Origin: a virus
Taxonomy: Duplodnaviria > Caudoviricetes
DNA length: 41,517 bases
Reading direction: 5' to 3' (one strand)
IMG/VR virus record: IMGVR_UViG_3300033417_000026
Coordinates: 1-41,517 of that record
Shown: positions 1-41,517 of the stretch, one piece after another
How the letters are laid out: every line of letters starts with the position of its first letter
Numbering within the stretch: position 1 is the first letter of the stretch
Program-made: the position numbers and the translations under genes
Notes under the pieces: generated by a model
What the model saw: the letters and a program-made list of their open reading frames with translations, nothing else
What the model was told of the DNA's origin: nothing
Database searches by the model: none

Positions 1-823
1 TGTCCAAATTATGAAATACCACAAAATTCGCCCTCTCGGTGAACCCGGCTTCTTTTAGTATCTCTACTCCTCCTCGGTAAAGAATTGCGTACTTTAATTC
101 ATCCGAAAGTCGGCAAATTAATTCCTCTTTGTCGCATCTCAAAGAGGCTTCTAATTTAATCCCGTAAGTCTTATACGATTCTCTTGCGCCGTCCCAACCC
201 TCTACATGAAATGAATCGCAACATAACTTTTGACAGTCGCACAATTCGCCCCGGAAGTCCTCATTTAGCCACGAGTTATTAGTCGAAACAGAAGTGTTGT
301 CCAAAAGAATGTAAACCCTCTTGTTGAACGTCTTGAAATTCAGCGTTATCTCAACTTCCTCTCCTGAGATTAAACTTATCGGGAAAACAGTCGGAGTCGT
401 AGTAAGCAGCCCCTCGTAAACTTTTATCTGAAAATCGCCTGTGGTTTCAGAATAAACCCTGACTTTTTCTAAGTACGTGAAAGTGAGAGGGTTTTCAAGG
501 CGGGTTAATTTAATACCTCTCTCTAAAGGTTCGGGCGAATTAAATAACGTTTGCCAATTCCCGAACTCAAACAAGCGTACAGCACTCTTATACCTGTGAT
601 TCGGAAGCACCATTAGCGCCTCGTCAACTAATAACGACGAAGCAAACGCGCTCTTTTCGCAGCTTAAATGTACAGCGTTGTTAAATTTGGAATCCGTGAA
701 ATCGGACACCTTACCTAAAGAAAGTCCCTCTAAATTTTCCCAATAAAGCCCAGACCCGGACGCCTCGAACTCCTCATCCGCGCAAAGAGATCTGAATTTG
801 ATGAAGTTGTCTAAGCATTTCAT
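1..823 (-). CDS. Virion structural protein (probable head-tail adaptor), 5' part, runs off the left edge
   Basis: Not in the ORF track. ATG at 823 overlaps the upstream TGA (ATGA). The frame is open to position 1: MKCLDNFIKFRSLCADEE...ILYRGGVEILKEAGFTERANFVVFHNLD. Function inferred only from its position after the capsid genes. Confidence 0.7.
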   Translation of the reverse strand, partial: MKCLDNFIKFRSLCADEEFEASGSGLYWENLEGLSLGKVSDFTDSKFNNAVHLSCEKSAFASSLLVDEALMVLPNHRYKSAVRLFEFGNWQTLFNSPEPLERGIKLTRLENPLTFTYLEKVRVYSETTGDFQIKVYEGLLTTTPTVFPISLISGEEVEITLNFKTFNKRVYILLDNTSVSTNNSWLNEDFRGELCDCQKLCCDSFHVEGWDGARESYKTYGIKLEASLRCDKEELICRLSDELKYAILYRGGVEILKEAGFTERANFVVFHNLD

Positions 824-1200
824 TCATTGGGAATTACTTTCCTTTTTCGTCCGCGCTTTTTGGGAACTACAACCTCGGCGACAACTTCTCCGTCAACCTC
901 TCCGTAATACTCGTCTTGAATTTCTGTTTGTTCGTCTGGTTCTGATTTTTCCTCAATAGGAGATTTGGATTCTCTCATTCTCAAAATCCCGCCTGAAAAT
1001 TCCAAAGATTGAATTATAGGAGATTTGGCTTCTAACTGCAAACGGTGCAGGTGATCTCCCACCACTATTTCCGCATCCACGTCCCGATCATACAACCCCT
1101 GCTTACCACGAATACCTATTTTAATTCGCTTCAAAGGCGCCCTGTCCTTTCCCACAACGGACAACGTAACCACCTTACCCGTTACGTGTTTCACCCGCAT
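820..1200 (-). CDS. Head-associated hypothetical protein with acidic linker and basic KKRGRKRK tail
   Basis: ORF track 820..1290; likely start ATG 1200 (MRVKHV) or 1227. Directly follows the capsid gene. Confidence 0.6.
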   Translation of the reverse strand: MRVKHVTGKVVTLSVVGKDRAPLKRIKIGIRGKQGLYDRDVDAEIVVGDHLHRLQLEAKSPIIQSLEFSGGILRMRESKSPIEEKSEPDEQTEIQDEYYGEVDGEVVAEVVVPKKRGRKRKVIPNE

Positions 1201-1225
1201 GGAGGCGCTCAGGATGAACGCCCCC
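1201..1225 (-). terminator. GC-rich stem-loop downstream of the major capsid gene (stabiliser/attenuator)
   Basis: Sense sequence GGGGGCGTTCA-TCC-TGAGCGCCTCC, an 11-bp stem including G-U pairs. No U-tract follows. Confidence 0.45.
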
Positions 1226-1268
1226 ATTGTCGGATGTAACAAACCCACTAAACCAGAATTTGAAATTA

Positions 1269-2366
1269 TCATGACAGAATTGATTCGCAAACCGTGTCGT
1301 CACTACATTCTCCGATGTAATGAAACACATCCTTCACGCCTTCAAGAGAATCGCCCGTCGCGAACAAGTCCGACGGATAACCCCATGCCGTCCACCTCTT
1401 TACAAGTTGAACGTTGTACACGGTATCGTAATCGTCATCTCCCGCTTCGCCGTCGTTACAATGCGCAAACTTCGCGTAGAAGTCCCACAGTAAATTCGGG
1501 AATTGATTGTCCGGCATCGTGATTTTGATATGATCCGGCGACCGGAACTCAAACTCGCCCCGATTGTGATTCGTGTCTACAAATTGAAGCGCACCCGGAA
1601 CCATTACCCAGATGTTATTCGCAACCCCCTCGACGGTGTCGATAGTCGTGTCCAGAATGTAGCCGTTTATTTGCGCAAGTTGACCGGCGTTGAATCCAGC
1701 ATCGTTGCAACAAGCTATTGACTTCATTATCGCGTACCGCCTCAACAAACCGGCCCCGATTTTCACCGGCATCATTCCGCCAAGTTCCGCGTCGGTCATG
1801 TCCTCTTCCATTACGATCTCTCCCAAAGGGTTGATCTTGTTCTCCGTAGTCTGGAAAAGAGGAATTACCTTAGGGCCTGCGACACCACCGGCGAAATTGC
1901 CAACAAATCCACCAGAGGAAATTAGCGTTACCAAATCTCGATTTAGAGCAGACTTCAATGACTGCATACCGGAATTGATAACCTCGGCAATGTGGTTACT
2001 TTTCCCTTCACAGAAGTCCCTCATTTGCTTATATTGAAAAGTAAACACCTCCGACCTCCGTTCCTGGTCGATTGCAAGACTTTGAAACTGATAACTCTTT
2101 GGAGTTACCGGATCGCAATAAGTCCCCGGCGTCGAGTCGTATGCCGAAAGAGGAGTCCTTTGCAAAAATCGGATTCGGGCGTCGTGCCTTTTACCGTCGC
2201 TTCCCGGATCAAGCTCTACGGAAAACCCCCCGGCGTTCCGGTTCTGATCCGAAAGTACCCAAGCCAGCGTACCCTGATTCGGTAGAATCGCAGTCGCCGA
2301 CCTGATTTGCTCGCTAAACAACTTTTGCGTTAGCGTGTAACAAAATTCATTCATGTCAACAGCCAT
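1269..2366 (-). CDS. Major capsid protein (probable HK97 fold)
   Basis: 365 aa, directly after a coiled-coil scaffold gene, with a dedicated leader and a downstream hairpin. Size and synteny fit. Confidence 0.75.
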   Translation of the reverse strand: MAVDMNEFCYTLTQKLFSEQIRSATAILPNQGTLAWVLSDQNRNAGGFSVELDPGSDGKRHDARIRFLQRTPLSAYDSTPGTYCDPVTPKSYQFQSLAIDQERRSEVFTFQYKQMRDFCEGKSNHIAEVINSGMQSLKSALNRDLVTLISSGGFVGNFAGGVAGPKVIPLFQTTENKINPLGEIVMEEDMTDAELGGMMPVKIGAGLLRRYAIMKSIACCNDAGFNAGQLAQINGYILDTTIDTVEGVANNIWVMVPGALQFVDTNHNRGEFEFRSPDHIKITMPDNQFPNLLWDFYAKFAHCNDGEAGDDDYDTVYNVQLVKRWTAWGYPSDLFATGDSLEGVKDVFHYIGECSDDTVCESILS

Positions 2367-2386
2367 AACTTTAGATTTAAGTTAAT

Positions 2387-2439
2387 TAAAAATGGGCATC
2401 CTCTTGGATCATACCCGTTATGGCAGGTGGGAAACCTCT
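2387..2439 (-). promoter_or_regulatory. Structured leader motif, copy A (upstream of major capsid)
   Basis: AGAGGUUUCCCACCUGCCAUAACGGGUAUGAUCCAAGAGGAUGCCCAUUUUU; matches copies B-D. Confidence 0.75.
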
Positions 2440-2479
2440 TTCTACTTCTTCGGCTTAATTGTGCCGCAACCTCTACACT

Positions 2480-3325
2480 TCATTTTCTTTTCATTGCGCG
2501 TTCCGCTCGGTCTAATGCGTCTTGTTGTTCAACAGTAAGTTTTCTGGAAGGCGGGGTTCCGTTTCCCAATTGAGATGTTTCTGGAATTGTAATCGACCTC
2601 TGGAATTGTTGTGTGCTTCCTAACAAACCCTCCTTATCAATTATATCTTGCAGCGCCTCTGGAATTTTCAAAAATTCCGTCTTGCTTTTGGAAACTCTTT
2701 TCGCCGGGTTGCCCTTTTCACGAAGCTCGTACTCCGCGCCCTCTTTGGTTACGTTGTAATTCCCGTATAGTTTGTCCTTAATTAAGGAAAACGTCTGCTT
2801 TGGTGAAACCTTTAGATTTTTAAGGGTTCCTAATTGTTCAATGATGTGCTCATCCCGGAACCAATTACTCTTGAAAGTTTCAATCTCCTGCTCCTTAGCG
2901 AGTAGTTTGTCCTGAATATCCCTTTCCATTGCAGTCTTTGACGCCTCGACCGCGTGAAGTTGCTCCTGAATTTCGGAAACGTCGTCGTTTGTCCTGCCAG
3001 AAATTGCCGCGTTGTAATCTTTAATAAATTCGTCTAAGCTCCGCCCTTCGGCGTACTTAGAAGCATCAAGTTTAGCGGCCTTTCCTAACTTTCTTAATAG
3101 GGAATTGTAAACAAGCCCCTTAGCTTGCTTCTCAAGCTCAGGCTTCATTTTTGAAACCTCGGTAGTAACGTCCGGAAGTTCGTTTTTGACCTGCTCTCTG
3201 ATCGCGGTCATGTATGTTTCCGCGTCTTCCTCTGGTTTTAGGTCTTCGTCACCGTCAAGGTAAGCATCTAACTTCTCCGTTGGGAAGTCAAGATGTTTCA
3301 GAAGTTCTTTCAGCTTTTTGCTCAT
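2480..3325 (-). CDS. Capsid scaffolding protein
   Basis: 281 aa, highly charged and helical/coiled-coil, immediately upstream of the capsid gene. Confidence 0.65.
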   Translation of the reverse strand: MSKKLKELLKHLDFPTEKLDAYLDGDEDLKPEEDAETYMTAIREQVKNELPDVTTEVSKMKPELEKQAKGLVYNSLLRKLGKAAKLDASKYAEGRSLDEFIKDYNAAISGRTNDDVSEIQEQLHAVEASKTAMERDIQDKLLAKEQEIETFKSNWFRDEHIIEQLGTLKNLKVSPKQTFSLIKDKLYGNYNVTKEGAEYELREKGNPAKRVSKSKTEFLKIPEALQDIIDKEGLLGSTQQFQRSITIPETSQLGNGTPPSRKLTVEQQDALDRAERAMKRK

Positions 3326-3350
3326 TGCTCATAAATCGCGCTGATTTTAA

Positions 3351-3406
3351 TGAAAAGGTATAAGCATAACCTTCAATGCGTACTCTTGGTAGGCCCGCCG
3401 GCCTCA
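3351..3406 (-). promoter_or_regulatory. Structured leader motif, copy B (diverged; upstream of scaffold)
   Basis: UGAGGCCGGCGGGCCUACCAAGAGUACGCAUUGAAGGUUAUGCUUAUACCUUUUCA. Confidence 0.55.
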
Positions 3407-3412
3407 TTGTTG

Positions 3413-3757
3413 TCATTTAATCTTTCGTGGACGGCCCCTCTTAACAATGCCGACAATTTCTTTTTTTTTCTCTTGTACCGGCTCTGGAATCGGCTCCGAT
3501 CTTGTTAAGTTAACGTCAATCGGTTCGTCAGGTTCCCTTGTGTTATCAGGTACGGCCTCCCTATTAACCTTCATAAAAATCTTAGCCTTTGAACTCTTTG
3601 ACACCCTATTTGAAATATCCCGCTTCGCGCTCTCCTCAGGGCCACCGCTCAATACTTGAAACTCGTCTTTCCTGTGTTGTTTCCAATACCTGTACGAGTT
3701 TACAGATACCCGCGCGTTCTTTCCCGTACTCCTGTTTTTTAGGTAAATCCAAGCCAT
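3413..3757 (-). CDS. Basic hypothetical protein with C-terminal AT-hook-like KRGRPRK
   Basis: ATG 3757 (MAWIYLKN) just downstream of a consensus promoter. The ORF track start at 3775 lies inside that promoter. Confidence 0.65.
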   Translation of the reverse strand: MAWIYLKNRSTGKNARVSVNSYRYWKQHRKDEFQVLSGGPEESAKRDISNRVSKSSKAKIFMKVNREAVPDNTREPDEPIDVNLTRSEPIPEPVQEKKKEIVGIVKRGRPRKIK

Positions 3758-3772
3758 TAGTGCAAATTTAGG

Positions 3773-3804
3773 CAAATGTAAGTAAACTATTTGTATTTTC
3801 CAAA
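3773..3804 (-). promoter_or_regulatory. Bacteroidota primary-sigma promoter
   Basis: TTTG-N20-TACATTTG, matching the -33/-7 consensus TTTG...TAnnTTTG. Confidence 0.75.
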
Positions 3805-3814
3805 TTAAGAACGA

Positions 3815-4648
3815 TCAAGCCGCCTCCTGTTCCTCTAAAAAGAACGGAATCGCCTCATGCCGACATCCGTACCCCCCTCTGTAAACCGAAAAATTGTCTG
3901 GATTTGTTCCCGGTATCATTCCAGCGCCGTTGGCGTAAGCCCATGCTATTTCAGTTTCCAGGTCCTCAAGAGTCAAAATACCCCCGAAGTCGTTCACCCA
4001 CCTGACACATTGCGGGCGCGAATCTTTCACAAGGCCCCCTATGTACCTAAATGCGTTCATCTCAAACTTCTTTCCAACTGCCTGATGAATTAACCCCTGG
4101 TATTGTTGCGTTGCGTCTATTGCCACCTGCCTTACTTGTCTTTGTAAAGCCCCGCCCACTCTTTGTTGTAGCTCTCTCTGTACGTCGGTCAAAGAACTTC
4201 CCAATATCAATCCCCTGCTTAAAATCTCTTTTATCGGCTGAATGAACGCCTTACCTAATCCCTGGTTAGTTAACTGATCTAAAGTATTAGAAACCGCCCA
4301 TTTCTGAAACTTAGTTAAGGGTAATTTACTAATAGGTATCTTCGCCACCGCCTCAACCATCCTCGCGCTCTGCTTTTCCAGCACCGGAAACACTTGTAGG
4401 TACTCGCTTACCGCCTTTAAGTAACCGCTTTTTTTAAGCGTCTTGAATATCTCGGCCTCGATCTTGTTAATTAACTCTTGAGAATACCTGGTAGCCTTTA
4501 AGCTCCCTGCTTGTGTGTCGAAATTGCCTATGTACTTTTGTAAGACTGAAATTATAGTCTTCTCAATATCTGGAATCTTCCTTAACAGCTTCCTTGCCGC
4601 CTTCTCTGATAAGGAATCGTTTTGCGCTATAAGATCAGAAATCGCCAT
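3815..4648 (-). CDS. Head morphogenesis / minor capsid protein (SPP1 gp7 / Mu gpF-like)
   Basis: Follows the portal. Carries YIGGLVKDSRPQC and a C-terminal GGYGCRH motif typical of this family. Likely start MAISDL at 4648. Confidence 0.75.
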   Translation of the reverse strand: MAISDLIAQNDSLSEKAARKLLRKIPDIEKTIISVLQKYIGNFDTQAGSLKATRYSQELINKIEAEIFKTLKKSGYLKAVSEYLQVFPVLEKQSARMVEAVAKIPISKLPLTKFQKWAVSNTLDQLTNQGLGKAFIQPIKEILSRGLILGSSLTDVQRELQQRVGGALQRQVRQVAIDATQQYQGLIHQAVGKKFEMNAFRYIGGLVKDSRPQCVRWVNDFGGILTLEDLETEIAWAYANGAGMIPGTNPDNFSVYRGGYGCRHEAIPFFLEEQEAA

Positions 4649-6326
4649 TTTCGTTTTTATCTTTATTCTCGTTCTTTTCACTTAATTCAGACAAGATCGA
4701 ATCAAACGCCGGCGCCTCTACGCTAAAGGCTTGCAATTCCTTTTTGAGTTTCTCACTTAAAACTTGCAAATCCGCTGCCATGAACGCCTCCGGCCCCATG
4801 TCTAGCAAGAGTTTGTTCGCCTCTGGGACTACGTGATTCACCCGCCGATATTCGCTCTTGTCCATCGTTCCATTAGCAAGAAACATATCCCTTTTTGAAG
4901 TTGGGTAAAGGTAGAGCGGCTCGGTAATTATAGCCAATTCCTCAATTCTCCTGGAAACTTCGTCGGTCGAAAACCTCCTTTTTATGTAGTCCAGGTAAAT
5001 ATTTAGAATTACACCATAAGAAAGATCGTTTGTAACGGCGTCCCTATACTCTGCCAACAGTTCCAGCTCGTCTTTAATCTTAAAAGAGATAGGCTTTATG
5101 ATCTTAATCTCGTCTGCCTTTCCGGGAAACTTCATCTTGAGCATCCAATTCAACGTCTTTCTCATTATGCCATCAAACCAATACCCCTGAAAGTTGAATA
5201 ACATTGAAAACTTGTCTTCCCGATCTTTGTCTTTAGCCGTGCCGCTTTGCGCCATTTCGATAAATCTCTGGTGTAATGCCTCTTGTGCCTTTACCAAGTC
5301 TTTGTCGCTGACTTCGCCCGAAAGAGATATTATAGCAGTATCCGGATATGCGAAGTCCAGCGCCTTCGTGTTCGTTTCGTGCCTCTCGTCTAAGATAATT
5401 CCTTTGTAAACGCTTGTTGGTACGACTTTCCCGGTTCCTTTACACGTCTTGCACTTCTCTACAAATTCGCCGCTATCGGTAAAGATTCGCCCATCTCTAC
5501 ACCCCTGCGCCGTGCATGGTAAGGCTCGCATAATCCTAATAGGATATGCGCTCGTAACCATAGCTCCCTTGTGAAGTTCTTTGTTTAATAGCGCGTGATT
5601 CGCATGAGATATAAATGGTGAAAAGTCCGAGTCGAACCACTTTTTTTCAGTGCCGTCAAAATCAACCTCTCCTGTGGGTATTCCTTTCAAAACAACGTAA
5701 GGCACTTCTCCTAAGCCATGCGTTGCGACCGAAATAAGCTCATATCTGTCTTTCGACACAGGAACGTAAATAAGATACTCTAAATCGGTGAGTATCTCAT
5801 AGGCATCCAGACTACTCGCGCCTACTTTTACTTTCTTTTTTGACCTCCAAATGAAAATATCGTCGCTAACGTATCTGATCTGTGATGAATGAACCAATTC
5901 CATGTCCGGGCCTGCCTCAAGCAGTTTCACCACAAGGCACCCGTTAGGGTCTTCCAACTTTCTCCAAAGTACGGTCTTGAAATAGAACTGGTTCCCGGAA
6001 AGGGAGTCGAACTGCTTGTCATTCCACCAGCTTAAGAAATAATCAGGTGCAACAAGCGACCAATTACTTTCGGATAAGGCTCTATACAAGTCCGTATATC
6101 CTCTATAATAAATCCCCTGCGTAATGGCCTGATAATTCCGCTCCCGGTACTGAACGACGTCGGCCTCCTCGTTAGGAAACGCATTTAGGAATAGGTCTTT
6201 AGGAACCGCCCCCCGTGAGTGAACGACAACCCTCCTAAAAACCTTATCCCATTTGAGTTTCAGCTCCGGCTCCCTCAAACCGGCAATGCCCTTTTTTAAG
6301 AGTCCAGCTACCTCGTCAAAGGTCAT
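4635..6326 (-). CDS. Portal protein with an inserted Cys4 zinc-finger-like segment
   Basis: About 563 aa from ATG 6326 (ATGA overlap). HGLGEVPYVVL resembles the SPP1-type portal H-x-l-G-x-V-P motif; later AQSGTAKDKDR. Lies upstream of the gp7-like gene. Confidence 0.75.
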   Translation of the reverse strand: MTFDEVAGLLKKGIAGLREPELKLKWDKVFRRVVVHSRGAVPKDLFLNAFPNEEADVVQYRERNYQAITQGIYYRGYTDLYRALSESNWSLVAPDYFLSWWNDKQFDSLSGNQFYFKTVLWRKLEDPNGCLVVKLLEAGPDMELVHSSQIRYVSDDIFIWRSKKKVKVGASSLDAYEILTDLEYLIYVPVSKDRYELISVATHGLGEVPYVVLKGIPTGEVDFDGTEKKWFDSDFSPFISHANHALLNKELHKGAMVTSAYPIRIMRALPCTAQGCRDGRIFTDSGEFVEKCKTCKGTGKVVPTSVYKGIILDERHETNTKALDFAYPDTAIISLSGEVSDKDLVKAQEALHQRFIEMAQSGTAKDKDREDKFSMLFNFQGYWFDGIMRKTLNWMLKMKFPGKADEIKIIKPISFKIKDELELLAEYRDAVTNDLSYGVILNIYLDYIKRRFSTDEVSRRIEELAIITEPLYLYPTSKRDMFLANGTMDKSEYRRVNHVVPEANKLLLDMGPEAFMAADLQVLSEKLKKELQAFSVEAPAFDSILSELSEKNENKDKNENGDF

Positions 6327-6886
6327 ATATCTAAAGCAGCAACTATCCCCGGAACGTGAACCGGCACGATGTGATCGAAGTCCTGGAAGGTAATCGTAGC
6401 CATCCAATGCGTCGTACCGTCCTGGTTGTTATCCTCCACAACCCGCCGGGCGTTGAATGAGAACCTTTTTACAAACCCGTAAATCCGCTCATCGCACGTA
6501 ACGAACCCTACCTGATACTTACGATAATTCGAGTTTATGTTATTGTAAAAGTCGTCCTGCGTGAATCCGAGGGTCAAGTCTTCCGCATTGAAGTCGGTAA
6601 TCTCCCAAGTGTGCGTCCTGGACATTATTTCATCCGGCACACACGAGTCGATCTTCTTCGCCCCCGCTTCCGCTTCTGGAATTGATCCTATAATATGCCC
6701 AAAAGGAGTGTGAAACAACTGACCGGCGTACTTCTTCGTCGCGTACTCCGTTGGGTCAGTTGGGTCAGTAAGGTCATCGGTGGCGCATAGCATGAAAATT
6801 AATCCCTGCCCTCCACCGGAAAGCACCACTCTATCGCAAATTGGGATAATAGCTGGCGGTGTAACTGCACATTGCAAGCAATCCAT
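6323..6886 (-). CDS. Probable major tail tube protein
   Basis: 187 aa, beta-rich, acidic, with its own promoter element and leader motif, as expected for a high-copy virion protein. Inference from size and context. Confidence 0.55.
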   Translation of the reverse strand: MDCLQCAVTPPAIIPICDRVVLSGGGQGLIFMLCATDDLTDPTDPTEYATKKYAGQLFHTPFGHIIGSIPEAEAGAKKIDSCVPDEIMSRTHTWEITDFNAEDLTLGFTQDDFYNNINSNYRKYQVGFVTCDERIYGFVKRFSFNARRVVEDNNQDGTTHWMATITFQDFDHIVPVHVPGIVAALDI

Positions 6887-6909
6887 AACTGTATGTTTAT
6901 TAATTAGTT

Positions 6910-6957
6910 AATGGCATCCCTAAAGGGATCATGCTCGTATTGCAGGTCGGCGCCTCA
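6910..6957 (-). promoter_or_regulatory. Structured leader motif, copy C (upstream of tail tube/portal operon)
   Basis: UGAGGCGCCGACCUGCAAUACGAGCAUGAUCCCUUUAGGGAUGCCAUU. Confidence 0.75.
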
Positions 6958-6961
6958 CGTA

Positions 6962-6969
6962 CAAAGATA
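6962..6969 (-). promoter_or_regulatory. Bacteroidota -7 promoter element
   Basis: TATCTTTG 5 nt upstream of the motif's GAGG. The -33 element is weak. Confidence 0.6.
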
Positions 6970-6980
6970 ATACTTTTTTA

Positions 6981-8000
6981 TCAGTCACAATCCCCTGTTT
7001 CTCCGTTACCTGATCCACAGGGCTTCTTTAGTGTCGCTTGTATGTGCCACATTCTCCCAACTGTGTTATTTTTCGATATATCTGAAATCTCATTGAACCT
7101 GAAAAGAATCGCCGAACCCGCCTCAAGCAGGAATATCAGAACCTCGACACCCCCGAACAAAGCAGTAAGTTGACTCTTTTCGTACACCGGAACGGGGTAG
7201 ATAGAAAGCAGATACTCATCCTTTGTTGTGACTTTAGTAACTACTTCATTATCATTGGTTTCTCTTTCGTAAGTAGTCCTTATGTGTTCCAAAACGCCCC
7301 GGTAACGTTTTTGGTTTACAAAAGCAAGATTTTGATTCCCAACGAACTGATCTTCACGGTCGGGATCGGCAATTCCGTAATACTGCCGTTCACAGTCGAA
7401 CCGGGCGTAATCGGCCCTGATTCTAAAGGTTTCCTCACACGCGGGATCAATGACCTCAAAGGGTTCCGAGTAGAAAAAGGCAGTAGTTGTGGGAGTGTCT
7501 TTGTAGGTTATCTTAAAACGAAAGCAGTCGCCTATTTCGTACAGCTCCTCGCTCACAATTATTTTAATGTTCTGGTAAGTAAATCCCCCTGATCCACCTC
7601 GGACAAATCTATTACCACCAAGCCTTCCAACGGCCCAATTTGTCGCTATATCCCCGAAATCGCCTTCAATTATTTCGCAGTCCTTATCCACCAGGTCTAA
7701 GTCTATATACCAGTCCCCCGTTGTGCCGTCATTCCAGCCGTGTTCTAAAGTGTCGCCGTTGACTAAGTCCCGAACCCTAAACTGCATGTGAATTGTGTCG
7801 CCAATAATTACAGGTTGTTGATACTCTTTATCCCCTGCACACAAATTACAATTCCATCCTGTGTCACATTCGTCTTTCCAACCTGGAGGAGTCGGCTCTC
7901 CGCACATGATCTTTTGTGGAAGGTCAAGATAGATCGTATAGCTCTCCCTATCTGACTGTACGTCCGCGTTTGTGTAAGTAAAATTTGATTCGGTACTCAT
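6981..8000 (-). CDS. Minor tail / baseplate structural protein
   Basis: 339 aa, acidic and Cys-rich, coupled by ATGA overlap in the operon after the tape measure. Confidence 0.55.
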   Translation of the reverse strand: MSTESNFTYTNADVQSDRESYTIYLDLPQKIMCGEPTPPGWKDECDTGWNCNLCAGDKEYQQPVIIGDTIHMQFRVRDLVNGDTLEHGWNDGTTGDWYIDLDLVDKDCEIIEGDFGDIATNWAVGRLGGNRFVRGGSGGFTYQNIKIIVSEELYEIGDCFRFKITYKDTPTTTAFFYSEPFEVIDPACEETFRIRADYARFDCERQYYGIADPDREDQFVGNQNLAFVNQKRYRGVLEHIRTTYERETNDNEVVTKVTTKDEYLLSIYPVPVYEKSQLTALFGGVEVLIFLLEAGSAILFRFNEISDISKNNTVGRMWHIQATLKKPCGSGNGETGDCD

Positions 8001-9355
8001 GGCGGGAAGGCTTTTTTAGCAACTAAAGATACCCGGTACTGCCCTCCCATATTTAATTCACTTGTAACGACTTCAAAAGTTACCGAATTAGTTGGAAATG
8101 AAGCCGGTACGTTGTCTAATTTAAGCGAAGTTGATTCGGTAATTCCGTCCGGCGGAGTAGGGCCTCCATAGGTACTCTCCTCCTCAATGTTCTCAAAAGA
8201 GTAGAACCTCGAATCTATCATAGCTAAGACTAAAAACGGATCTGGATCTGTTTTCGTAACGGTAATAAACAAGTTCCCGGTTTCCTCATCGCAAATCCTG
8301 GTAATAGGGTTCCCGGATGCGTCCTCTACTACGATTGAATCTAACGTATTAAACCCGGTATCATTTTCGTAATCCCTGACTTCGATATATTGCTCTAAAA
8401 AAACCCTGTCAAAATGATCGTCTGCTCTACCAGTTAAAGAGGCCGGCAAGAATAAAACCTGCTGCCATTCCAAGACTAAATCTAACCCTTCCCAGCTTTG
8501 TACCTTCCCGGCCCCGTCTGGTTCGTCATGTCTTAATCTGAATACAATATCGTACCTTCGTACACCCGCCCCCGGAGTGGATTGTACTATTTCGCCGTCG
8601 GCTAACTCGGTCTGGAATAATACCTCATTGTTCGCCGCGTTCCTGACCGTAAATACAAGGTTACTTAACTGATCGTCGTAACTCCCCGATCCGTACAGGG
8701 CCTGAATATCAGTATCATAACCAGCTGAATCTACTTCAAAGTAACTCCTTATCCTTTCCTGTACAGTAGCAAGGATATTCCCGCCTATGTTTGAAAATGC
8801 CCGGTCGGAGAGTTGCTGATCTAATAAGGTAGGAATAATTGGTTCTATCGGGGCATCTCCTGTTTGAATTAATCCAGAAATATAGGCAGTATATAAATCG
8901 TCTGTGGAATTGTTGATAATTACTGCAAAGTAATACTGCTCTCCTGCTGCAATTTGGGTGAAATCTACATGAAAGCTCATTGTTGTCTGTACCCCGACAA
9001 GGCTCTTAACGGTAGGTTGTTTTAATATCCCGTCCGTAATCGCGGCCCCGGCGTTGGTGACTAAATCTACGTCGTGGCCTTTCTTTACGAAGTCGTAAAA
9101 CTTTGCCTGCTCGTTTGCCAAGTCAACCCGTAACGCCCATACCCTTACCTTATCGGCCACCAGAACGTCCGCGCCCGATACCTTAAATTCCACCTTAGTG
9201 TCTTCCGAAAGACTCAATAAAGTAGTCGGTCCTGCTGAAACAGAAAGGATAATCGAGTCAAGAGTATGATCCGGCGCGGCCCCGTAAGGCCCCTCCCCCC
9301 AGAACCTTCCTGTAACCGCCGTTGTATCTCCTAATCTTTTTTGAATATGACTCAT
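7997..9355 (-). CDS. Minor tail structural protein
   Basis: 452 aa, beta-rich, in the tail-tip operon. Confidence 0.55.
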   Translation of the reverse strand: MSHIQKRLGDTTAVTGRFWGEGPYGAAPDHTLDSIILSVSAGPTTLLSLSEDTKVEFKVSGADVLVADKVRVWALRVDLANEQAKFYDFVKKGHDVDLVTNAGAAITDGILKQPTVKSLVGVQTTMSFHVDFTQIAAGEQYYFAVIINNSTDDLYTAYISGLIQTGDAPIEPIIPTLLDQQLSDRAFSNIGGNILATVQERIRSYFEVDSAGYDTDIQALYGSGSYDDQLSNLVFTVRNAANNEVLFQTELADGEIVQSTPGAGVRRYDIVFRLRHDEPDGAGKVQSWEGLDLVLEWQQVLFLPASLTGRADDHFDRVFLEQYIEVRDYENDTGFNTLDSIVVEDASGNPITRICDEETGNLFITVTKTDPDPFLVLAMIDSRFYSFENIEEESTYGGPTPPDGITESTSLKLDNVPASFPTNSVTFEVVTSELNMGGQYRVSLVAKKAFPP

Positions 9356-10269
9356 CTTTCAACAATAGCTATTAACCAAAGCTCAAAAGTTGTTTCAATA
9401 TCAAACGGAGCGCCACCCGAAGACACTAAAGAGATATTCACGTAAAGCTCATCTCCGATCGATATATCTGTAAAGTCCCGTGCAGTAGCACCGCCGTCGT
9501 TAGAAAAGTAGAAAGGTCTTGTCTTGACGCCGTCGCCAACTTTGTAATATCTGCCTTCCATGAAAACCTTTGGCTCCGTTCCTTCAGCTACCCCGGAAAT
9601 ACTACCTAAAGCGGGTTGAATTGTAAGCACATCCGCGCTCACAGGAAGGCCGTCCGCTGAATCAGAAGTTATAGCTATCGGCGTGAACTTCTGTGAAGAC
9701 TCTATACAACACGCCCCGCCTAAAGTAATCTCTGGTGGAGTTACCACAACGTAATACCAGAGAGCCTTATTCATTGAGTAGAACGAAGCCACCTCGTTTG
9801 CGAAGTCATTAGGAGCGGATATGTGCGTCCTCCGAAATTTGTTGAATTGAACTTCGTTACCCCCATTGATGAAGTCGTCAATGTCGTGAACACAAATAAT
9901 CTCTACTAAAATGGTTGCCTGTGTCGCGGACGTGTACTCGAATGTCGCCGAAAGAACCGAATGATCCACCATCGCCGAATTTGGCGCTATTAAAGTCATT
10001 GGGTAAGTAACTCCTGTTGACTTTCCCTGCGTGTTAATAAACCAGCCCATCGGATTTAGTTCTGGACTTATCTCCGGTAGGTCGGTCGGCCCCCATTGTG
10101 AAGGATTAAACCAAACGTCCTTATCTGTAAAGTTGTCCACCGACGTTAGCGTTACCTCAATTTCAAGTGTGTACGTTTCCAAAATAGTGAACGTATCTAT
10201 CAAAGCGGGGATAGGATTGTAAACCTGGTTCCCGGTAGTAATCTGCTCGCTTGTAACGGTAACGGCCAT
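9352..10269 (-). CDS. Minor tail structural protein
   Basis: 305 aa, beta-rich, in the tail-tip operon. Confidence 0.55.
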   Translation of the reverse strand: MAVTVTSEQITTGNQVYNPIPALIDTFTILETYTLEIEVTLTSVDNFTDKDVWFNPSQWGPTDLPEISPELNPMGWFINTQGKSTGVTYPMTLIAPNSAMVDHSVLSATFEYTSATQATILVEIICVHDIDDFINGGNEVQFNKFRRTHISAPNDFANEVASFYSMNKALWYYVVVTPPEITLGGACCIESSQKFTPIAITSDSADGLPVSADVLTIQPALGSISGVAEGTEPKVFMEGRYYKVGDGVKTRPFYFSNDGGATARDFTDISIGDELYVNISLVSSGGAPFDIETTFELWLIAIVER

Positions 10270-11981
10270 TATATCTTCCCGTTTATGGTCATCTCCTTTC
10301 GGTCAAAGTTAATCTGAATTTCGTCAATACTTCCCGACTTCTGGTTCCCAAAGAACATCAGTTTAACAGTCTTCGCCGGGTCTGCTGCTGAAAGAATGTC
10401 GCAACTGTACTTTATCCTCAACTTAAAATCCCTTGTTCTTAAAAGTCCTAATCTCGGATTTTCAATCTCCCAAAAGTTATGATATAAATTACCTGCTATG
10501 GTCATGTTTAACTTACTCCCTGCGTATTGAGCAGGCCCTAATCCCCGATCTTCACATACGTAAGGGTAATTGTAACCATTATTCCCTCCTAATCCCTGAC
10601 CCTTGTAATTTCTAACCTTCGCGTTATTAAGATTCACCCCGTCCCAAATGAGTAGTTTAGGCTGCATAGCCGTGCCATTATTAAGTAAAAGGTTCTTATC
10701 CGCTTCTTTCAGCGCACTTGTGAAAATAGGTATGATCTGAATAATCCCCGTACTTAAAACGTCCTTATCAATGTTGTCATCTCGGAATCTGGAATGACCG
10801 AACCCCGGACTGACAACCTTTTCGCCCTTTTGTCTTGACGTGTATGGATCGTTCCACTCCACTATTTCATCGTAGTACCCGTGAGCCTCGAAGCCAACCC
10901 AATCGACTGCATCCTGCGTGTAGGCGAACTCTAAAAAGGAAGGTGGCGTATCTCCTGAAAAGGAATAACATTGCTCAATTAAATCAGCCTCATCTAATTG
11001 AGAAGTGTCAACAAAAACATCAGGAAGGTCAAAGAAATCCCTTCGTTCAAAAATAAGAGTGGTTCCCTGTATTGTCCACTTCGCGTTGAAAACAGTTTTG
11101 AGGCTCTCCATTAATTGATCCCCCGTTACGTTCACCAAATTCAGATCAATTAATTTCACGTTCTGATCCCTGGTTCCCTTTTCAAATTGTGCATTGAAAT
11201 ACATCGTATCGTAGTAAGGACTTGATGAATCGTTAAGAATTGAACTCTTAAAGTCAAGTCCACAAATCGTACATACATTTTTAATGTAATTCCTAAGCAA
11301 CGGAGATGGGTGCTTCCTGTTGCACCCTATTATATTGTCGTCTAAATCTTTTAAGAATAATTTATAGCTCTTGAATAATTGGTTATTGTTAAGTCCCGGC
11401 GGACAGTTCACAAAAGGTATTGCACAAATGACTGTAATAATTACACTAATTATCAATACAATGGGTTGTAAAATAAAAAGAATTAGATAAATGTACCCCC
11501 CATAAATGTAAGCCAAGTATTGTAACGCGGAAGGGCGAAATTCTAAACAATAACCAACCCTCGGATGGCTTTGGCTTTTGAAATTCGTCTTTGCCGTATT
11601 CAGTTTAACCCTGTCGCTCTCGTACAGTAGCGTTGATCTGAAACAATCTAAAGGCTCCACTTCCTCAATTATCGTTACATCAACTTCGCACTCTCCTTCA
11701 CACCAATCAACTGTTTCTTGAGTTATTAATCCCTCAAATATCTCAAACCCGCAACAGTCGTCGAATAACCGCGCCCTGACGTTAAACTTAGGCGAAGTGA
11801 ATGGGTTGTTTAGAATCTTATTTTTGATTAATTCATACGCCGATCCTGTGAGTTTTAGAGTTCCCGAATAACTCTTAACCGGACTGCCTGACTCGTCTAA
11901 ATCTCTTAAAGTCAAAGTAACCCCGTTAAATCCAGATACTTCGGACTGCGGAATTTCTTTATTATCTAAAAATAAAATCAC
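10269..11981 (-). CDS. Tail tip / hub-like protein with an internal hydrophobic segment
   Basis: 570 aa directly after the tape measure. Ends in a hub-like strand pattern (GSIDEIQINFDRKEMTINGKI). Confidence 0.6.
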   Translation of the reverse strand: MILFLDNKEIPQSEVSGFNGVTLTLRDLDESGSPVKSYSGTLKLTGSAYELIKNKILNNPFTSPKFNVRARLFDDCCGFEIFEGLITQETVDWCEGECEVDVTIIEEVEPLDCFRSTLLYESDRVKLNTAKTNFKSQSHPRVGYCLEFRPSALQYLAYIYGGYIYLILFILQPIVLIISVIITVICAIPFVNCPPGLNNNQLFKSYKLFLKDLDDNIIGCNRKHPSPLLRNYIKNVCTICGLDFKSSILNDSSSPYYDTMYFNAQFEKGTRDQNVKLIDLNLVNVTGDQLMESLKTVFNAKWTIQGTTLIFERRDFFDLPDVFVDTSQLDEADLIEQCYSFSGDTPPSFLEFAYTQDAVDWVGFEAHGYYDEIVEWNDPYTSRQKGEKVVSPGFGHSRFRDDNIDKDVLSTGIIQIIPIFTSALKEADKNLLLNNGTAMQPKLLIWDGVNLNNAKVRNYKGQGLGGNNGYNYPYVCEDRGLGPAQYAGSKLNMTIAGNLYHNFWEIENPRLGLLRTRDFKLRIKYSCDILSAADPAKTVKLMFFGNQKSGSIDEIQINFDRKEMTINGKI

Positions 11982-14900
11982 CTTGCAAGTCTGTTTATCT
12001 TGTCTGCCTTTCCGATCCTGTTCTCAATTACCCTCACAAGCTCATCGCCTTTCACCATCCACTTGTGAGTGTTGATAGATATTTGTCCTGGTAAATCTCT
12101 GATAGCGTTCTCCACAGACTCCAATCTTCTCTCTACACCAGCCGAACTTACCGGCTCGTAATCTCGCATAAATTCGTTATATCCGATATATCTATCTGAT
12201 ACCCTGTTTAATACATCTGGTCGGGCCCTTCCTGATCTGATCGCTTGTAATGTCGGCTTAAATCTTCTGGTTTCTAAAGCAGTCATTACACTTTCCCCTC
12301 GACTTACTTTCGCGTGGATCGAATCCGAAGTTCCGGTTCCTCCCCCTTTAATGTCGATCTCTCCCTCTTTGAATGTAGGTATAGCCGCGCCCGCTAAGGC
12401 CCGCGCCTTCGCTAATCCCGCGACAAGAGCTATCAAAGTGGCCGCTATTGTTATCGGAGCGGCTATGCCACTTTGTGCCGCTGCCTTCGATATCGCCACC
12501 GCGAAATTAGCTACCAACTCAACTACCGCTAACGCCTGCTGCTGCCTTACAAATTTCTGCCTTTGTTCGTTTAACTTGTCTAATTTCTCCTGCTCTGCTT
12601 GTAAAAGTTCTGCGTTACCCCTATCCGCAAGCTCCCGAACCCTGTCCACGTTCTCTTTTTGCCGTCCTATCCTCCCTTCGACTTCGCTCAATGCCAAGCC
12701 AACAAGAAAGTTGGCCAACTCTAACCCCGCGCTTTTGATCTGCTCAAATTCAGCAATCCTATCCTCTACGCGCTGTTTATTTAACGCTTTAATCTTATCT
12801 ATCCTGTCTTGCTCTATTTTTTCTAAAGTCGCGGACAATAATCTCGCGTTATCAATTTCCTTACCTGCCAAAACACTCTGAACTAAAGCCTCCTCGTTGA
12901 TTAAATCAATCTTATCCTTATGGCTGAATCGCCTTAATTCTAACTCTGTGTTAATAGATTGTAAACGAATCCTTAGTAGCTCTAGCTGCTTTCTCTTTTC
13001 CTCATCTATTTCTCTTTGCGCGTTGTCGTCAACTAATTTGTTTACTGCATTTAATCTATTGACCGTTTCCGATATGATTAAGTCGTTTATTTGCCCTATC
13101 TGATTCGTGAGGCTTTCGATTCTTTCCTGATCCCCGGCGCTTGCCGCTGCTGCCAACTGCTCCTGAACAGAAGCTCTTTGTTTTTCAAGTTCCTCAATTA
13201 CCTTGTTTATCTCTGCTATTATCTCCGTTGTTTGCCTGGTTAATTCATCTTCAATTAAGGCAGTATTGGCTTGCAAAAGTCTGGATACCAATGCCTTCTC
13301 TTGGTTTAATATCGCCGTTGTCGTGTCCGTTATTATTTTCAGCCTTTCCGCTGCAAACTTTTTAGTTATCAATACCTTCGCCTGTTCTGCTGCTTCAAAT
13401 CCTTTTGTTCCTTTTGCAAATAGCTTCTGCTGCTCGTTAATCGCCGATATTTCCTCTTTTAATCTTGCATCAAGCCCCGCTAACGATCTTAGCTCCTGAT
13501 CCTTTATTAATTCGATATTCAAGTCCCTTATTACATTTGTCAATGACTGCACCGCCGCCCGTCTTTCTTCAATAGCCTTTAGCTCATCTTCTGCCTTCTC
13601 TTTTCCTTTTTCCGCATCTTCTGCTTTTTTCTTTGCTTCAAGGGCCTTTAGCTCATCTTGAATCGCTTTCCTACCTTCCTCGCGGGCTTTAGATCTTGCC
13701 CGTTCCGCTGAAACCGCATCTTTTGTAACCTCCTCATTTTTATCTTTATACAATCCCAATAGCTTAGCCGCTCCTTTTGCCGCATTACCCACAGCGTTAA
13801 ATGCCGTTTTAAGCGCTCCAAATTTGTTAATTATTTCCCCTGTGGTCTTAATTGCGGGAACGAATATCTTGTCCACAACGAACTTGAAAATAACCGAAAA
13901 TATCTTTAATGGAATCATTAAAAACTTCATCGCAAACCCTACGGCCTCCATTACCTTCGCAACTGTACTTGTTTTTTTCGCCCCCTCCTCTTGTACCTCA
14001 TTAAACGACCCAAACGCCTCCACTAAGTCGCCTATTGGAGCGAATATATCTCCCAAAATTTCGCCGTAAAACTTAAATGCGTCAATTACCGGGTCCGCGT
14101 TTCTCAAAACCGCGGTCAAGCCCTGAACTAATCCCCTTAAACCTTCGCTTACCCCACCACCTTCAAGGATAAGCCCGGTATAAGCGTTCTGTAATCTTTT
14201 TAAGTCGCCGTCTAAATTGTCCGTTTGAATAGACGCTTGCTCGTAAGCCGCATTTGTTCCAGTAATCCCCTTTGTTAATTCATCTAACCTCGATCTGGAT
14301 TTAATCAAAGTTTGTATTGCAAGCAGATTTTCTTCTCCAAAGGTTTTCGTTAAAAAAGTTATGTCGTTAACTTTTGGAGCAAGTAACTCAAGCTCCCCTC
14401 CCAATCCCACAAATTCGCGCCCGCCCTCTGCTGCCGCCTTTTGCATCTTTATTAAAACTCCCCGCATGTTTGTGCCTACAATGTTTGCCTGCGGAATTGA
14501 CTCGCCTAACAATTCAACGGCTGCCACAGACTGCTCGACACTTAACCCCGCGCTTTCTGCGACACCGCCAAATTTCGCTAACGCCTCGCTTACAAACGGT
14601 ATTTCCTTCGCGCCTAACTTTGACGCCGCCGCCATAACATTAATCACCCGTGCCGATTCCGAGGCCGGTAATCTGATTTGATTTAATGTTTCAGCTAAGA
14701 CTTGTCCAGATTGAGCTAAGTCTAATCCGCTCGCTTCTGATAAGGTTACCGCCGCTTTCGTGACTTCTGCCAATGCGTCCCGGTTTGCTAATAATTCCGG
14801 CTTCGCCGATGCTATCAACTTAAAAGCAGTTAATGCCTGCTGTGCGCTTGTTGTCGTAGTTACGCCTATCGCCTTTGCCTGTTCTTTGAAAAATTCCAGG

Positions 14901-15421
14901 TCTTCGCCTGTGGCGCCTGTTATGGCTGAAAGTTCTGAAAGTCCCTTTTCAAAGTTTTTCAGAATAACTATCCCGCCCCTTATTTCTCTGAAAAGTAACC
15001 CCGCTGCTGCTGTTGCTGTTAAAAAAGGAACCGCTGACTTTAACACATTCCCTAACCCGGCCATTGTCTTTGAAGTCTGGCCCGTAACCTTGCCTAATTG
15101 CGCTTGTGTTATTTGTAACTGTCTTGACGCGTTAGCGTAAGCCCGGCTGCCAATAGTAGCTGAATTTACGGCCTTATTTAATAAGTCCTGTTTGGCCCGT
15201 AACCCGTTAACCGTGTTTGTTTCCTGCCTTAAAGCGCCGTTCAGTTTGGCCTCTGCCTCGGTAAGCCGTTGGTTCGCCGCCGTCCATTCTGCTGTACCCT
15301 TTTTAGCCTTCCCGACCTCGGCCTGATACTTAGATACGTCCGATATTAACGCCTCCACCGCGCCCTGAGCGGACTTCGTGTCGAAATCTAATACGTAAAT
15401 CTGTTTGATTAATTCAGCCAT
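11978..15421 (-). CDS. Tail tape measure protein (TP901-family core)
   Basis: 1147 aa, Ala/Leu/Lys helical. Contains FEKGLSELSAITGATGEDL and AYEQASIQTDNLDGDLKRL, typical of the TP901 core, plus the C-terminal GTGTSDSIHAKVSRGESVM motif. Confidence 0.92.
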   Translation of the reverse strand: MAELIKQIYVLDFDTKSAQGAVEALISDVSKYQAEVGKAKKGTAEWTAANQRLTEAEAKLNGALRQETNTVNGLRAKQDLLNKAVNSATIGSRAYANASRQLQITQAQLGKVTGQTSKTMAGLGNVLKSAVPFLTATAAAGLLFREIRGGIVILKNFEKGLSELSAITGATGEDLEFFKEQAKAIGVTTTTSAQQALTAFKLIASAKPELLANRDALAEVTKAAVTLSEASGLDLAQSGQVLAETLNQIRLPASESARVINVMAAASKLGAKEIPFVSEALAKFGGVAESAGLSVEQSVAAVELLGESIPQANIVGTNMRGVLIKMQKAAAEGGREFVGLGGELELLAPKVNDITFLTKTFGEENLLAIQTLIKSRSRLDELTKGITGTNAAYEQASIQTDNLDGDLKRLQNAYTGLILEGGGVSEGLRGLVQGLTAVLRNADPVIDAFKFYGEILGDIFAPIGDLVEAFGSFNEVQEEGAKKTSTVAKVMEAVGFAMKFLMIPLKIFSVIFKFVVDKIFVPAIKTTGEIINKFGALKTAFNAVGNAAKGAAKLLGLYKDKNEEVTKDAVSAERARSKAREEGRKAIQDELKALEAKKKAEDAEKGKEKAEDELKAIEERRAAVQSLTNVIRDLNIELIKDQELRSLAGLDARLKEEISAINEQQKLFAKGTKGFEAAEQAKVLITKKFAAERLKIITDTTTAILNQEKALVSRLLQANTALIEDELTRQTTEIIAEINKVIEELEKQRASVQEQLAAAASAGDQERIESLTNQIGQINDLIISETVNRLNAVNKLVDDNAQREIDEEKRKQLELLRIRLQSINTELELRRFSHKDKIDLINEEALVQSVLAGKEIDNARLLSATLEKIEQDRIDKIKALNKQRVEDRIAEFEQIKSAGLELANFLVGLALSEVEGRIGRQKENVDRVRELADRGNAELLQAEQEKLDKLNEQRQKFVRQQQALAVVELVANFAVAISKAAAQSGIAAPITIAATLIALVAGLAKARALAGAAIPTFKEGEIDIKGGGTGTSDSIHAKVSRGESVMTALETRRFKPTLQAIRSGRARPDVLNRVSDRYIGYNEFMRDYEPVSSAGVERRLESVENAIRDLPGQISINTHKWMVKGDELVRVIENRIGKADKINRLAR

Positions 15422-15438
15422 GAGGATTAATTTAACTC

Positions 15439-15487
15439 AAAACACAGGTTAAAACCTCATGCGCTGATAGGCAGGTGCGCGGCCTCT
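15439..15487 (-). promoter_or_regulatory. Structured leader motif, copy D (upstream of tape measure)
   Basis: AGAGGCCGCGCACCUGCCUAUCAGCGCAUGAGGUUUUAACCUGUGUUUU. Confidence 0.75.
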
Positions 15488-15501
15488 CGAAATTCTCCTT
15501 A

Positions 15502-15509
15502 CAAATATA
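15502..15509 (-). promoter_or_regulatory. Bacteroidota -7 promoter element
   Basis: TATATTTG upstream of motif copy D. No clear -33 element. Confidence 0.5.
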
Positions 15510-15818
15510 CTACTTCCTGCGGGCCGTTTTCCCGGATTTCGCTTTTTTCATAGCCTTAATCTCAAGCTCCTGACTTGTTCTCCAGGTCGTAATAGCTGTC
15601 AGATAATTATAGTAACTCCCTCTCAAAAGCCTTTTGGCCTTTTCGTTACTCCCCGCGACCACGTAAGCCTCCTGATTCGCTTCGTCGATCATTTGGGTAA
15701 GTTGTATGCTCCAATTTTCGGCCCTTTTGGGCTTTCCTTTTCCAAAGAGTTTTCCAAATCGTCCCATGACAAATCCCCGTAAAGCCTCAACGTGTCCACC
15801 ACATATTTCAAAAAAAAA
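15510..15818 (-). CDS. Tail assembly chaperone, -1 frame extension (gpT-like)
   Basis: ORF 15510..15767 is in the -1 frame relative to 15689..16306 and stays open back to the T9 run at 15810-15818. Confidence 0.6.
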   Translation of the reverse strand, partial: FFFEICGGHVEALRGFVMGRFGKLFGKGKPKRAENWSIQLTQMIDEANQEAYVVAGSNEKAKRLLRGSYYNYLTAITTWRTSQELEIKAMKKAKSGKTARRK

Positions 15819-16306
15819 CTTCTGGCCGCGTCGTCGGCAGTCCAGATTTTCAGTTTCCTCTCGACGTTGCTTCTCAAGTAAAGTTCAGGCTTTTCGCCTT
15901 CGATGAGAAAGTAAGTAGCCGCTAATTCTAATATGGTCTTGTCGTTCCTTAGCTTAGTTGCCCTCATCTCCAAATCAACACAAATCGCCCCCGCCTTAAC
16001 GTAGTCCTTCGCGTTTAGGGCGTCGTGAATCTTCTTTAGTTCTGAAATTAAGTCCTCTGCCGTCAGGTTCCAGCCGAATTGCGCTTCTGCTAAAGAACCT
16101 GCAATAGCTCTTTCCGCTGTCATTTGCGCGGGATTTACGAATTGGTAGTAGTAGTTCCCACTCTTGTCTTTGTAAATTCTCTCTAACATTACAGTTGTGG
16201 GCGCCTGCGTTTGTGGGTCTGTGTAGGTGTACTCGAATATCAGGTTACCGCGCTCGGACTTCCCGGCAACCCGATACCCTCCTTTATTTTTCCAGATTAA
16301 TCTCAT
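15689..16306 (-). CDS. Tail assembly chaperone (gpG-like)
   Basis: 205 aa, first of two overlapping ORFs before the tape measure, with a slippery site. Confidence 0.6.
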   Translation of the reverse strand: MRLIWKNKGGYRVAGKSERGNLIFEYTYTDPQTQAPTTVMLERIYKDKSGNYYYQFVNPAQMTAERAIAGSLAEAQFGWNLTAEDLISELKKIHDALNAKDYVKAGAICVDLEMRATKLRNDKTILELAATYFLIEGEKPELYLRSNVERKLKIWTADDAARSFFLKYVVDTLRLYGDLSWDDLENSLEKESPKGPKIGAYNLPK

Positions 16307-16364
16307 TTCTCCTATTAAAAGTAAATACCCTATCGGTAAATTTGAGCCTTTTGTAAAACCCTAT

Positions 16365-17666
16365 TTAGTTTTGGCCCACTTTGTACAGTCCTTTTATCTT
16401 CGCCAAATCCCAACCTTTGAAGTAGTTCGCGGCAAACGATCTCAAACAGTCCAGCAAGTGAGTCATCCTGCCATCTTTGCCTTTGTCGATAGTCCCGTCC
16501 TCCTTAGCTTGTACGTAGTACAGATCGTCAACAAGAAACGGGCATAACTCTTTGTCGATCAGGAAGTCCGAATGGTGCTGTAAAATAGAATTTAACTGCT
16601 CTCTTGAGTTGATATGAGGGGGATTCGGAGAAAGCTTCCAACGGTGTTTAGGAATCCCCAAAAGAGAACTGATCGTTTCGTATGCGTTCATAAACTTCTG
16701 TTGTAAGACGTTGTCCATGAACTTTCCTGAATAATCTCCTGTCAGTTCGTAGTCAAAGTTAGGGAAACATTGCTTAATCCGGGCACAAATGTTGTACAGG
16801 TTTGAATCTTCAAGTCTAAACTCTCTTAAAATTCGGGCATGATCCCCCCACTTTTGACAAGCTAAAGCAGTAAGAGGGTTTTTGTTGAAGTCGAAAGAGA
16901 GCGTGAGAGGCACGTCCGGCGCGGGGTGACAGGTGGTTAGAATCTTGCTTACTACATCTGGATAGTCCATGACAAATACCCACCTGTTTGAGGCGTAAGT
17001 AACGTCTTTCGCTAAGACTTCCCGGTCGAACGCCTGCTTATTGTAAGTCTTTTCTAACATGGGAATGAACTCCGCCGGAAGGTTTTCGGCGTTGTCGTAA
17101 GTGGTCGCGAACGTTACTGGTATTGCTTTTTCGGAGTAGATCATATCCCTGATCGGTGGATTGTAGGCCGGCGGGGTAAGTGTATAAATTTGCTTCGTGT
17201 CAACCCCTTCCCTTACGCGGCCTGAAACTATTTCCAGTTCTAACTTTTGGGCGTCCTGAATCTCATCGCCCCATGCCCAATTCACCGTAATGCCTCTAAT
17301 CTGGCTCTCCAAGCTATATGTCATAACCTGTGCGCCGTTCATAAAACTCCAAATGCCGTCGTGGTGCGGGAACGGGGACTTGTACTTAAAAAAAGGCTGT
17401 GGGTCTTTCCCGATAACGAAATGCTCGTCTTTGATCCAGCCTGTTTCTCTTAAATCTTCCATGAAGACTCTTAAAGTAGCTGTGTTTAACTGCTTTGTTG
17501 TATTTGAAAAGATCAGGCCCTTGTACTCAGGTCGGTGTGTAATCCAACCTATCGAAGCCAAACTGCCCGCTGTGGTCTTGCCTGCTGCTATCCCCGCACA
17601 AAACGCACTAACCGGGTTTTCGCTTGCCATCTTTAGGAACTCGATCTGCTTTCTGTGCGGAACCAT
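16365..17666 (-). CDS. terL: Terminase large subunit
   Basis: Walker A AGIAAGKT, Walker B WAWGDE, motif III TLTP, nuclease residues SFDFN and HLLDCLRS. Confidence 0.93.
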   Translation of the reverse strand: MVPHRKQIEFLKMASENPVSAFCAGIAAGKTTAGSLASIGWITHRPEYKGLIFSNTTKQLNTATLRVFMEDLRETGWIKDEHFVIGKDPQPFFKYKSPFPHHDGIWSFMNGAQVMTYSLESQIRGITVNWAWGDEIQDAQKLELEIVSGRVREGVDTKQIYTLTPPAYNPPIRDMIYSEKAIPVTFATTYDNAENLPAEFIPMLEKTYNKQAFDREVLAKDVTYASNRWVFVMDYPDVVSKILTTCHPAPDVPLTLSFDFNKNPLTALACQKWGDHARILREFRLEDSNLYNICARIKQCFPNFDYELTGDYSGKFMDNVLQQKFMNAYETISSLLGIPKHRWKLSPNPPHINSREQLNSILQHHSDFLIDKELCPFLVDDLYYVQAKEDGTIDKGKDGRMTHLLDCLRSFAANYFKGWDLAKIKGLYKVGQN

Positions 17667-17973
17667 TCGCTTTGAAATTGATCTCCTTTCCGTTAACTAC
17701 AATGTTAAAGTTCGGCGCCGTGTATAGTGGCTTCCCGTCAAGCCCGGACACCTCTGCTCTGGCAAGTTTGGGTTTGAAAAACTCCAGAAGTTTGCCGAAA
17801 TGTGTGAGAAATTCTTGGCCCTCCATTCCCTCTAAAATGGCATTGGCCTTGTCTGTGTGCCGACCGATAATAGCTTTCTGCATTTGCTCCCATGCTTTCC
17901 GCTTCGCGCCCGCCTTTTTTGATCCACCATTCGGGTTTCCAGATTGACCCGGTTTCCATAATTTCTGTGCCAT
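17608..17973 (-). CDS. terS: Terminase small subunit
   Basis: N-terminal WKPGQSGNPNG motif and C-terminal EVSGLDGKPL; overlaps terL. Confidence 0.8.
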   Translation of the reverse strand: MAQKLWKPGQSGNPNGGSKKAGAKRKAWEQMQKAIIGRHTDKANAILEGMEGQEFLTHFGKLLEFFKPKLARAEVSGLDGKPLYTAPNFNIVVNGKEINFKANGSAQKADRVPKDGKRKPG

Positions 17974-17999
17974 GCTAATTATCTGCCTTGCAATTATCC

Positions 18000-18143
18000 C
18001 TATTCCTTTGATAATAAACCACTTTTAATGCTCTCCTCTTGAAACTTGATCCACTTCTTTAGCTCTTTTAACGCCGATAACTTCTGTTTGGGTTCCAGCG
18101 TCTTAAAAGTAGGTCTGATTTGAATTACGTCAAGGTAGTCCAT
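18000..18143 (-). CDS. Small hypothetical protein (47 aa)
   Basis: MDYLDVIQIRPTFK...; fills the gap before terS and is below the ORF track cutoff. Confidence 0.45.
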   Translation of the reverse strand: MDYLDVIQIRPTFKTLEPKQKLSALKELKKWIKFQEESIKSGLLSKE

Positions 18144-18396
18144 TTTTTATTTGATTTGTTTGAATGGTTTGACTTAACTTGTCTTTTAACTTGTTGAGCC
18201 TCAATAAATAAGGCAGATTTGCCAACCTGTCGTTATAGTCCCGGACAAAATCTAAATGGCTCTCCACAAACTTAGGAACGTCTGTTATTAACTCGTTTTC
18301 CAATTTCACCGGCCCTGTCAGGTCGCAGCTCTTGAAAAAGAACTCAAGTTCGGAAACTCTCCGATCCCATCTCGCTCTGTAACCTTCGTCTTTCAT
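18130..18396 (-). CDS. Hypothetical protein (resembles Bacteroidota DUF6965-type small proteins)
   Basis: ATG 18396 in an ATGA overlap; ITDVPKFVESH...PYLLRL pattern. Confidence 0.5.
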   Translation of the reverse strand: MKDEGYRARWDRRVSELEFFFKSCDLTGPVKLENELITDVPKFVESHLDFVRDYNDRLANLPYLLRLNKLKDKLSQTIQTNQIKNGLP

Positions 18397-19220
18397 AGCG
18401 ATATTGGCACACAGTCGGCCCACAAGGCCCCGGCGTGGAGTTTGATCTTCTCTGCGTCAAAGATAATACTTCCTAACAAATCTATTTTCTCTGATAAATT
18501 ACTCATTCTCTTTATTCGATGGTTTGGCCGGTTCTTTCCGTAAAAGCCGGCATGATAACACAACGGCTCCTTAGGGAAAAGGTTCATCATTCCCGTTGAC
18601 CAGCCGATTCGCCTGATTAACCCGTCCTGTTCACAGAAGTTGTCATTTAACGGAGTGTCGAACTTGCTCATATACCCTTTTGGATCATTGTAATACGATC
18701 TGTTTACGTGAGGCAAAATTAGGTTTGTTAGAACATCTGCTGTAAACGAAACTCCTATACTTTGATAATGACTCGCCGTAATAAGGAAGGCGTTCCCGGA
18801 AAAGTCGCTCCGCATATCCTCGTTTGGGTTATGATCCACCGAGGCTATCCGGCAAAACGTTAACATTTCACAGTAAGCGGCGTGCCACTTAAAATACTGT
18901 TTGTGGATCATTACGTCCTCCTCAATTAACGTTACCCTTTGCGAGTGCATCTCGCCTAACTTGGCCCCGATCCTGTACGCCTCTAAGATATTCCGTGACT
19001 GCTTCGCCAACGGACTTGCCTGGATTCTGGTATCTGGTCTTAAAATTTCACCGTGAAAGTCTTCCAGAAAACTATTCGCCATCTTTAGCCCGTCCGCGAA
19101 AGCTCCAATATCAGCGGCGAAAATGTAGTAATTCTCCTTTGCCTCGTCTGCTTTTTTGATCTGCCATAAGCACCAATAAAGCATTTCCGGTCTGCGGTAA
19201 ATTGGGATAATTACAATCAT
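18393..19220 (-). CDS. GT-A fold glycosyltransferase
   Basis: N-terminal IVIIPIYRRPEML and a DxD-equivalent TLIEEDV. Confidence 0.75.
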   Translation of the reverse strand: MIVIIPIYRRPEMLYWCLWQIKKADEAKENYYIFAADIGAFADGLKMANSFLEDFHGEILRPDTRIQASPLAKQSRNILEAYRIGAKLGEMHSQRVTLIEEDVMIHKQYFKWHAAYCEMLTFCRIASVDHNPNEDMRSDFSGNAFLITASHYQSIGVSFTADVLTNLILPHVNRSYYNDPKGYMSKFDTPLNDNFCEQDGLIRRIGWSTGMMNLFPKEPLCYHAGFYGKNRPNHRIKRMSNLSEKIDLLGSIIFDAEKIKLHAGALWADCVPISL

Positions 19221-19909
19221 TTGTAAAGTGTTGGAATATCTTTATTACAAGAAAAATGCCACGTGTCTGCTACGTTGTATCTTTGTTTTAATCTATATCC
19301 GATTCTTTCAAGAGTCATTTTTAACTGCCTCCAAGTTGGTAGGTGCATACACTCGACAAAAATCTCTGGCTTATCTCTTTTGAAAACCTTCATTCCTCCC
19401 TTAATTACCTCAAGCTCGTGGCCCTCGACGTCGATCTTAACCAAAGATAATGAAATTTCTTCAAAATAATGGTCTATTGTTGTAACTAATATTACCCCCT
19501 GATTTGTTGAAATTGTAGTCCCTCCTGTTGAAACCTGATCCCCAAGTGGGGGTATGTTAACCAAGCACTTCCCCCGTTCTGATCCCATTGCCATTGGCTC
19601 TAAGGTTGTGTTCGTTACGCCGTTTAAGTCCATATTTTTTTTGTACCATTGCCGGTTTTCCTCTGTTGGATCAAAAGCAAAAATCCTTTCAGCAGGGCAA
19701 TACTTACCAAAAAATACCGAGTGATGACCGTTATGGCAACCTATATCGGCGTAATTGCCTGAAATATTTAATCGTTCAATGGCATCCAGCATCCAATGTT
19801 CATAGAAAGCTCCGTATCTTATTTCCTCGCTTGCAAGGTGGTGATCGTTACAATAAAGGCTAACCCCCTTATTTAACCGGACAAAGTGTATTAAAGCGTA
19901 TGGCCGCAT
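19217..19909 (-). CDS. FkbM-family SAM-dependent methyltransferase
   Basis: DIGCHNGHHS, FAFDP and LVKIDVEGHELEVIKG motifs. Confidence 0.92.
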   Translation of the reverse strand: MRPYALIHFVRLNKGVSLYCNDHHLASEEIRYGAFYEHWMLDAIERLNISGNYADIGCHNGHHSVFFGKYCPAERIFAFDPTEENRQWYKKNMDLNGVTNTTLEPMAMGSERGKCLVNIPPLGDQVSTGGTTISTNQGVILVTTIDHYFEEISLSLVKIDVEGHELEVIKGGMKVFKRDKPEIFVECMHLPTWRQLKMTLERIGYRLKQRYNVADTWHFSCNKDIPTLYK

Positions 19910-19913
19910 GGTT

Positions 19914-20804
19914 CTATATTAACTCTTTTTTTAGCCTGGTTTCAAAATCGGTCTTATCTCTTAAAAAAGCCGCCCGCGCCGCCGGGCCCGTGTCTAATTT
20001 CTTCGCGGCCAATACCGCCTTACTTATATCCTCTGATCTAACTTCAAACTTGTTAGATAATCCCATAGACTCGCCGATGTGCCCCCTTACTCTTAATCCT
20101 GTTGCGTCTGTTATTAGTTCGCTCATGGGCGCGTAATCAGACGTAATTATAACAGCCCCGACACTTCGGGCTTCGTTTATGTAATGCCCGAATCCCTCTG
20201 CTTCCGAAGGGCAAATATGAAACTTGTGGGAGTTCTGTAAAGCTCTTAATTCCTCATCTGCTAAATACTCGTAAATATACGTAATGTTTTTTGATTCCAC
20301 AAGCGACCTGTAATCCGCTCTCCCATGACTGACAATCGTCAAAGGCTCTGAATAATTGAACGCATCAATAACCGCCTCTGTGTTTTTTTGTCTTGACTTC
20401 CCGATCAAATGGAGCCACTTCTCATCCTTATCCTGTTCGGCTATATGTCTATCCTGCGAAGTGAATCCCGTGTAGATAGTATTAAATCTTAGCCCGGAAA
20501 AGATATTAAACGCGTGCAATGACTTCGCTAATATAGTAAATCTTTTGTTGTACTTTAACCAATAAGAATAAGTCCATTCCGGGTTCGGGAACCAATAATT
20601 TTTCTTGAATAAATGCCACCAACTGATTTTAGGAATTTCAAAGTGTATTCCAATATCGCACCTTTTAGGAAGGTTGTGGTAAACAACAAAATCTTTATTT
20701 AACGCGGCGTGAACTACGTCGGCGTCAGTCTTTAGTCCCACTCCGTTATTTGGGTAAAGTAAATTGACGCTTGGATAAATCAAATTAACTGTTTTTGTTG
20801 GCAT
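19914..20804 (-). CDS. GT-B (GT4 / group 1) glycosyltransferase
   Basis: CPSEAEGFGHYINEARSVG (EX7E motif), and GKSRQKNT. Confidence 0.9.
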   Translation of the reverse strand: MPTKTVNLIYPSVNLLYPNNGVGLKTDADVVHAALNKDFVVYHNLPKRCDIGIHFEIPKISWWHLFKKNYWFPNPEWTYSYWLKYNKRFTILAKSLHAFNIFSGLRFNTIYTGFTSQDRHIAEQDKDEKWLHLIGKSRQKNTEAVIDAFNYSEPLTIVSHGRADYRSLVESKNITYIYEYLADEELRALQNSHKFHICPSEAEGFGHYINEARSVGAVIITSDYAPMSELITDATGLRVRGHIGESMGLSNKFEVRSEDISKAVLAAKKLDTGPAARAAFLRDKTDFETRLKKELI

Positions 20805-21129
20805 TATCAAATCTTTGAATTGTTCTGATTAAATACTCAAGACTATCGGATCGTAAACTGTAAAAAACTTCCCGCCCGTGCTTTTGCCCGTGCACCCATC
20901 TTAACGCCCGAAGCCTTTTGAGGATATGGCTCATTACCGTTTTATTTATCCCTAATATTCCGGCCAACTCCCCCGGCGTCACGGGTTGGCGCATCGAAAT
21001 AAGGTGCATCGTGTCCGCGACGTGCCTCTTTTGTCCTTCTGATAGCTCTTTCAGCACCCCCGGCGTGCGGGCGAATAGGGCGTGGTAGTTATCGGATAGT
21101 GTGTCGGAGTGGTTCATTGTTAACTCCAA
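20785..21129 (-). CDS. ArsR-like winged helix-turn-helix protein
   Basis: TPGELAGILGINKTVMSHILKRLR...GREVFYSL. The start may be 21117. Confidence 0.8.
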   Translation of the reverse strand: MELTMNHSDTLSDNYHALFARTPGVLKELSEGQKRHVADTMHLISMRQPVTPGELAGILGINKTVMSHILKRLRALRWVHGQKHGREVFYSLRSDSLEYLIRTIQRFDNANKNS

Positions 21130-21593
21130 GTCCGGTGTTTTTCTGCAATATGCTCATAGCCGTCATACTCTGAAATTTCATAATCCGTGCCGTCGGGTAT
21201 GTCGACGATCTTTAGCTTGGCAAAAGCGCCGTTTGCATCTTCGCCGAGTTCTTCAACAACCTGTATTAAAAGATTGTCGGCCCTGTTATCTGGTTTATCT
21301 GATAAATAAATTTCCTTATACCGCTTATTATAGGCGGCCTTTTCTGCTTTGCTCATTTCGTGCCAATTTTCCGAGTTTAGCATCTCGTTTAGTTTGTCGG
21401 GATTGCCGACGGTAAAGGCAAACCAAAGACATAAGCGCTCATTTATATCCGTTTCCTCAATCTTCACGTAAGCCGTATTTAACCCTCCCTTACTGTAAAA
21501 GTAACATTCTTTTCCTTGAAGTTCTGCCAATCTTTTTACGGCTTTTCGCGACAATGAAAATCCGCCGTAACAAGTGTTTATTACTACTTTCAT
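21120..21593 (-). CDS. Conserved phage hypothetical protein
   Basis: Widespread phage family pattern MKVVINxCYGGFSLS...LIQVVEELG...ISEYDGYEHIAEKHRTW. Confidence 0.8.
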   Translation of the reverse strand: MKVVINTCYGGFSLSRKAVKRLAELQGKECYFYSKGGLNTAYVKIEETDINERLCLWFAFTVGNPDKLNEMLNSENWHEMSKAEKAAYNKRYKEIYLSDKPDNRADNLLIQVVEELGEDANGAFAKLKIVDIPDGTDYEISEYDGYEHIAEKHRTWS

Positions 21594-21629
21594 TTTTGTT
21601 GGTTTTTATTTGATTTCCTGCGATATGGT

Positions 21630-21797
21630 TCATGTGTACTCAATGACAACGGCTGCCTGCGTAACGAAGCTAACGGTAATTATTTCCTCCCGAACCGTGT
21701 AAACGAACATGTAGTCCTCGAACTCCCCTTGCTGAATGAATACGTCCAAGCCCTGATCCTGCTCTTGCAGAATCTCAATCATTTGTTTAACTGTCAT
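21630..21797 (-). CDS. Small phage protein (55 aa, MTVKQMIEIL...)
   Basis: Read manually; A-rich start context; common phage N-terminal pattern. Confidence 0.6.
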   Translation of the reverse strand: MTVKQMIEILQEQDQGLDVFIQQGEFEDYMFVYTVREEIITVSFVTQAAVVIEYT

Positions 21798-22035
21798 GGT
21801 TTTCGTTTTGATCTTGTTTTAATTGAAATATAGGATCATTCATCTTTGCTTGTTCCCAAAGCTCCATCAGTTCGCCTGCCATTTCCTCGCCCCCTTTAGT
21901 TGCCGTATGTATTTCATTCATCGCATATTTTGTCGCTTCGGCTTTTACTATCAAGTTGGCCGTTGGGTCTTCTAACGCCCGCTTTGCGGCATCAAATGCG
22001 GCTAAGGCTCTTTGTATTGTTATTATATCAATCAT
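21787..22035 (-). CDS. Hypothetical protein
   Basis: ORF track; A-rich start context. Confidence 0.6.
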   Translation of the reverse strand: MIDIITIQRALAAFDAAKRALEDPTANLIVKAEATKYAMNEIHTATKGGEEMAGELMELWEQAKMNDPIFQLKQDQNENHDS

Positions 22036-22234
22036 GGTTTTGTTTTAATTCTGATTCGCAAATATCGTCAATTCCCTCCAAATGCCCGTCTATTACGATC
22101 CACGTTGCTTCCCATGTTCGCCCGTCCTCCGACACGCCCTCGGCAAAATAATGCACCTCGTGGTCGTGGGATTCGACGTACGGGCCTTTTGTCCAATTAA
22201 TTTCAGGGTGCGTGTTTGTTTTGGGGGTTGTCAT
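22028..22234 (-). CDS. Hypothetical protein
   Basis: ORF track; fits operon packing. Confidence 0.6.
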   Translation of the reverse strand: MTTPKTNTHPEINWTKGPYVESHDHEVHYFAEGVSEDGRTWEATWIVIDGHLEGIDDICESELKQNHD

Positions 22235-22244
22235 TTTGTTGGGT

Positions 22245-22589
22245 TTAGTGTTTTGCTAATTCCTTCCTGATCCGCTTAGCCGCACCTTCGGGGGTGTTGT
22301 CAATTCTGGCCCAATGCGACCCAAATATCATGTCCCATAGGTCGCCTTCCCTAGCTGCAAAGGCCCGGTTAGCGTATTCAGGCCACGTTTCTGTTTCATA
22401 TTTTTCCACTCCCGCATAAGGCCCGTGCCCGATTGCACAACCAACACTCCCGCAATCCGTCCACGCCTCGCTATTCGCTTTTTCGTTGGCTGCTTGGACG
22501 AAAAACTCCATATCAAATTCCGCTTTGTGGTTTCCGCTCTCTAAATAGATAGCCAGCTTTTCTAAATTTTCTTTTTGAAAAGTGTTCAT
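22245..22589 (-). CDS. Hypothetical protein, paralogue 2 (CGSVGCAIGH motif)
   Basis: Clearly similar to 22601..22936. Confidence 0.8.
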   Translation of the reverse strand: MNTFQKENLEKLAIYLESGNHKAEFDMEFFVQAANEKANSEAWTDCGSVGCAIGHGPYAGVEKYETETWPEYANRAFAAREGDLWDMIFGSHWARIDNTPEGAAKRIRKELAKH

Positions 22590-22600
22590 GATTTTCGTTT

Positions 22601-22936
22601 TTAATGTTTTGCTAATTCTGCTCTGATACGCTTCGCGGCGCCTTCGGGGGTGTTGTCAATTGCTTCCCATTGTGAGCCGAATAACTGCTTAAATTCGTTT
22701 GTTCCCCACTCCATGCCAAAGGCGTTATAGCTATACTGTATCCAACTCTCTTGCAATGGTTTTGGTATCCCTGCATACGGCCCGTGTCCAAGCGCGCATC
22801 CAACTGTGCCACAATCATTGATACCGTCGCACTTTGAGGTGTCATATATAATTGCCATATCAAATTTGGCTTTCAGGTTTCCGCTCTCTAAATAGTCTGC
22901 TAACTTTAGCAGGTTCTCTTTTTGTTCCTGTGTCAT
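22601..22936 (-). CDS. Hypothetical protein, paralogue 1 (CGTVGCALGH motif)
   Basis: Clearly similar to 22245..22589. Confidence 0.8.
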   Translation of the reverse strand: MTQEQKENLLKLADYLESGNLKAKFDMAIIYDTSKCDGINDCGTVGCALGHGPYAGIPKPLQESWIQYSYNAFGMEWGTNEFKQLFGSQWEAIDNTPEGAAKRIRAELAKH

Positions 22937-23058
22937 GTCTTGCGTTTTTTCCTGCGTTTACGTTTGGTTCGGTTCGTCTGTGTATGTTTAGAGATCGCGC
23001 TCCACGCCTTCGCCCGGAATGAGCGCCTGAAGGTTACGCGTTGGTCGGCATTGTACAT
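22933..23058 (-). CDS. Arg/Lys-rich 41-aa peptide
   Basis: MYNADQRVTFRRSFRAKAWSAISKHTQTNRTKRKRRKKRKT. Starts right after the upstream TAA and ends in an ATGA overlap. Confidence 0.6.
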   Translation of the reverse strand: MYNADQRVTFRRSFRAKAWSAISKHTQTNRTKRKRRKKRKT

Positions 23059-23454
23059 TTAATTTCTGATTAAATGAATTATCGTTTCCACAGCCCGGCG
23101 AAAGTCTAAATCTCCATTATACATCATGGCCAAACCAATCGGGATCAAAACATACACTACCGAGCAGGTTATGGTGCTACTTAATACCAATATTATGCCG
23201 TGTATTATTTCAGATCGAGCCATTATCTTTTCCATGATATATTTGTCCTTCACCCAATCGCTTGTAAATTGTACTATCGCGAACAATGGGAACCCTAACA
23301 TTAAATGCATCCCCGCGAACAACAAATATACCCATGCTCCAATTATTGCCATGACCCTTAGTGTCTGAGTTAAATCAATTATTAGAATTACGGCCAAGCC
23401 CGCTATAAACCCAACCACCAAACCCCTGACTATTATTTTATCTGTTTTTGTCAT
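23059..23454 (-). CDS. Multi-pass membrane protein
   Basis: 3-4 hydrophobic segments; likely start MTKTDK at 23454. Confidence 0.65.
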   Translation of the reverse strand: MTKTDKIIVRGLVVGFIAGLAVILIIDLTQTLRVMAIIGAWVYLLFAGMHLMLGFPLFAIVQFTSDWVKDKYIMEKIMARSEIIHGIILVLSSTITCSVVYVLIPIGLAMMYNGDLDFRRAVETIIHLIRN

Positions 23455-23500
23455 TATGCGTAGTTCATGGTTTAGCGCGTTAAGTGAGTTAGACCGATGC

Positions 23501-23623
23501 CTATTCAAAAAACTTCCTAACGATCTGGAATAATATCACCGCGCCGGCGAACCAAAGCGCCGCCTTCGCGAACCCGTCAGATAAGCGGTCGAATAAAGGG
23601 CGCCGGTTGTTTGCTATTTTCAT
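23501..23623 (-). CDS. Small single-TM protein (40 aa)
   Basis: MKIANNRRPLFDRLSDGFAKAALWFAGAVILFQIVRKFFE, read manually. Confidence 0.5.
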   Translation of the reverse strand: MKIANNRRPLFDRLSDGFAKAALWFAGAVILFQIVRKFFE

Positions 23624-23648
23624 GGGATTGGATTAAAATGATTTATAA

Positions 23649-23759
23649 TTACTTCCTCCCTCTATTTATCCTCTCAACTATCCACGTAAACGCCACGTCG
23701 CGAAGATACGCCGCGACCAAAACGATTGCTATGAATAATATGATTTTAAGAATTAGCAT
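23649..23759 (-). CDS. Small single-TM protein (36 aa)
   Basis: MLILKIILFIAIVLVAAYLRDVAFTWIVERINRGRK, read manually. Confidence 0.5.
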   Translation of the reverse strand: MLILKIILFIAIVLVAAYLRDVAFTWIVERINRGRK

Positions 23760-24009
23760 AATCCGTTCGTCTTGAAAACCCCTCGCCCTGATCGACCGCT
23801 TTAATTTCAATTCTTAAATCTAACGCCTCAATCCATTTTATTAAAGTGTCTAATGACGGGCGTGCCGCGCGCTCCGGGTGCGCCGATCCATTTTCTACCA
23901 TATTAATCATATTCCGCGTAACCCCTACCCTTTTAGCAACTTCGTGCTGTGTCAACTTTAACGACTTCCTTCGGTCAGTTAAAATCGAAGCTAATGTTTC
24001 AAGTTTCAT
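23746..24009 (-). CDS. XRE-family helix-turn-helix regulator
   Basis: RRKSLKLTQHEVAKRVGVTRNMINMVENG...PSLDTLIK. Confidence 0.9.
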   Translation of the reverse strand: MKLETLASILTDRRKSLKLTQHEVAKRVGVTRNMINMVENGSAHPERAARPSLDTLIKWIEALDLRIEIKAVDQGEGFSRRTDYANS

Positions 24010-24379
24010 ATCCCTTTAGTTTTTTCTGGTACAATTTAATTAAAATTCCAATCATTCCCCTATCGAATTTGTTGAAAGATTTCATTTCCAAATCCTGCAA
24101 AATATTAATCCCGAACTTCTCCACGAGGTTCCCGGCAAATGCCGGTTTGTTCCCTTCGCTGAAAATATTACAAGCTACACATTGAACCTGACAGTTGATC
24201 TCATCCCACCGGGTTGCTAATTTAACCCGCGACTGATAGTGCCCGCATTGCATCTCTTTCCATTTTGCTATCTTTCCGCACGTGAAACACTTTACATACC
24301 CCTCACTATCCGCGTGCCGACGGCGGATGAATATACTGAACAAATCGTCCAGCTTCTTTTTGTCTTTTGCGTAGCTCAT
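23999..24379 (-). CDS. ninG: NinG/Rap-like HNH endonuclease (resolvase)
   Basis: LDDLFSIFIRRR, CFTCG, QCGHYQSR, TRWDEINCQVQCVACN. Confidence 0.85.
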   Translation of the reverse strand: MSYAKDKKKLDDLFSIFIRRRHADSEGYVKCFTCGKIAKWKEMQCGHYQSRVKLATRWDEINCQVQCVACNIFSEGNKPAFAGNLVEKFGINILQDLEMKSFNKFDRGMIGILIKLYQKKLKGYET

Positions 24380-24567
24380 TTTTTCCCAACAAACACGCCT
24401 ATCGAAAATGGATTAAAAGCAACGTCTATTTTCACAACCCCGTGCCCCTCCATGAGCGCGTGTAATTTTTCAAGAAAATCAATCTTGTCGGATTCCTGAA
24501 GCCCGACAACTTCGCTGTTTAGATTAACGTGTATTGTGCCTGCTAATCCTGCCTGGTTGATCTCCAT
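24376..24567 (-). CDS. Hypothetical protein
   Basis: ORF track; ATGA coupling. Confidence 0.55.
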   Translation of the reverse strand: MEINQAGLAGTIHVNLNSEVVGLQESDKIDFLEKLHALMEGHGVVKIDVAFNPFSIGVFVGKK

Positions 24568-24568
24568 T

Positions 24569-24976
24569 TCAAATGAATTTAATTATTTCGCCTTCCAATC
24601 CCTCTTTGTCATATCCAAAGTCCTTTATTAATTCATCCAGAACTCTGGAATACAATGTACCAAATTCCGCATCGTCCAGCGCTTCGTACCCGATAGATAG
24701 CGGAATATAAGCCATGCCCTTTTTTGTTTTTACGGGATCGTAATACCCCGCTCTCATTTGATATATCTTCCTGAAACTATCAATGTCGTTGAATTGATCC
24801 TGATTTTCAAAACAGACTTTAATCATAGCGAAATACTTCCGGTGCAATTTGGGATTCCGGGGCCGTTTTGTTACAAAAAGTATCTGCTCCATTTCGGGCA
24901 ACTTGTTTACTTGCTCCTGATCCGCATCGCCGTAAGGCTGCAAACTCCGATCCGATTTTATTAGCCAGATTTTCAA
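24569..24976 (-). CDS. DUF1367 / NinB-like recombination-associated protein
   Basis: RPRNPKLHRKYFAM and PLSIGYEALDDAEFGTLY match the DUF1367 pattern. Confidence 0.8.
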   Translation of the reverse strand: MKIWLIKSDRSLQPYGDADQEQVNKLPEMEQILFVTKRPRNPKLHRKYFAMIKVCFENQDQFNDIDSFRKIYQMRAGYYDPVKTKKGMAYIPLSIGYEALDDAEFGTLYSRVLDELIKDFGYDKEGLEGEIIKFI

Positions 24977-25458
24977 AATGGTAGATCGTCATCGGGTTCC
25001 GGTGCGTCAACTTTTGCGTTACGTGGTGGCTCAACGGGCACCTTTGAAATTTGCTCCGGTCCTGAATTATTTGCCTTCGCCGCGTTAAGCATCATTCCGA
25101 AAATAAGTGTAAACTTTCCTCCGAGCGAGTCTATCGGTATCTTCCCGGCGCAACACAGTTGCGTAGCGTAACCCATCGCCATACCCGCGAACTTCTGTTC
25201 AACGGGTTCGGCAACCCACCCCTTTTTAGCCTCGAAATCTGCCGGTTTGATCTTAAAATACTTCGTTCCTTTTTTCCCGGTCAGTTCCTCTTTAGTATAA
25301 TTCGCCTCCTTTCCTTCGACAAATTTTGTCTGATCTCTAAATTTTGAGTTGTAGAACCCCTCATCTCCGTTGTCGAAGGTTACGAAAAAACTATATAATT
25401 TCCCGTATTGCCCTTCAAATTCGGACTTAAAAACTGCCTTTGTTACTTTGCTTGTCAT
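24973..25458 (-). CDS. Single-stranded DNA-binding protein (OB-fold like)
   Basis: Beta-rich N-terminus and acidic SSB-type tail PDDDLPF, in the recombination cluster. Confidence 0.7.
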   Translation of the reverse strand: MTSKVTKAVFKSEFEGQYGKLYSFFVTFDNGDEGFYNSKFRDQTKFVEGKEANYTKEELTGKKGTKYFKIKPADFEAKKGWVAEPVEQKFAGMAMGYATQLCCAGKIPIDSLGGKFTLIFGMMLNAAKANNSGPEQISKVPVEPPRNAKVDAPEPDDDLPF

Positions 25459-25476
25459 GGTTTGTTTGGTTTTATC

Positions 25477-25731
25477 TTAGTTTTTTTGTACATCTTCCTT
25501 TTTTCGCTTCTCGTCTAATTCTTTTTGTAGCATATTCCTAAGTTCACGCATCGCCATGCCAATCGCATCTTTTTCAAATTCCTTAATTATCTCCTGCAGC
25601 TCCTTCTCCATCGCCTCATCATATTCATCCTGTGTTCCTGAAAATGGTCTTATGGCCCTGCTCATAGCTTTTAATAATAAAAGCCCCTCCATCGTTGGAT
25701 ATATATCCTTTACGTTTTTAATTGTTTTCAT
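25477..25731 (-). CDS. Hypothetical protein
   Basis: ORF track. Confidence 0.6.
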   Translation of the reverse strand: MKTIKNVKDIYPTMEGLLLLKAMSRAIRPFSGTQDEYDEAMEKELQEIIKEFEKDAIGMAMRELRNMLQKELDEKRKKEDVQKN

Positions 25732-25735
25732 TGTT

Positions 25736-25945
25736 TTACGTTTTAGTTAATTTATAAGATGCAAAATACTTCCTTCCTCTCCTTACATTGTGTGTTTCTA
25801 TTACATACCCCTTTTCCCGAAGCATGAATATCCGTGCGCTTAATCTGAAACATCCCCATTGGTGCAGCGCGTACATCGGGGTAAGTGTCCTGCCTGATTT
25901 TAAGAATTTCAAAATCTTTTGCTCTTGGCTTAATAAAGATACCAT
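25736..25945 (-). CDS. Small winged-HTH phage protein (HTH_39-like)
   Basis: ILKFLKSGRTLTPMYAL...GCFRLSARIFMLREKGY. Confidence 0.8.
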   Translation of the reverse strand: MVSLLSQEQKILKFLKSGRTLTPMYALHQWGCFRLSARIFMLREKGYVIETHNVRRGRKYFASYKLTKT

Positions 25946-26673
25946 TATTTAAGTTTTAATACCCCCGGATAAGTTAAATTCTTTGGTTGCGCGTTTGGAT
26001 TTTCGGCCTTCCAGATTTCAAAAACGTGGTCAAACAGTTCCAGCTTTCTTTCCCGATCCTCGACTTCGATAAGTTGCCAACCGGCGCCCTGAATTGCTCC
26101 GCCCCTTCCCGGCCCGCGCGTCTTAGCGTTTAGATGCAAGATTCCAACATGAGGTATATTCATTCCCGTTTCGTTTCCATACATATTCGCGTATTTCGCT
26201 GCCTGAATATGATGACTCGGATAAATCCCATTCCCGGTTTTCCAATCGATCAGCCAAACCTCCCCTCCTATTCTGCAGATCAAATCTATTGTTCCACCGA
26301 CCCCGCCGGAAACAATCGATATTTCAACTGCGTCAATTTCTGCTACAAATTCTTTGAGAAATTCCACGCCCTTGTTAATCATTTTCCACTCGTCAAGTGA
26401 AAATTCAAATACCCCGTCAACCTCCCATCTTACCGCCCCGCCGGTCGCTATTTTTTCCAGCGCGGCGTGAACACGCGAACCCCTCTCTGCTGCACGTCTT
26501 AAAACCTCCTCTGAATTGTGTCCTAAATCTTTTAGCCATTGTTGGAAGCCGAATCCTTTCGGGTACACGTCCAAAACAGTCGTTACCGACGGGCTATAAA
26601 TTCCGTCCTTGAAATAATACCTTTCGTCGAGGCAGGTTATGACTTCTAAGTCCGTATCGTATAGTGTTTTCAT
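25945..26673 (-). CDS. PD-(D/E)XK (Cas4/RecB-like) exonuclease
   Basis: PSVTTVL, RGSRVH, GGTIDL, LIDWKTG, QAAKY. Confidence 0.9.
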   Translation of the reverse strand: MKTLYDTDLEVITCLDERYYFKDGIYSPSVTTVLDVYPKGFGFQQWLKDLGHNSEEVLRRAAERGSRVHAALEKIATGGAVRWEVDGVFEFSLDEWKMINKGVEFLKEFVAEIDAVEISIVSGGVGGTIDLICRIGGEVWLIDWKTGNGIYPSHHIQAAKYANMYGNETGMNIPHVGILHLNAKTRGPGRGGAIQGAGWQLIEVEDRERKLELFDHVFEIWKAENPNAQPKNLTYPGVLKLK

Positions 26674-26674
26674 G

Positions 26675-26998
26675 TTATTTTTTGTTTGTTAATTCAATGT
26701 ATTTTTTCGACATCTCGAACGAGATTTTAAGTTGTCGAAATTGTTCGGGCGTAAAAGACTCGAAAGTGCCCGCATCCGATATTTTCTGCCATTCCTCCAA
26801 TGTTTTTTTTTCGCAACCAAAACTAATCATGTCGCCGCAAATTAACGGAATATAGCCTGCTCGCAAAGGTGTTGTCCACCCGCCGCGCCAATCCCCGCCG
26901 TGCCAAATCACCCTACCGTCGCTTATTTCAACATTTTCATTTTCAACAGTTGCTTCCCGAAGCCAGTACGGGCACGCTTTTAATTCAGATCGTTTCAT
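26675..26998 (-). CDS. Hypothetical protein with short WxGG repeats
   Basis: WHGGDWRGGW followed by FGCEKKTLEEW. Confidence 0.65.
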   Translation of the reverse strand: MKRSELKACPYWLREATVENENVEISDGRVIWHGGDWRGGWTTPLRAGYIPLICGDMISFGCEKKTLEEWQKISDAGTFESFTPEQFRQLKISFEMSKKYIELTNKK

Positions 26999-27011
26999 TG
27001 TGTTTGGGTTT

Positions 27012-27902
27012 TTAATTATTTACAGGAGCTTCTTTTAGTAGTTCGATCAGCTTGTCTGCCTGTTTTTTCCATGCGGCTTCGGCGGCGTCCTCGGCGGCCC
27101 CGGCGGCGTCCGCGGCGTCCTCGGCGGCCCAGGCGGCCCAGGCGGCCCGTGCGGCGGCCTCTGCGGCCTCTGCGGCGGCGGCGGCGGCCCTGGCGGCCCT
27201 GGCGGCTTCGGCGGCGTCCTCGGCGGCCCCGGCGGCGTCCGCGGCGTCCTCGGCGGCCCAGGCGGCCCGTGCGGCGGCCTCTGCGGCCTCTGCGGCGGCG
27301 GCGGCGGCCCTGGCGGCCCTGGCGGCTTCGGCGGCGGCCCCGGCGGCGTCCGCGGCGTCCGCGGCGTCCTCGGCGGCCCAGGCGGCCCGTGCGGCGGCCT
27401 CTGCGGCCTCTGCGGCGGCGGCGGCGGCCCTGGCGGCCCTGGCGGCGTCCGCGGCGTCCTCGGCGGCCCATTCCTGATCTGTTACTTCCTCCCCGTTTAA
27501 TATTCGTTCGTACAAATCGATTACCGTTTCGATAGCCTTTTTACCGACTTCATCCGAATATTCCGATACCGATTCCAGCAGCCATATTGCATATTGCGGC
27601 CAAATCTTTTCCAAATCTGCCCCGACCGGGATCGCGTTTAAGAAACGTTCCGGCCACGACTTCGCCAGATCGACCGGTAACCCTTCGAAAATCGAATCTT
27701 CCAGGTACGCCAATCGAACTGGAATGCCCAGCTCTGTTTCGTATGCATCGTGTTTGGAAGAGTGAAGCGTGCAGCCAACTGCGCACTCTTTTCCGTCCTC
27801 CCAGTATCCAAATCCCTGTAAAATTTCGTCCGCTTCCCGGTGCGCCCGGACGCGGGCGAGGTACTTTTCTTTAATCGAAGAATCATTATGATACGCTTTC
27901 AT
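27012..27902 (-). CDS. Conserved phage protein with a long Ala-rich repeat insert
   Basis: Globular N-terminus (CAVGC, ELGIP...LEDSIFEGLP...WPERFL), AAx repeats, then C-terminal QADKLIELLKEAP. Confidence 0.85.
   Translation of the reverse strand: MKAYHNDSSIKEKYLARVRAHREADEILQGFGYWEDGKECAVGCTLHSSKHDAYETELGIPVRLAYLEDSIFEGLPVDLAKSWPERFLNAIPVGADLEKIWPQYAIWLLESVSEYSDEVGKKAIETVIDLYERILNGEEVTDQEWAAEDAADAARAARAAAAAAEAAEAAARAAWAAEDAADAADAAGAAAEAARAARAAAAAAEAAEAAARAAWAAEDAADAAGAAEDAAEAARAARAAAAAAEAAEAAARAAWAAWAAEDAADAAGAAEDAAEAAWKKQADKLIELLKEAPVNN
27073..27470. repeat. GC-rich nested tandem repeat (9-nt units in three ~120-nt blocks)
   Basis: 27241-27300 is identical to 27361-27420 and near-identical to 27121-27180. 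Confidence 0.95.
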
Positions 27903-27931
27903 TGTGTTTGTTTTAAGTGTTCAAAAGGGAA

Positions 27932-28075
27932 TTAGTACAGATACACGTCTGCCCGTAGAACTTCTCTTTTTAGAGCAATGCTTAACTTTTCAATAGCTTC
28001 TTGATAAGAGTGCGCATAGACGACAGTTGCTCCGTCATGCGTCATCGTTGCGAATTTTCTGATTCTTGTTTTCAT
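27932..28075 (-). CDS. Small early protein (47 aa)
   Basis: MKTRIRKFATMTHDG...; first ORF after the 28114-28145 promoter. Confidence 0.55.
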   Translation of the reverse strand: MKTRIRKFATMTHDGATVVYAHSYQEAIEKLSIALKREVLRADVYLY

Positions 28076-28113
28076 TGTGTTGTGGTTTAAGAGTTTCTAA
28101 AATTTGACCGGAA

Positions 28114-28145
28114 CAAAGATACAATGCCGTTTACCTTATTCCAAA
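28114..28145 (-). promoter_or_regulatory. Bacteroidota primary-sigma promoter (early operon)
   Basis: TTTG-N20-TATCTTTG. Confidence 0.8.
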
Positions 28146-28294
28146 CTTTTTCAGCTTTATTTTTACTCTTTAACTTTCCTTAACGCAGTATCTCCACTTT
28201 CTTAACATAGTTTAACGCCACTACGAGCGTTTTAAGATACCGCCATTGAACGCCAAATTTCAGACTAAGGATTCCCTTACCCAAAACAGATCGT

Positions 28295-28924
28295 TCAACC
28301 TTGCCCCGGTTCCGTGCGAACTGGAGGCATTCCCCGATCCGGCTGCTCATGCGTCCCGGTTCCACCGTTTTCGGCCTTCTTGATATTTTTCCGCAACCGG
28401 GCTAAATTCTGCTCTAATGACCCTCCTAAACGCGCCAACGGGGCCTGCCTGTCCGGCTCCCTGTACCCGTCGCCGACGGCCAAAACTGCCTTCCGATCCA
28501 GATGCGCGGCGTGCCGGGCCTGCTCTTTCAGCGTGTCGTATGCCGTCGCCATTTCTCTTAAACGTAACGGACTCAGGAAGTTACCGTAAATTTTGAACCC
28601 ATCCCGCGTTCCGATAAGGCGGAAAAAAAACAGCACGTCGCCCAAGCTCCAGCCCGGAAAGTCGATCTGCAAATCTTCCGAGAAGTTCAATGCCAGCCTG
28701 CTTTTCGCCTGTTCCGGGAAGTTGTCTAACACGAACAGTTGAGCGACCTTGCTCACAAGCCCGGCGGCGCCGGTGCTCCCGGCTAAGTTAGGAAGTTGCG
28801 CAGATAGCAGAACTTCAAAATTCAGTTCGCCGGCTACGCTTCTCAGCTCGTTTCGACTCCCAGAACGCGCTGCTTTCAGCAACCTGTCGCTCAAATTCAG
28901 CCTCATCGTAGTAGCCTGCTTCAT
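28295..28924 (-). CDS. Replication-associated hypothetical protein (possible helicase loader)
   Basis: Overlaps and follows the initiator. Function is positional inference only. Confidence 0.55.
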   Translation of the reverse strand: MKQATTMRLNLSDRLLKAARSGSRNELRSVAGELNFEVLLSAQLPNLAGSTGAAGLVSKVAQLFVLDNFPEQAKSRLALNFSEDLQIDFPGWSLGDVLFFFRLIGTRDGFKIYGNFLSPLRLREMATAYDTLKEQARHAAHLDRKAVLAVGDGYREPDRQAPLARLGGSLEQNLARLRKNIKKAENGGTGTHEQPDRGMPPVRTEPGQG

Positions 28925-29825
28925 TTTTTATCGAATTGATGATTTGGGAAAATTTAGAGTTGATCGTCGCAAGGTCGAAGGCGTTCTTTCTGTACCAGGC
29001 GGGCATCTTAGCCAGCAGCGCTTTCCAGGTCACGACGGTTTTGTCGTCGCTTCCGTTCAGCACCCTGATCTTGTCGCGTATCAGGTTCAGCGCCTTCGCG
29101 TCCTTCGCGCTCCAAACATACAATTCCCCGCAACTTTCGTCGTAAGCCGACATCCATTCCGCCTTCATCGCAGCGTGAAACGGGTTGGCGGGGGGGGTGC
29201 GCGGAACGGGGGGGTTCTTGGTTCGATCTTGTTTTTTAGTCTTCGCTCCCTTTCCCCATTCCCCACCAGGCTCGGCATCTTCGCCCTTGACATTCTCAAA
29301 ATCGGGGGATAAACCCGGATTTCGCGAATTTTGCGAAAACGGGAATATATTATCTTTCTTATTCAGTTTTCTTTCTTTCTTCGTCTTCGTCTTAGTATTA
29401 GTATCTTTAACAGTATTAGTATCTTCTTCTAGTATTCTAATAGGGCGACTTTGACCGACATCGGGTTTTGTTGAAGTCGGTGAATTGCGATCTCGGTTTA
29501 TTCCGATTTCGGGCTTTGCAAACGTAGCTTCGTCATAAACGATGTGATTCCAACCTACAAATCGGCCCCCAGAATCCACAGCCTTCACCGAAATTATGAA
29601 CCCCTTTTCCACCAAACCGGCGAAAATTCGGTTTATAGTTCCCCTTTTTTCGCCCACGTCCTCTGGTAGCTTTGTTTTGTACACCGCCCAGTTGTCCGGG
29701 AGCGACAAGAGATACGCCAGCAGGCCCTTTTCCGCGCACGTAAGCACTTTCGACCTAACCAATTCGTTCGGCAAAACCGTGAAACGACGCGTTGTTTTAG
29801 ATTTTACTATTTGTCCTGTGTTCAT
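28815..29825 (-). CDS. Replication initiator (N-terminal winged HTH, lambda O-like layout)
   Basis: RFTVLPNELVR...LTCAEKGLLAYLLSLPDNW...LVEKGFI, then a low-complexity repeat linker. Start 29825 (ATGA overlap) or 29834. Confidence 0.8.
   Translation of the reverse strand: MNTGQIVKSKTTRRFTVLPNELVRSKVLTCAEKGLLAYLLSLPDNWAVYKTKLPEDVGEKRGTINRIFAGLVEKGFIISVKAVDSGGRFVGWNHIVYDEATFAKPEIGINRDRNSPTSTKPDVGQSRPIRILEEDTNTVKDTNTKTKTKKERKLNKKDNIFPFSQNSRNPGLSPDFENVKGEDAEPGGEWGKGAKTKKQDRTKNPPVPRTPPANPFHAAMKAEWMSAYDESCGELYVWSAKDAKALNLIRDKIRVLNGSDDKTVVTWKALLAKMPAWYRKNAFDLATINSKFSQIINSIKNEAGYYDEAEFERQVAESSAFWESKRAEKRSRRTEF
29394..29512. repeat. Iteron-like repeats, putative replication origin
   Basis: AGTATTAGTATCTT at 29394 and 29412; TCGG at 29461, 29477, 29493 and 29509 (16-bp spacing); adjacent AT-rich tract. 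Confidence 0.55.
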
Positions 29826-30115
29826 GGGTAACATTTTTTAGTAGTTTTAATGATCCGTAATTCAGACCCGTCGGGCTTCTTTAGATAGCTACGCTGAATG
29901 TAGCGTTCGGCCTCCAGCGCGGCCAAGTTGCGATAAATTGACCGCTCGCTTTTGTTCATATCCTCGGCCATCCAAGCATTTGCGGGCCAACAGCGCCTTT
30001 TCTTTCCTGCCAGAAATACTATCCGGCCAAGTAAGACTTTCTGAAACGAGTTTAGCCGGGCATCTTTAATTGCCCGCCAGGGGATTAACCCCACGACTCT
30101 TTTGTGGTGTGTCAT
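29822..30115 (-). CDS. HTH protein (HTH_36-like, initiator-type)
   Basis: CWPANAWMAEDMNKSERSIYRNLAALEAERYI. Confidence 0.8.
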   Translation of the reverse strand: MTHHKRVVGLIPWRAIKDARLNSFQKVLLGRIVFLAGKKRRCWPANAWMAEDMNKSERSIYRNLAALEAERYIQRSYLKKPDGSELRIIKTTKKCYP

Positions 30116-30193
30116 ATTACGTTTTTGTGTTATTTAAGTTTTTAATATACCTTGCTCTTTAAGCCAGCAGGCCAATTTCCGCTAATGTAAGTT

Positions 30194-30415
30194 TCATAGT
30201 TTCATATTTTTGTTAATATTTAACTCCCTTTCCATCAAATCTTTGCGTTCAATTTCGAGCGATTCAAGCGCGGAGATAATGGCCCGCCTGGTATTAACTC
30301 TCACATTTTTTCCCTGGAAATAACTCCGCACCGCGACCATCGAAACCCCCGCCTTTTCGCAAAGAATCCCCAATGCCCCGTTCCCGAAATGTTTTACAAA
30401 CTCTTGCTGTGTCAT
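30194..30415 (-). CDS. Cro-like small HTH protein
   Basis: LCEKAGVSMVAVRSYFQG; first gene from the divergent promoter. Confidence 0.65.
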   Translation of the reverse strand: MTQQEFVKHFGNGALGILCEKAGVSMVAVRSYFQGKNVRVNTRRAIISALESLEIERKDLMERELNINKNMKL

Positions 30416-30445
30416 AACTTTAGTTTTAAGAATTTTTCTTTCCCG

Positions 30446-30481
30446 TTTGCAAAGATATAGATAATGTTTTACATTTGCAAC
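30446..30481. promoter_or_regulatory. Overlapping divergent Bacteroidota promoters
   Basis: Plus strand: TTTG(30446)-N20-TACATTTG(30470-30477). Minus strand: GTTG(30481)-N20-TATCTTTG(30457-30450). Confidence 0.75.
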
Positions 30482-30503
30482 GGCTAAACAAACGCCACAT
30501 ATT

Positions 30504-31307
30504 ATGAATAATTACGATTTGTTTCTTAAAAGTAAACATAAAACGCACGAACACAGCGGGTTTGAGATTAAAAACCTTAACTCAAGTCCGTATCCAAAGG
30601 ACGAGTCGCCGCGAAAGATATATAGCGGGGCCACTTTGTCCCCGACACAGACAAAGCAATGCGAATATTGCGGGGGTAACTTTTTGATCTACAAAACGGC
30701 CCAACTGAAAATTAGATTCTGCGGGAAATCTTGCTCGGCGAAATGGCGCATGAGGCAGCCGGAGCATTTGGCGAAAGTTCACAATAAGGAAGTTGCGGCG
30801 AAGCGAGGAAAAAGCATTGCGGAATGGTTAAAAACAGATGCGGGCAAAATACAAGTAGATCGCATAAGAAACTTAAAGCCGATGCTGAATCCAGAAACCA
30901 GAGCCAAAGTTTCGGCCACATTGAAAGAGATGGGTCACCAACCTTCGGTGCGTGGAGGGAATGGTCGAGGGATGACTCGGCCCCAGAAATTAATGAAGGG
31001 AGTGTTGGCTGGAAATTGGATACCAGAATATGCCATATCGTTGGGAAAGTTAAAAGCGGGATACCCCACGAACTACAAGGTAGATTTAGCGAACTTAGAT
31101 GCTCTAATATGTATAGAAGTTGATGGCAGTTCTCATCACAGTCGAAAAGACTTGGACAAAAAGAAGGACGCAAAATTGACTTCTTTGGGGTGGAAAGTTT
31201 TGAGGTTTTGGAACAAGGACATACTGAATTGGATTGATGCCGGTATGGGGCCGGAACACTCTATTTCTTCAACTTTGAAATTAAACGGCATACAAATTAT
31301 ACGATAA
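30504..31307 (+). CDS. DUF559/Vsr-like endonuclease with zinc ribbon and NUMOD3-like segments (homing endonuclease-like)
   Basis: CEYCG...FCGKSC, PETRAKVSATLK, YKVDLA...IEVDGSSH...KDAKLTSLGWKVLRFWN. Confidence 0.85.
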   Translation: MNNYDLFLKSKHKTHEHSGFEIKNLNSSPYPKDESPRKIYSGATLSPTQTKQCEYCGGNFLIYKTAQLKIRFCGKSCSAKWRMRQPEHLAKVHNKEVAAKRGKSIAEWLKTDAGKIQVDRIRNLKPMLNPETRAKVSATLKEMGHQPSVRGGNGRGMTRPQKLMKGVLAGNWIPEYAISLGKLKAGYPTNYKVDLANLDALICIEVDGSSHHSRKDLDKKKDAKLTSLGWKVLRFWNKDILNWIDAGMGPEHSISSTLKLNGIQIIR

Positions 31308-31368
31308 ACGCGGCATCGTCAGGGCGAAAAACCAAATGGGGTTTAATTTTTGAAACTATATTATAAAA

Positions 31369-31731
31369 ATGAGATTCAGCTTTCCTATAATAATGCACAA
31401 ACTTGGGGTTAGTAGAAACAGCCCTGTAATGAAATATTATTTATGGCAATGGCGAAGGCCAATGACCCTCATGCGGTGGGGTATTGGGATAACTGTCTGG
31501 AAATATTGCGCACTTTTGGTGCCGATAACGATAATTTGGTTAGGTAGATCGTGCAACATTGGGTACGACATATTTCACAACGGAGCTGGCCTTCAATTAC
31601 ACTTACCGCCATATTTTATGTTGCACTTTTGTTTATCTGGATATGTGCAGCACGACTACAAAGTAGGCAGGATGACTGTTTATTTTAGAGGAAGAACGTG
31701 GATATATTTCACCAGGGAATGGAAAAGATAA
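31369..31731 (+). CDS. Hypothetical protein
   Basis: ORF track; A-rich start context. Confidence 0.5.
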   Translation: MRFSFPIIMHKLGVSRNSPVMKYYLWQWRRPMTLMRWGIGITVWKYCALLVPITIIWLGRSCNIGYDIFHNGAGLQLHLPPYFMLHFCLSGYVQHDYKVGRMTVYFRGRTWIYFTREWKR

Positions 31732-31736
31732 AAATA

Positions 31737-31967
31737 ATGCCGAGCATAACTGATAATACCGGAAACCTACACAAGCCGTCTGTTATATCCAGGTTATTTT
31801 TTCATTACGGATGCATAAATGCGTTTGATATGCCTATTGCAAGAAAGCATAGACTAACTGGAAAGGTGGAGTATAGAAGATATAATACATCGTTCCAATA
31901 TTGGAGTTGGGAGGAAGTGAATGACAAGTATAAGACGGCGTTTGTCGCCACAAAATATTGGACATAA
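31737..31967 (+). CDS. Hypothetical protein
   Basis: Likely ATG 31737 (MPSITD). Confidence 0.5.
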   Translation: MPSITDNTGNLHKPSVISRLFFHYGCINAFDMPIARKHRLTGKVEYRRYNTSFQYWSWEEVNDKYKTAFVATKYWT

Positions 31968-31981
31968 CTAAAGAGAACTCC

Positions 31982-32269
31982 ATGAAAAACAAAATAAAAC
32001 CAATGAGAAAAGTACTTTACAAAAAATGGATTCCAGCAGAGTTTCCGCCACAGAGCAATGCATTTACCGGACAGTCAAGGACTCTCCCGCTTAAAGGAAC
32101 AAACTGTTTTGAGGAAGAATTTACAGGTGCCGGCACCTTCCTTGCATGGGGAATTGATTATCAGTTGGTTGATGGTGGCGTGGGAAATTATACGACGGCA
32201 TTAGTAGAACTGCCAAATGGGGAAGTTATAGAGATGCTGCCGAGCAATATTAAATTTGTTGAGTCTTAA
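31982..32269 (+). CDS. Conserved phage hypothetical protein
   Basis: GTFLAWGIDY...GNYTTALVELPNGEV...IKF, a common small phage protein pattern. Confidence 0.7.
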   Translation: MKNKIKPMRKVLYKKWIPAEFPPQSNAFTGQSRTLPLKGTNCFEEEFTGAGTFLAWGIDYQLVDGGVGNYTTALVELPNGEVIEMLPSNIKFVES

Positions 32270-32476
32270 ATGCCAAAACCAGCACCCATGAAATACATTG
32301 GACTAACCTTGTTAAGCATCGTTTGGTTATTATTGACCTTACTGCTTGTGGCTTCTATTATTGGAATATTCGTATTTTTAATTCAAGATCAACACGATGA
32401 ATCCTATTGGTTTTCGTATGGAAAAAGGATTCTTGAAGGATTCTTTTCGTAAACGCCAAAACCAGCAACCATGAAA
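32267..32476 (+). repeat. Pair of 27-bp direct repeats (32267-32293 and 32450-32476)
   Basis: TAAATGCCAAAACCAGCACCCATGAAA versus TAAACGCCAAAACCAGCAACCATGAAA, 25/27 identical. Confidence 0.9.
32288..32452 (+). CDS. Small membrane protein
   Basis: MKYIGLTLLSIVWLLL...; start taken from the repeat alignment. Confidence 0.6.
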   Translation: MKYIGLTLLSIVWLLLTLLLVASIIGIFVFLIQDQHDESYWFSYGKRILEGFFS

Positions 32477-32734
32477 CCAGCTAAAGAATTTTGGAAAGAC
32501 AAGTTTGGAGAATACCCCCAAACTGATTCGGAGAAACTTGCAGTAGCTATGATGGTGGAATATGCAACAGAGGCAGTTAACACCATTTCAGCGCGGCTTC
32601 AAGTCTTAAATGCCGAAAAAGTAAAAGGGGATATTTCGTTCTCTTGTACGTGTCCAAAATGTTGTGCATATGATTGGAGTTACCACGCAGGAATTGGAAA
32701 GATGAAGTGCGGGGATTGTGGGCATGAGGCATAA
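32471..32734 (+). CDS. Hypothetical protein with C-terminal zinc ribbon
   Basis: CPKC...CGDCG. Confidence 0.65.
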   Translation: MKPAKEFWKDKFGEYPQTDSEKLAVAMMVEYATEAVNTISARLQVLNAEKVKGDISFSCTCPKCCAYDWSYHAGIGKMKCGDCGHEA

Positions 32735-32770
32735 CTCGCTCATACGCGCCACCGGATAAACCGGAACATT

Positions 32771-33013
32771 ATGGGAAAGTATAACACATTGGAAACGGTT
32801 GCTTCTTTTAATCAATTTGTTAAGGACTTTAATAATTGGTTAAAAGAAGAACGTATAAAAGTATATACACGAGGCGGTTCAAAAACAGACGTTTGGGTGA
32901 TAACTCCATCTCGTTTATTTAATAAAGAAACGACGAAACTAAATAGGCAAATTTTACTAAGAGGTGTATGCCCGGATCAGGGAGGGGATGACCAGGCCCA
33001 AAACAAACGATAA
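32771..33013 (+). CDS. Hypothetical protein
   Basis: ORF track; 3' end overlaps the convergent spanin gene. Confidence 0.45.
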   Translation: MGKYNTLETVASFNQFVKDFNNWLKEERIKVYTRGGSKTDVWVITPSRLFNKETTKLNRQILLRGVCPDQGGDDQAQNKR

Positions 33014-33403
33014 CCCCACCAGCGGCCACGTCCACCAGGGCCTGTGTTTCACCACCTTTGTGTCCGTTGTGTAAATCTTCACCGCCGGAACTCGGTAAGT
33101 CGCGGGGTAAGACCGATCTGGAATTACGACCCGCGCCGAAGTATCGTTAACCTGCACGGTTCCTGTTCCGAAGTCGCCCCGGCCCCGGACAAGCTGGATC
33201 ACCGTGTCAATTCCGGGAAGCCTTACCGTGTCTGTATAATACACCCAATGCGTGTCCGATCGTTCGGTAAAACATTGCGGGCAAAGGAACCGCGCCCGTT
33301 GTGTGAGTTTCGATGCCTTCTTTTCGCGCCGTACGTCGGAGCTTCGCCACGTTGTGCAGCCCATTGCGGCCAAAATAAAAAGAATAGCAAGGTATTTCAG
33401 CAA
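32957..33403 (-). CDS. Lipoprotein with C-terminal TM helix, unimolecular spanin-like
   Basis: Lipobox LAAMG-C at residue 16, beta-rich middle, C-terminal WWTWPLVGLSFVLGLVIPSLI; follows the endolysin. Confidence 0.7.
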   Translation of the reverse strand: MLKYLAILFILAAMGCTTWRSSDVRREKKASKLTQRARFLCPQCFTERSDTHWVYYTDTVRLPGIDTVIQLVRGRGDFGTGTVQVNDTSARVVIPDRSYPATYRVPAVKIYTTDTKVVKHRPWWTWPLVGLSFVLGLVIPSLIRAYTS

Positions 33404-33442
33404 TTAGTAAAATTAGTAGAGAATTAGTAAAATCTGATTTAC

Positions 33443-33458
33443 CGTTCCACGTGAAACT
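33443..33458. promoter_or_regulatory. parS-like palindrome
   Basis: CGTTCCACGTGAAACT matches the inner 14 positions of the bacterial parS consensus TGTTNCACGTGAAACA. Intergenic, with a half-site TGTTCCACG at 33464-33472. Confidence 0.7.
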
Positions 33459-33521
33459 ATTTGTGTTCCACGAAAGTATAATAACGATTCCTTATTAAAC
33501 GAAAAGCCTGTTTCCGTTTAA

Positions 33522-34061
33522 TTACCATTGTACGCTATGCGCCCACGCGGGCGGGTGAGGCTCCGAGTCCAGGATTTCGCCTTCTCCGTAAAACATCGGA
33601 CACGTGTCGACGTGGAAAAAAGACTGTCCTAAAGCAATGTACGCCTTAAATCCGACTCGAATTATTAAGTTAAGGTCACGTGCAGTTTCCATGATCCTTT
33701 CGGCCTCTTGTTCGGTTTCGGAAACACTATCGCAGTCCACGTCAACGGCCATTCCCGCTACGTGAGGACTGTTTGTCGCCGTCCTAAACCCCGAATTTCT
33801 TAACCTATCTTGTTTTTCGGGCGACCGATTAGCAGAATTTATCACCACAGGTCGGCCCTTCCTATTTCGGTATTCGTCAAGTAAAATAATGAGCGGCGCG
33901 GGCATCATAACGAATCCCGTTTCATAAATCGCCGCTTGGAACGCCTTTTCTTTCAGGGAAAAGAAATGCCCTATCCTATCCCCGTCAACTCCGTGCAGCC
34001 CCTGCCACTCTTGTAAAGTAAGCAGGTCGCCGTAAGTCGTTAGGATGATCGCCTTAGTCAT
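33522..34061 (-). CDS. Endolysin, peptidase M15 family
   Basis: INSANRS, SPHVAGMAVDV (SxHxxGxAxD) and FFHVD zinc-binding motifs. Confidence 0.9.
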   Translation of the reverse strand: MTKAIILTTYGDLLTLQEWQGLHGVDGDRIGHFFSLKEKAFQAAIYETGFVMMPAPLIILLDEYRNRKGRPVVINSANRSPEKQDRLRNSGFRTATNSPHVAGMAVDVDCDSVSETEQEAERIMETARDLNLIIRVGFKAYIALGQSFFHVDTCPMFYGEGEILDSEPHPPAWAHSVQW

Positions 34062-34081
34062 TAGTCTTTTGTGTTCCCTGA

Positions 34082-34348
34082 CTACTCATTTTTCTGTGTT
34101 CCCTGAATTTCTAAAACCCTCCTTCGGGCGTCGTCTAATTGAACCCCGGCCTTTAATAACTCTCTAAAAATCAATGCCCTTCGTAATTGATATTCCGTTA
34201 TTAAACCTTTTTCGTGCAGCAAAAAGAGGGAGTCCTGCCGAATCATCCATGCCCGGTCGAAAAGCATCGAGTCCGTTAACCTATCGTCCTGACCTTTCAG
34301 ATTCAGGCAGCAACAGAACAGACATGATATTATCAAGATTCCTTTCAA
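34082..34348 (-). CDS. Small exported protein (signal peptide), possible antiholin
   Basis: From TTG 34348: MKGILIISCLFCCCLNLKG-QDD; overlaps the holin-like gene. The ORF track start is 34378. Confidence 0.5.
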   Translation of the reverse strand: MKGILIISCLFCCCLNLKGQDDRLTDSMLFDRAWMIRQDSLFLLHEKGLITEYQLRRALIFRELLKAGVQLDDARRRVLEIQGTQKNE

Positions 34349-34535
34349 GTCTATCAAGTTTGTAAATAACAACTTCAAGAGATGCCTTTTTCAAGTCCTT
34401 TTCAATCGCAATTAACCGCCGCTCCTGTTCGATCTGTTTCCCATACGCCGCAGATGCCGCCCATATCAGCGTAATCATTGGTATAGCAAACATCGCCACT
34501 ATCCAGCGTTTAATATTTATTGACTCGTTCACCAA
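34281..34535 (-). CDS. Single-TM plus coiled-coil holin-like protein
   Basis: WIVAMFAIPMITLIWAASAAYG followed by a coiled coil; upstream of the endolysin. Confidence 0.55.
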   Translation of the reverse strand: MVNESINIKRWIVAMFAIPMITLIWAASAAYGKQIEQERRLIAIEKDLKKASLEVVIYKLDRLERNLDNIMSVLLLPESERSGR

Positions 34536-35166
34536 TTAAGTGTTTTAATTTAGCCTTACGGAACGTAAACGACTTTGCAGGACAAAACATATACTCGTAA
34601 AGAACTTCATTTATCTGAAATTCCGTTTTTGCCTTACCCACCATTCTATTCGTCCAATGAATATCCTCATACCAATTAATCCTCGGAAAAGGCACAAGGT
34701 CAGCGACTGATTTTTTCCATAACATTAAATGATTTGGAGGGCGTTCATAGTGAGAACTCTTTGTTTTATATCCCTTAAATTTAATTGAGAACTTCATTTC
34801 CCGGTCAATTTCTCCGTTAAGGTATCTCATCACCGGGAAACAAACAACGTCAACGCCGGTTTGTGCGCCTTTAATTAATTCTTGAGTGTAGTCTTGAGAT
34901 ATTTTATCGTCGTCGTCAAGATAGGCTACATATTCACCAGATGCAAGCCACCTTAAATAATTCCTTTTTTCTCCCAAAATTACCTTACGGTCATCGTAGG
35001 CCAAAATAATCTCTACATCTCCAGACCTAAATCCGTAAAATACCATTCCTTTTTCCGCGAAAGTATCTTCCGAACCCTGACCTATTTGACTCCTCAAAGA
35101 ATCCAAAAGAGAGTCGCACTCACTTTCTCTTTGCGGAATTGTCGGAATTAAAAGCGAAATCTTCAT
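34510..35166 (-). CDS. GT2-family glycosyltransferase
   Basis: ISLLIPT, GEKRN, GEYVAYLDDDD and YEDIHW motifs. Confidence 0.9.
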   Translation of the reverse strand: MKISLLIPTIPQRESECDSLLDSLRSQIGQGSEDTFAEKGMVFYGFRSGDVEIILAYDDRKVILGEKRNYLRWLASGEYVAYLDDDDKISQDYTQELIKGAQTGVDVVCFPVMRYLNGEIDREMKFSIKFKGYKTKSSHYERPPNHLMLWKKSVADLVPFPRINWYEDIHWTNRMVGKAKTEFQINEVLYEYMFCPAKSFTFRKAKLKHLIGERVNKY

Positions 35167-35172
35167 AGTGGT

Positions 35173-35631
35173 TTAGAGTCCTTTAATGTAGTCCTCAAAC
35201 TCTACGAAGTCCTGATACGGCCCAATCCATTGCATTGCAGGAGTTAAAAGGCTTTTAAGTGTTTCTACATCTCTACGTTGTATTTCAAACCAGGGAAACT
35301 CTCTATCGTCAAAGGCTTGACGAACAGGCAGAAGTCGTTTTATGTAAGCAACCGTAAACCCCTCCTGTGGGGTTCTCCTTAAAAGAGCATCTATACAGTC
35401 GAAATAATCGTACCTTAAATTCGTTTCAGGAATGGTTTGCAGCATTTTCAAGAGTGAATCTTTACTTACCGGGGATTGTTGTTCTGATTCTGCCTTAATT
35501 AAATTCGTCAGAAGCGCAGCAGCGGTTGACTTAGGAACTTTTGTTTCCTTATTCTCAATTCTGATTAAATCGGTCGGCCTTGTTCCTTCCTGCCCGTTTG
35601 TCTGTTTCCTGTCCGTTGTTTTTGTTTTCAT
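35173..35631 (-). CDS. Hypothetical protein, possible fibre assembly chaperone
   Basis: Coupled to the end of the fibre gene. Confidence 0.5.
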   Translation of the reverse strand: MKTKTTDRKQTNGQEGTRPTDLIRIENKETKVPKSTAAALLTNLIKAESEQQSPVSKDSLLKMLQTIPETNLRYDYFDCIDALLRRTPQEGFTVAYIKRLLPVRQAFDDREFPWFEIQRRDVETLKSLLTPAMQWIGPYQDFVEFEDYIKGL

Positions 35632-37862
35632 GTATATAATGGTATTTTGAAAGTTGTTGAATTAATTATTACTTCGGCCCAATCAACGGGATCTCCTAAA
35701 AAATTAGTCGAGCCTCCGTATCTGTTTGTAACCGCTCCAGCCAAACTTGTCGACGGTGCGGCGGCTGAATCATTTCCAACAAAAACCGTCCCCCTCGTTG
35801 CGGCAATTGTGAAATACAAATTATTCCCGTCGTACTCAAAAACGCCCGCCTCCGAAACAGTAAGCGTAAGCCCCGAAGTTAATTTAATCGGCTGACTATT
35901 CGCCGCCGCTGTTCCGGCGTTTAGAACTAAAGTTAGCCCGCTCAGAATAGAAGCGTCCGAAAGAATTGTCGAACTGTTTTGAATAAGTTTCCCCGTCGCA
36001 GCGTCAAACCTTGCAAGAGCGTTATCCGTAGATGCCGCAGGCCCTACTACATCTCCTGTTCCAGCTACCGATCCCCAACTTCCCACTCCGTTCGCGTCCG
36101 AAACCAGAACCAATCCAGCCGCCTCGTTGCCGTCTACGTAACGGAAGCCTAACGCGCCGTCAAGGTGGAGTTTTGTTGTGGGAACCGTTCCTATCCCGAC
36201 GTTGCCTTCCATATCAATTTGTGCCCTTATGGCGAACGCCCCAACCTGATTGCTTGTTTCAAATACAATTTTTCCAGGAACTATGCCGGTAGAAACCGTG
36301 CCCTCTGCAAGAAATCTAACCCGTGAAGAAGTAACATATCCGGAGCCATCGTGCCCAAGCGCCGCCAATTGAAACAAAGAAGTACCATTTGCTACCACCC
36401 CGCCAGATAGAGATCTCCTAAAGTTAAAACTCGCAGGAACGCCGCCGGCGCCGTCATTCGTGAAGTTTATTTGAGGCCGGCCATTTACAGTAGACACCCC
36501 ACTGAACGATCCTGCCGATGGGTTTGAAAAGTCCGAATCCCCAAGCGTCACACCGTCCGGAGTCCACTTCGGAAAGAAGGTCAAAGTTCCAGAACCGGAA
36601 ACCAAACCAGCCGCCGAAAATGCACTCCATGAGGCCACTCCGTTTGCGTCTGATACCAATACCCGCCCAGCTCCTTGTGTGCCGTCCGCATAACGAAACT
36701 TACCGTCGCTGTCCACAACAACGCCAACTATCCCCGCCGAACTACGTGTAATTAATTGCGCCTTGACCGCCGTTGCCGCCGATCCCAAAACGGTCGCCGT
36801 CCAATCCGATTGCGCCGTCGCGGAAATATCAGATGCTATTGTTAAAATTACCCTTGTTTCACCCGCAATAGTTATTTCATCTCCTTCCACTAATTCCGTT
36901 AAAAACAAAGTTCCGGTTCCGGTTATTGCATCCGAACCAGCCGTTACATCCACCGTTCCTGTTAAAGTGAAGTTCGCCTGTGCCCTGACTCTTAGCCCGT
37001 CGTCTAAATCTAAACCAGCAAGAGGATTAGTAAATCCGCGCCCAACAAATCCGTTATTCGGCATCACCGTGAAGTTCTCCACCAAATCAGAGCCTAACCC
37101 CCCGTCAAATTCTCTTGTTAATATTCCAAATCTTGCCCTTATACTTGTCGCCGTCGCGACGCCCTCTTGAATTACCTGACAATGAACCACAGGAGAACCA
37201 GGTAAAACCGTTTTAGTAGCACTTACCCCCCATTGTCCTAAGACTTGTTGATCTAAAGTAGCCAGTCGTGCAGCAGGCGTTCCGCGTGAAGCCTGCATGG
37301 CTAAATTCGGCGCTACCGTGTCGTCATATTGTAAAAGAGCTATTTGAGCATCACGCTGCCCGCCGTTGCTCCCAGATCCCCCTTCGATAGCTAAAGCAGA
37401 TGCCGTATAGCCAGTCCCGGTTTGGGTTATATCCTCTACTCCTAAAAATAATCTGTTATTATTTAGAAGCCTTAACATCGGAAGGTTAGAACTATTCTCA
37501 ATAAATAGAGTAGTCGTAGTCGAAAGAGTGTCCAATCCTAATATATGAACTCTATGAGCAGGCGAAGTTCCCACTCCAACAAAAGTCCCCGCCGCGTTTT
37601 GTCGTAAAATTGAATCAGTTAAAGTCTTAGAAGCTGGCGTAAAAGCGTCAACCCCCCAAACAGGTAGAAAATGCTCCGTTCCCGATCCGCCGACTGATCC
37701 CCCACCGCCGGCCATTAAGTCAACCCAAACCCCACCGTGAGCGAAATAAAGAGAATCAACCCCCGAAAGAGTGCCATATTCCCATTGCCCGTCCGTTAAT
37801 GGTAAGGCAGGAATAGGGTTCTTATTTGAACTCCACAGCTCTCTTAAATTGACGTTAGGCAT
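35628..37862 (-). CDS. Tail fibre / receptor-binding protein
   Basis: 744 aa, Gly/Thr/Ser-rich; GNVGIGT and FVGVGT repeats; duplicated RYxDG..AG.VLVSDANGVxSW module. Confidence 0.8.
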   Translation of the reverse strand: MPNVNLRELWSSNKNPIPALPLTDGQWEYGTLSGVDSLYFAHGGVWVDLMAGGGGSVGGSGTEHFLPVWGVDAFTPASKTLTDSILRQNAAGTFVGVGTSPAHRVHILGLDTLSTTTTLFIENSSNLPMLRLLNNNRLFLGVEDITQTGTGYTASALAIEGGSGSNGGQRDAQIALLQYDDTVAPNLAMQASRGTPAARLATLDQQVLGQWGVSATKTVLPGSPVVHCQVIQEGVATATSIRARFGILTREFDGGLGSDLVENFTVMPNNGFVGRGFTNPLAGLDLDDGLRVRAQANFTLTGTVDVTAGSDAITGTGTLFLTELVEGDEITIAGETRVILTIASDISATAQSDWTATVLGSAATAVKAQLITRSSAGIVGVVVDSDGKFRYADGTQGAGRVLVSDANGVASWSAFSAAGLVSGSGTLTFFPKWTPDGVTLGDSDFSNPSAGSFSGVSTVNGRPQINFTNDGAGGVPASFNFRRSLSGGVVANGTSLFQLAALGHDGSGYVTSSRVRFLAEGTVSTGIVPGKIVFETSNQVGAFAIRAQIDMEGNVGIGTVPTTKLHLDGALGFRYVDGNEAAGLVLVSDANGVGSWGSVAGTGDVVGPAASTDNALARFDAATGKLIQNSSTILSDASILSGLTLVLNAGTAAANSQPIKLTSGLTLTVSEAGVFEYDGNNLYFTIAATRGTVFVGNDSAAAPSTSLAGAVTNRYGGSTNFLGDPVDWAEVIINSTTFKIPLYT

Positions 37863-38830
37863 TATTGTTTAATAATCGAAAACCAATTCTGTTCCCCAAA
37901 TACTTCGGCATCTGCAAGAGTTGTATCGAAAGTATAAACGTAAACCTCGTAATAATCACCAACCTGAGCAGAAACATCCAACCCAGAAGCCTGCATGGTA
38001 ATTGCAGGGATTAGCGGGTGCAACTCTACATTCTGCGACACCCTCGCACTAAATGACGTTCCTCCCCCATTTTTGAGAATCTCCACCACTACATTTATAG
38101 TTTCGCTTGCCAGAAGATCGTATAAAAATTCTACCTGTGCGAATAACAAGTATCGACCCGCTGTATTAATTGTGAGCCTTGTATTATTTATGTTATTGTG
38201 AAAGTTATCATCATCGGCCAACTCTACATCAAAAGCAAGAAACGACCCTAATGTTAAATCGACCGTTTGCGCTCCGCTTTTCGTAACCTTAGCTAAAGTT
38301 GACATTGTTGCGCCCGTCGGCCCCGTAATCCCTTGCGGCCCTATTGCCCCCTGTATGCCCTGAACCCCCTGTATGCCTTGCGGCCCTTGCGGCCCTTGCA
38401 CCCCTTGCTCTCCTTCCTCCCCCTGTTGGCCCGGCTCTCCCTTCTGCCCGTCAGCGCCTTGTTCGCCTTGCACCCCTTGCACCCCTTGCACCCCTTGCAC
38501 CCCTTGCACCCCTTGCTCTCCTTGCGGGCCCGCAGGCCCCTGAACGCCCTGCCCGCCTAAGGAGTCGCCTACTATCCATTGCAGGTCGGCATCCCCGGAA
38601 ACCGGCCCGACAATCCTTAAAAACAAATTGCTCGTATTACCGAAATAAGAAATCGAATCCGGCCAATCATACGGAAGTCCTTTCAGTCTGTAAATATCTC
38701 CATCAGAACCGACCTTAAAAGGCGCCTGTGCCTTAACAGATAGTGAAAACATAAGCAGCAAACACGTGGCCGCCATGATCCAGAACCCGTTCTGAAACAT
38801 CCAATTTGTTTGTTTTTTGTAGTAATTCAT
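37862..38830 (-). CDS. Collagen-like protein with signal peptide and C1q/TNF-like C-terminal domain
   Basis: About 27 Gly-X-Y triplets; N-terminal hydrophobic segment ending SVKA-Q; beta-sandwich C-terminus ([16 protein letters not shown]...GDYYEVYV). Confidence 0.85.
38471..38515. repeat. Five tandem 9-bp units (CACCCCTTG) encoding QGV repeats
   Basis: Directly visible. Confidence 0.9.
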
Positions 38831-38843
38831 AATATTATTATCC

Positions 38844-39332
38844 TTATTTATGTGCCGCGAACCACGTTCCAGACGTAATTGTGTTTATCACTTCACCCTC
38901 GAAACTTCCAGAAAGAACAAGCTCAAACCAATCTCCTGAAACACATGAACAAAAAGCCACCACCTGCATTGCCCCGCTTATCCCCTGCTTGCTTTGCCCA
39001 ACCGAAGCCCCAAAGGAATCCCTTATTGTCAAATCCGGTAAAATGTTCCAAACTTCATTACCCACCGGAGAATCTAACGACACTTGCCCGAAAAAGGCGT
39101 AACACCCCGCTGACTGAATTGTAATCCTTCCAGGAAATAATGGATCGAACATATCAGAAGCGTCAACTTCCTCAAATTCAAAAAGCATTACATTATCTCC
39201 GTCCTCAATTTCCTGACTATCCACCTGAACTACCTTAACGCACGCAGAATCCCCTCCACCGCCAGACGCTTCGAGTATCTCCTTCAAAAGCCCCTTAACG
39301 TCCGCGCAACAATCAGAAGCTATTTTTATCAC
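38844..39332 (-). CDS. Stand-alone C1q/TNF-like domain protein, paralogous to the C-terminus of the next gene
   Basis: [16 protein letters not shown]...MQV...GDWFELVL...TWF aligns with the C-terminus of 37862..38830. Confidence 0.7.
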
Positions 39333-39604
39333 TTCTTAAACTTTGACTCCAACCAATTAAATATGTAAATCAGAATCAGTTCGTAAAACGAAGTCACGAA
39401 AAAATATGATACGAAAAGTCTGAGAGGCTCCCTTTCGCCCACCAGCCACCAAACAACCCCGGCCAAGATAGCTAAAAAGAACACCGCCCACTTAACGTCA
39501 GGGTGCGCTATCTTAAATCTGAATTTCCACAGATAGCCCATCAGAACTACGCCTAAACAATAATCCCACATGATTAGGTCGATGAATGATTTGATAAGTT
39601 CCAT
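39329..39604 (-). CDS. Three-TM holin-like membrane protein
   Basis: 91 aa, three hydrophobic segments, basic C-terminus. Confidence 0.55.
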   Translation of the reverse strand: MELIKSFIDLIMWDYCLGVVLMGYLWKFRFKIAHPDVKWAVFFLAILAGVVWWLVGEREPLRLFVSYFFVTSFYELILIYIFNWLESKFKK

Positions 39605-39606
39605 AA

Positions 39607-39933
39607 TTATTTTTTGAAAGTGAGAACAAAGTTACACACCGCCGGAACGAACAGCCCGTAAATTAACCACTCAATTCCGCTAATCTCAAGAACTCCATGA
39701 GTTAATCCAATCCCCAACCATGAAACCCACGGACCCATACAATACACACACCCGCCTAAAGGCTTCCACCAGAACCCCTCGTTCACTTTGTATTTAGATG
39801 ATATAAACTTACCCCAAAATGAGAAAATCCTTTTATCCGTAAATTCATCCGCATCAGGAGAACCTATACAGAAATAAATCAGCATCGTAAGGCATCCGCT
39901 TAAAAAGCCTATAAGAATGATACTGATTAACAT
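39607..39933 (-). CDS. Membrane protein with CxxC (DUF1360-like)
   Basis: KPLGGCVYCMGPW between hydrophobic segments. Confidence 0.65.
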   Translation of the reverse strand: MLISIILIGFLSGCLTMLIYFCIGSPDADEFTDKRIFSFWGKFISSKYKVNEGFWWKPLGGCVYCMGPWVSWLGIGLTHGVLEISGIEWLIYGLFVPAVCNFVLTFKK

Positions 39934-40247
39934 ATTTCCTCGTTTTTCAAAATCGGCTCTGTCTTAAATCTTAAACAATCTAACGTGAGAGTCCCGTCTG
40001 TCAACTCCACAGGATCACCGGACGGCGTAATTATTACACCGGAATATGTGTAATAATAAACCAAAGAAGATATATCGAACGTTATGTTCATTCCCATTGT
40101 CTGCTCCTGCTTCAACCTAATCACCCGCCCGTTGAATTTTAATTTTAATGTGTACTCTCCTGAAACAGCAGCGACAAGCCCCGTGTCGAACTCCACGCAG
40201 GAGTCAACGCACCCTAATTCTAACCAGCATGAACAGCAACAAAGCAT
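39927..40247 (-). CDS. Cys-rich hypothetical structural protein
   Basis: Likely start MLCCCSCW at 40247 (TGATG overlap). Confidence 0.55.
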   Translation of the reverse strand: MLCCCSCWLELGCVDSCVEFDTGLVAAVSGEYTLKLKFNGRVIRLKQEQTMGMNITFDISSLVYYYTYSGVIITPSGDPVELTDGTLTLDCLRFKTEPILKNEEIC

Positions 40248-40846
40248 CAGGATAGATTTGATAATATAGCTTCCAATGTCGAACACTCCGTCCGTAACTT
40301 CAAATATGCGTCAAATTCTGGATATATGCAAGGATCGAAACACGCGCATTGATCCGGGCTGAGATAGTAAGTTAAATTGAACTTAATAGACGCCAATTTC
40401 AATGATTCATTCCAACTGTCAGGAACCTTTCCCACTTCCTCAATCAAAATCCGCTCCTGGTCAATAGAAGTATCTCCTAATACTATCTCTGGTCTGAATC
40501 GTTTGTAGCACTCGTCAATATTCGCTATCATTAATAACTGCATGAATATCCATCTTATTACATCAGGAGAGTAATCAGAAAAAACCGCTACAAGCTTTAA
40601 CTCGTTAGAAGATAAGTAAGTATTAACACAAGAATCGAACCGCCTTGCTACTGTATTAGTAGAAGTTTCATTTTCGTATCTTATGTAAAAGTAATTCCCT
40701 AACTTATCAGTCAACCCGGAATACTTTCCCTGTTCTGTGTAAATTAAACCTTGCGTACTTTTTCTGCCTATAAATCCTGTACACTTAAAATCTTTTAAGT
40801 TTCCAGAAATTACTTTCATTAACTCGTATGCAAGTAACGTAATCAT
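40247..40846 (-). CDS. Probable tail terminator / completion protein
   Basis: 199 aa following the neck gene; positional inference. Confidence 0.5.
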   Translation of the reverse strand: MITLLAYELMKVISGNLKDFKCTGFIGRKSTQGLIYTEQGKYSGLTDKLGNYFYIRYENETSTNTVARRFDSCVNTYLSSNELKLVAVFSDYSPDVIRWIFMQLLMIANIDECYKRFRPEIVLGDTSIDQERILIEEVGKVPDSWNESLKLASIKFNLTYYLSPDQCACFDPCIYPEFDAYLKLRTECSTLEAILSNLS

Positions 40847-41403
40847 GAGAACGCTTTATCCATGACTCTTTTAACTTCTATTCTTATCGCTTTCTCTGAT
40901 TCTTTCAATTCCGATTTTGTAGGTTTGAAAACCACCGTTCCAAATCTTAACTCGTTGCTTTCCTGAATATCTAATCTCTCCTTATTCGTAAATCCAAAGG
41001 CTATGTCTTGCCCGGCCTTCGCCGTCTTTAGTTGATTCCTGGAACTCTCCGTTATCTCTAATTTCACGTTGTCAGTAGGCCGTCCGATTAATTCTCTTAA
41101 TTCTTTGTACCCACCTTCAAAAAACGCAAACCCTTTTTTATTGATCTTCTTTTTTCCGATCCTTCCTAAATTCGGAATACCCTGCTCTTGTAACTCCCTA
41201 AAAGGCACGCTAAATGGAAACTCTGAATATTGCCCTATCTCCGCACCGTCCGCGTCTTTGCCTTCCTTAAAAACTCGGTTTTTTAAGAGCGCATTAATAG
41301 TGTTCGCCGCAATGGTCTGAATATCTTGCTTAGCCTCAAGTAGAAACTTACCCTCTGCAAGGTTCTTTAGGTGACTAATTAACTCATCCGAAGTGAACGT
41401 CAT
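40843..41403 (-). CDS. Neck / tail-completion (virion morphogenesis) protein
   Basis: RVFKEGKDADG...YS...GGYKELR...GRPTDNVKLEIT pattern; ATG 41403 in an ATGA overlap. Confidence 0.65.
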   Translation of the reverse strand: MTFTSDELISHLKNLAEGKFLLEAKQDIQTIAANTINALLKNRVFKEGKDADGAEIGQYSEFPFSVPFRELQEQGIPNLGRIGKKKINKKGFAFFEGGYKELRELIGRPTDNVKLEITESSRNQLKTAKAGQDIAFGFTNKERLDIQESNELRFGTVVFKPTKSELKESEKAIRIEVKRVMDKAFS

Positions 41404-41517
41404 GGTAGTATAGTTACCAAATGATCCTTTTTGCACTCAATGCACGGACAATGCAAAGAATTAAGATAATCAGAAACCCCGTCGAGTCCTGCTTGTAAGT
41501 ATTCCCTCGCCTTTCGC
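41400..41517 (-). CDS. 3' end of a gene entering from the right edge, probably the same gene as 1..823
   Basis: RKAREYLQAGLDGVSDYLNSLHCPCIECKKDHLVTILP*, with its stop overlapping the next ATG. Confidence 0.65.
   Translation of the reverse strand, partial: RKAREYLQAGLDGVSDYLNSLHCPCIECKKDHLVTILP

Follow-up and report, generated by a model that had tools for sequence, protein, structure and literature searches.

An uncatalogued variant of the phage leader pseudoknot, predicted in front of four virion genes of one phage genome

The leaders of four virion genes in the genome of a single uncultured phage carry a real repeated element, predicted to be an uncatalogued variant of the leader pseudoknots of phages. 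At family level, sequence comparison supports its place in the H-type class, where the loop of a hairpin pairs with downstream sequence and the pairing is kept by compensatory changes. The genome (below, the window: the whole stretch analysed) is a 41.5-kb virus record, IMGVR_UViG_3300033417_000026, of 41,517 nt and rated complete. New here is the presence of four copies in one genome, including those of the tube and tape-measure genes. Further, there are tRNA-adjacent copies and, in one clade, a terminator that competes with the knot.

The four genes are on the minus strand and encode the major capsid protein (365 aa, 1269..2366), a scaffold-like protein (281 aa, 2480..3325), a probable tail tube protein (187 aa, 6323..6886) and the tape measure protein (1147 aa, 11978..15421). 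A preliminary description, made from the letters of the DNA, had given these names, and they are backed to varying degrees. The tape measure is recognised by PHROGs/Pfam. For the capsid there are Atlas look-alikes among phage capsid clusters and a 704-protein family, and for the tube there is an Atlas lead (PF25595, 0.90). The scaffold is named by position and synteny, and a family search gave no match for it. From TAnnTTTG boxes in the leaders, and from Shine-Dalgarno-like sequence in just 2 of 30 leaders, we infer a Bacteroidota host; to our knowledge, Bacteroidota make no use of Shine-Dalgarno sequences. Searches found no host record for the phage and no prophage match in GTDB.

As had been claimed, the four copies all lie in leaders of virion genes and in the sense direction (minus strand), and each ends 17-27 nt before the ATG. 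Their cores are at 2409-2438 (A, capsid), 3373-3405 (B, scaffold), 6929-6956 (C, tube) and 15457-15486 (D, tape measure), and RCCURC and AUGA are common to all of them. The pattern GAGGN{5,7}RCCTRCN{9,13}TGA, which is post hoc as it was derived from the copies themselves, has exactly four matches in the window, A-D, and none in 100 dinucleotide shuffles. A GAGG-N4-14-CCT hairpin is present in 4 of the 19 window leaders of at least 45 nt, which are copies A-D alone.

Each copy is predicted to form a compact H-type pseudoknot, with a first stem (S1) and a loop-downstream pairing (S2), followed by a second knot or a hairpin. In copy A (2394..2438, minus strand) the predicted pseudoknot at 2414-2438 has S1 AGGU/ACCU and S2 CCC/GGG, and is followed by AUGA and the hairpin AUCC/GGAU. 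Copy B (3352..3405, minus strand) would pair AGGC/GCCU in S1 and GCG/CGC in S2, then AUUGA and the hairpin AAGGU/ACCUU. Copy C (6914..6956, minus strand) has S1 AGG/CCU and a weak S2 of 2 bp, or 4 if bulged, ahead of AUGA and the hairpin AUCCC/GGGAU. In copy D (15431..15486, minus strand) there are two GAGG..CCU units, with S2 GCGC/GCGC and possibly UUUAA/UUAAA. A possible additional unit, seen by eye, lies upstream in the capsid leader (2452..2478, minus strand; S1 GUGU/GCAC, S2 GGUU/AGCC), 1 nt past the scaffold stop, and is missed by our strict descriptor.

The 3' stems UCC/GGA, UCCC/GGGA, GGUU/AACC and AGGU/ACCU, on which the earlier structure was built, are confirmed in the sequence. That structure was incomplete, however: the conserved core is the 5' GAGG/CCU stem with a loop that pairs downstream. 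The pairing of GAGG with RCCU, the downstream pairing of the loop and the -7 boxes near C and D had all been missed. The 3' stem is unit 2 of a tandem, where GAGG..CCU recurs in D and a hairpin is found in A, B and C. In unit 1, S1 measures 3-5 bp and S2 3 (A), 3 (B), 2 (C) and 4 (D) bp. S2 is weak within the window, with 2 of 24 partner swaps tying with the true pairing, so the pseudoknot there is carried by homology. The closest homologous support comes from L127, L128 and L361, which have a similar GC-rich S2 and an L3 of 7-8 nt. Further, an outer extension of the 3' hairpin competes with S2 of unit 1 in A (GGGU/GCCC), C and D. Nested MFE folding, which is blind to knots, gave mixed folds for the copies, and MAFFT misaligned them.

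Near C and D the leaders contain a -7 promoter box. The box of copy C, TATCTTTG, is of Bacteroidota type and lies at 6962..6969 (minus strand), 5 nt upstream of the GAGG. Given the spacing of 4-5 nt from box to start site in the available part of PMC6847099, the predicted start falls at or next to the first G of copy C. For copy D the box, TATATTTG, is 15 nt upstream (15502..15509, minus strand). Two more -7 boxes at 3763..3780 (minus strand), presumably a promoter, precede a 120-aa ORF and are likely the promoter of an ORF-scaffold-capsid transcript with B and A internal. Copies A and B are just downstream of stop codons, within this one predicted transcript.

Close relatives were not found in IMG/VR, searched with the capsid alone or its close alignment, or among GenBank phages. 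A metagenome scan matched the window itself, L125 and L126, the last of these without the leader. L125 is the closest usable relative (capsid 49% identical), and its capsid leader has two GAGG-loop-RCCUGC units. Sub-alignments of the capsid family gave 156 viral loci; with L124-L125 added, these were reduced to 53 distinct (dereplicated) capsid leaders. The strict descriptor finds 61 H-type units in 37 of them, usually in tandem. Median values are 2 for L1, 0 for L2 (range 0-2 nt), 5 for L3 and 5 for S2, and L3 is rich in A (173 of 309 nt). The commonest core is GAGG (21 of the 61 units), followed by GGGG (10), GTGG (9) and others. The loop-downstream pairs are free in sequence, for instance GUCAA/UUGAC, UGCAGA/UCUGUA, UUUGAAA/UUUCAAA, or GCGUUC with GGACGC or GAGCGC. 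The deepest split of the capsid tree has GAGG units on either side, subject to a long-branch caveat. Under the strict descriptor the unit is absent from 16 of the 53 leaders; some of these hold variants that the rule overlooks, and leaders of the L212-type clade are of another kind.

For the other genes the picture is more limited. By eye, units are present in the tail-tube leaders of L127, L128, L139, L156, L192, L193 and L195, and an automatic count gives 6 GAGG..CCT hairpins among 57 tube leaders, one of them within a tRNA (P 0.02). In scaffold leaders (1 of 54) and tape-measure leaders (1 of 20) the only GAGG..CCT units are the window's own, and a GUGG-type tandem was seen by eye upstream of the tape measure gene of relative G019. 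A core-pattern scan of viral contigs (118 loci, 22 of 64 parts) returned mostly coding or chance matches; L069, L094 and L117 were inspected and rejected. A permissive knot descriptor gave many false positives.

A few other leaders were noted among the relatives. In the long-capsid clade, the capsid leaders of L212-L275 (e.g. L212:9870-10000) have another conserved leader downstream of a -7 box: CCTCTCAC, a GUGC/GCAC-type hairpin and then CGC..GGCAGCG..UGCC, possibly another knot. The leader of L294:118-1074 (minus strand; relative G005) contains three near-identical tandem repeats of about 25 nt.

The pairing of loop and downstream sequence was assessed by swapping partners among 23 GAGG..CCT hairpins picked blind to S2. 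The true partners pair over 4.26 bp on average, compared with 2.78 bp after swaps, and 0 of 20,000 swaps reach the observed value. In a thinned set of 15 hairpins the means are 4.07 and 2.70 bp, and again no swap reached the observed value. Control hairpins behind a -7 box show no excess, either in 119 cellular (P 0.45) or in 109 unrelated viral cases (P 0.10), which is a small sample (2 of 64 parts for cellular genomes, 11 of 64 for viral contigs) and no proof of absence.

Covariation points in the same direction. In nine related first units the score of 0.364 is reached by 1 of 500 shuffles, a count that is not a probability, and it peaks at slide 0; the alignment has three rows out of register and is uncorrected for relatedness. 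In a gap-poor alignment of these nine units, 4 of 5 S2 pairs have changed on both sides. Further, 9 of 23 capsid-leader rows hold a tandem, where shuffles would give 0.13, as does 1 of 337 unlabelled leaders, with 2 and 2 in antisense; this count covers 23 genomes and 432 leaders, and one of the nine capsid rows is a fragment duplicate. A held-out locus, L361, fetched afterwards, has a terminator, a -7 box and two knots by eye. Together, the capsid-leader units, the tandem count and the swap test support the earlier proposal of a structured cis element of late virion genes whose position is conserved in related phages.

A -7 box is found in 25 of the 53 capsid leaders, and in 5 of these 25 the stem starts 4 nt downstream of the box, a distance that agrees with the start-site spacing of PMC6847099. 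Judged from the sequences, units commonly start where Bacteroidota-type transcription is predicted to begin, or straight after the 3' end of a tRNA. In the tube leaders of L156 (4341-4500), L193 (4431-4579) and L195 (4125-4287) a tRNA-Met lies directly upstream of tandem knots, with the first stem within about 5 nt of its 3' end, and the tRNA 3' cut could make the 5' end of the tube mRNA. Among capsid leaders the distance from unit to ATG varies from 21 to 120 nt, and the start codon is never covered by a unit. The common factor is a site where an RNA 5' end is or could be made, and not a fixed distance to the ATG.

Some relatives combine the knot with a terminator, defined as a GC-rich stem with a folding energy of at most -8 kcal/mol and a U run after it. 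Ten of the 37 unit-bearing capsid leaders pass this test. A stem of -13.5 to -26 kcal/mol with a U run overlaps the knot in 10 of 22 promoterless capsid leaders versus 0 of 15 boxed ones, and 9 of the 10 cases belong to one clade of the capsid tree. In these leaders (L140, L143, L154, L157, L164, L177, L189, L201, L206 and L210) the last pseudoknot excludes the long stem and U run, and the arms of the long stem co-vary across phages. This arrangement is a candidate attenuator between scaffold and capsid. The preliminary description had listed an attenuator among the roles of the element; the idea fits this clade but not the window, where 0 of 4 copies pass the test (hairpins of -7.6, -5.2 and -4.4 kcal/mol in A, C and D).

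The element has no counterpart in Rfam. As the earlier novelty claim implied, no Rfam 15 family matches the window at the gathering threshold (0 matches). At a relaxed cut-off the four leaders give just two snoRNA matches (E 7.7 and 9.6), and the sole match in 10 relatives is a tRNA. No published description was found in the literature searched, which lies largely outside subscription journals. The available part of PMC10690425 mentions candidates upstream of a major capsid gene; three of its six supplements gave no match to the element, and the two may overlap. The accessible text of PMC3997798 adds nothing on the element. Some familiar motifs could be set aside: a k-turn or k-junction, for want of an NC stem; a four-way junction with an outer closing stem, which by eye is not kept in relatives; and GAGG as a Shine-Dalgarno sequence, since it is paired and 37-80 nt from the ATG.

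Our preferred, and tentative, reading is that the units protect the 5' end of the mRNA and obstruct scanning by RNase E/G, by analogy with the leader of T4 gene 32. Should the RNA fold in this way in the cell, the pseudoknot and the second knot or hairpin would sit at the 5' end of the virion-gene message, with the A/U-rich start region downstream left unpaired. The paired 5' end and the coaxial knots would then hinder 5'-end-dependent attack by RNase E/G (and RNase Y). An upstream cut might turn the internal copies A and B into 5' ends, as in T4 gene 32, and the messages for capsid, scaffold, tube and the tail operon would last longer. This reading draws on a fold conserved with matched pairing changes, on the placement at 5' ends and on precedents, each from the part of the source available to us. 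The hindrance of RNase E scanning by H-type pseudoknots scales with the number of coaxial pairs in the knot (PMC9943677). The most stable T4 mRNA, that of gene 32, has its knot directly after a site cut by RNase E (-71; PMC3014915), and the Bacteroidota tested possess both RNase E/G and RNase Y but no RNase J or other 5'-3' exonuclease (PMC10234816).

Several observations speak against mRNA protection. S2 in the window is only 2-4 bp, with the ties among swaps given above, and in the accessible text of PMC9943677 small knots are modest obstacles and RNase E bypasses plain hairpins, which most of the second units in the window are. An obstacle needs no set sequence, yet GAGG is the commonest core and RCCURC and AUGA are shared by the copies. 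In only 5 of 25 boxed leaders is the stem exactly at the predicted start, the GAGG..CCT units in scaffold and tape-measure leaders are the window's own, and 16 of 53 capsid leaders are unit-free under the strict descriptor. In addition, the tape measure is a low-copy protein.

Because the knots of the window are small, RNase E passes plain hairpins and a conserved core hints at a reader, protein binding and antitermination or attenuation both stay in contention. The units may set translation by binding a protein, which would be either ribosomal protein bS1, at an enhancer or standby site, or a phage virion protein that regulates its own synthesis like T4 gp32. One motif common to four different virion genes, the GAGG/CCU core of 21 units and the RCCURC and AUGA of all four copies would suit this account, as would the knot and A/U-rich leader that form the T4 gene 32 operator (available part of PMC3014915). 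We nevertheless find it on the unlikely side, because S2 is free in sequence and the core varies too (GGGG and GTGG), the distance to the ATG is variable with the start codon uncovered, and PHROGs/Pfam identified no RNA-binding protein candidate in the window. Control of transcription elongation, by a put-like antiterminator in the nascent RNA or by the antiterminator arm of an attenuator, seems still more doubtful. The terminator cases come almost wholly from one clade, no window copy passes the test and no put-like sequence match exists in Rfam, although the overlap of terminator and knot in promoterless leaders, the competition of hairpin extension and S2 in A, C and D, and a promoter-proximal, two-module build of about 60-70 nt as in HK022 put (PMC9378689, in the part available) would all be accounted for. 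Further, A and B share one predicted transcript, whereas put acts over at least 10 kb.

Two other readings are improbable. The riboswitch suggested in the preliminary description fares poorly given the unconserved loops and the ATG spacing of 21-120 nt, and we hold a small-molecule riboswitch of the preQ1-I kind, or a self-cleaving ribozyme, to be improbable. In size and topology the units do resemble the preQ1-I aptamer, a small H-type knot with an AGAGG-like first stem and an A-rich L3. However, they have no conserved ligand-pocket bases, L2 is nearly absent, the leaders match no Rfam riboswitch or ribozyme even at E 10, there is no queuosine gene context, and the loop bases and A-tract pocket that are hallmarks of preQ1-I are seen in 0 of 7 leaders. 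A theta or HDV-like ribozyme (nested P1-P2-P3 with C in J4/2) fits 0 of 7 leaders, by a descriptor of our own for that topology that was used, like the preQ1-I hallmarks, without a positive control. The tRNA-adjacent copies recall the theta ribozymes of Bacteroidota phages (available part of PMC10879173), and the position directly 3' of a phage tRNA is true of L156, L193 and L195; in the window no tRNA gene was found. A late-promoter or protein site acting at the DNA level, with the pairing incidental, would make sense of the -7 boxes close to C and D, but the element lies downstream of the predicted start, half-site spacing varies, and compensatory loop-downstream complementarity is not expected of duplex DNA. 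We consider this the least probable reading of all.

Among known systems, the leader of gene 32 in T4, T2 and RB69 is alike in that a 5' H-type knot is followed by an unstructured A/U-rich leader, as is also found here; it differs in having a single knot, in front of one replication gene, as the gp32 operator (PMC3014915, from the available part). The units described here are in tandem, have a GAGG/CCU core and precede up to four genes per genome, and these are virion genes and not that of an ssDNA-binding protein. The RNase E obstacles of PMC9943677 are, in the available text, coaxial H-type knots of similar size in the 5' UTR that protect downstream cleavage sites, but they are sequence-independent and were engineered in E. 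coli reporters. The present element is natural, comes in several copies and is from a phage whose host is presumably a Bacteroidota, with few coaxial pairs in the window copies. The putL/putR sites of HK022 share two adjacent modules, a length of about 70 nt and a location downstream of phage promoters, but are two stem-loops at early promoters that bind the beta-prime zinc domain (PMC9378689, likewise in part). In contrast, our units are separate knots of late genes, also within transcripts and after tRNAs, and A and B are not promoter-proximal. Flaviviral xrRNAs have a three-way-junction ring fold and act against 5'-3' exonucleases. They too are tandem knotted RNAs that protect downstream RNA, and they block RNase J1 in vitro (PMC5760640, available part). 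An exonuclease roadblock of this type is disfavoured here since the Bacteroidota tested have no such exonuclease (PMC10234816, in the accessible text).

How Bacteroidota phages boost their high-copy virion genes found no answer in the literature searched. The element offers a defined RNA module that can be mutated, has compensatory variants in nature and occurs in four contexts of a single genome. Were it to stabilise mRNA, it would be a natural example of scanning obstacles, which have so far been shown mainly with engineered reporters, and could serve as a portable part for gene expression in Bacteroidota. The clade with knot versus terminator opens a possible timing switch to direct test. 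On a wider and decidedly speculative view, which we consider unlikely, GAGG/CCU modules might form a phage-wide RNA code for virion stoichiometry. Modules, one to three at the 5' end of selected virion-gene messages, would follow a promoter, the cut 3' end of a tRNA or a stop codon upstream and be read by a shared factor, with their number and stem strength setting how much is made from the capsid, scaffold, tube and tail operons. Such a module could also be rewired into a knot-versus-terminator switch.

Some features of the window itself are of separate interest. Its gene order is unusual (4635-8000), with the tube gene between tail genes and a portal-like gene and with tail genes before head genes; in other relatives the tube directly follows the capsid and is then without the leader element. 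Two back-to-back -7 boxes at 30450-30477, between the divergent genes 30194-30415 (minus strand) and 30504-31307 (plus strand, DUF559/HNH-like), are likely an early switch region. An FkbM methyltransferase gene and two glycosyltransferase genes (19217-20810 and 34510-35166, PHROGs/Pfam) are possibly involved in glycosylation of the virion or of a surface. Finally, the related capsids P0002-P0005, P0009-P0016 and L132-L141 are extended, either by 100-350 aa at the C-terminus or by a hydrophobic stretch of about 60 aa at the N-terminus, and the window capsid has neither.

Follow-up and report, generated by a model that had tools for sequence, protein, structure and literature searches.

The window (the whole stretch of DNA analyzed here, a virus record of 41.5 kb) carries tailed-phage genes on its minus strand. 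The major capsid protein (365 aa; 1269–2366, minus strand) has an HK97-type fold, with a model pLDDT of 86.9 and Foldseek matches to phage capsids (best E = 1.4e-7), and the tape measure protein (11978–15421, minus strand) matches PHROG 28 (E = 3e-33). A 281-aa protein (2480–3325, minus strand) is called scaffold-like from its place preceding the capsid gene; a family search found no match for it, and it is 23% identical (E = 0.021) to the protein in the equivalent position of the relative L128. The assignment of a 187-aa protein (6323–6886, minus strand) as tail-tube-like is weak: The model has a pLDDT of 58, and the top rows of its search are mostly tail tubes, none of them at E ≤ 0.001.

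On either side of the scaffold and capsid genes lies a small ORF (3413–3757 and 820–1290, minus strand); both end in basic KRGR(P)RK-like tails, which we take to be AT-hook-like. Family searches found no match for them (the first is the 114-aa ORF, 3757–3413, that precedes copy B below), and relatives have a small ORF ahead of the scaffold gene that is like them in size and N-terminal words. Elsewhere in the window we note a small gene present as two tandem copies of 114 and 111 aa (∼80% alike in DNA over 22244–22327/22600–22683 and 22508–22577/22855–22924), a long 9/9/12-base repeat within a 296-aa ORF without a family match (27012–27500), and one methyltransferase and two glycosyltransferase genes with PHROG matches (19217–20810 and 34510–35166, minus strand).

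Bacteroidota-type -7 promoter boxes precede several late genes of the window, and Shine-Dalgarno (SD) words are absent; the box consensus and its position follow PMC6847099. From these two features we infer a Bacteroidota host. The call rests on them because no relative was found in the phage GenBank set or among the genome contigs. In viral contigs, capsid searches with close alignments gave zero matches, and motif scans gave at least 120 loci (in 15 of 64 parts) and 10 more in a second scan, all coding or chance matches.

Four copies of one motif lie on the minus strand, starting at 2438 (A), 3405 (B), 6956 (C), and 15486 (D), each at most 90 nt from the start of a virion gene: capsid, scaffold-like, tail-tube-like, and tape measure, respectively. 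Copy A occupies 2438–2388, as an earlier note on this DNA had placed it, between the scaffold-like ORF (stop at 2480) and the capsid ORF, and is followed by an A/U-rich spacer preceding the capsid start codon (2367–2393, minus strand; 80% A+U in the final 30 nt, with no SD-like word). Two -7 boxes before the 114-aa ORF (3763–3780, minus strand) likely mark the start of a transcript that includes both B and A, and copy B starts 8 nt past the stop of that ORF. A -7 box at 6962–6969 (minus strand) puts the beginning of copy C at predicted transcript position +2, and with the box at 15502–15509 (minus strand) the copy D motif would begin at about +12.

A pattern built post hoc from the copies occurs four times in the window, against a mean of 0.195 (maximum 2) over 200 shuffles. 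Nested folding of the copies is no better than that of shuffled sequences (z-scores -0.77 to +0.16). Rfam searches with the window, the region around copy A, five short loci, and six longer loci found no relevant match, giving only chance rows and two tRNAs, and no riboswitch family of Rfam 15, including preQ1-I, was matched. We regard the motif as a real, conserved, and uncatalogued RNA element. A reading as a DNA site was dropped because the gap between the stem-1 strands ranges from 4 to 11 nt. Likenesses to HDV-like, hammerhead, fluoride, ZTP, and guanidine-II RNAs were weighed by eye and discarded.

Each copy very probably consists of two small H-type pseudoknot units, as judged from complementarities in its sequence. 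In copy A, predicted unit 1 (2414–2437, minus strand) has a first stem AGGU (2437–2434)/ACCU (2428–2425), a second stem between the loop bases CCC (2431–2429) and GGG (2416–2414), and a loop 3 of 8 nt. Unit 2 has the stem AUCC/GGAU (2398–2409, minus strand), which is the 3′ hairpin of the earlier note; its own second stem, which would join the loop AAGA to the U-run, stacks only weakly (-2.4 kcal/mol). Second stems for unit 2 are plausible in the other three copies. Copy B (3354–3405, minus strand) has AGGCC/GGCCU and GCG/CGC in unit 1 and GCAU/AUGC and GAAGGU/ACCUUU in unit 2, the two units overlapping by 2 nt. Copy C (6904–6956, minus strand) has AGG/CCU and a bulged GCCG/CG(A)GC, followed by AUCC/GGAU and UUAG/CUAA, and copy D (15431–15486, minus strand) has AGG/CCU and GCGC/GCGC, followed by AGG/CCU and UUUAA/UUAAA. 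The unit 1 loop/partner pairs differ in all four copies, and the loops' own partners rank first among the 24 permutations (55 of 5000 shuffles). Taken singly, no copy is significant: Among 50 shuffles, 4 are as good as copy A, 11 as B, 50 as C, and 5 as D. The second stem in the window has only three to four pairs (three in A) and is bulged in C.

The earlier note had set two nested pairings of copy A against each other, in the manner of a terminator/antiterminator switch. One of them stands: GGGU (2416–2413)/GCCC (2397–2394) across an AUG bulge has a nested-ensemble probability of 0.80 and is the optimum, with A-U5 next to it. The other, UGCC/GGUA, can be drawn yet is 3.6–4.4 kcal/mol worse (-7.4 or -8.2 vs. 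-11.8) and is absent among pairs above 5%; folding of the growing transcript predicts ACCUG/CGGGU as its nested alternative. On its own, ACCUGCC is not above chance, being found five times against 3.1 expected (24 of 100 shuffles) and exact in A and D only. The choice described for copy C is predicted in both its GCA/UGC pairings (downstream 0.36–0.48, upstream 0.16–0.19) but lacks a U-tract, and the AGCGC/GUGUU pairing of copy D reaches about 0.3 but is followed by two U, so its U-tract is unusable. Copy B has no downstream partner of the GGGU/GCCC kind, and the UAC/GUA covariation claimed for it is out of register: The homologous position reads GCA versus UAC, a mismatch, and the GUA of B precedes the second-stem strand, whereas the GCA/GUA of A, C, and D sits at that strand's end.

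Terminator prediction lists none of the four copies, and no U-tract follows the hairpins of B, C, and D. Because these three have no usable U-tract, the switch is not common to all copies. What remains of the two-state attenuator in the window is confined to A, where a terminator-like hairpin and a competing structure exclude each other; the competitor is the predicted pseudoknot (loop CCC/GGG) in place of UGCC/GGUA. The suggested start-site switch through the bulged AUG finds no support, because this AUG is missing from copy B and from the nearest relative; the bulge corresponds to the linker AU plus the opening G of unit 2 (in copy D, unit 2 reads GAGG again). Two UGC(C) partners exist because the unit is duplicated, the first stem of each unit ending in U and then GC. 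The broader claims of the note, an RNA element in late-gene leaders of a Bacteroidota-type phage and short helices that would need a stabilizing ligand, are upheld.

Among relatives for which DNA is available, L127 is the nearest (capsid 49% identical); its two units share the GAGG..CCUGC words of the window, and neither the helices of the earlier note nor the AUG are kept in L127 or L128. In more distant relatives, the loop of each small hairpin finds its complement a few A-rich bases further downstream, as in an H-type pseudoknot. With 61 further capsid loci added (L200, which is without a leader, was dropped), the set comprised 67 leaders, four of them the window copies, and was dereplicated to 44, of which 40 are from relatives. 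Two to four knots precede the capsid gene in relatives, with at least two in 35 of the 40 leaders. Of these 40 capsid leaders, 31 score better than 48 or more of their 50 shuffles, and the knot count is 103 against 42. Among the 103 knots, 54 have a loop 1 of 1 nt and 63 a loop 2 of 0 nt, and loop 3 is 57% A; the letters of loop 1 and stem 2 vary, leaving no fixed ligand-pocket bases. The antisense strand, with 97 knots against 103, is unsuitable as a control because the reverse complement of a knot is itself a knot.

When hairpins are picked by the first stem alone, a second stem is found in 35 of 59, against a mean of 10.4 and a maximum of 19 over 500 partner swaps, and 30 different second stems occur among them. 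In the first knot of 20 aligned related leaders, double changes occur in three of four and two of three pairs of the two stems, which are 97%–100% paired; the second knot, mis-registered by the aligner, is 62.5% paired. Eleven new capsid leaders were reached via the tube gene and seven are significant (two with a mis-called start), against two of 20 in a comparison set of tube leaders directly behind the capsid gene. Comparison thus supports the predicted knot fold and, in two subclades, a covarying U-tailed hairpin.

In the window, a U-tailed hairpin occurs in copy A only, where GGGU/GCCC extends the unit 2 stem into a terminator-like hairpin with an A-U5 tail (2388–2416, minus strand; -7.6 kcal/mol, 3-nt bulge). 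With five U (A-U5-AA), it misses the -12 kcal/mol cut-off and is not called by terminator prediction. Its 5′ arm includes the 3′ strand of the knot's second stem (GGG), so that knot and hairpin are mutually exclusive. The knot state has a rough energy, from a crude penalty model, of -3.1 plus -3.4 kcal/mol (for the free second hairpin), against -11.8 kcal/mol for the hairpin state, which fits a default OFF state. The copies, their positions, their complementarities, and the mutual exclusion in A can all be read directly from the DNA.

We surveyed 48 distinct capsid leaders of relatives for such hairpins: 37 of the 40 (excluding the most distant, L130, L202, and L204) and the 11 new ones. In 25 of them there is a hairpin (-13.5 to -28.5 kcal/mol) whose U-rich tail ends 48–66 nt upstream of the start codon; the tails have five to eight U of eight, many only five or six. 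By a strict rule, the 5′ arm of the hairpin coincides with the 3′ strand of stem 1 plus loop 3 of the last knot in 20 of the 48, and in the other five of the 25 an overlap with a similar third element is seen by eye. Five shuffle sets gave two to three hairpins and zero overlaps. The strand shared with the hairpin thus belongs to stem 2 in copy A, as against stem 1 in relatives.

The hairpin arms covary in 16 leaders hand-picked from the 25 (0 of 2000 swaps), with A-U 11 times and U-A five times at pair 5 and C-G 12 times and G-C four times at pair 1, as they do in 18 of 18 regions from a single clade (0 of 1000 swaps); relatedness remains in both controls. A quick tree without L130 needs only three changes to accommodate the 25 hairpin leaders; they form two subclades at a distance from the window, and the window itself groups with L127 only. 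By the rule, 23 of the 48 leaders have no such hairpin, including both nearest relatives: L127 has a U-rich run after the first knot with hairpins of only -3.3/-4.0 kcal/mol, and L128 has none. The attenuator idea is supported in relatives, most clearly in the distant ones, and only weakly in the window. In the capsid leaders of L151, L168, and L173 (alignment A11, columns 128–160), the GGG-U-run strand of the hairpin also appears by eye to be complementary to a C/A-rich stretch downstream, and this pairing would, after read-through, release the last knot to refold.

A -7-like box lies 2–14 nt upstream of a knot in 12 of the 48 leaders (in L182 likely by chance), and in six of the 12 a 5-nt gap places the stem at +2, like in copy C. 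In L224, L236, and L245 the order is promoter box, knots, U-tailed hairpin, and capsid gene. The tube-like-gene knots of L147, L149, and L150 begin right behind a tRNA-Met gene, and tRNA processing would give them a new 5′ end. This tRNA-Met(CAT) stands alone (L147:4248–4319, L149:3945–4021, and L150:4158–4232), with a -7-like box ahead of it in L149 and L150. A knot precedes the tape-measure-like gene of one relative and another its tube-like gene, in the GAGG style of its capsid copies. Leaders with one knot among relatives' scaffold (four of 17) and tube genes (seven of 18) are not clearly above the background (42 of 122). Two further knots lie upstream of a 167-aa gene outside the capsid, tube, and tape measure set (L138:11631, minus strand, record G004).

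In the promoter-proximal clade (L129:9839, L146:6988, L147:9818, L148:9818, L149:9821, L150:9818, and L196:9821), the capsid ORF has a hydrophobic N-terminal extension of 45–80 residues, like a membrane anchor or signal peptide. C-terminal extensions of 100–350 residues are present in close capsid relatives (L127, 120–1508; P0002–P0005, P0021, and P0029), and the window capsid is without one.

Small pseudoknot riboswitches, including strand-invasion ON switches, have a knot and a terminator that are mutually exclusive. Those of the preQ1-I type likewise have an H-type knot, an A-rich loop 3, and knot/terminator exclusion; in contrast, the element described here has no Rfam match and no conserved ligand pocket, and its units are in tandem before structural genes. 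The gene 32 leader of T4, T2, and RB69 is likewise a compact H-type knot in a phage leader, tens of bases upstream of the start codon and followed by an unstructured A/U stretch (PMC3014915). That system comprises one knot before an SSB gene under autogenous translational repression, and in 2010 was possibly the sole viral autoregulatory example of a pseudoknot (PMC3014915), whereas here we find tandem knots before virion genes, at four sites in one genome and, in part of the relatives, with an overlapping terminator-like hairpin. The HK022 put RNA is likewise a two-unit nascent RNA of ∼60 nt near phage transcript starts and tied to termination control, but its fold is a double hairpin, it binds RNA polymerase, and its effect reaches distant terminators (PMC8632103); the units here are predicted pseudoknots, occur also internally, and may overlap the terminator. 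Judged as a double hairpin near a transcript start, the position fits copies C and D and not A and B, and the predicted fold is a knot. Among the papers listed in searches on pseudoknots before capsid genes, tandem phage-leader knots, and knot/terminator late-gene control, none concerns this element, and none shows a knot-gated attenuator RNA of this type for Bacteroidota phages. Five candidates lie upstream of another capsid family in PMC10690425; the motif words have no match in the supplements searched, and an unannotated candidate may exist there. A word search of PMC5737381 gave no occurrence of "capsid."

Since the copy A knot overlaps a terminator-like hairpin, the cassette in front of the capsid gene may well act as a protein-stabilized on-switch for late gene expression. 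During transcription the knot would form first and be complete before the 3′ arm of the hairpin exists; the more stable hairpin would then invade the knot by default (OFF), unless a putative partner, a late-made phage protein or a transcription complex, stabilizes the knot and allows more read-through into the capsid gene (ON). That a ligand-stabilized cassette gates the terminator wherever one overlaps seems to us to have somewhat less than an even chance of being right, and for copy A itself we suggest conditional termination only tentatively. In copies B, C, and D and in about half of the relatives, which have no overlapping terminator, the bound cassette might raise output through 5′-end protection or help with initiation. 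That four virion genes in a single genome share the cassette speaks for a common trans-acting partner. A fuller version, which we consider doubtful, is that the knot arrays bind a late phage protein (perhaps the scaffold or capsid) or RNA polymerase, and that the last knot blocks the terminator and so couples capsid transcription to the stage of infection in Bacteroidota-type phages.

Several other explanations share parts of this evidence. The knots may be a static element that protects the mRNA 5′ end and/or recruits bS1 for SD-free initiation, with the hairpin of copy A a by-product or a fixed partial terminator. We think this rather unlikely, although it would account for the -7-like boxes just before a knot in 12 of 48 leaders, the +2 position of copy C, the knots behind tRNA-Met, the A/U-rich spacer that always comes next, and the three window copies without a terminator, and although bS1 binds pseudoknots with high affinity and Bacteroidota lack SD pairing (PMC10931766). 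It leaves unexplained why, in 20 of 48 leaders, the last knot would be destroyed by a U-tailed hairpin with covarying arms, just as a plain stabilizer does not explain a U-tailed hairpin just behind the promoter in L224, L236, and L245. The free variation of the stems, with 30 different second stems, also makes it improbable that nascent knots bind RNA polymerase directly and confer resistance to downstream terminators with no phage protein. Such a mode is how the ∼65-nt double hairpin of HK022 put works (PMC8632103), and a two-unit element of 50–60 nt at transcript starts (C and D) ahead of long operons recalls it, but copies A and B are internal and an overlapping hairpin would wreck part of the element.

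The geometry of T4 gene 32, a knot upstream and, from there to the start codon, an A/U stretch without structure (PMC3014915), would suit an operator in which the knot nucleates the binding of surplus structural or ssDNA-binding protein, so that the A/U-rich initiation region becomes covered and translation is repressed; here, however, the downstream genes encode four different virion proteins and no SSB, and the terminators would go unexplained, so we find an operator of this kind quite improbable. The switch of the earlier note, with GGUA or GCA shared between a UGC(C) hairpin upstream and a terminator downstream, or else with the bulged AUG toggling start sites, is very improbable. Both pairings are drawable in A, C, and D and populated in C, and the AUG opens short ORFs (out-of-frame or stopped) in those three copies, but the upstream pairing is below 5% in A; B, C, and D have no U-tail; the covariation in B is out of register; and both nearest relatives lack helix and AUG. 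A metabolite riboswitch with a small pseudoknot aptamer is scarcely credible: The knot-versus-terminator layout is like that of small pseudoknot riboswitches, but Rfam gives no match, the letters of loop 1 and stem 2 differ from unit to unit, and the genes are structural. A preQ1 pseudoknot also features in PMC8632103.

If, as we tentatively propose, a stabilized knot cassette gates an overlapping terminator, then a direct readout, a short terminated RNA versus read-through, is offered by the covarying terminator at whose formation the last knot is lost in one branch of the relatives. Such a cassette would represent RNA-based control of late genes in phages of a phylum that has its own promoters and SD-free initiation and would provide a compact switch part.
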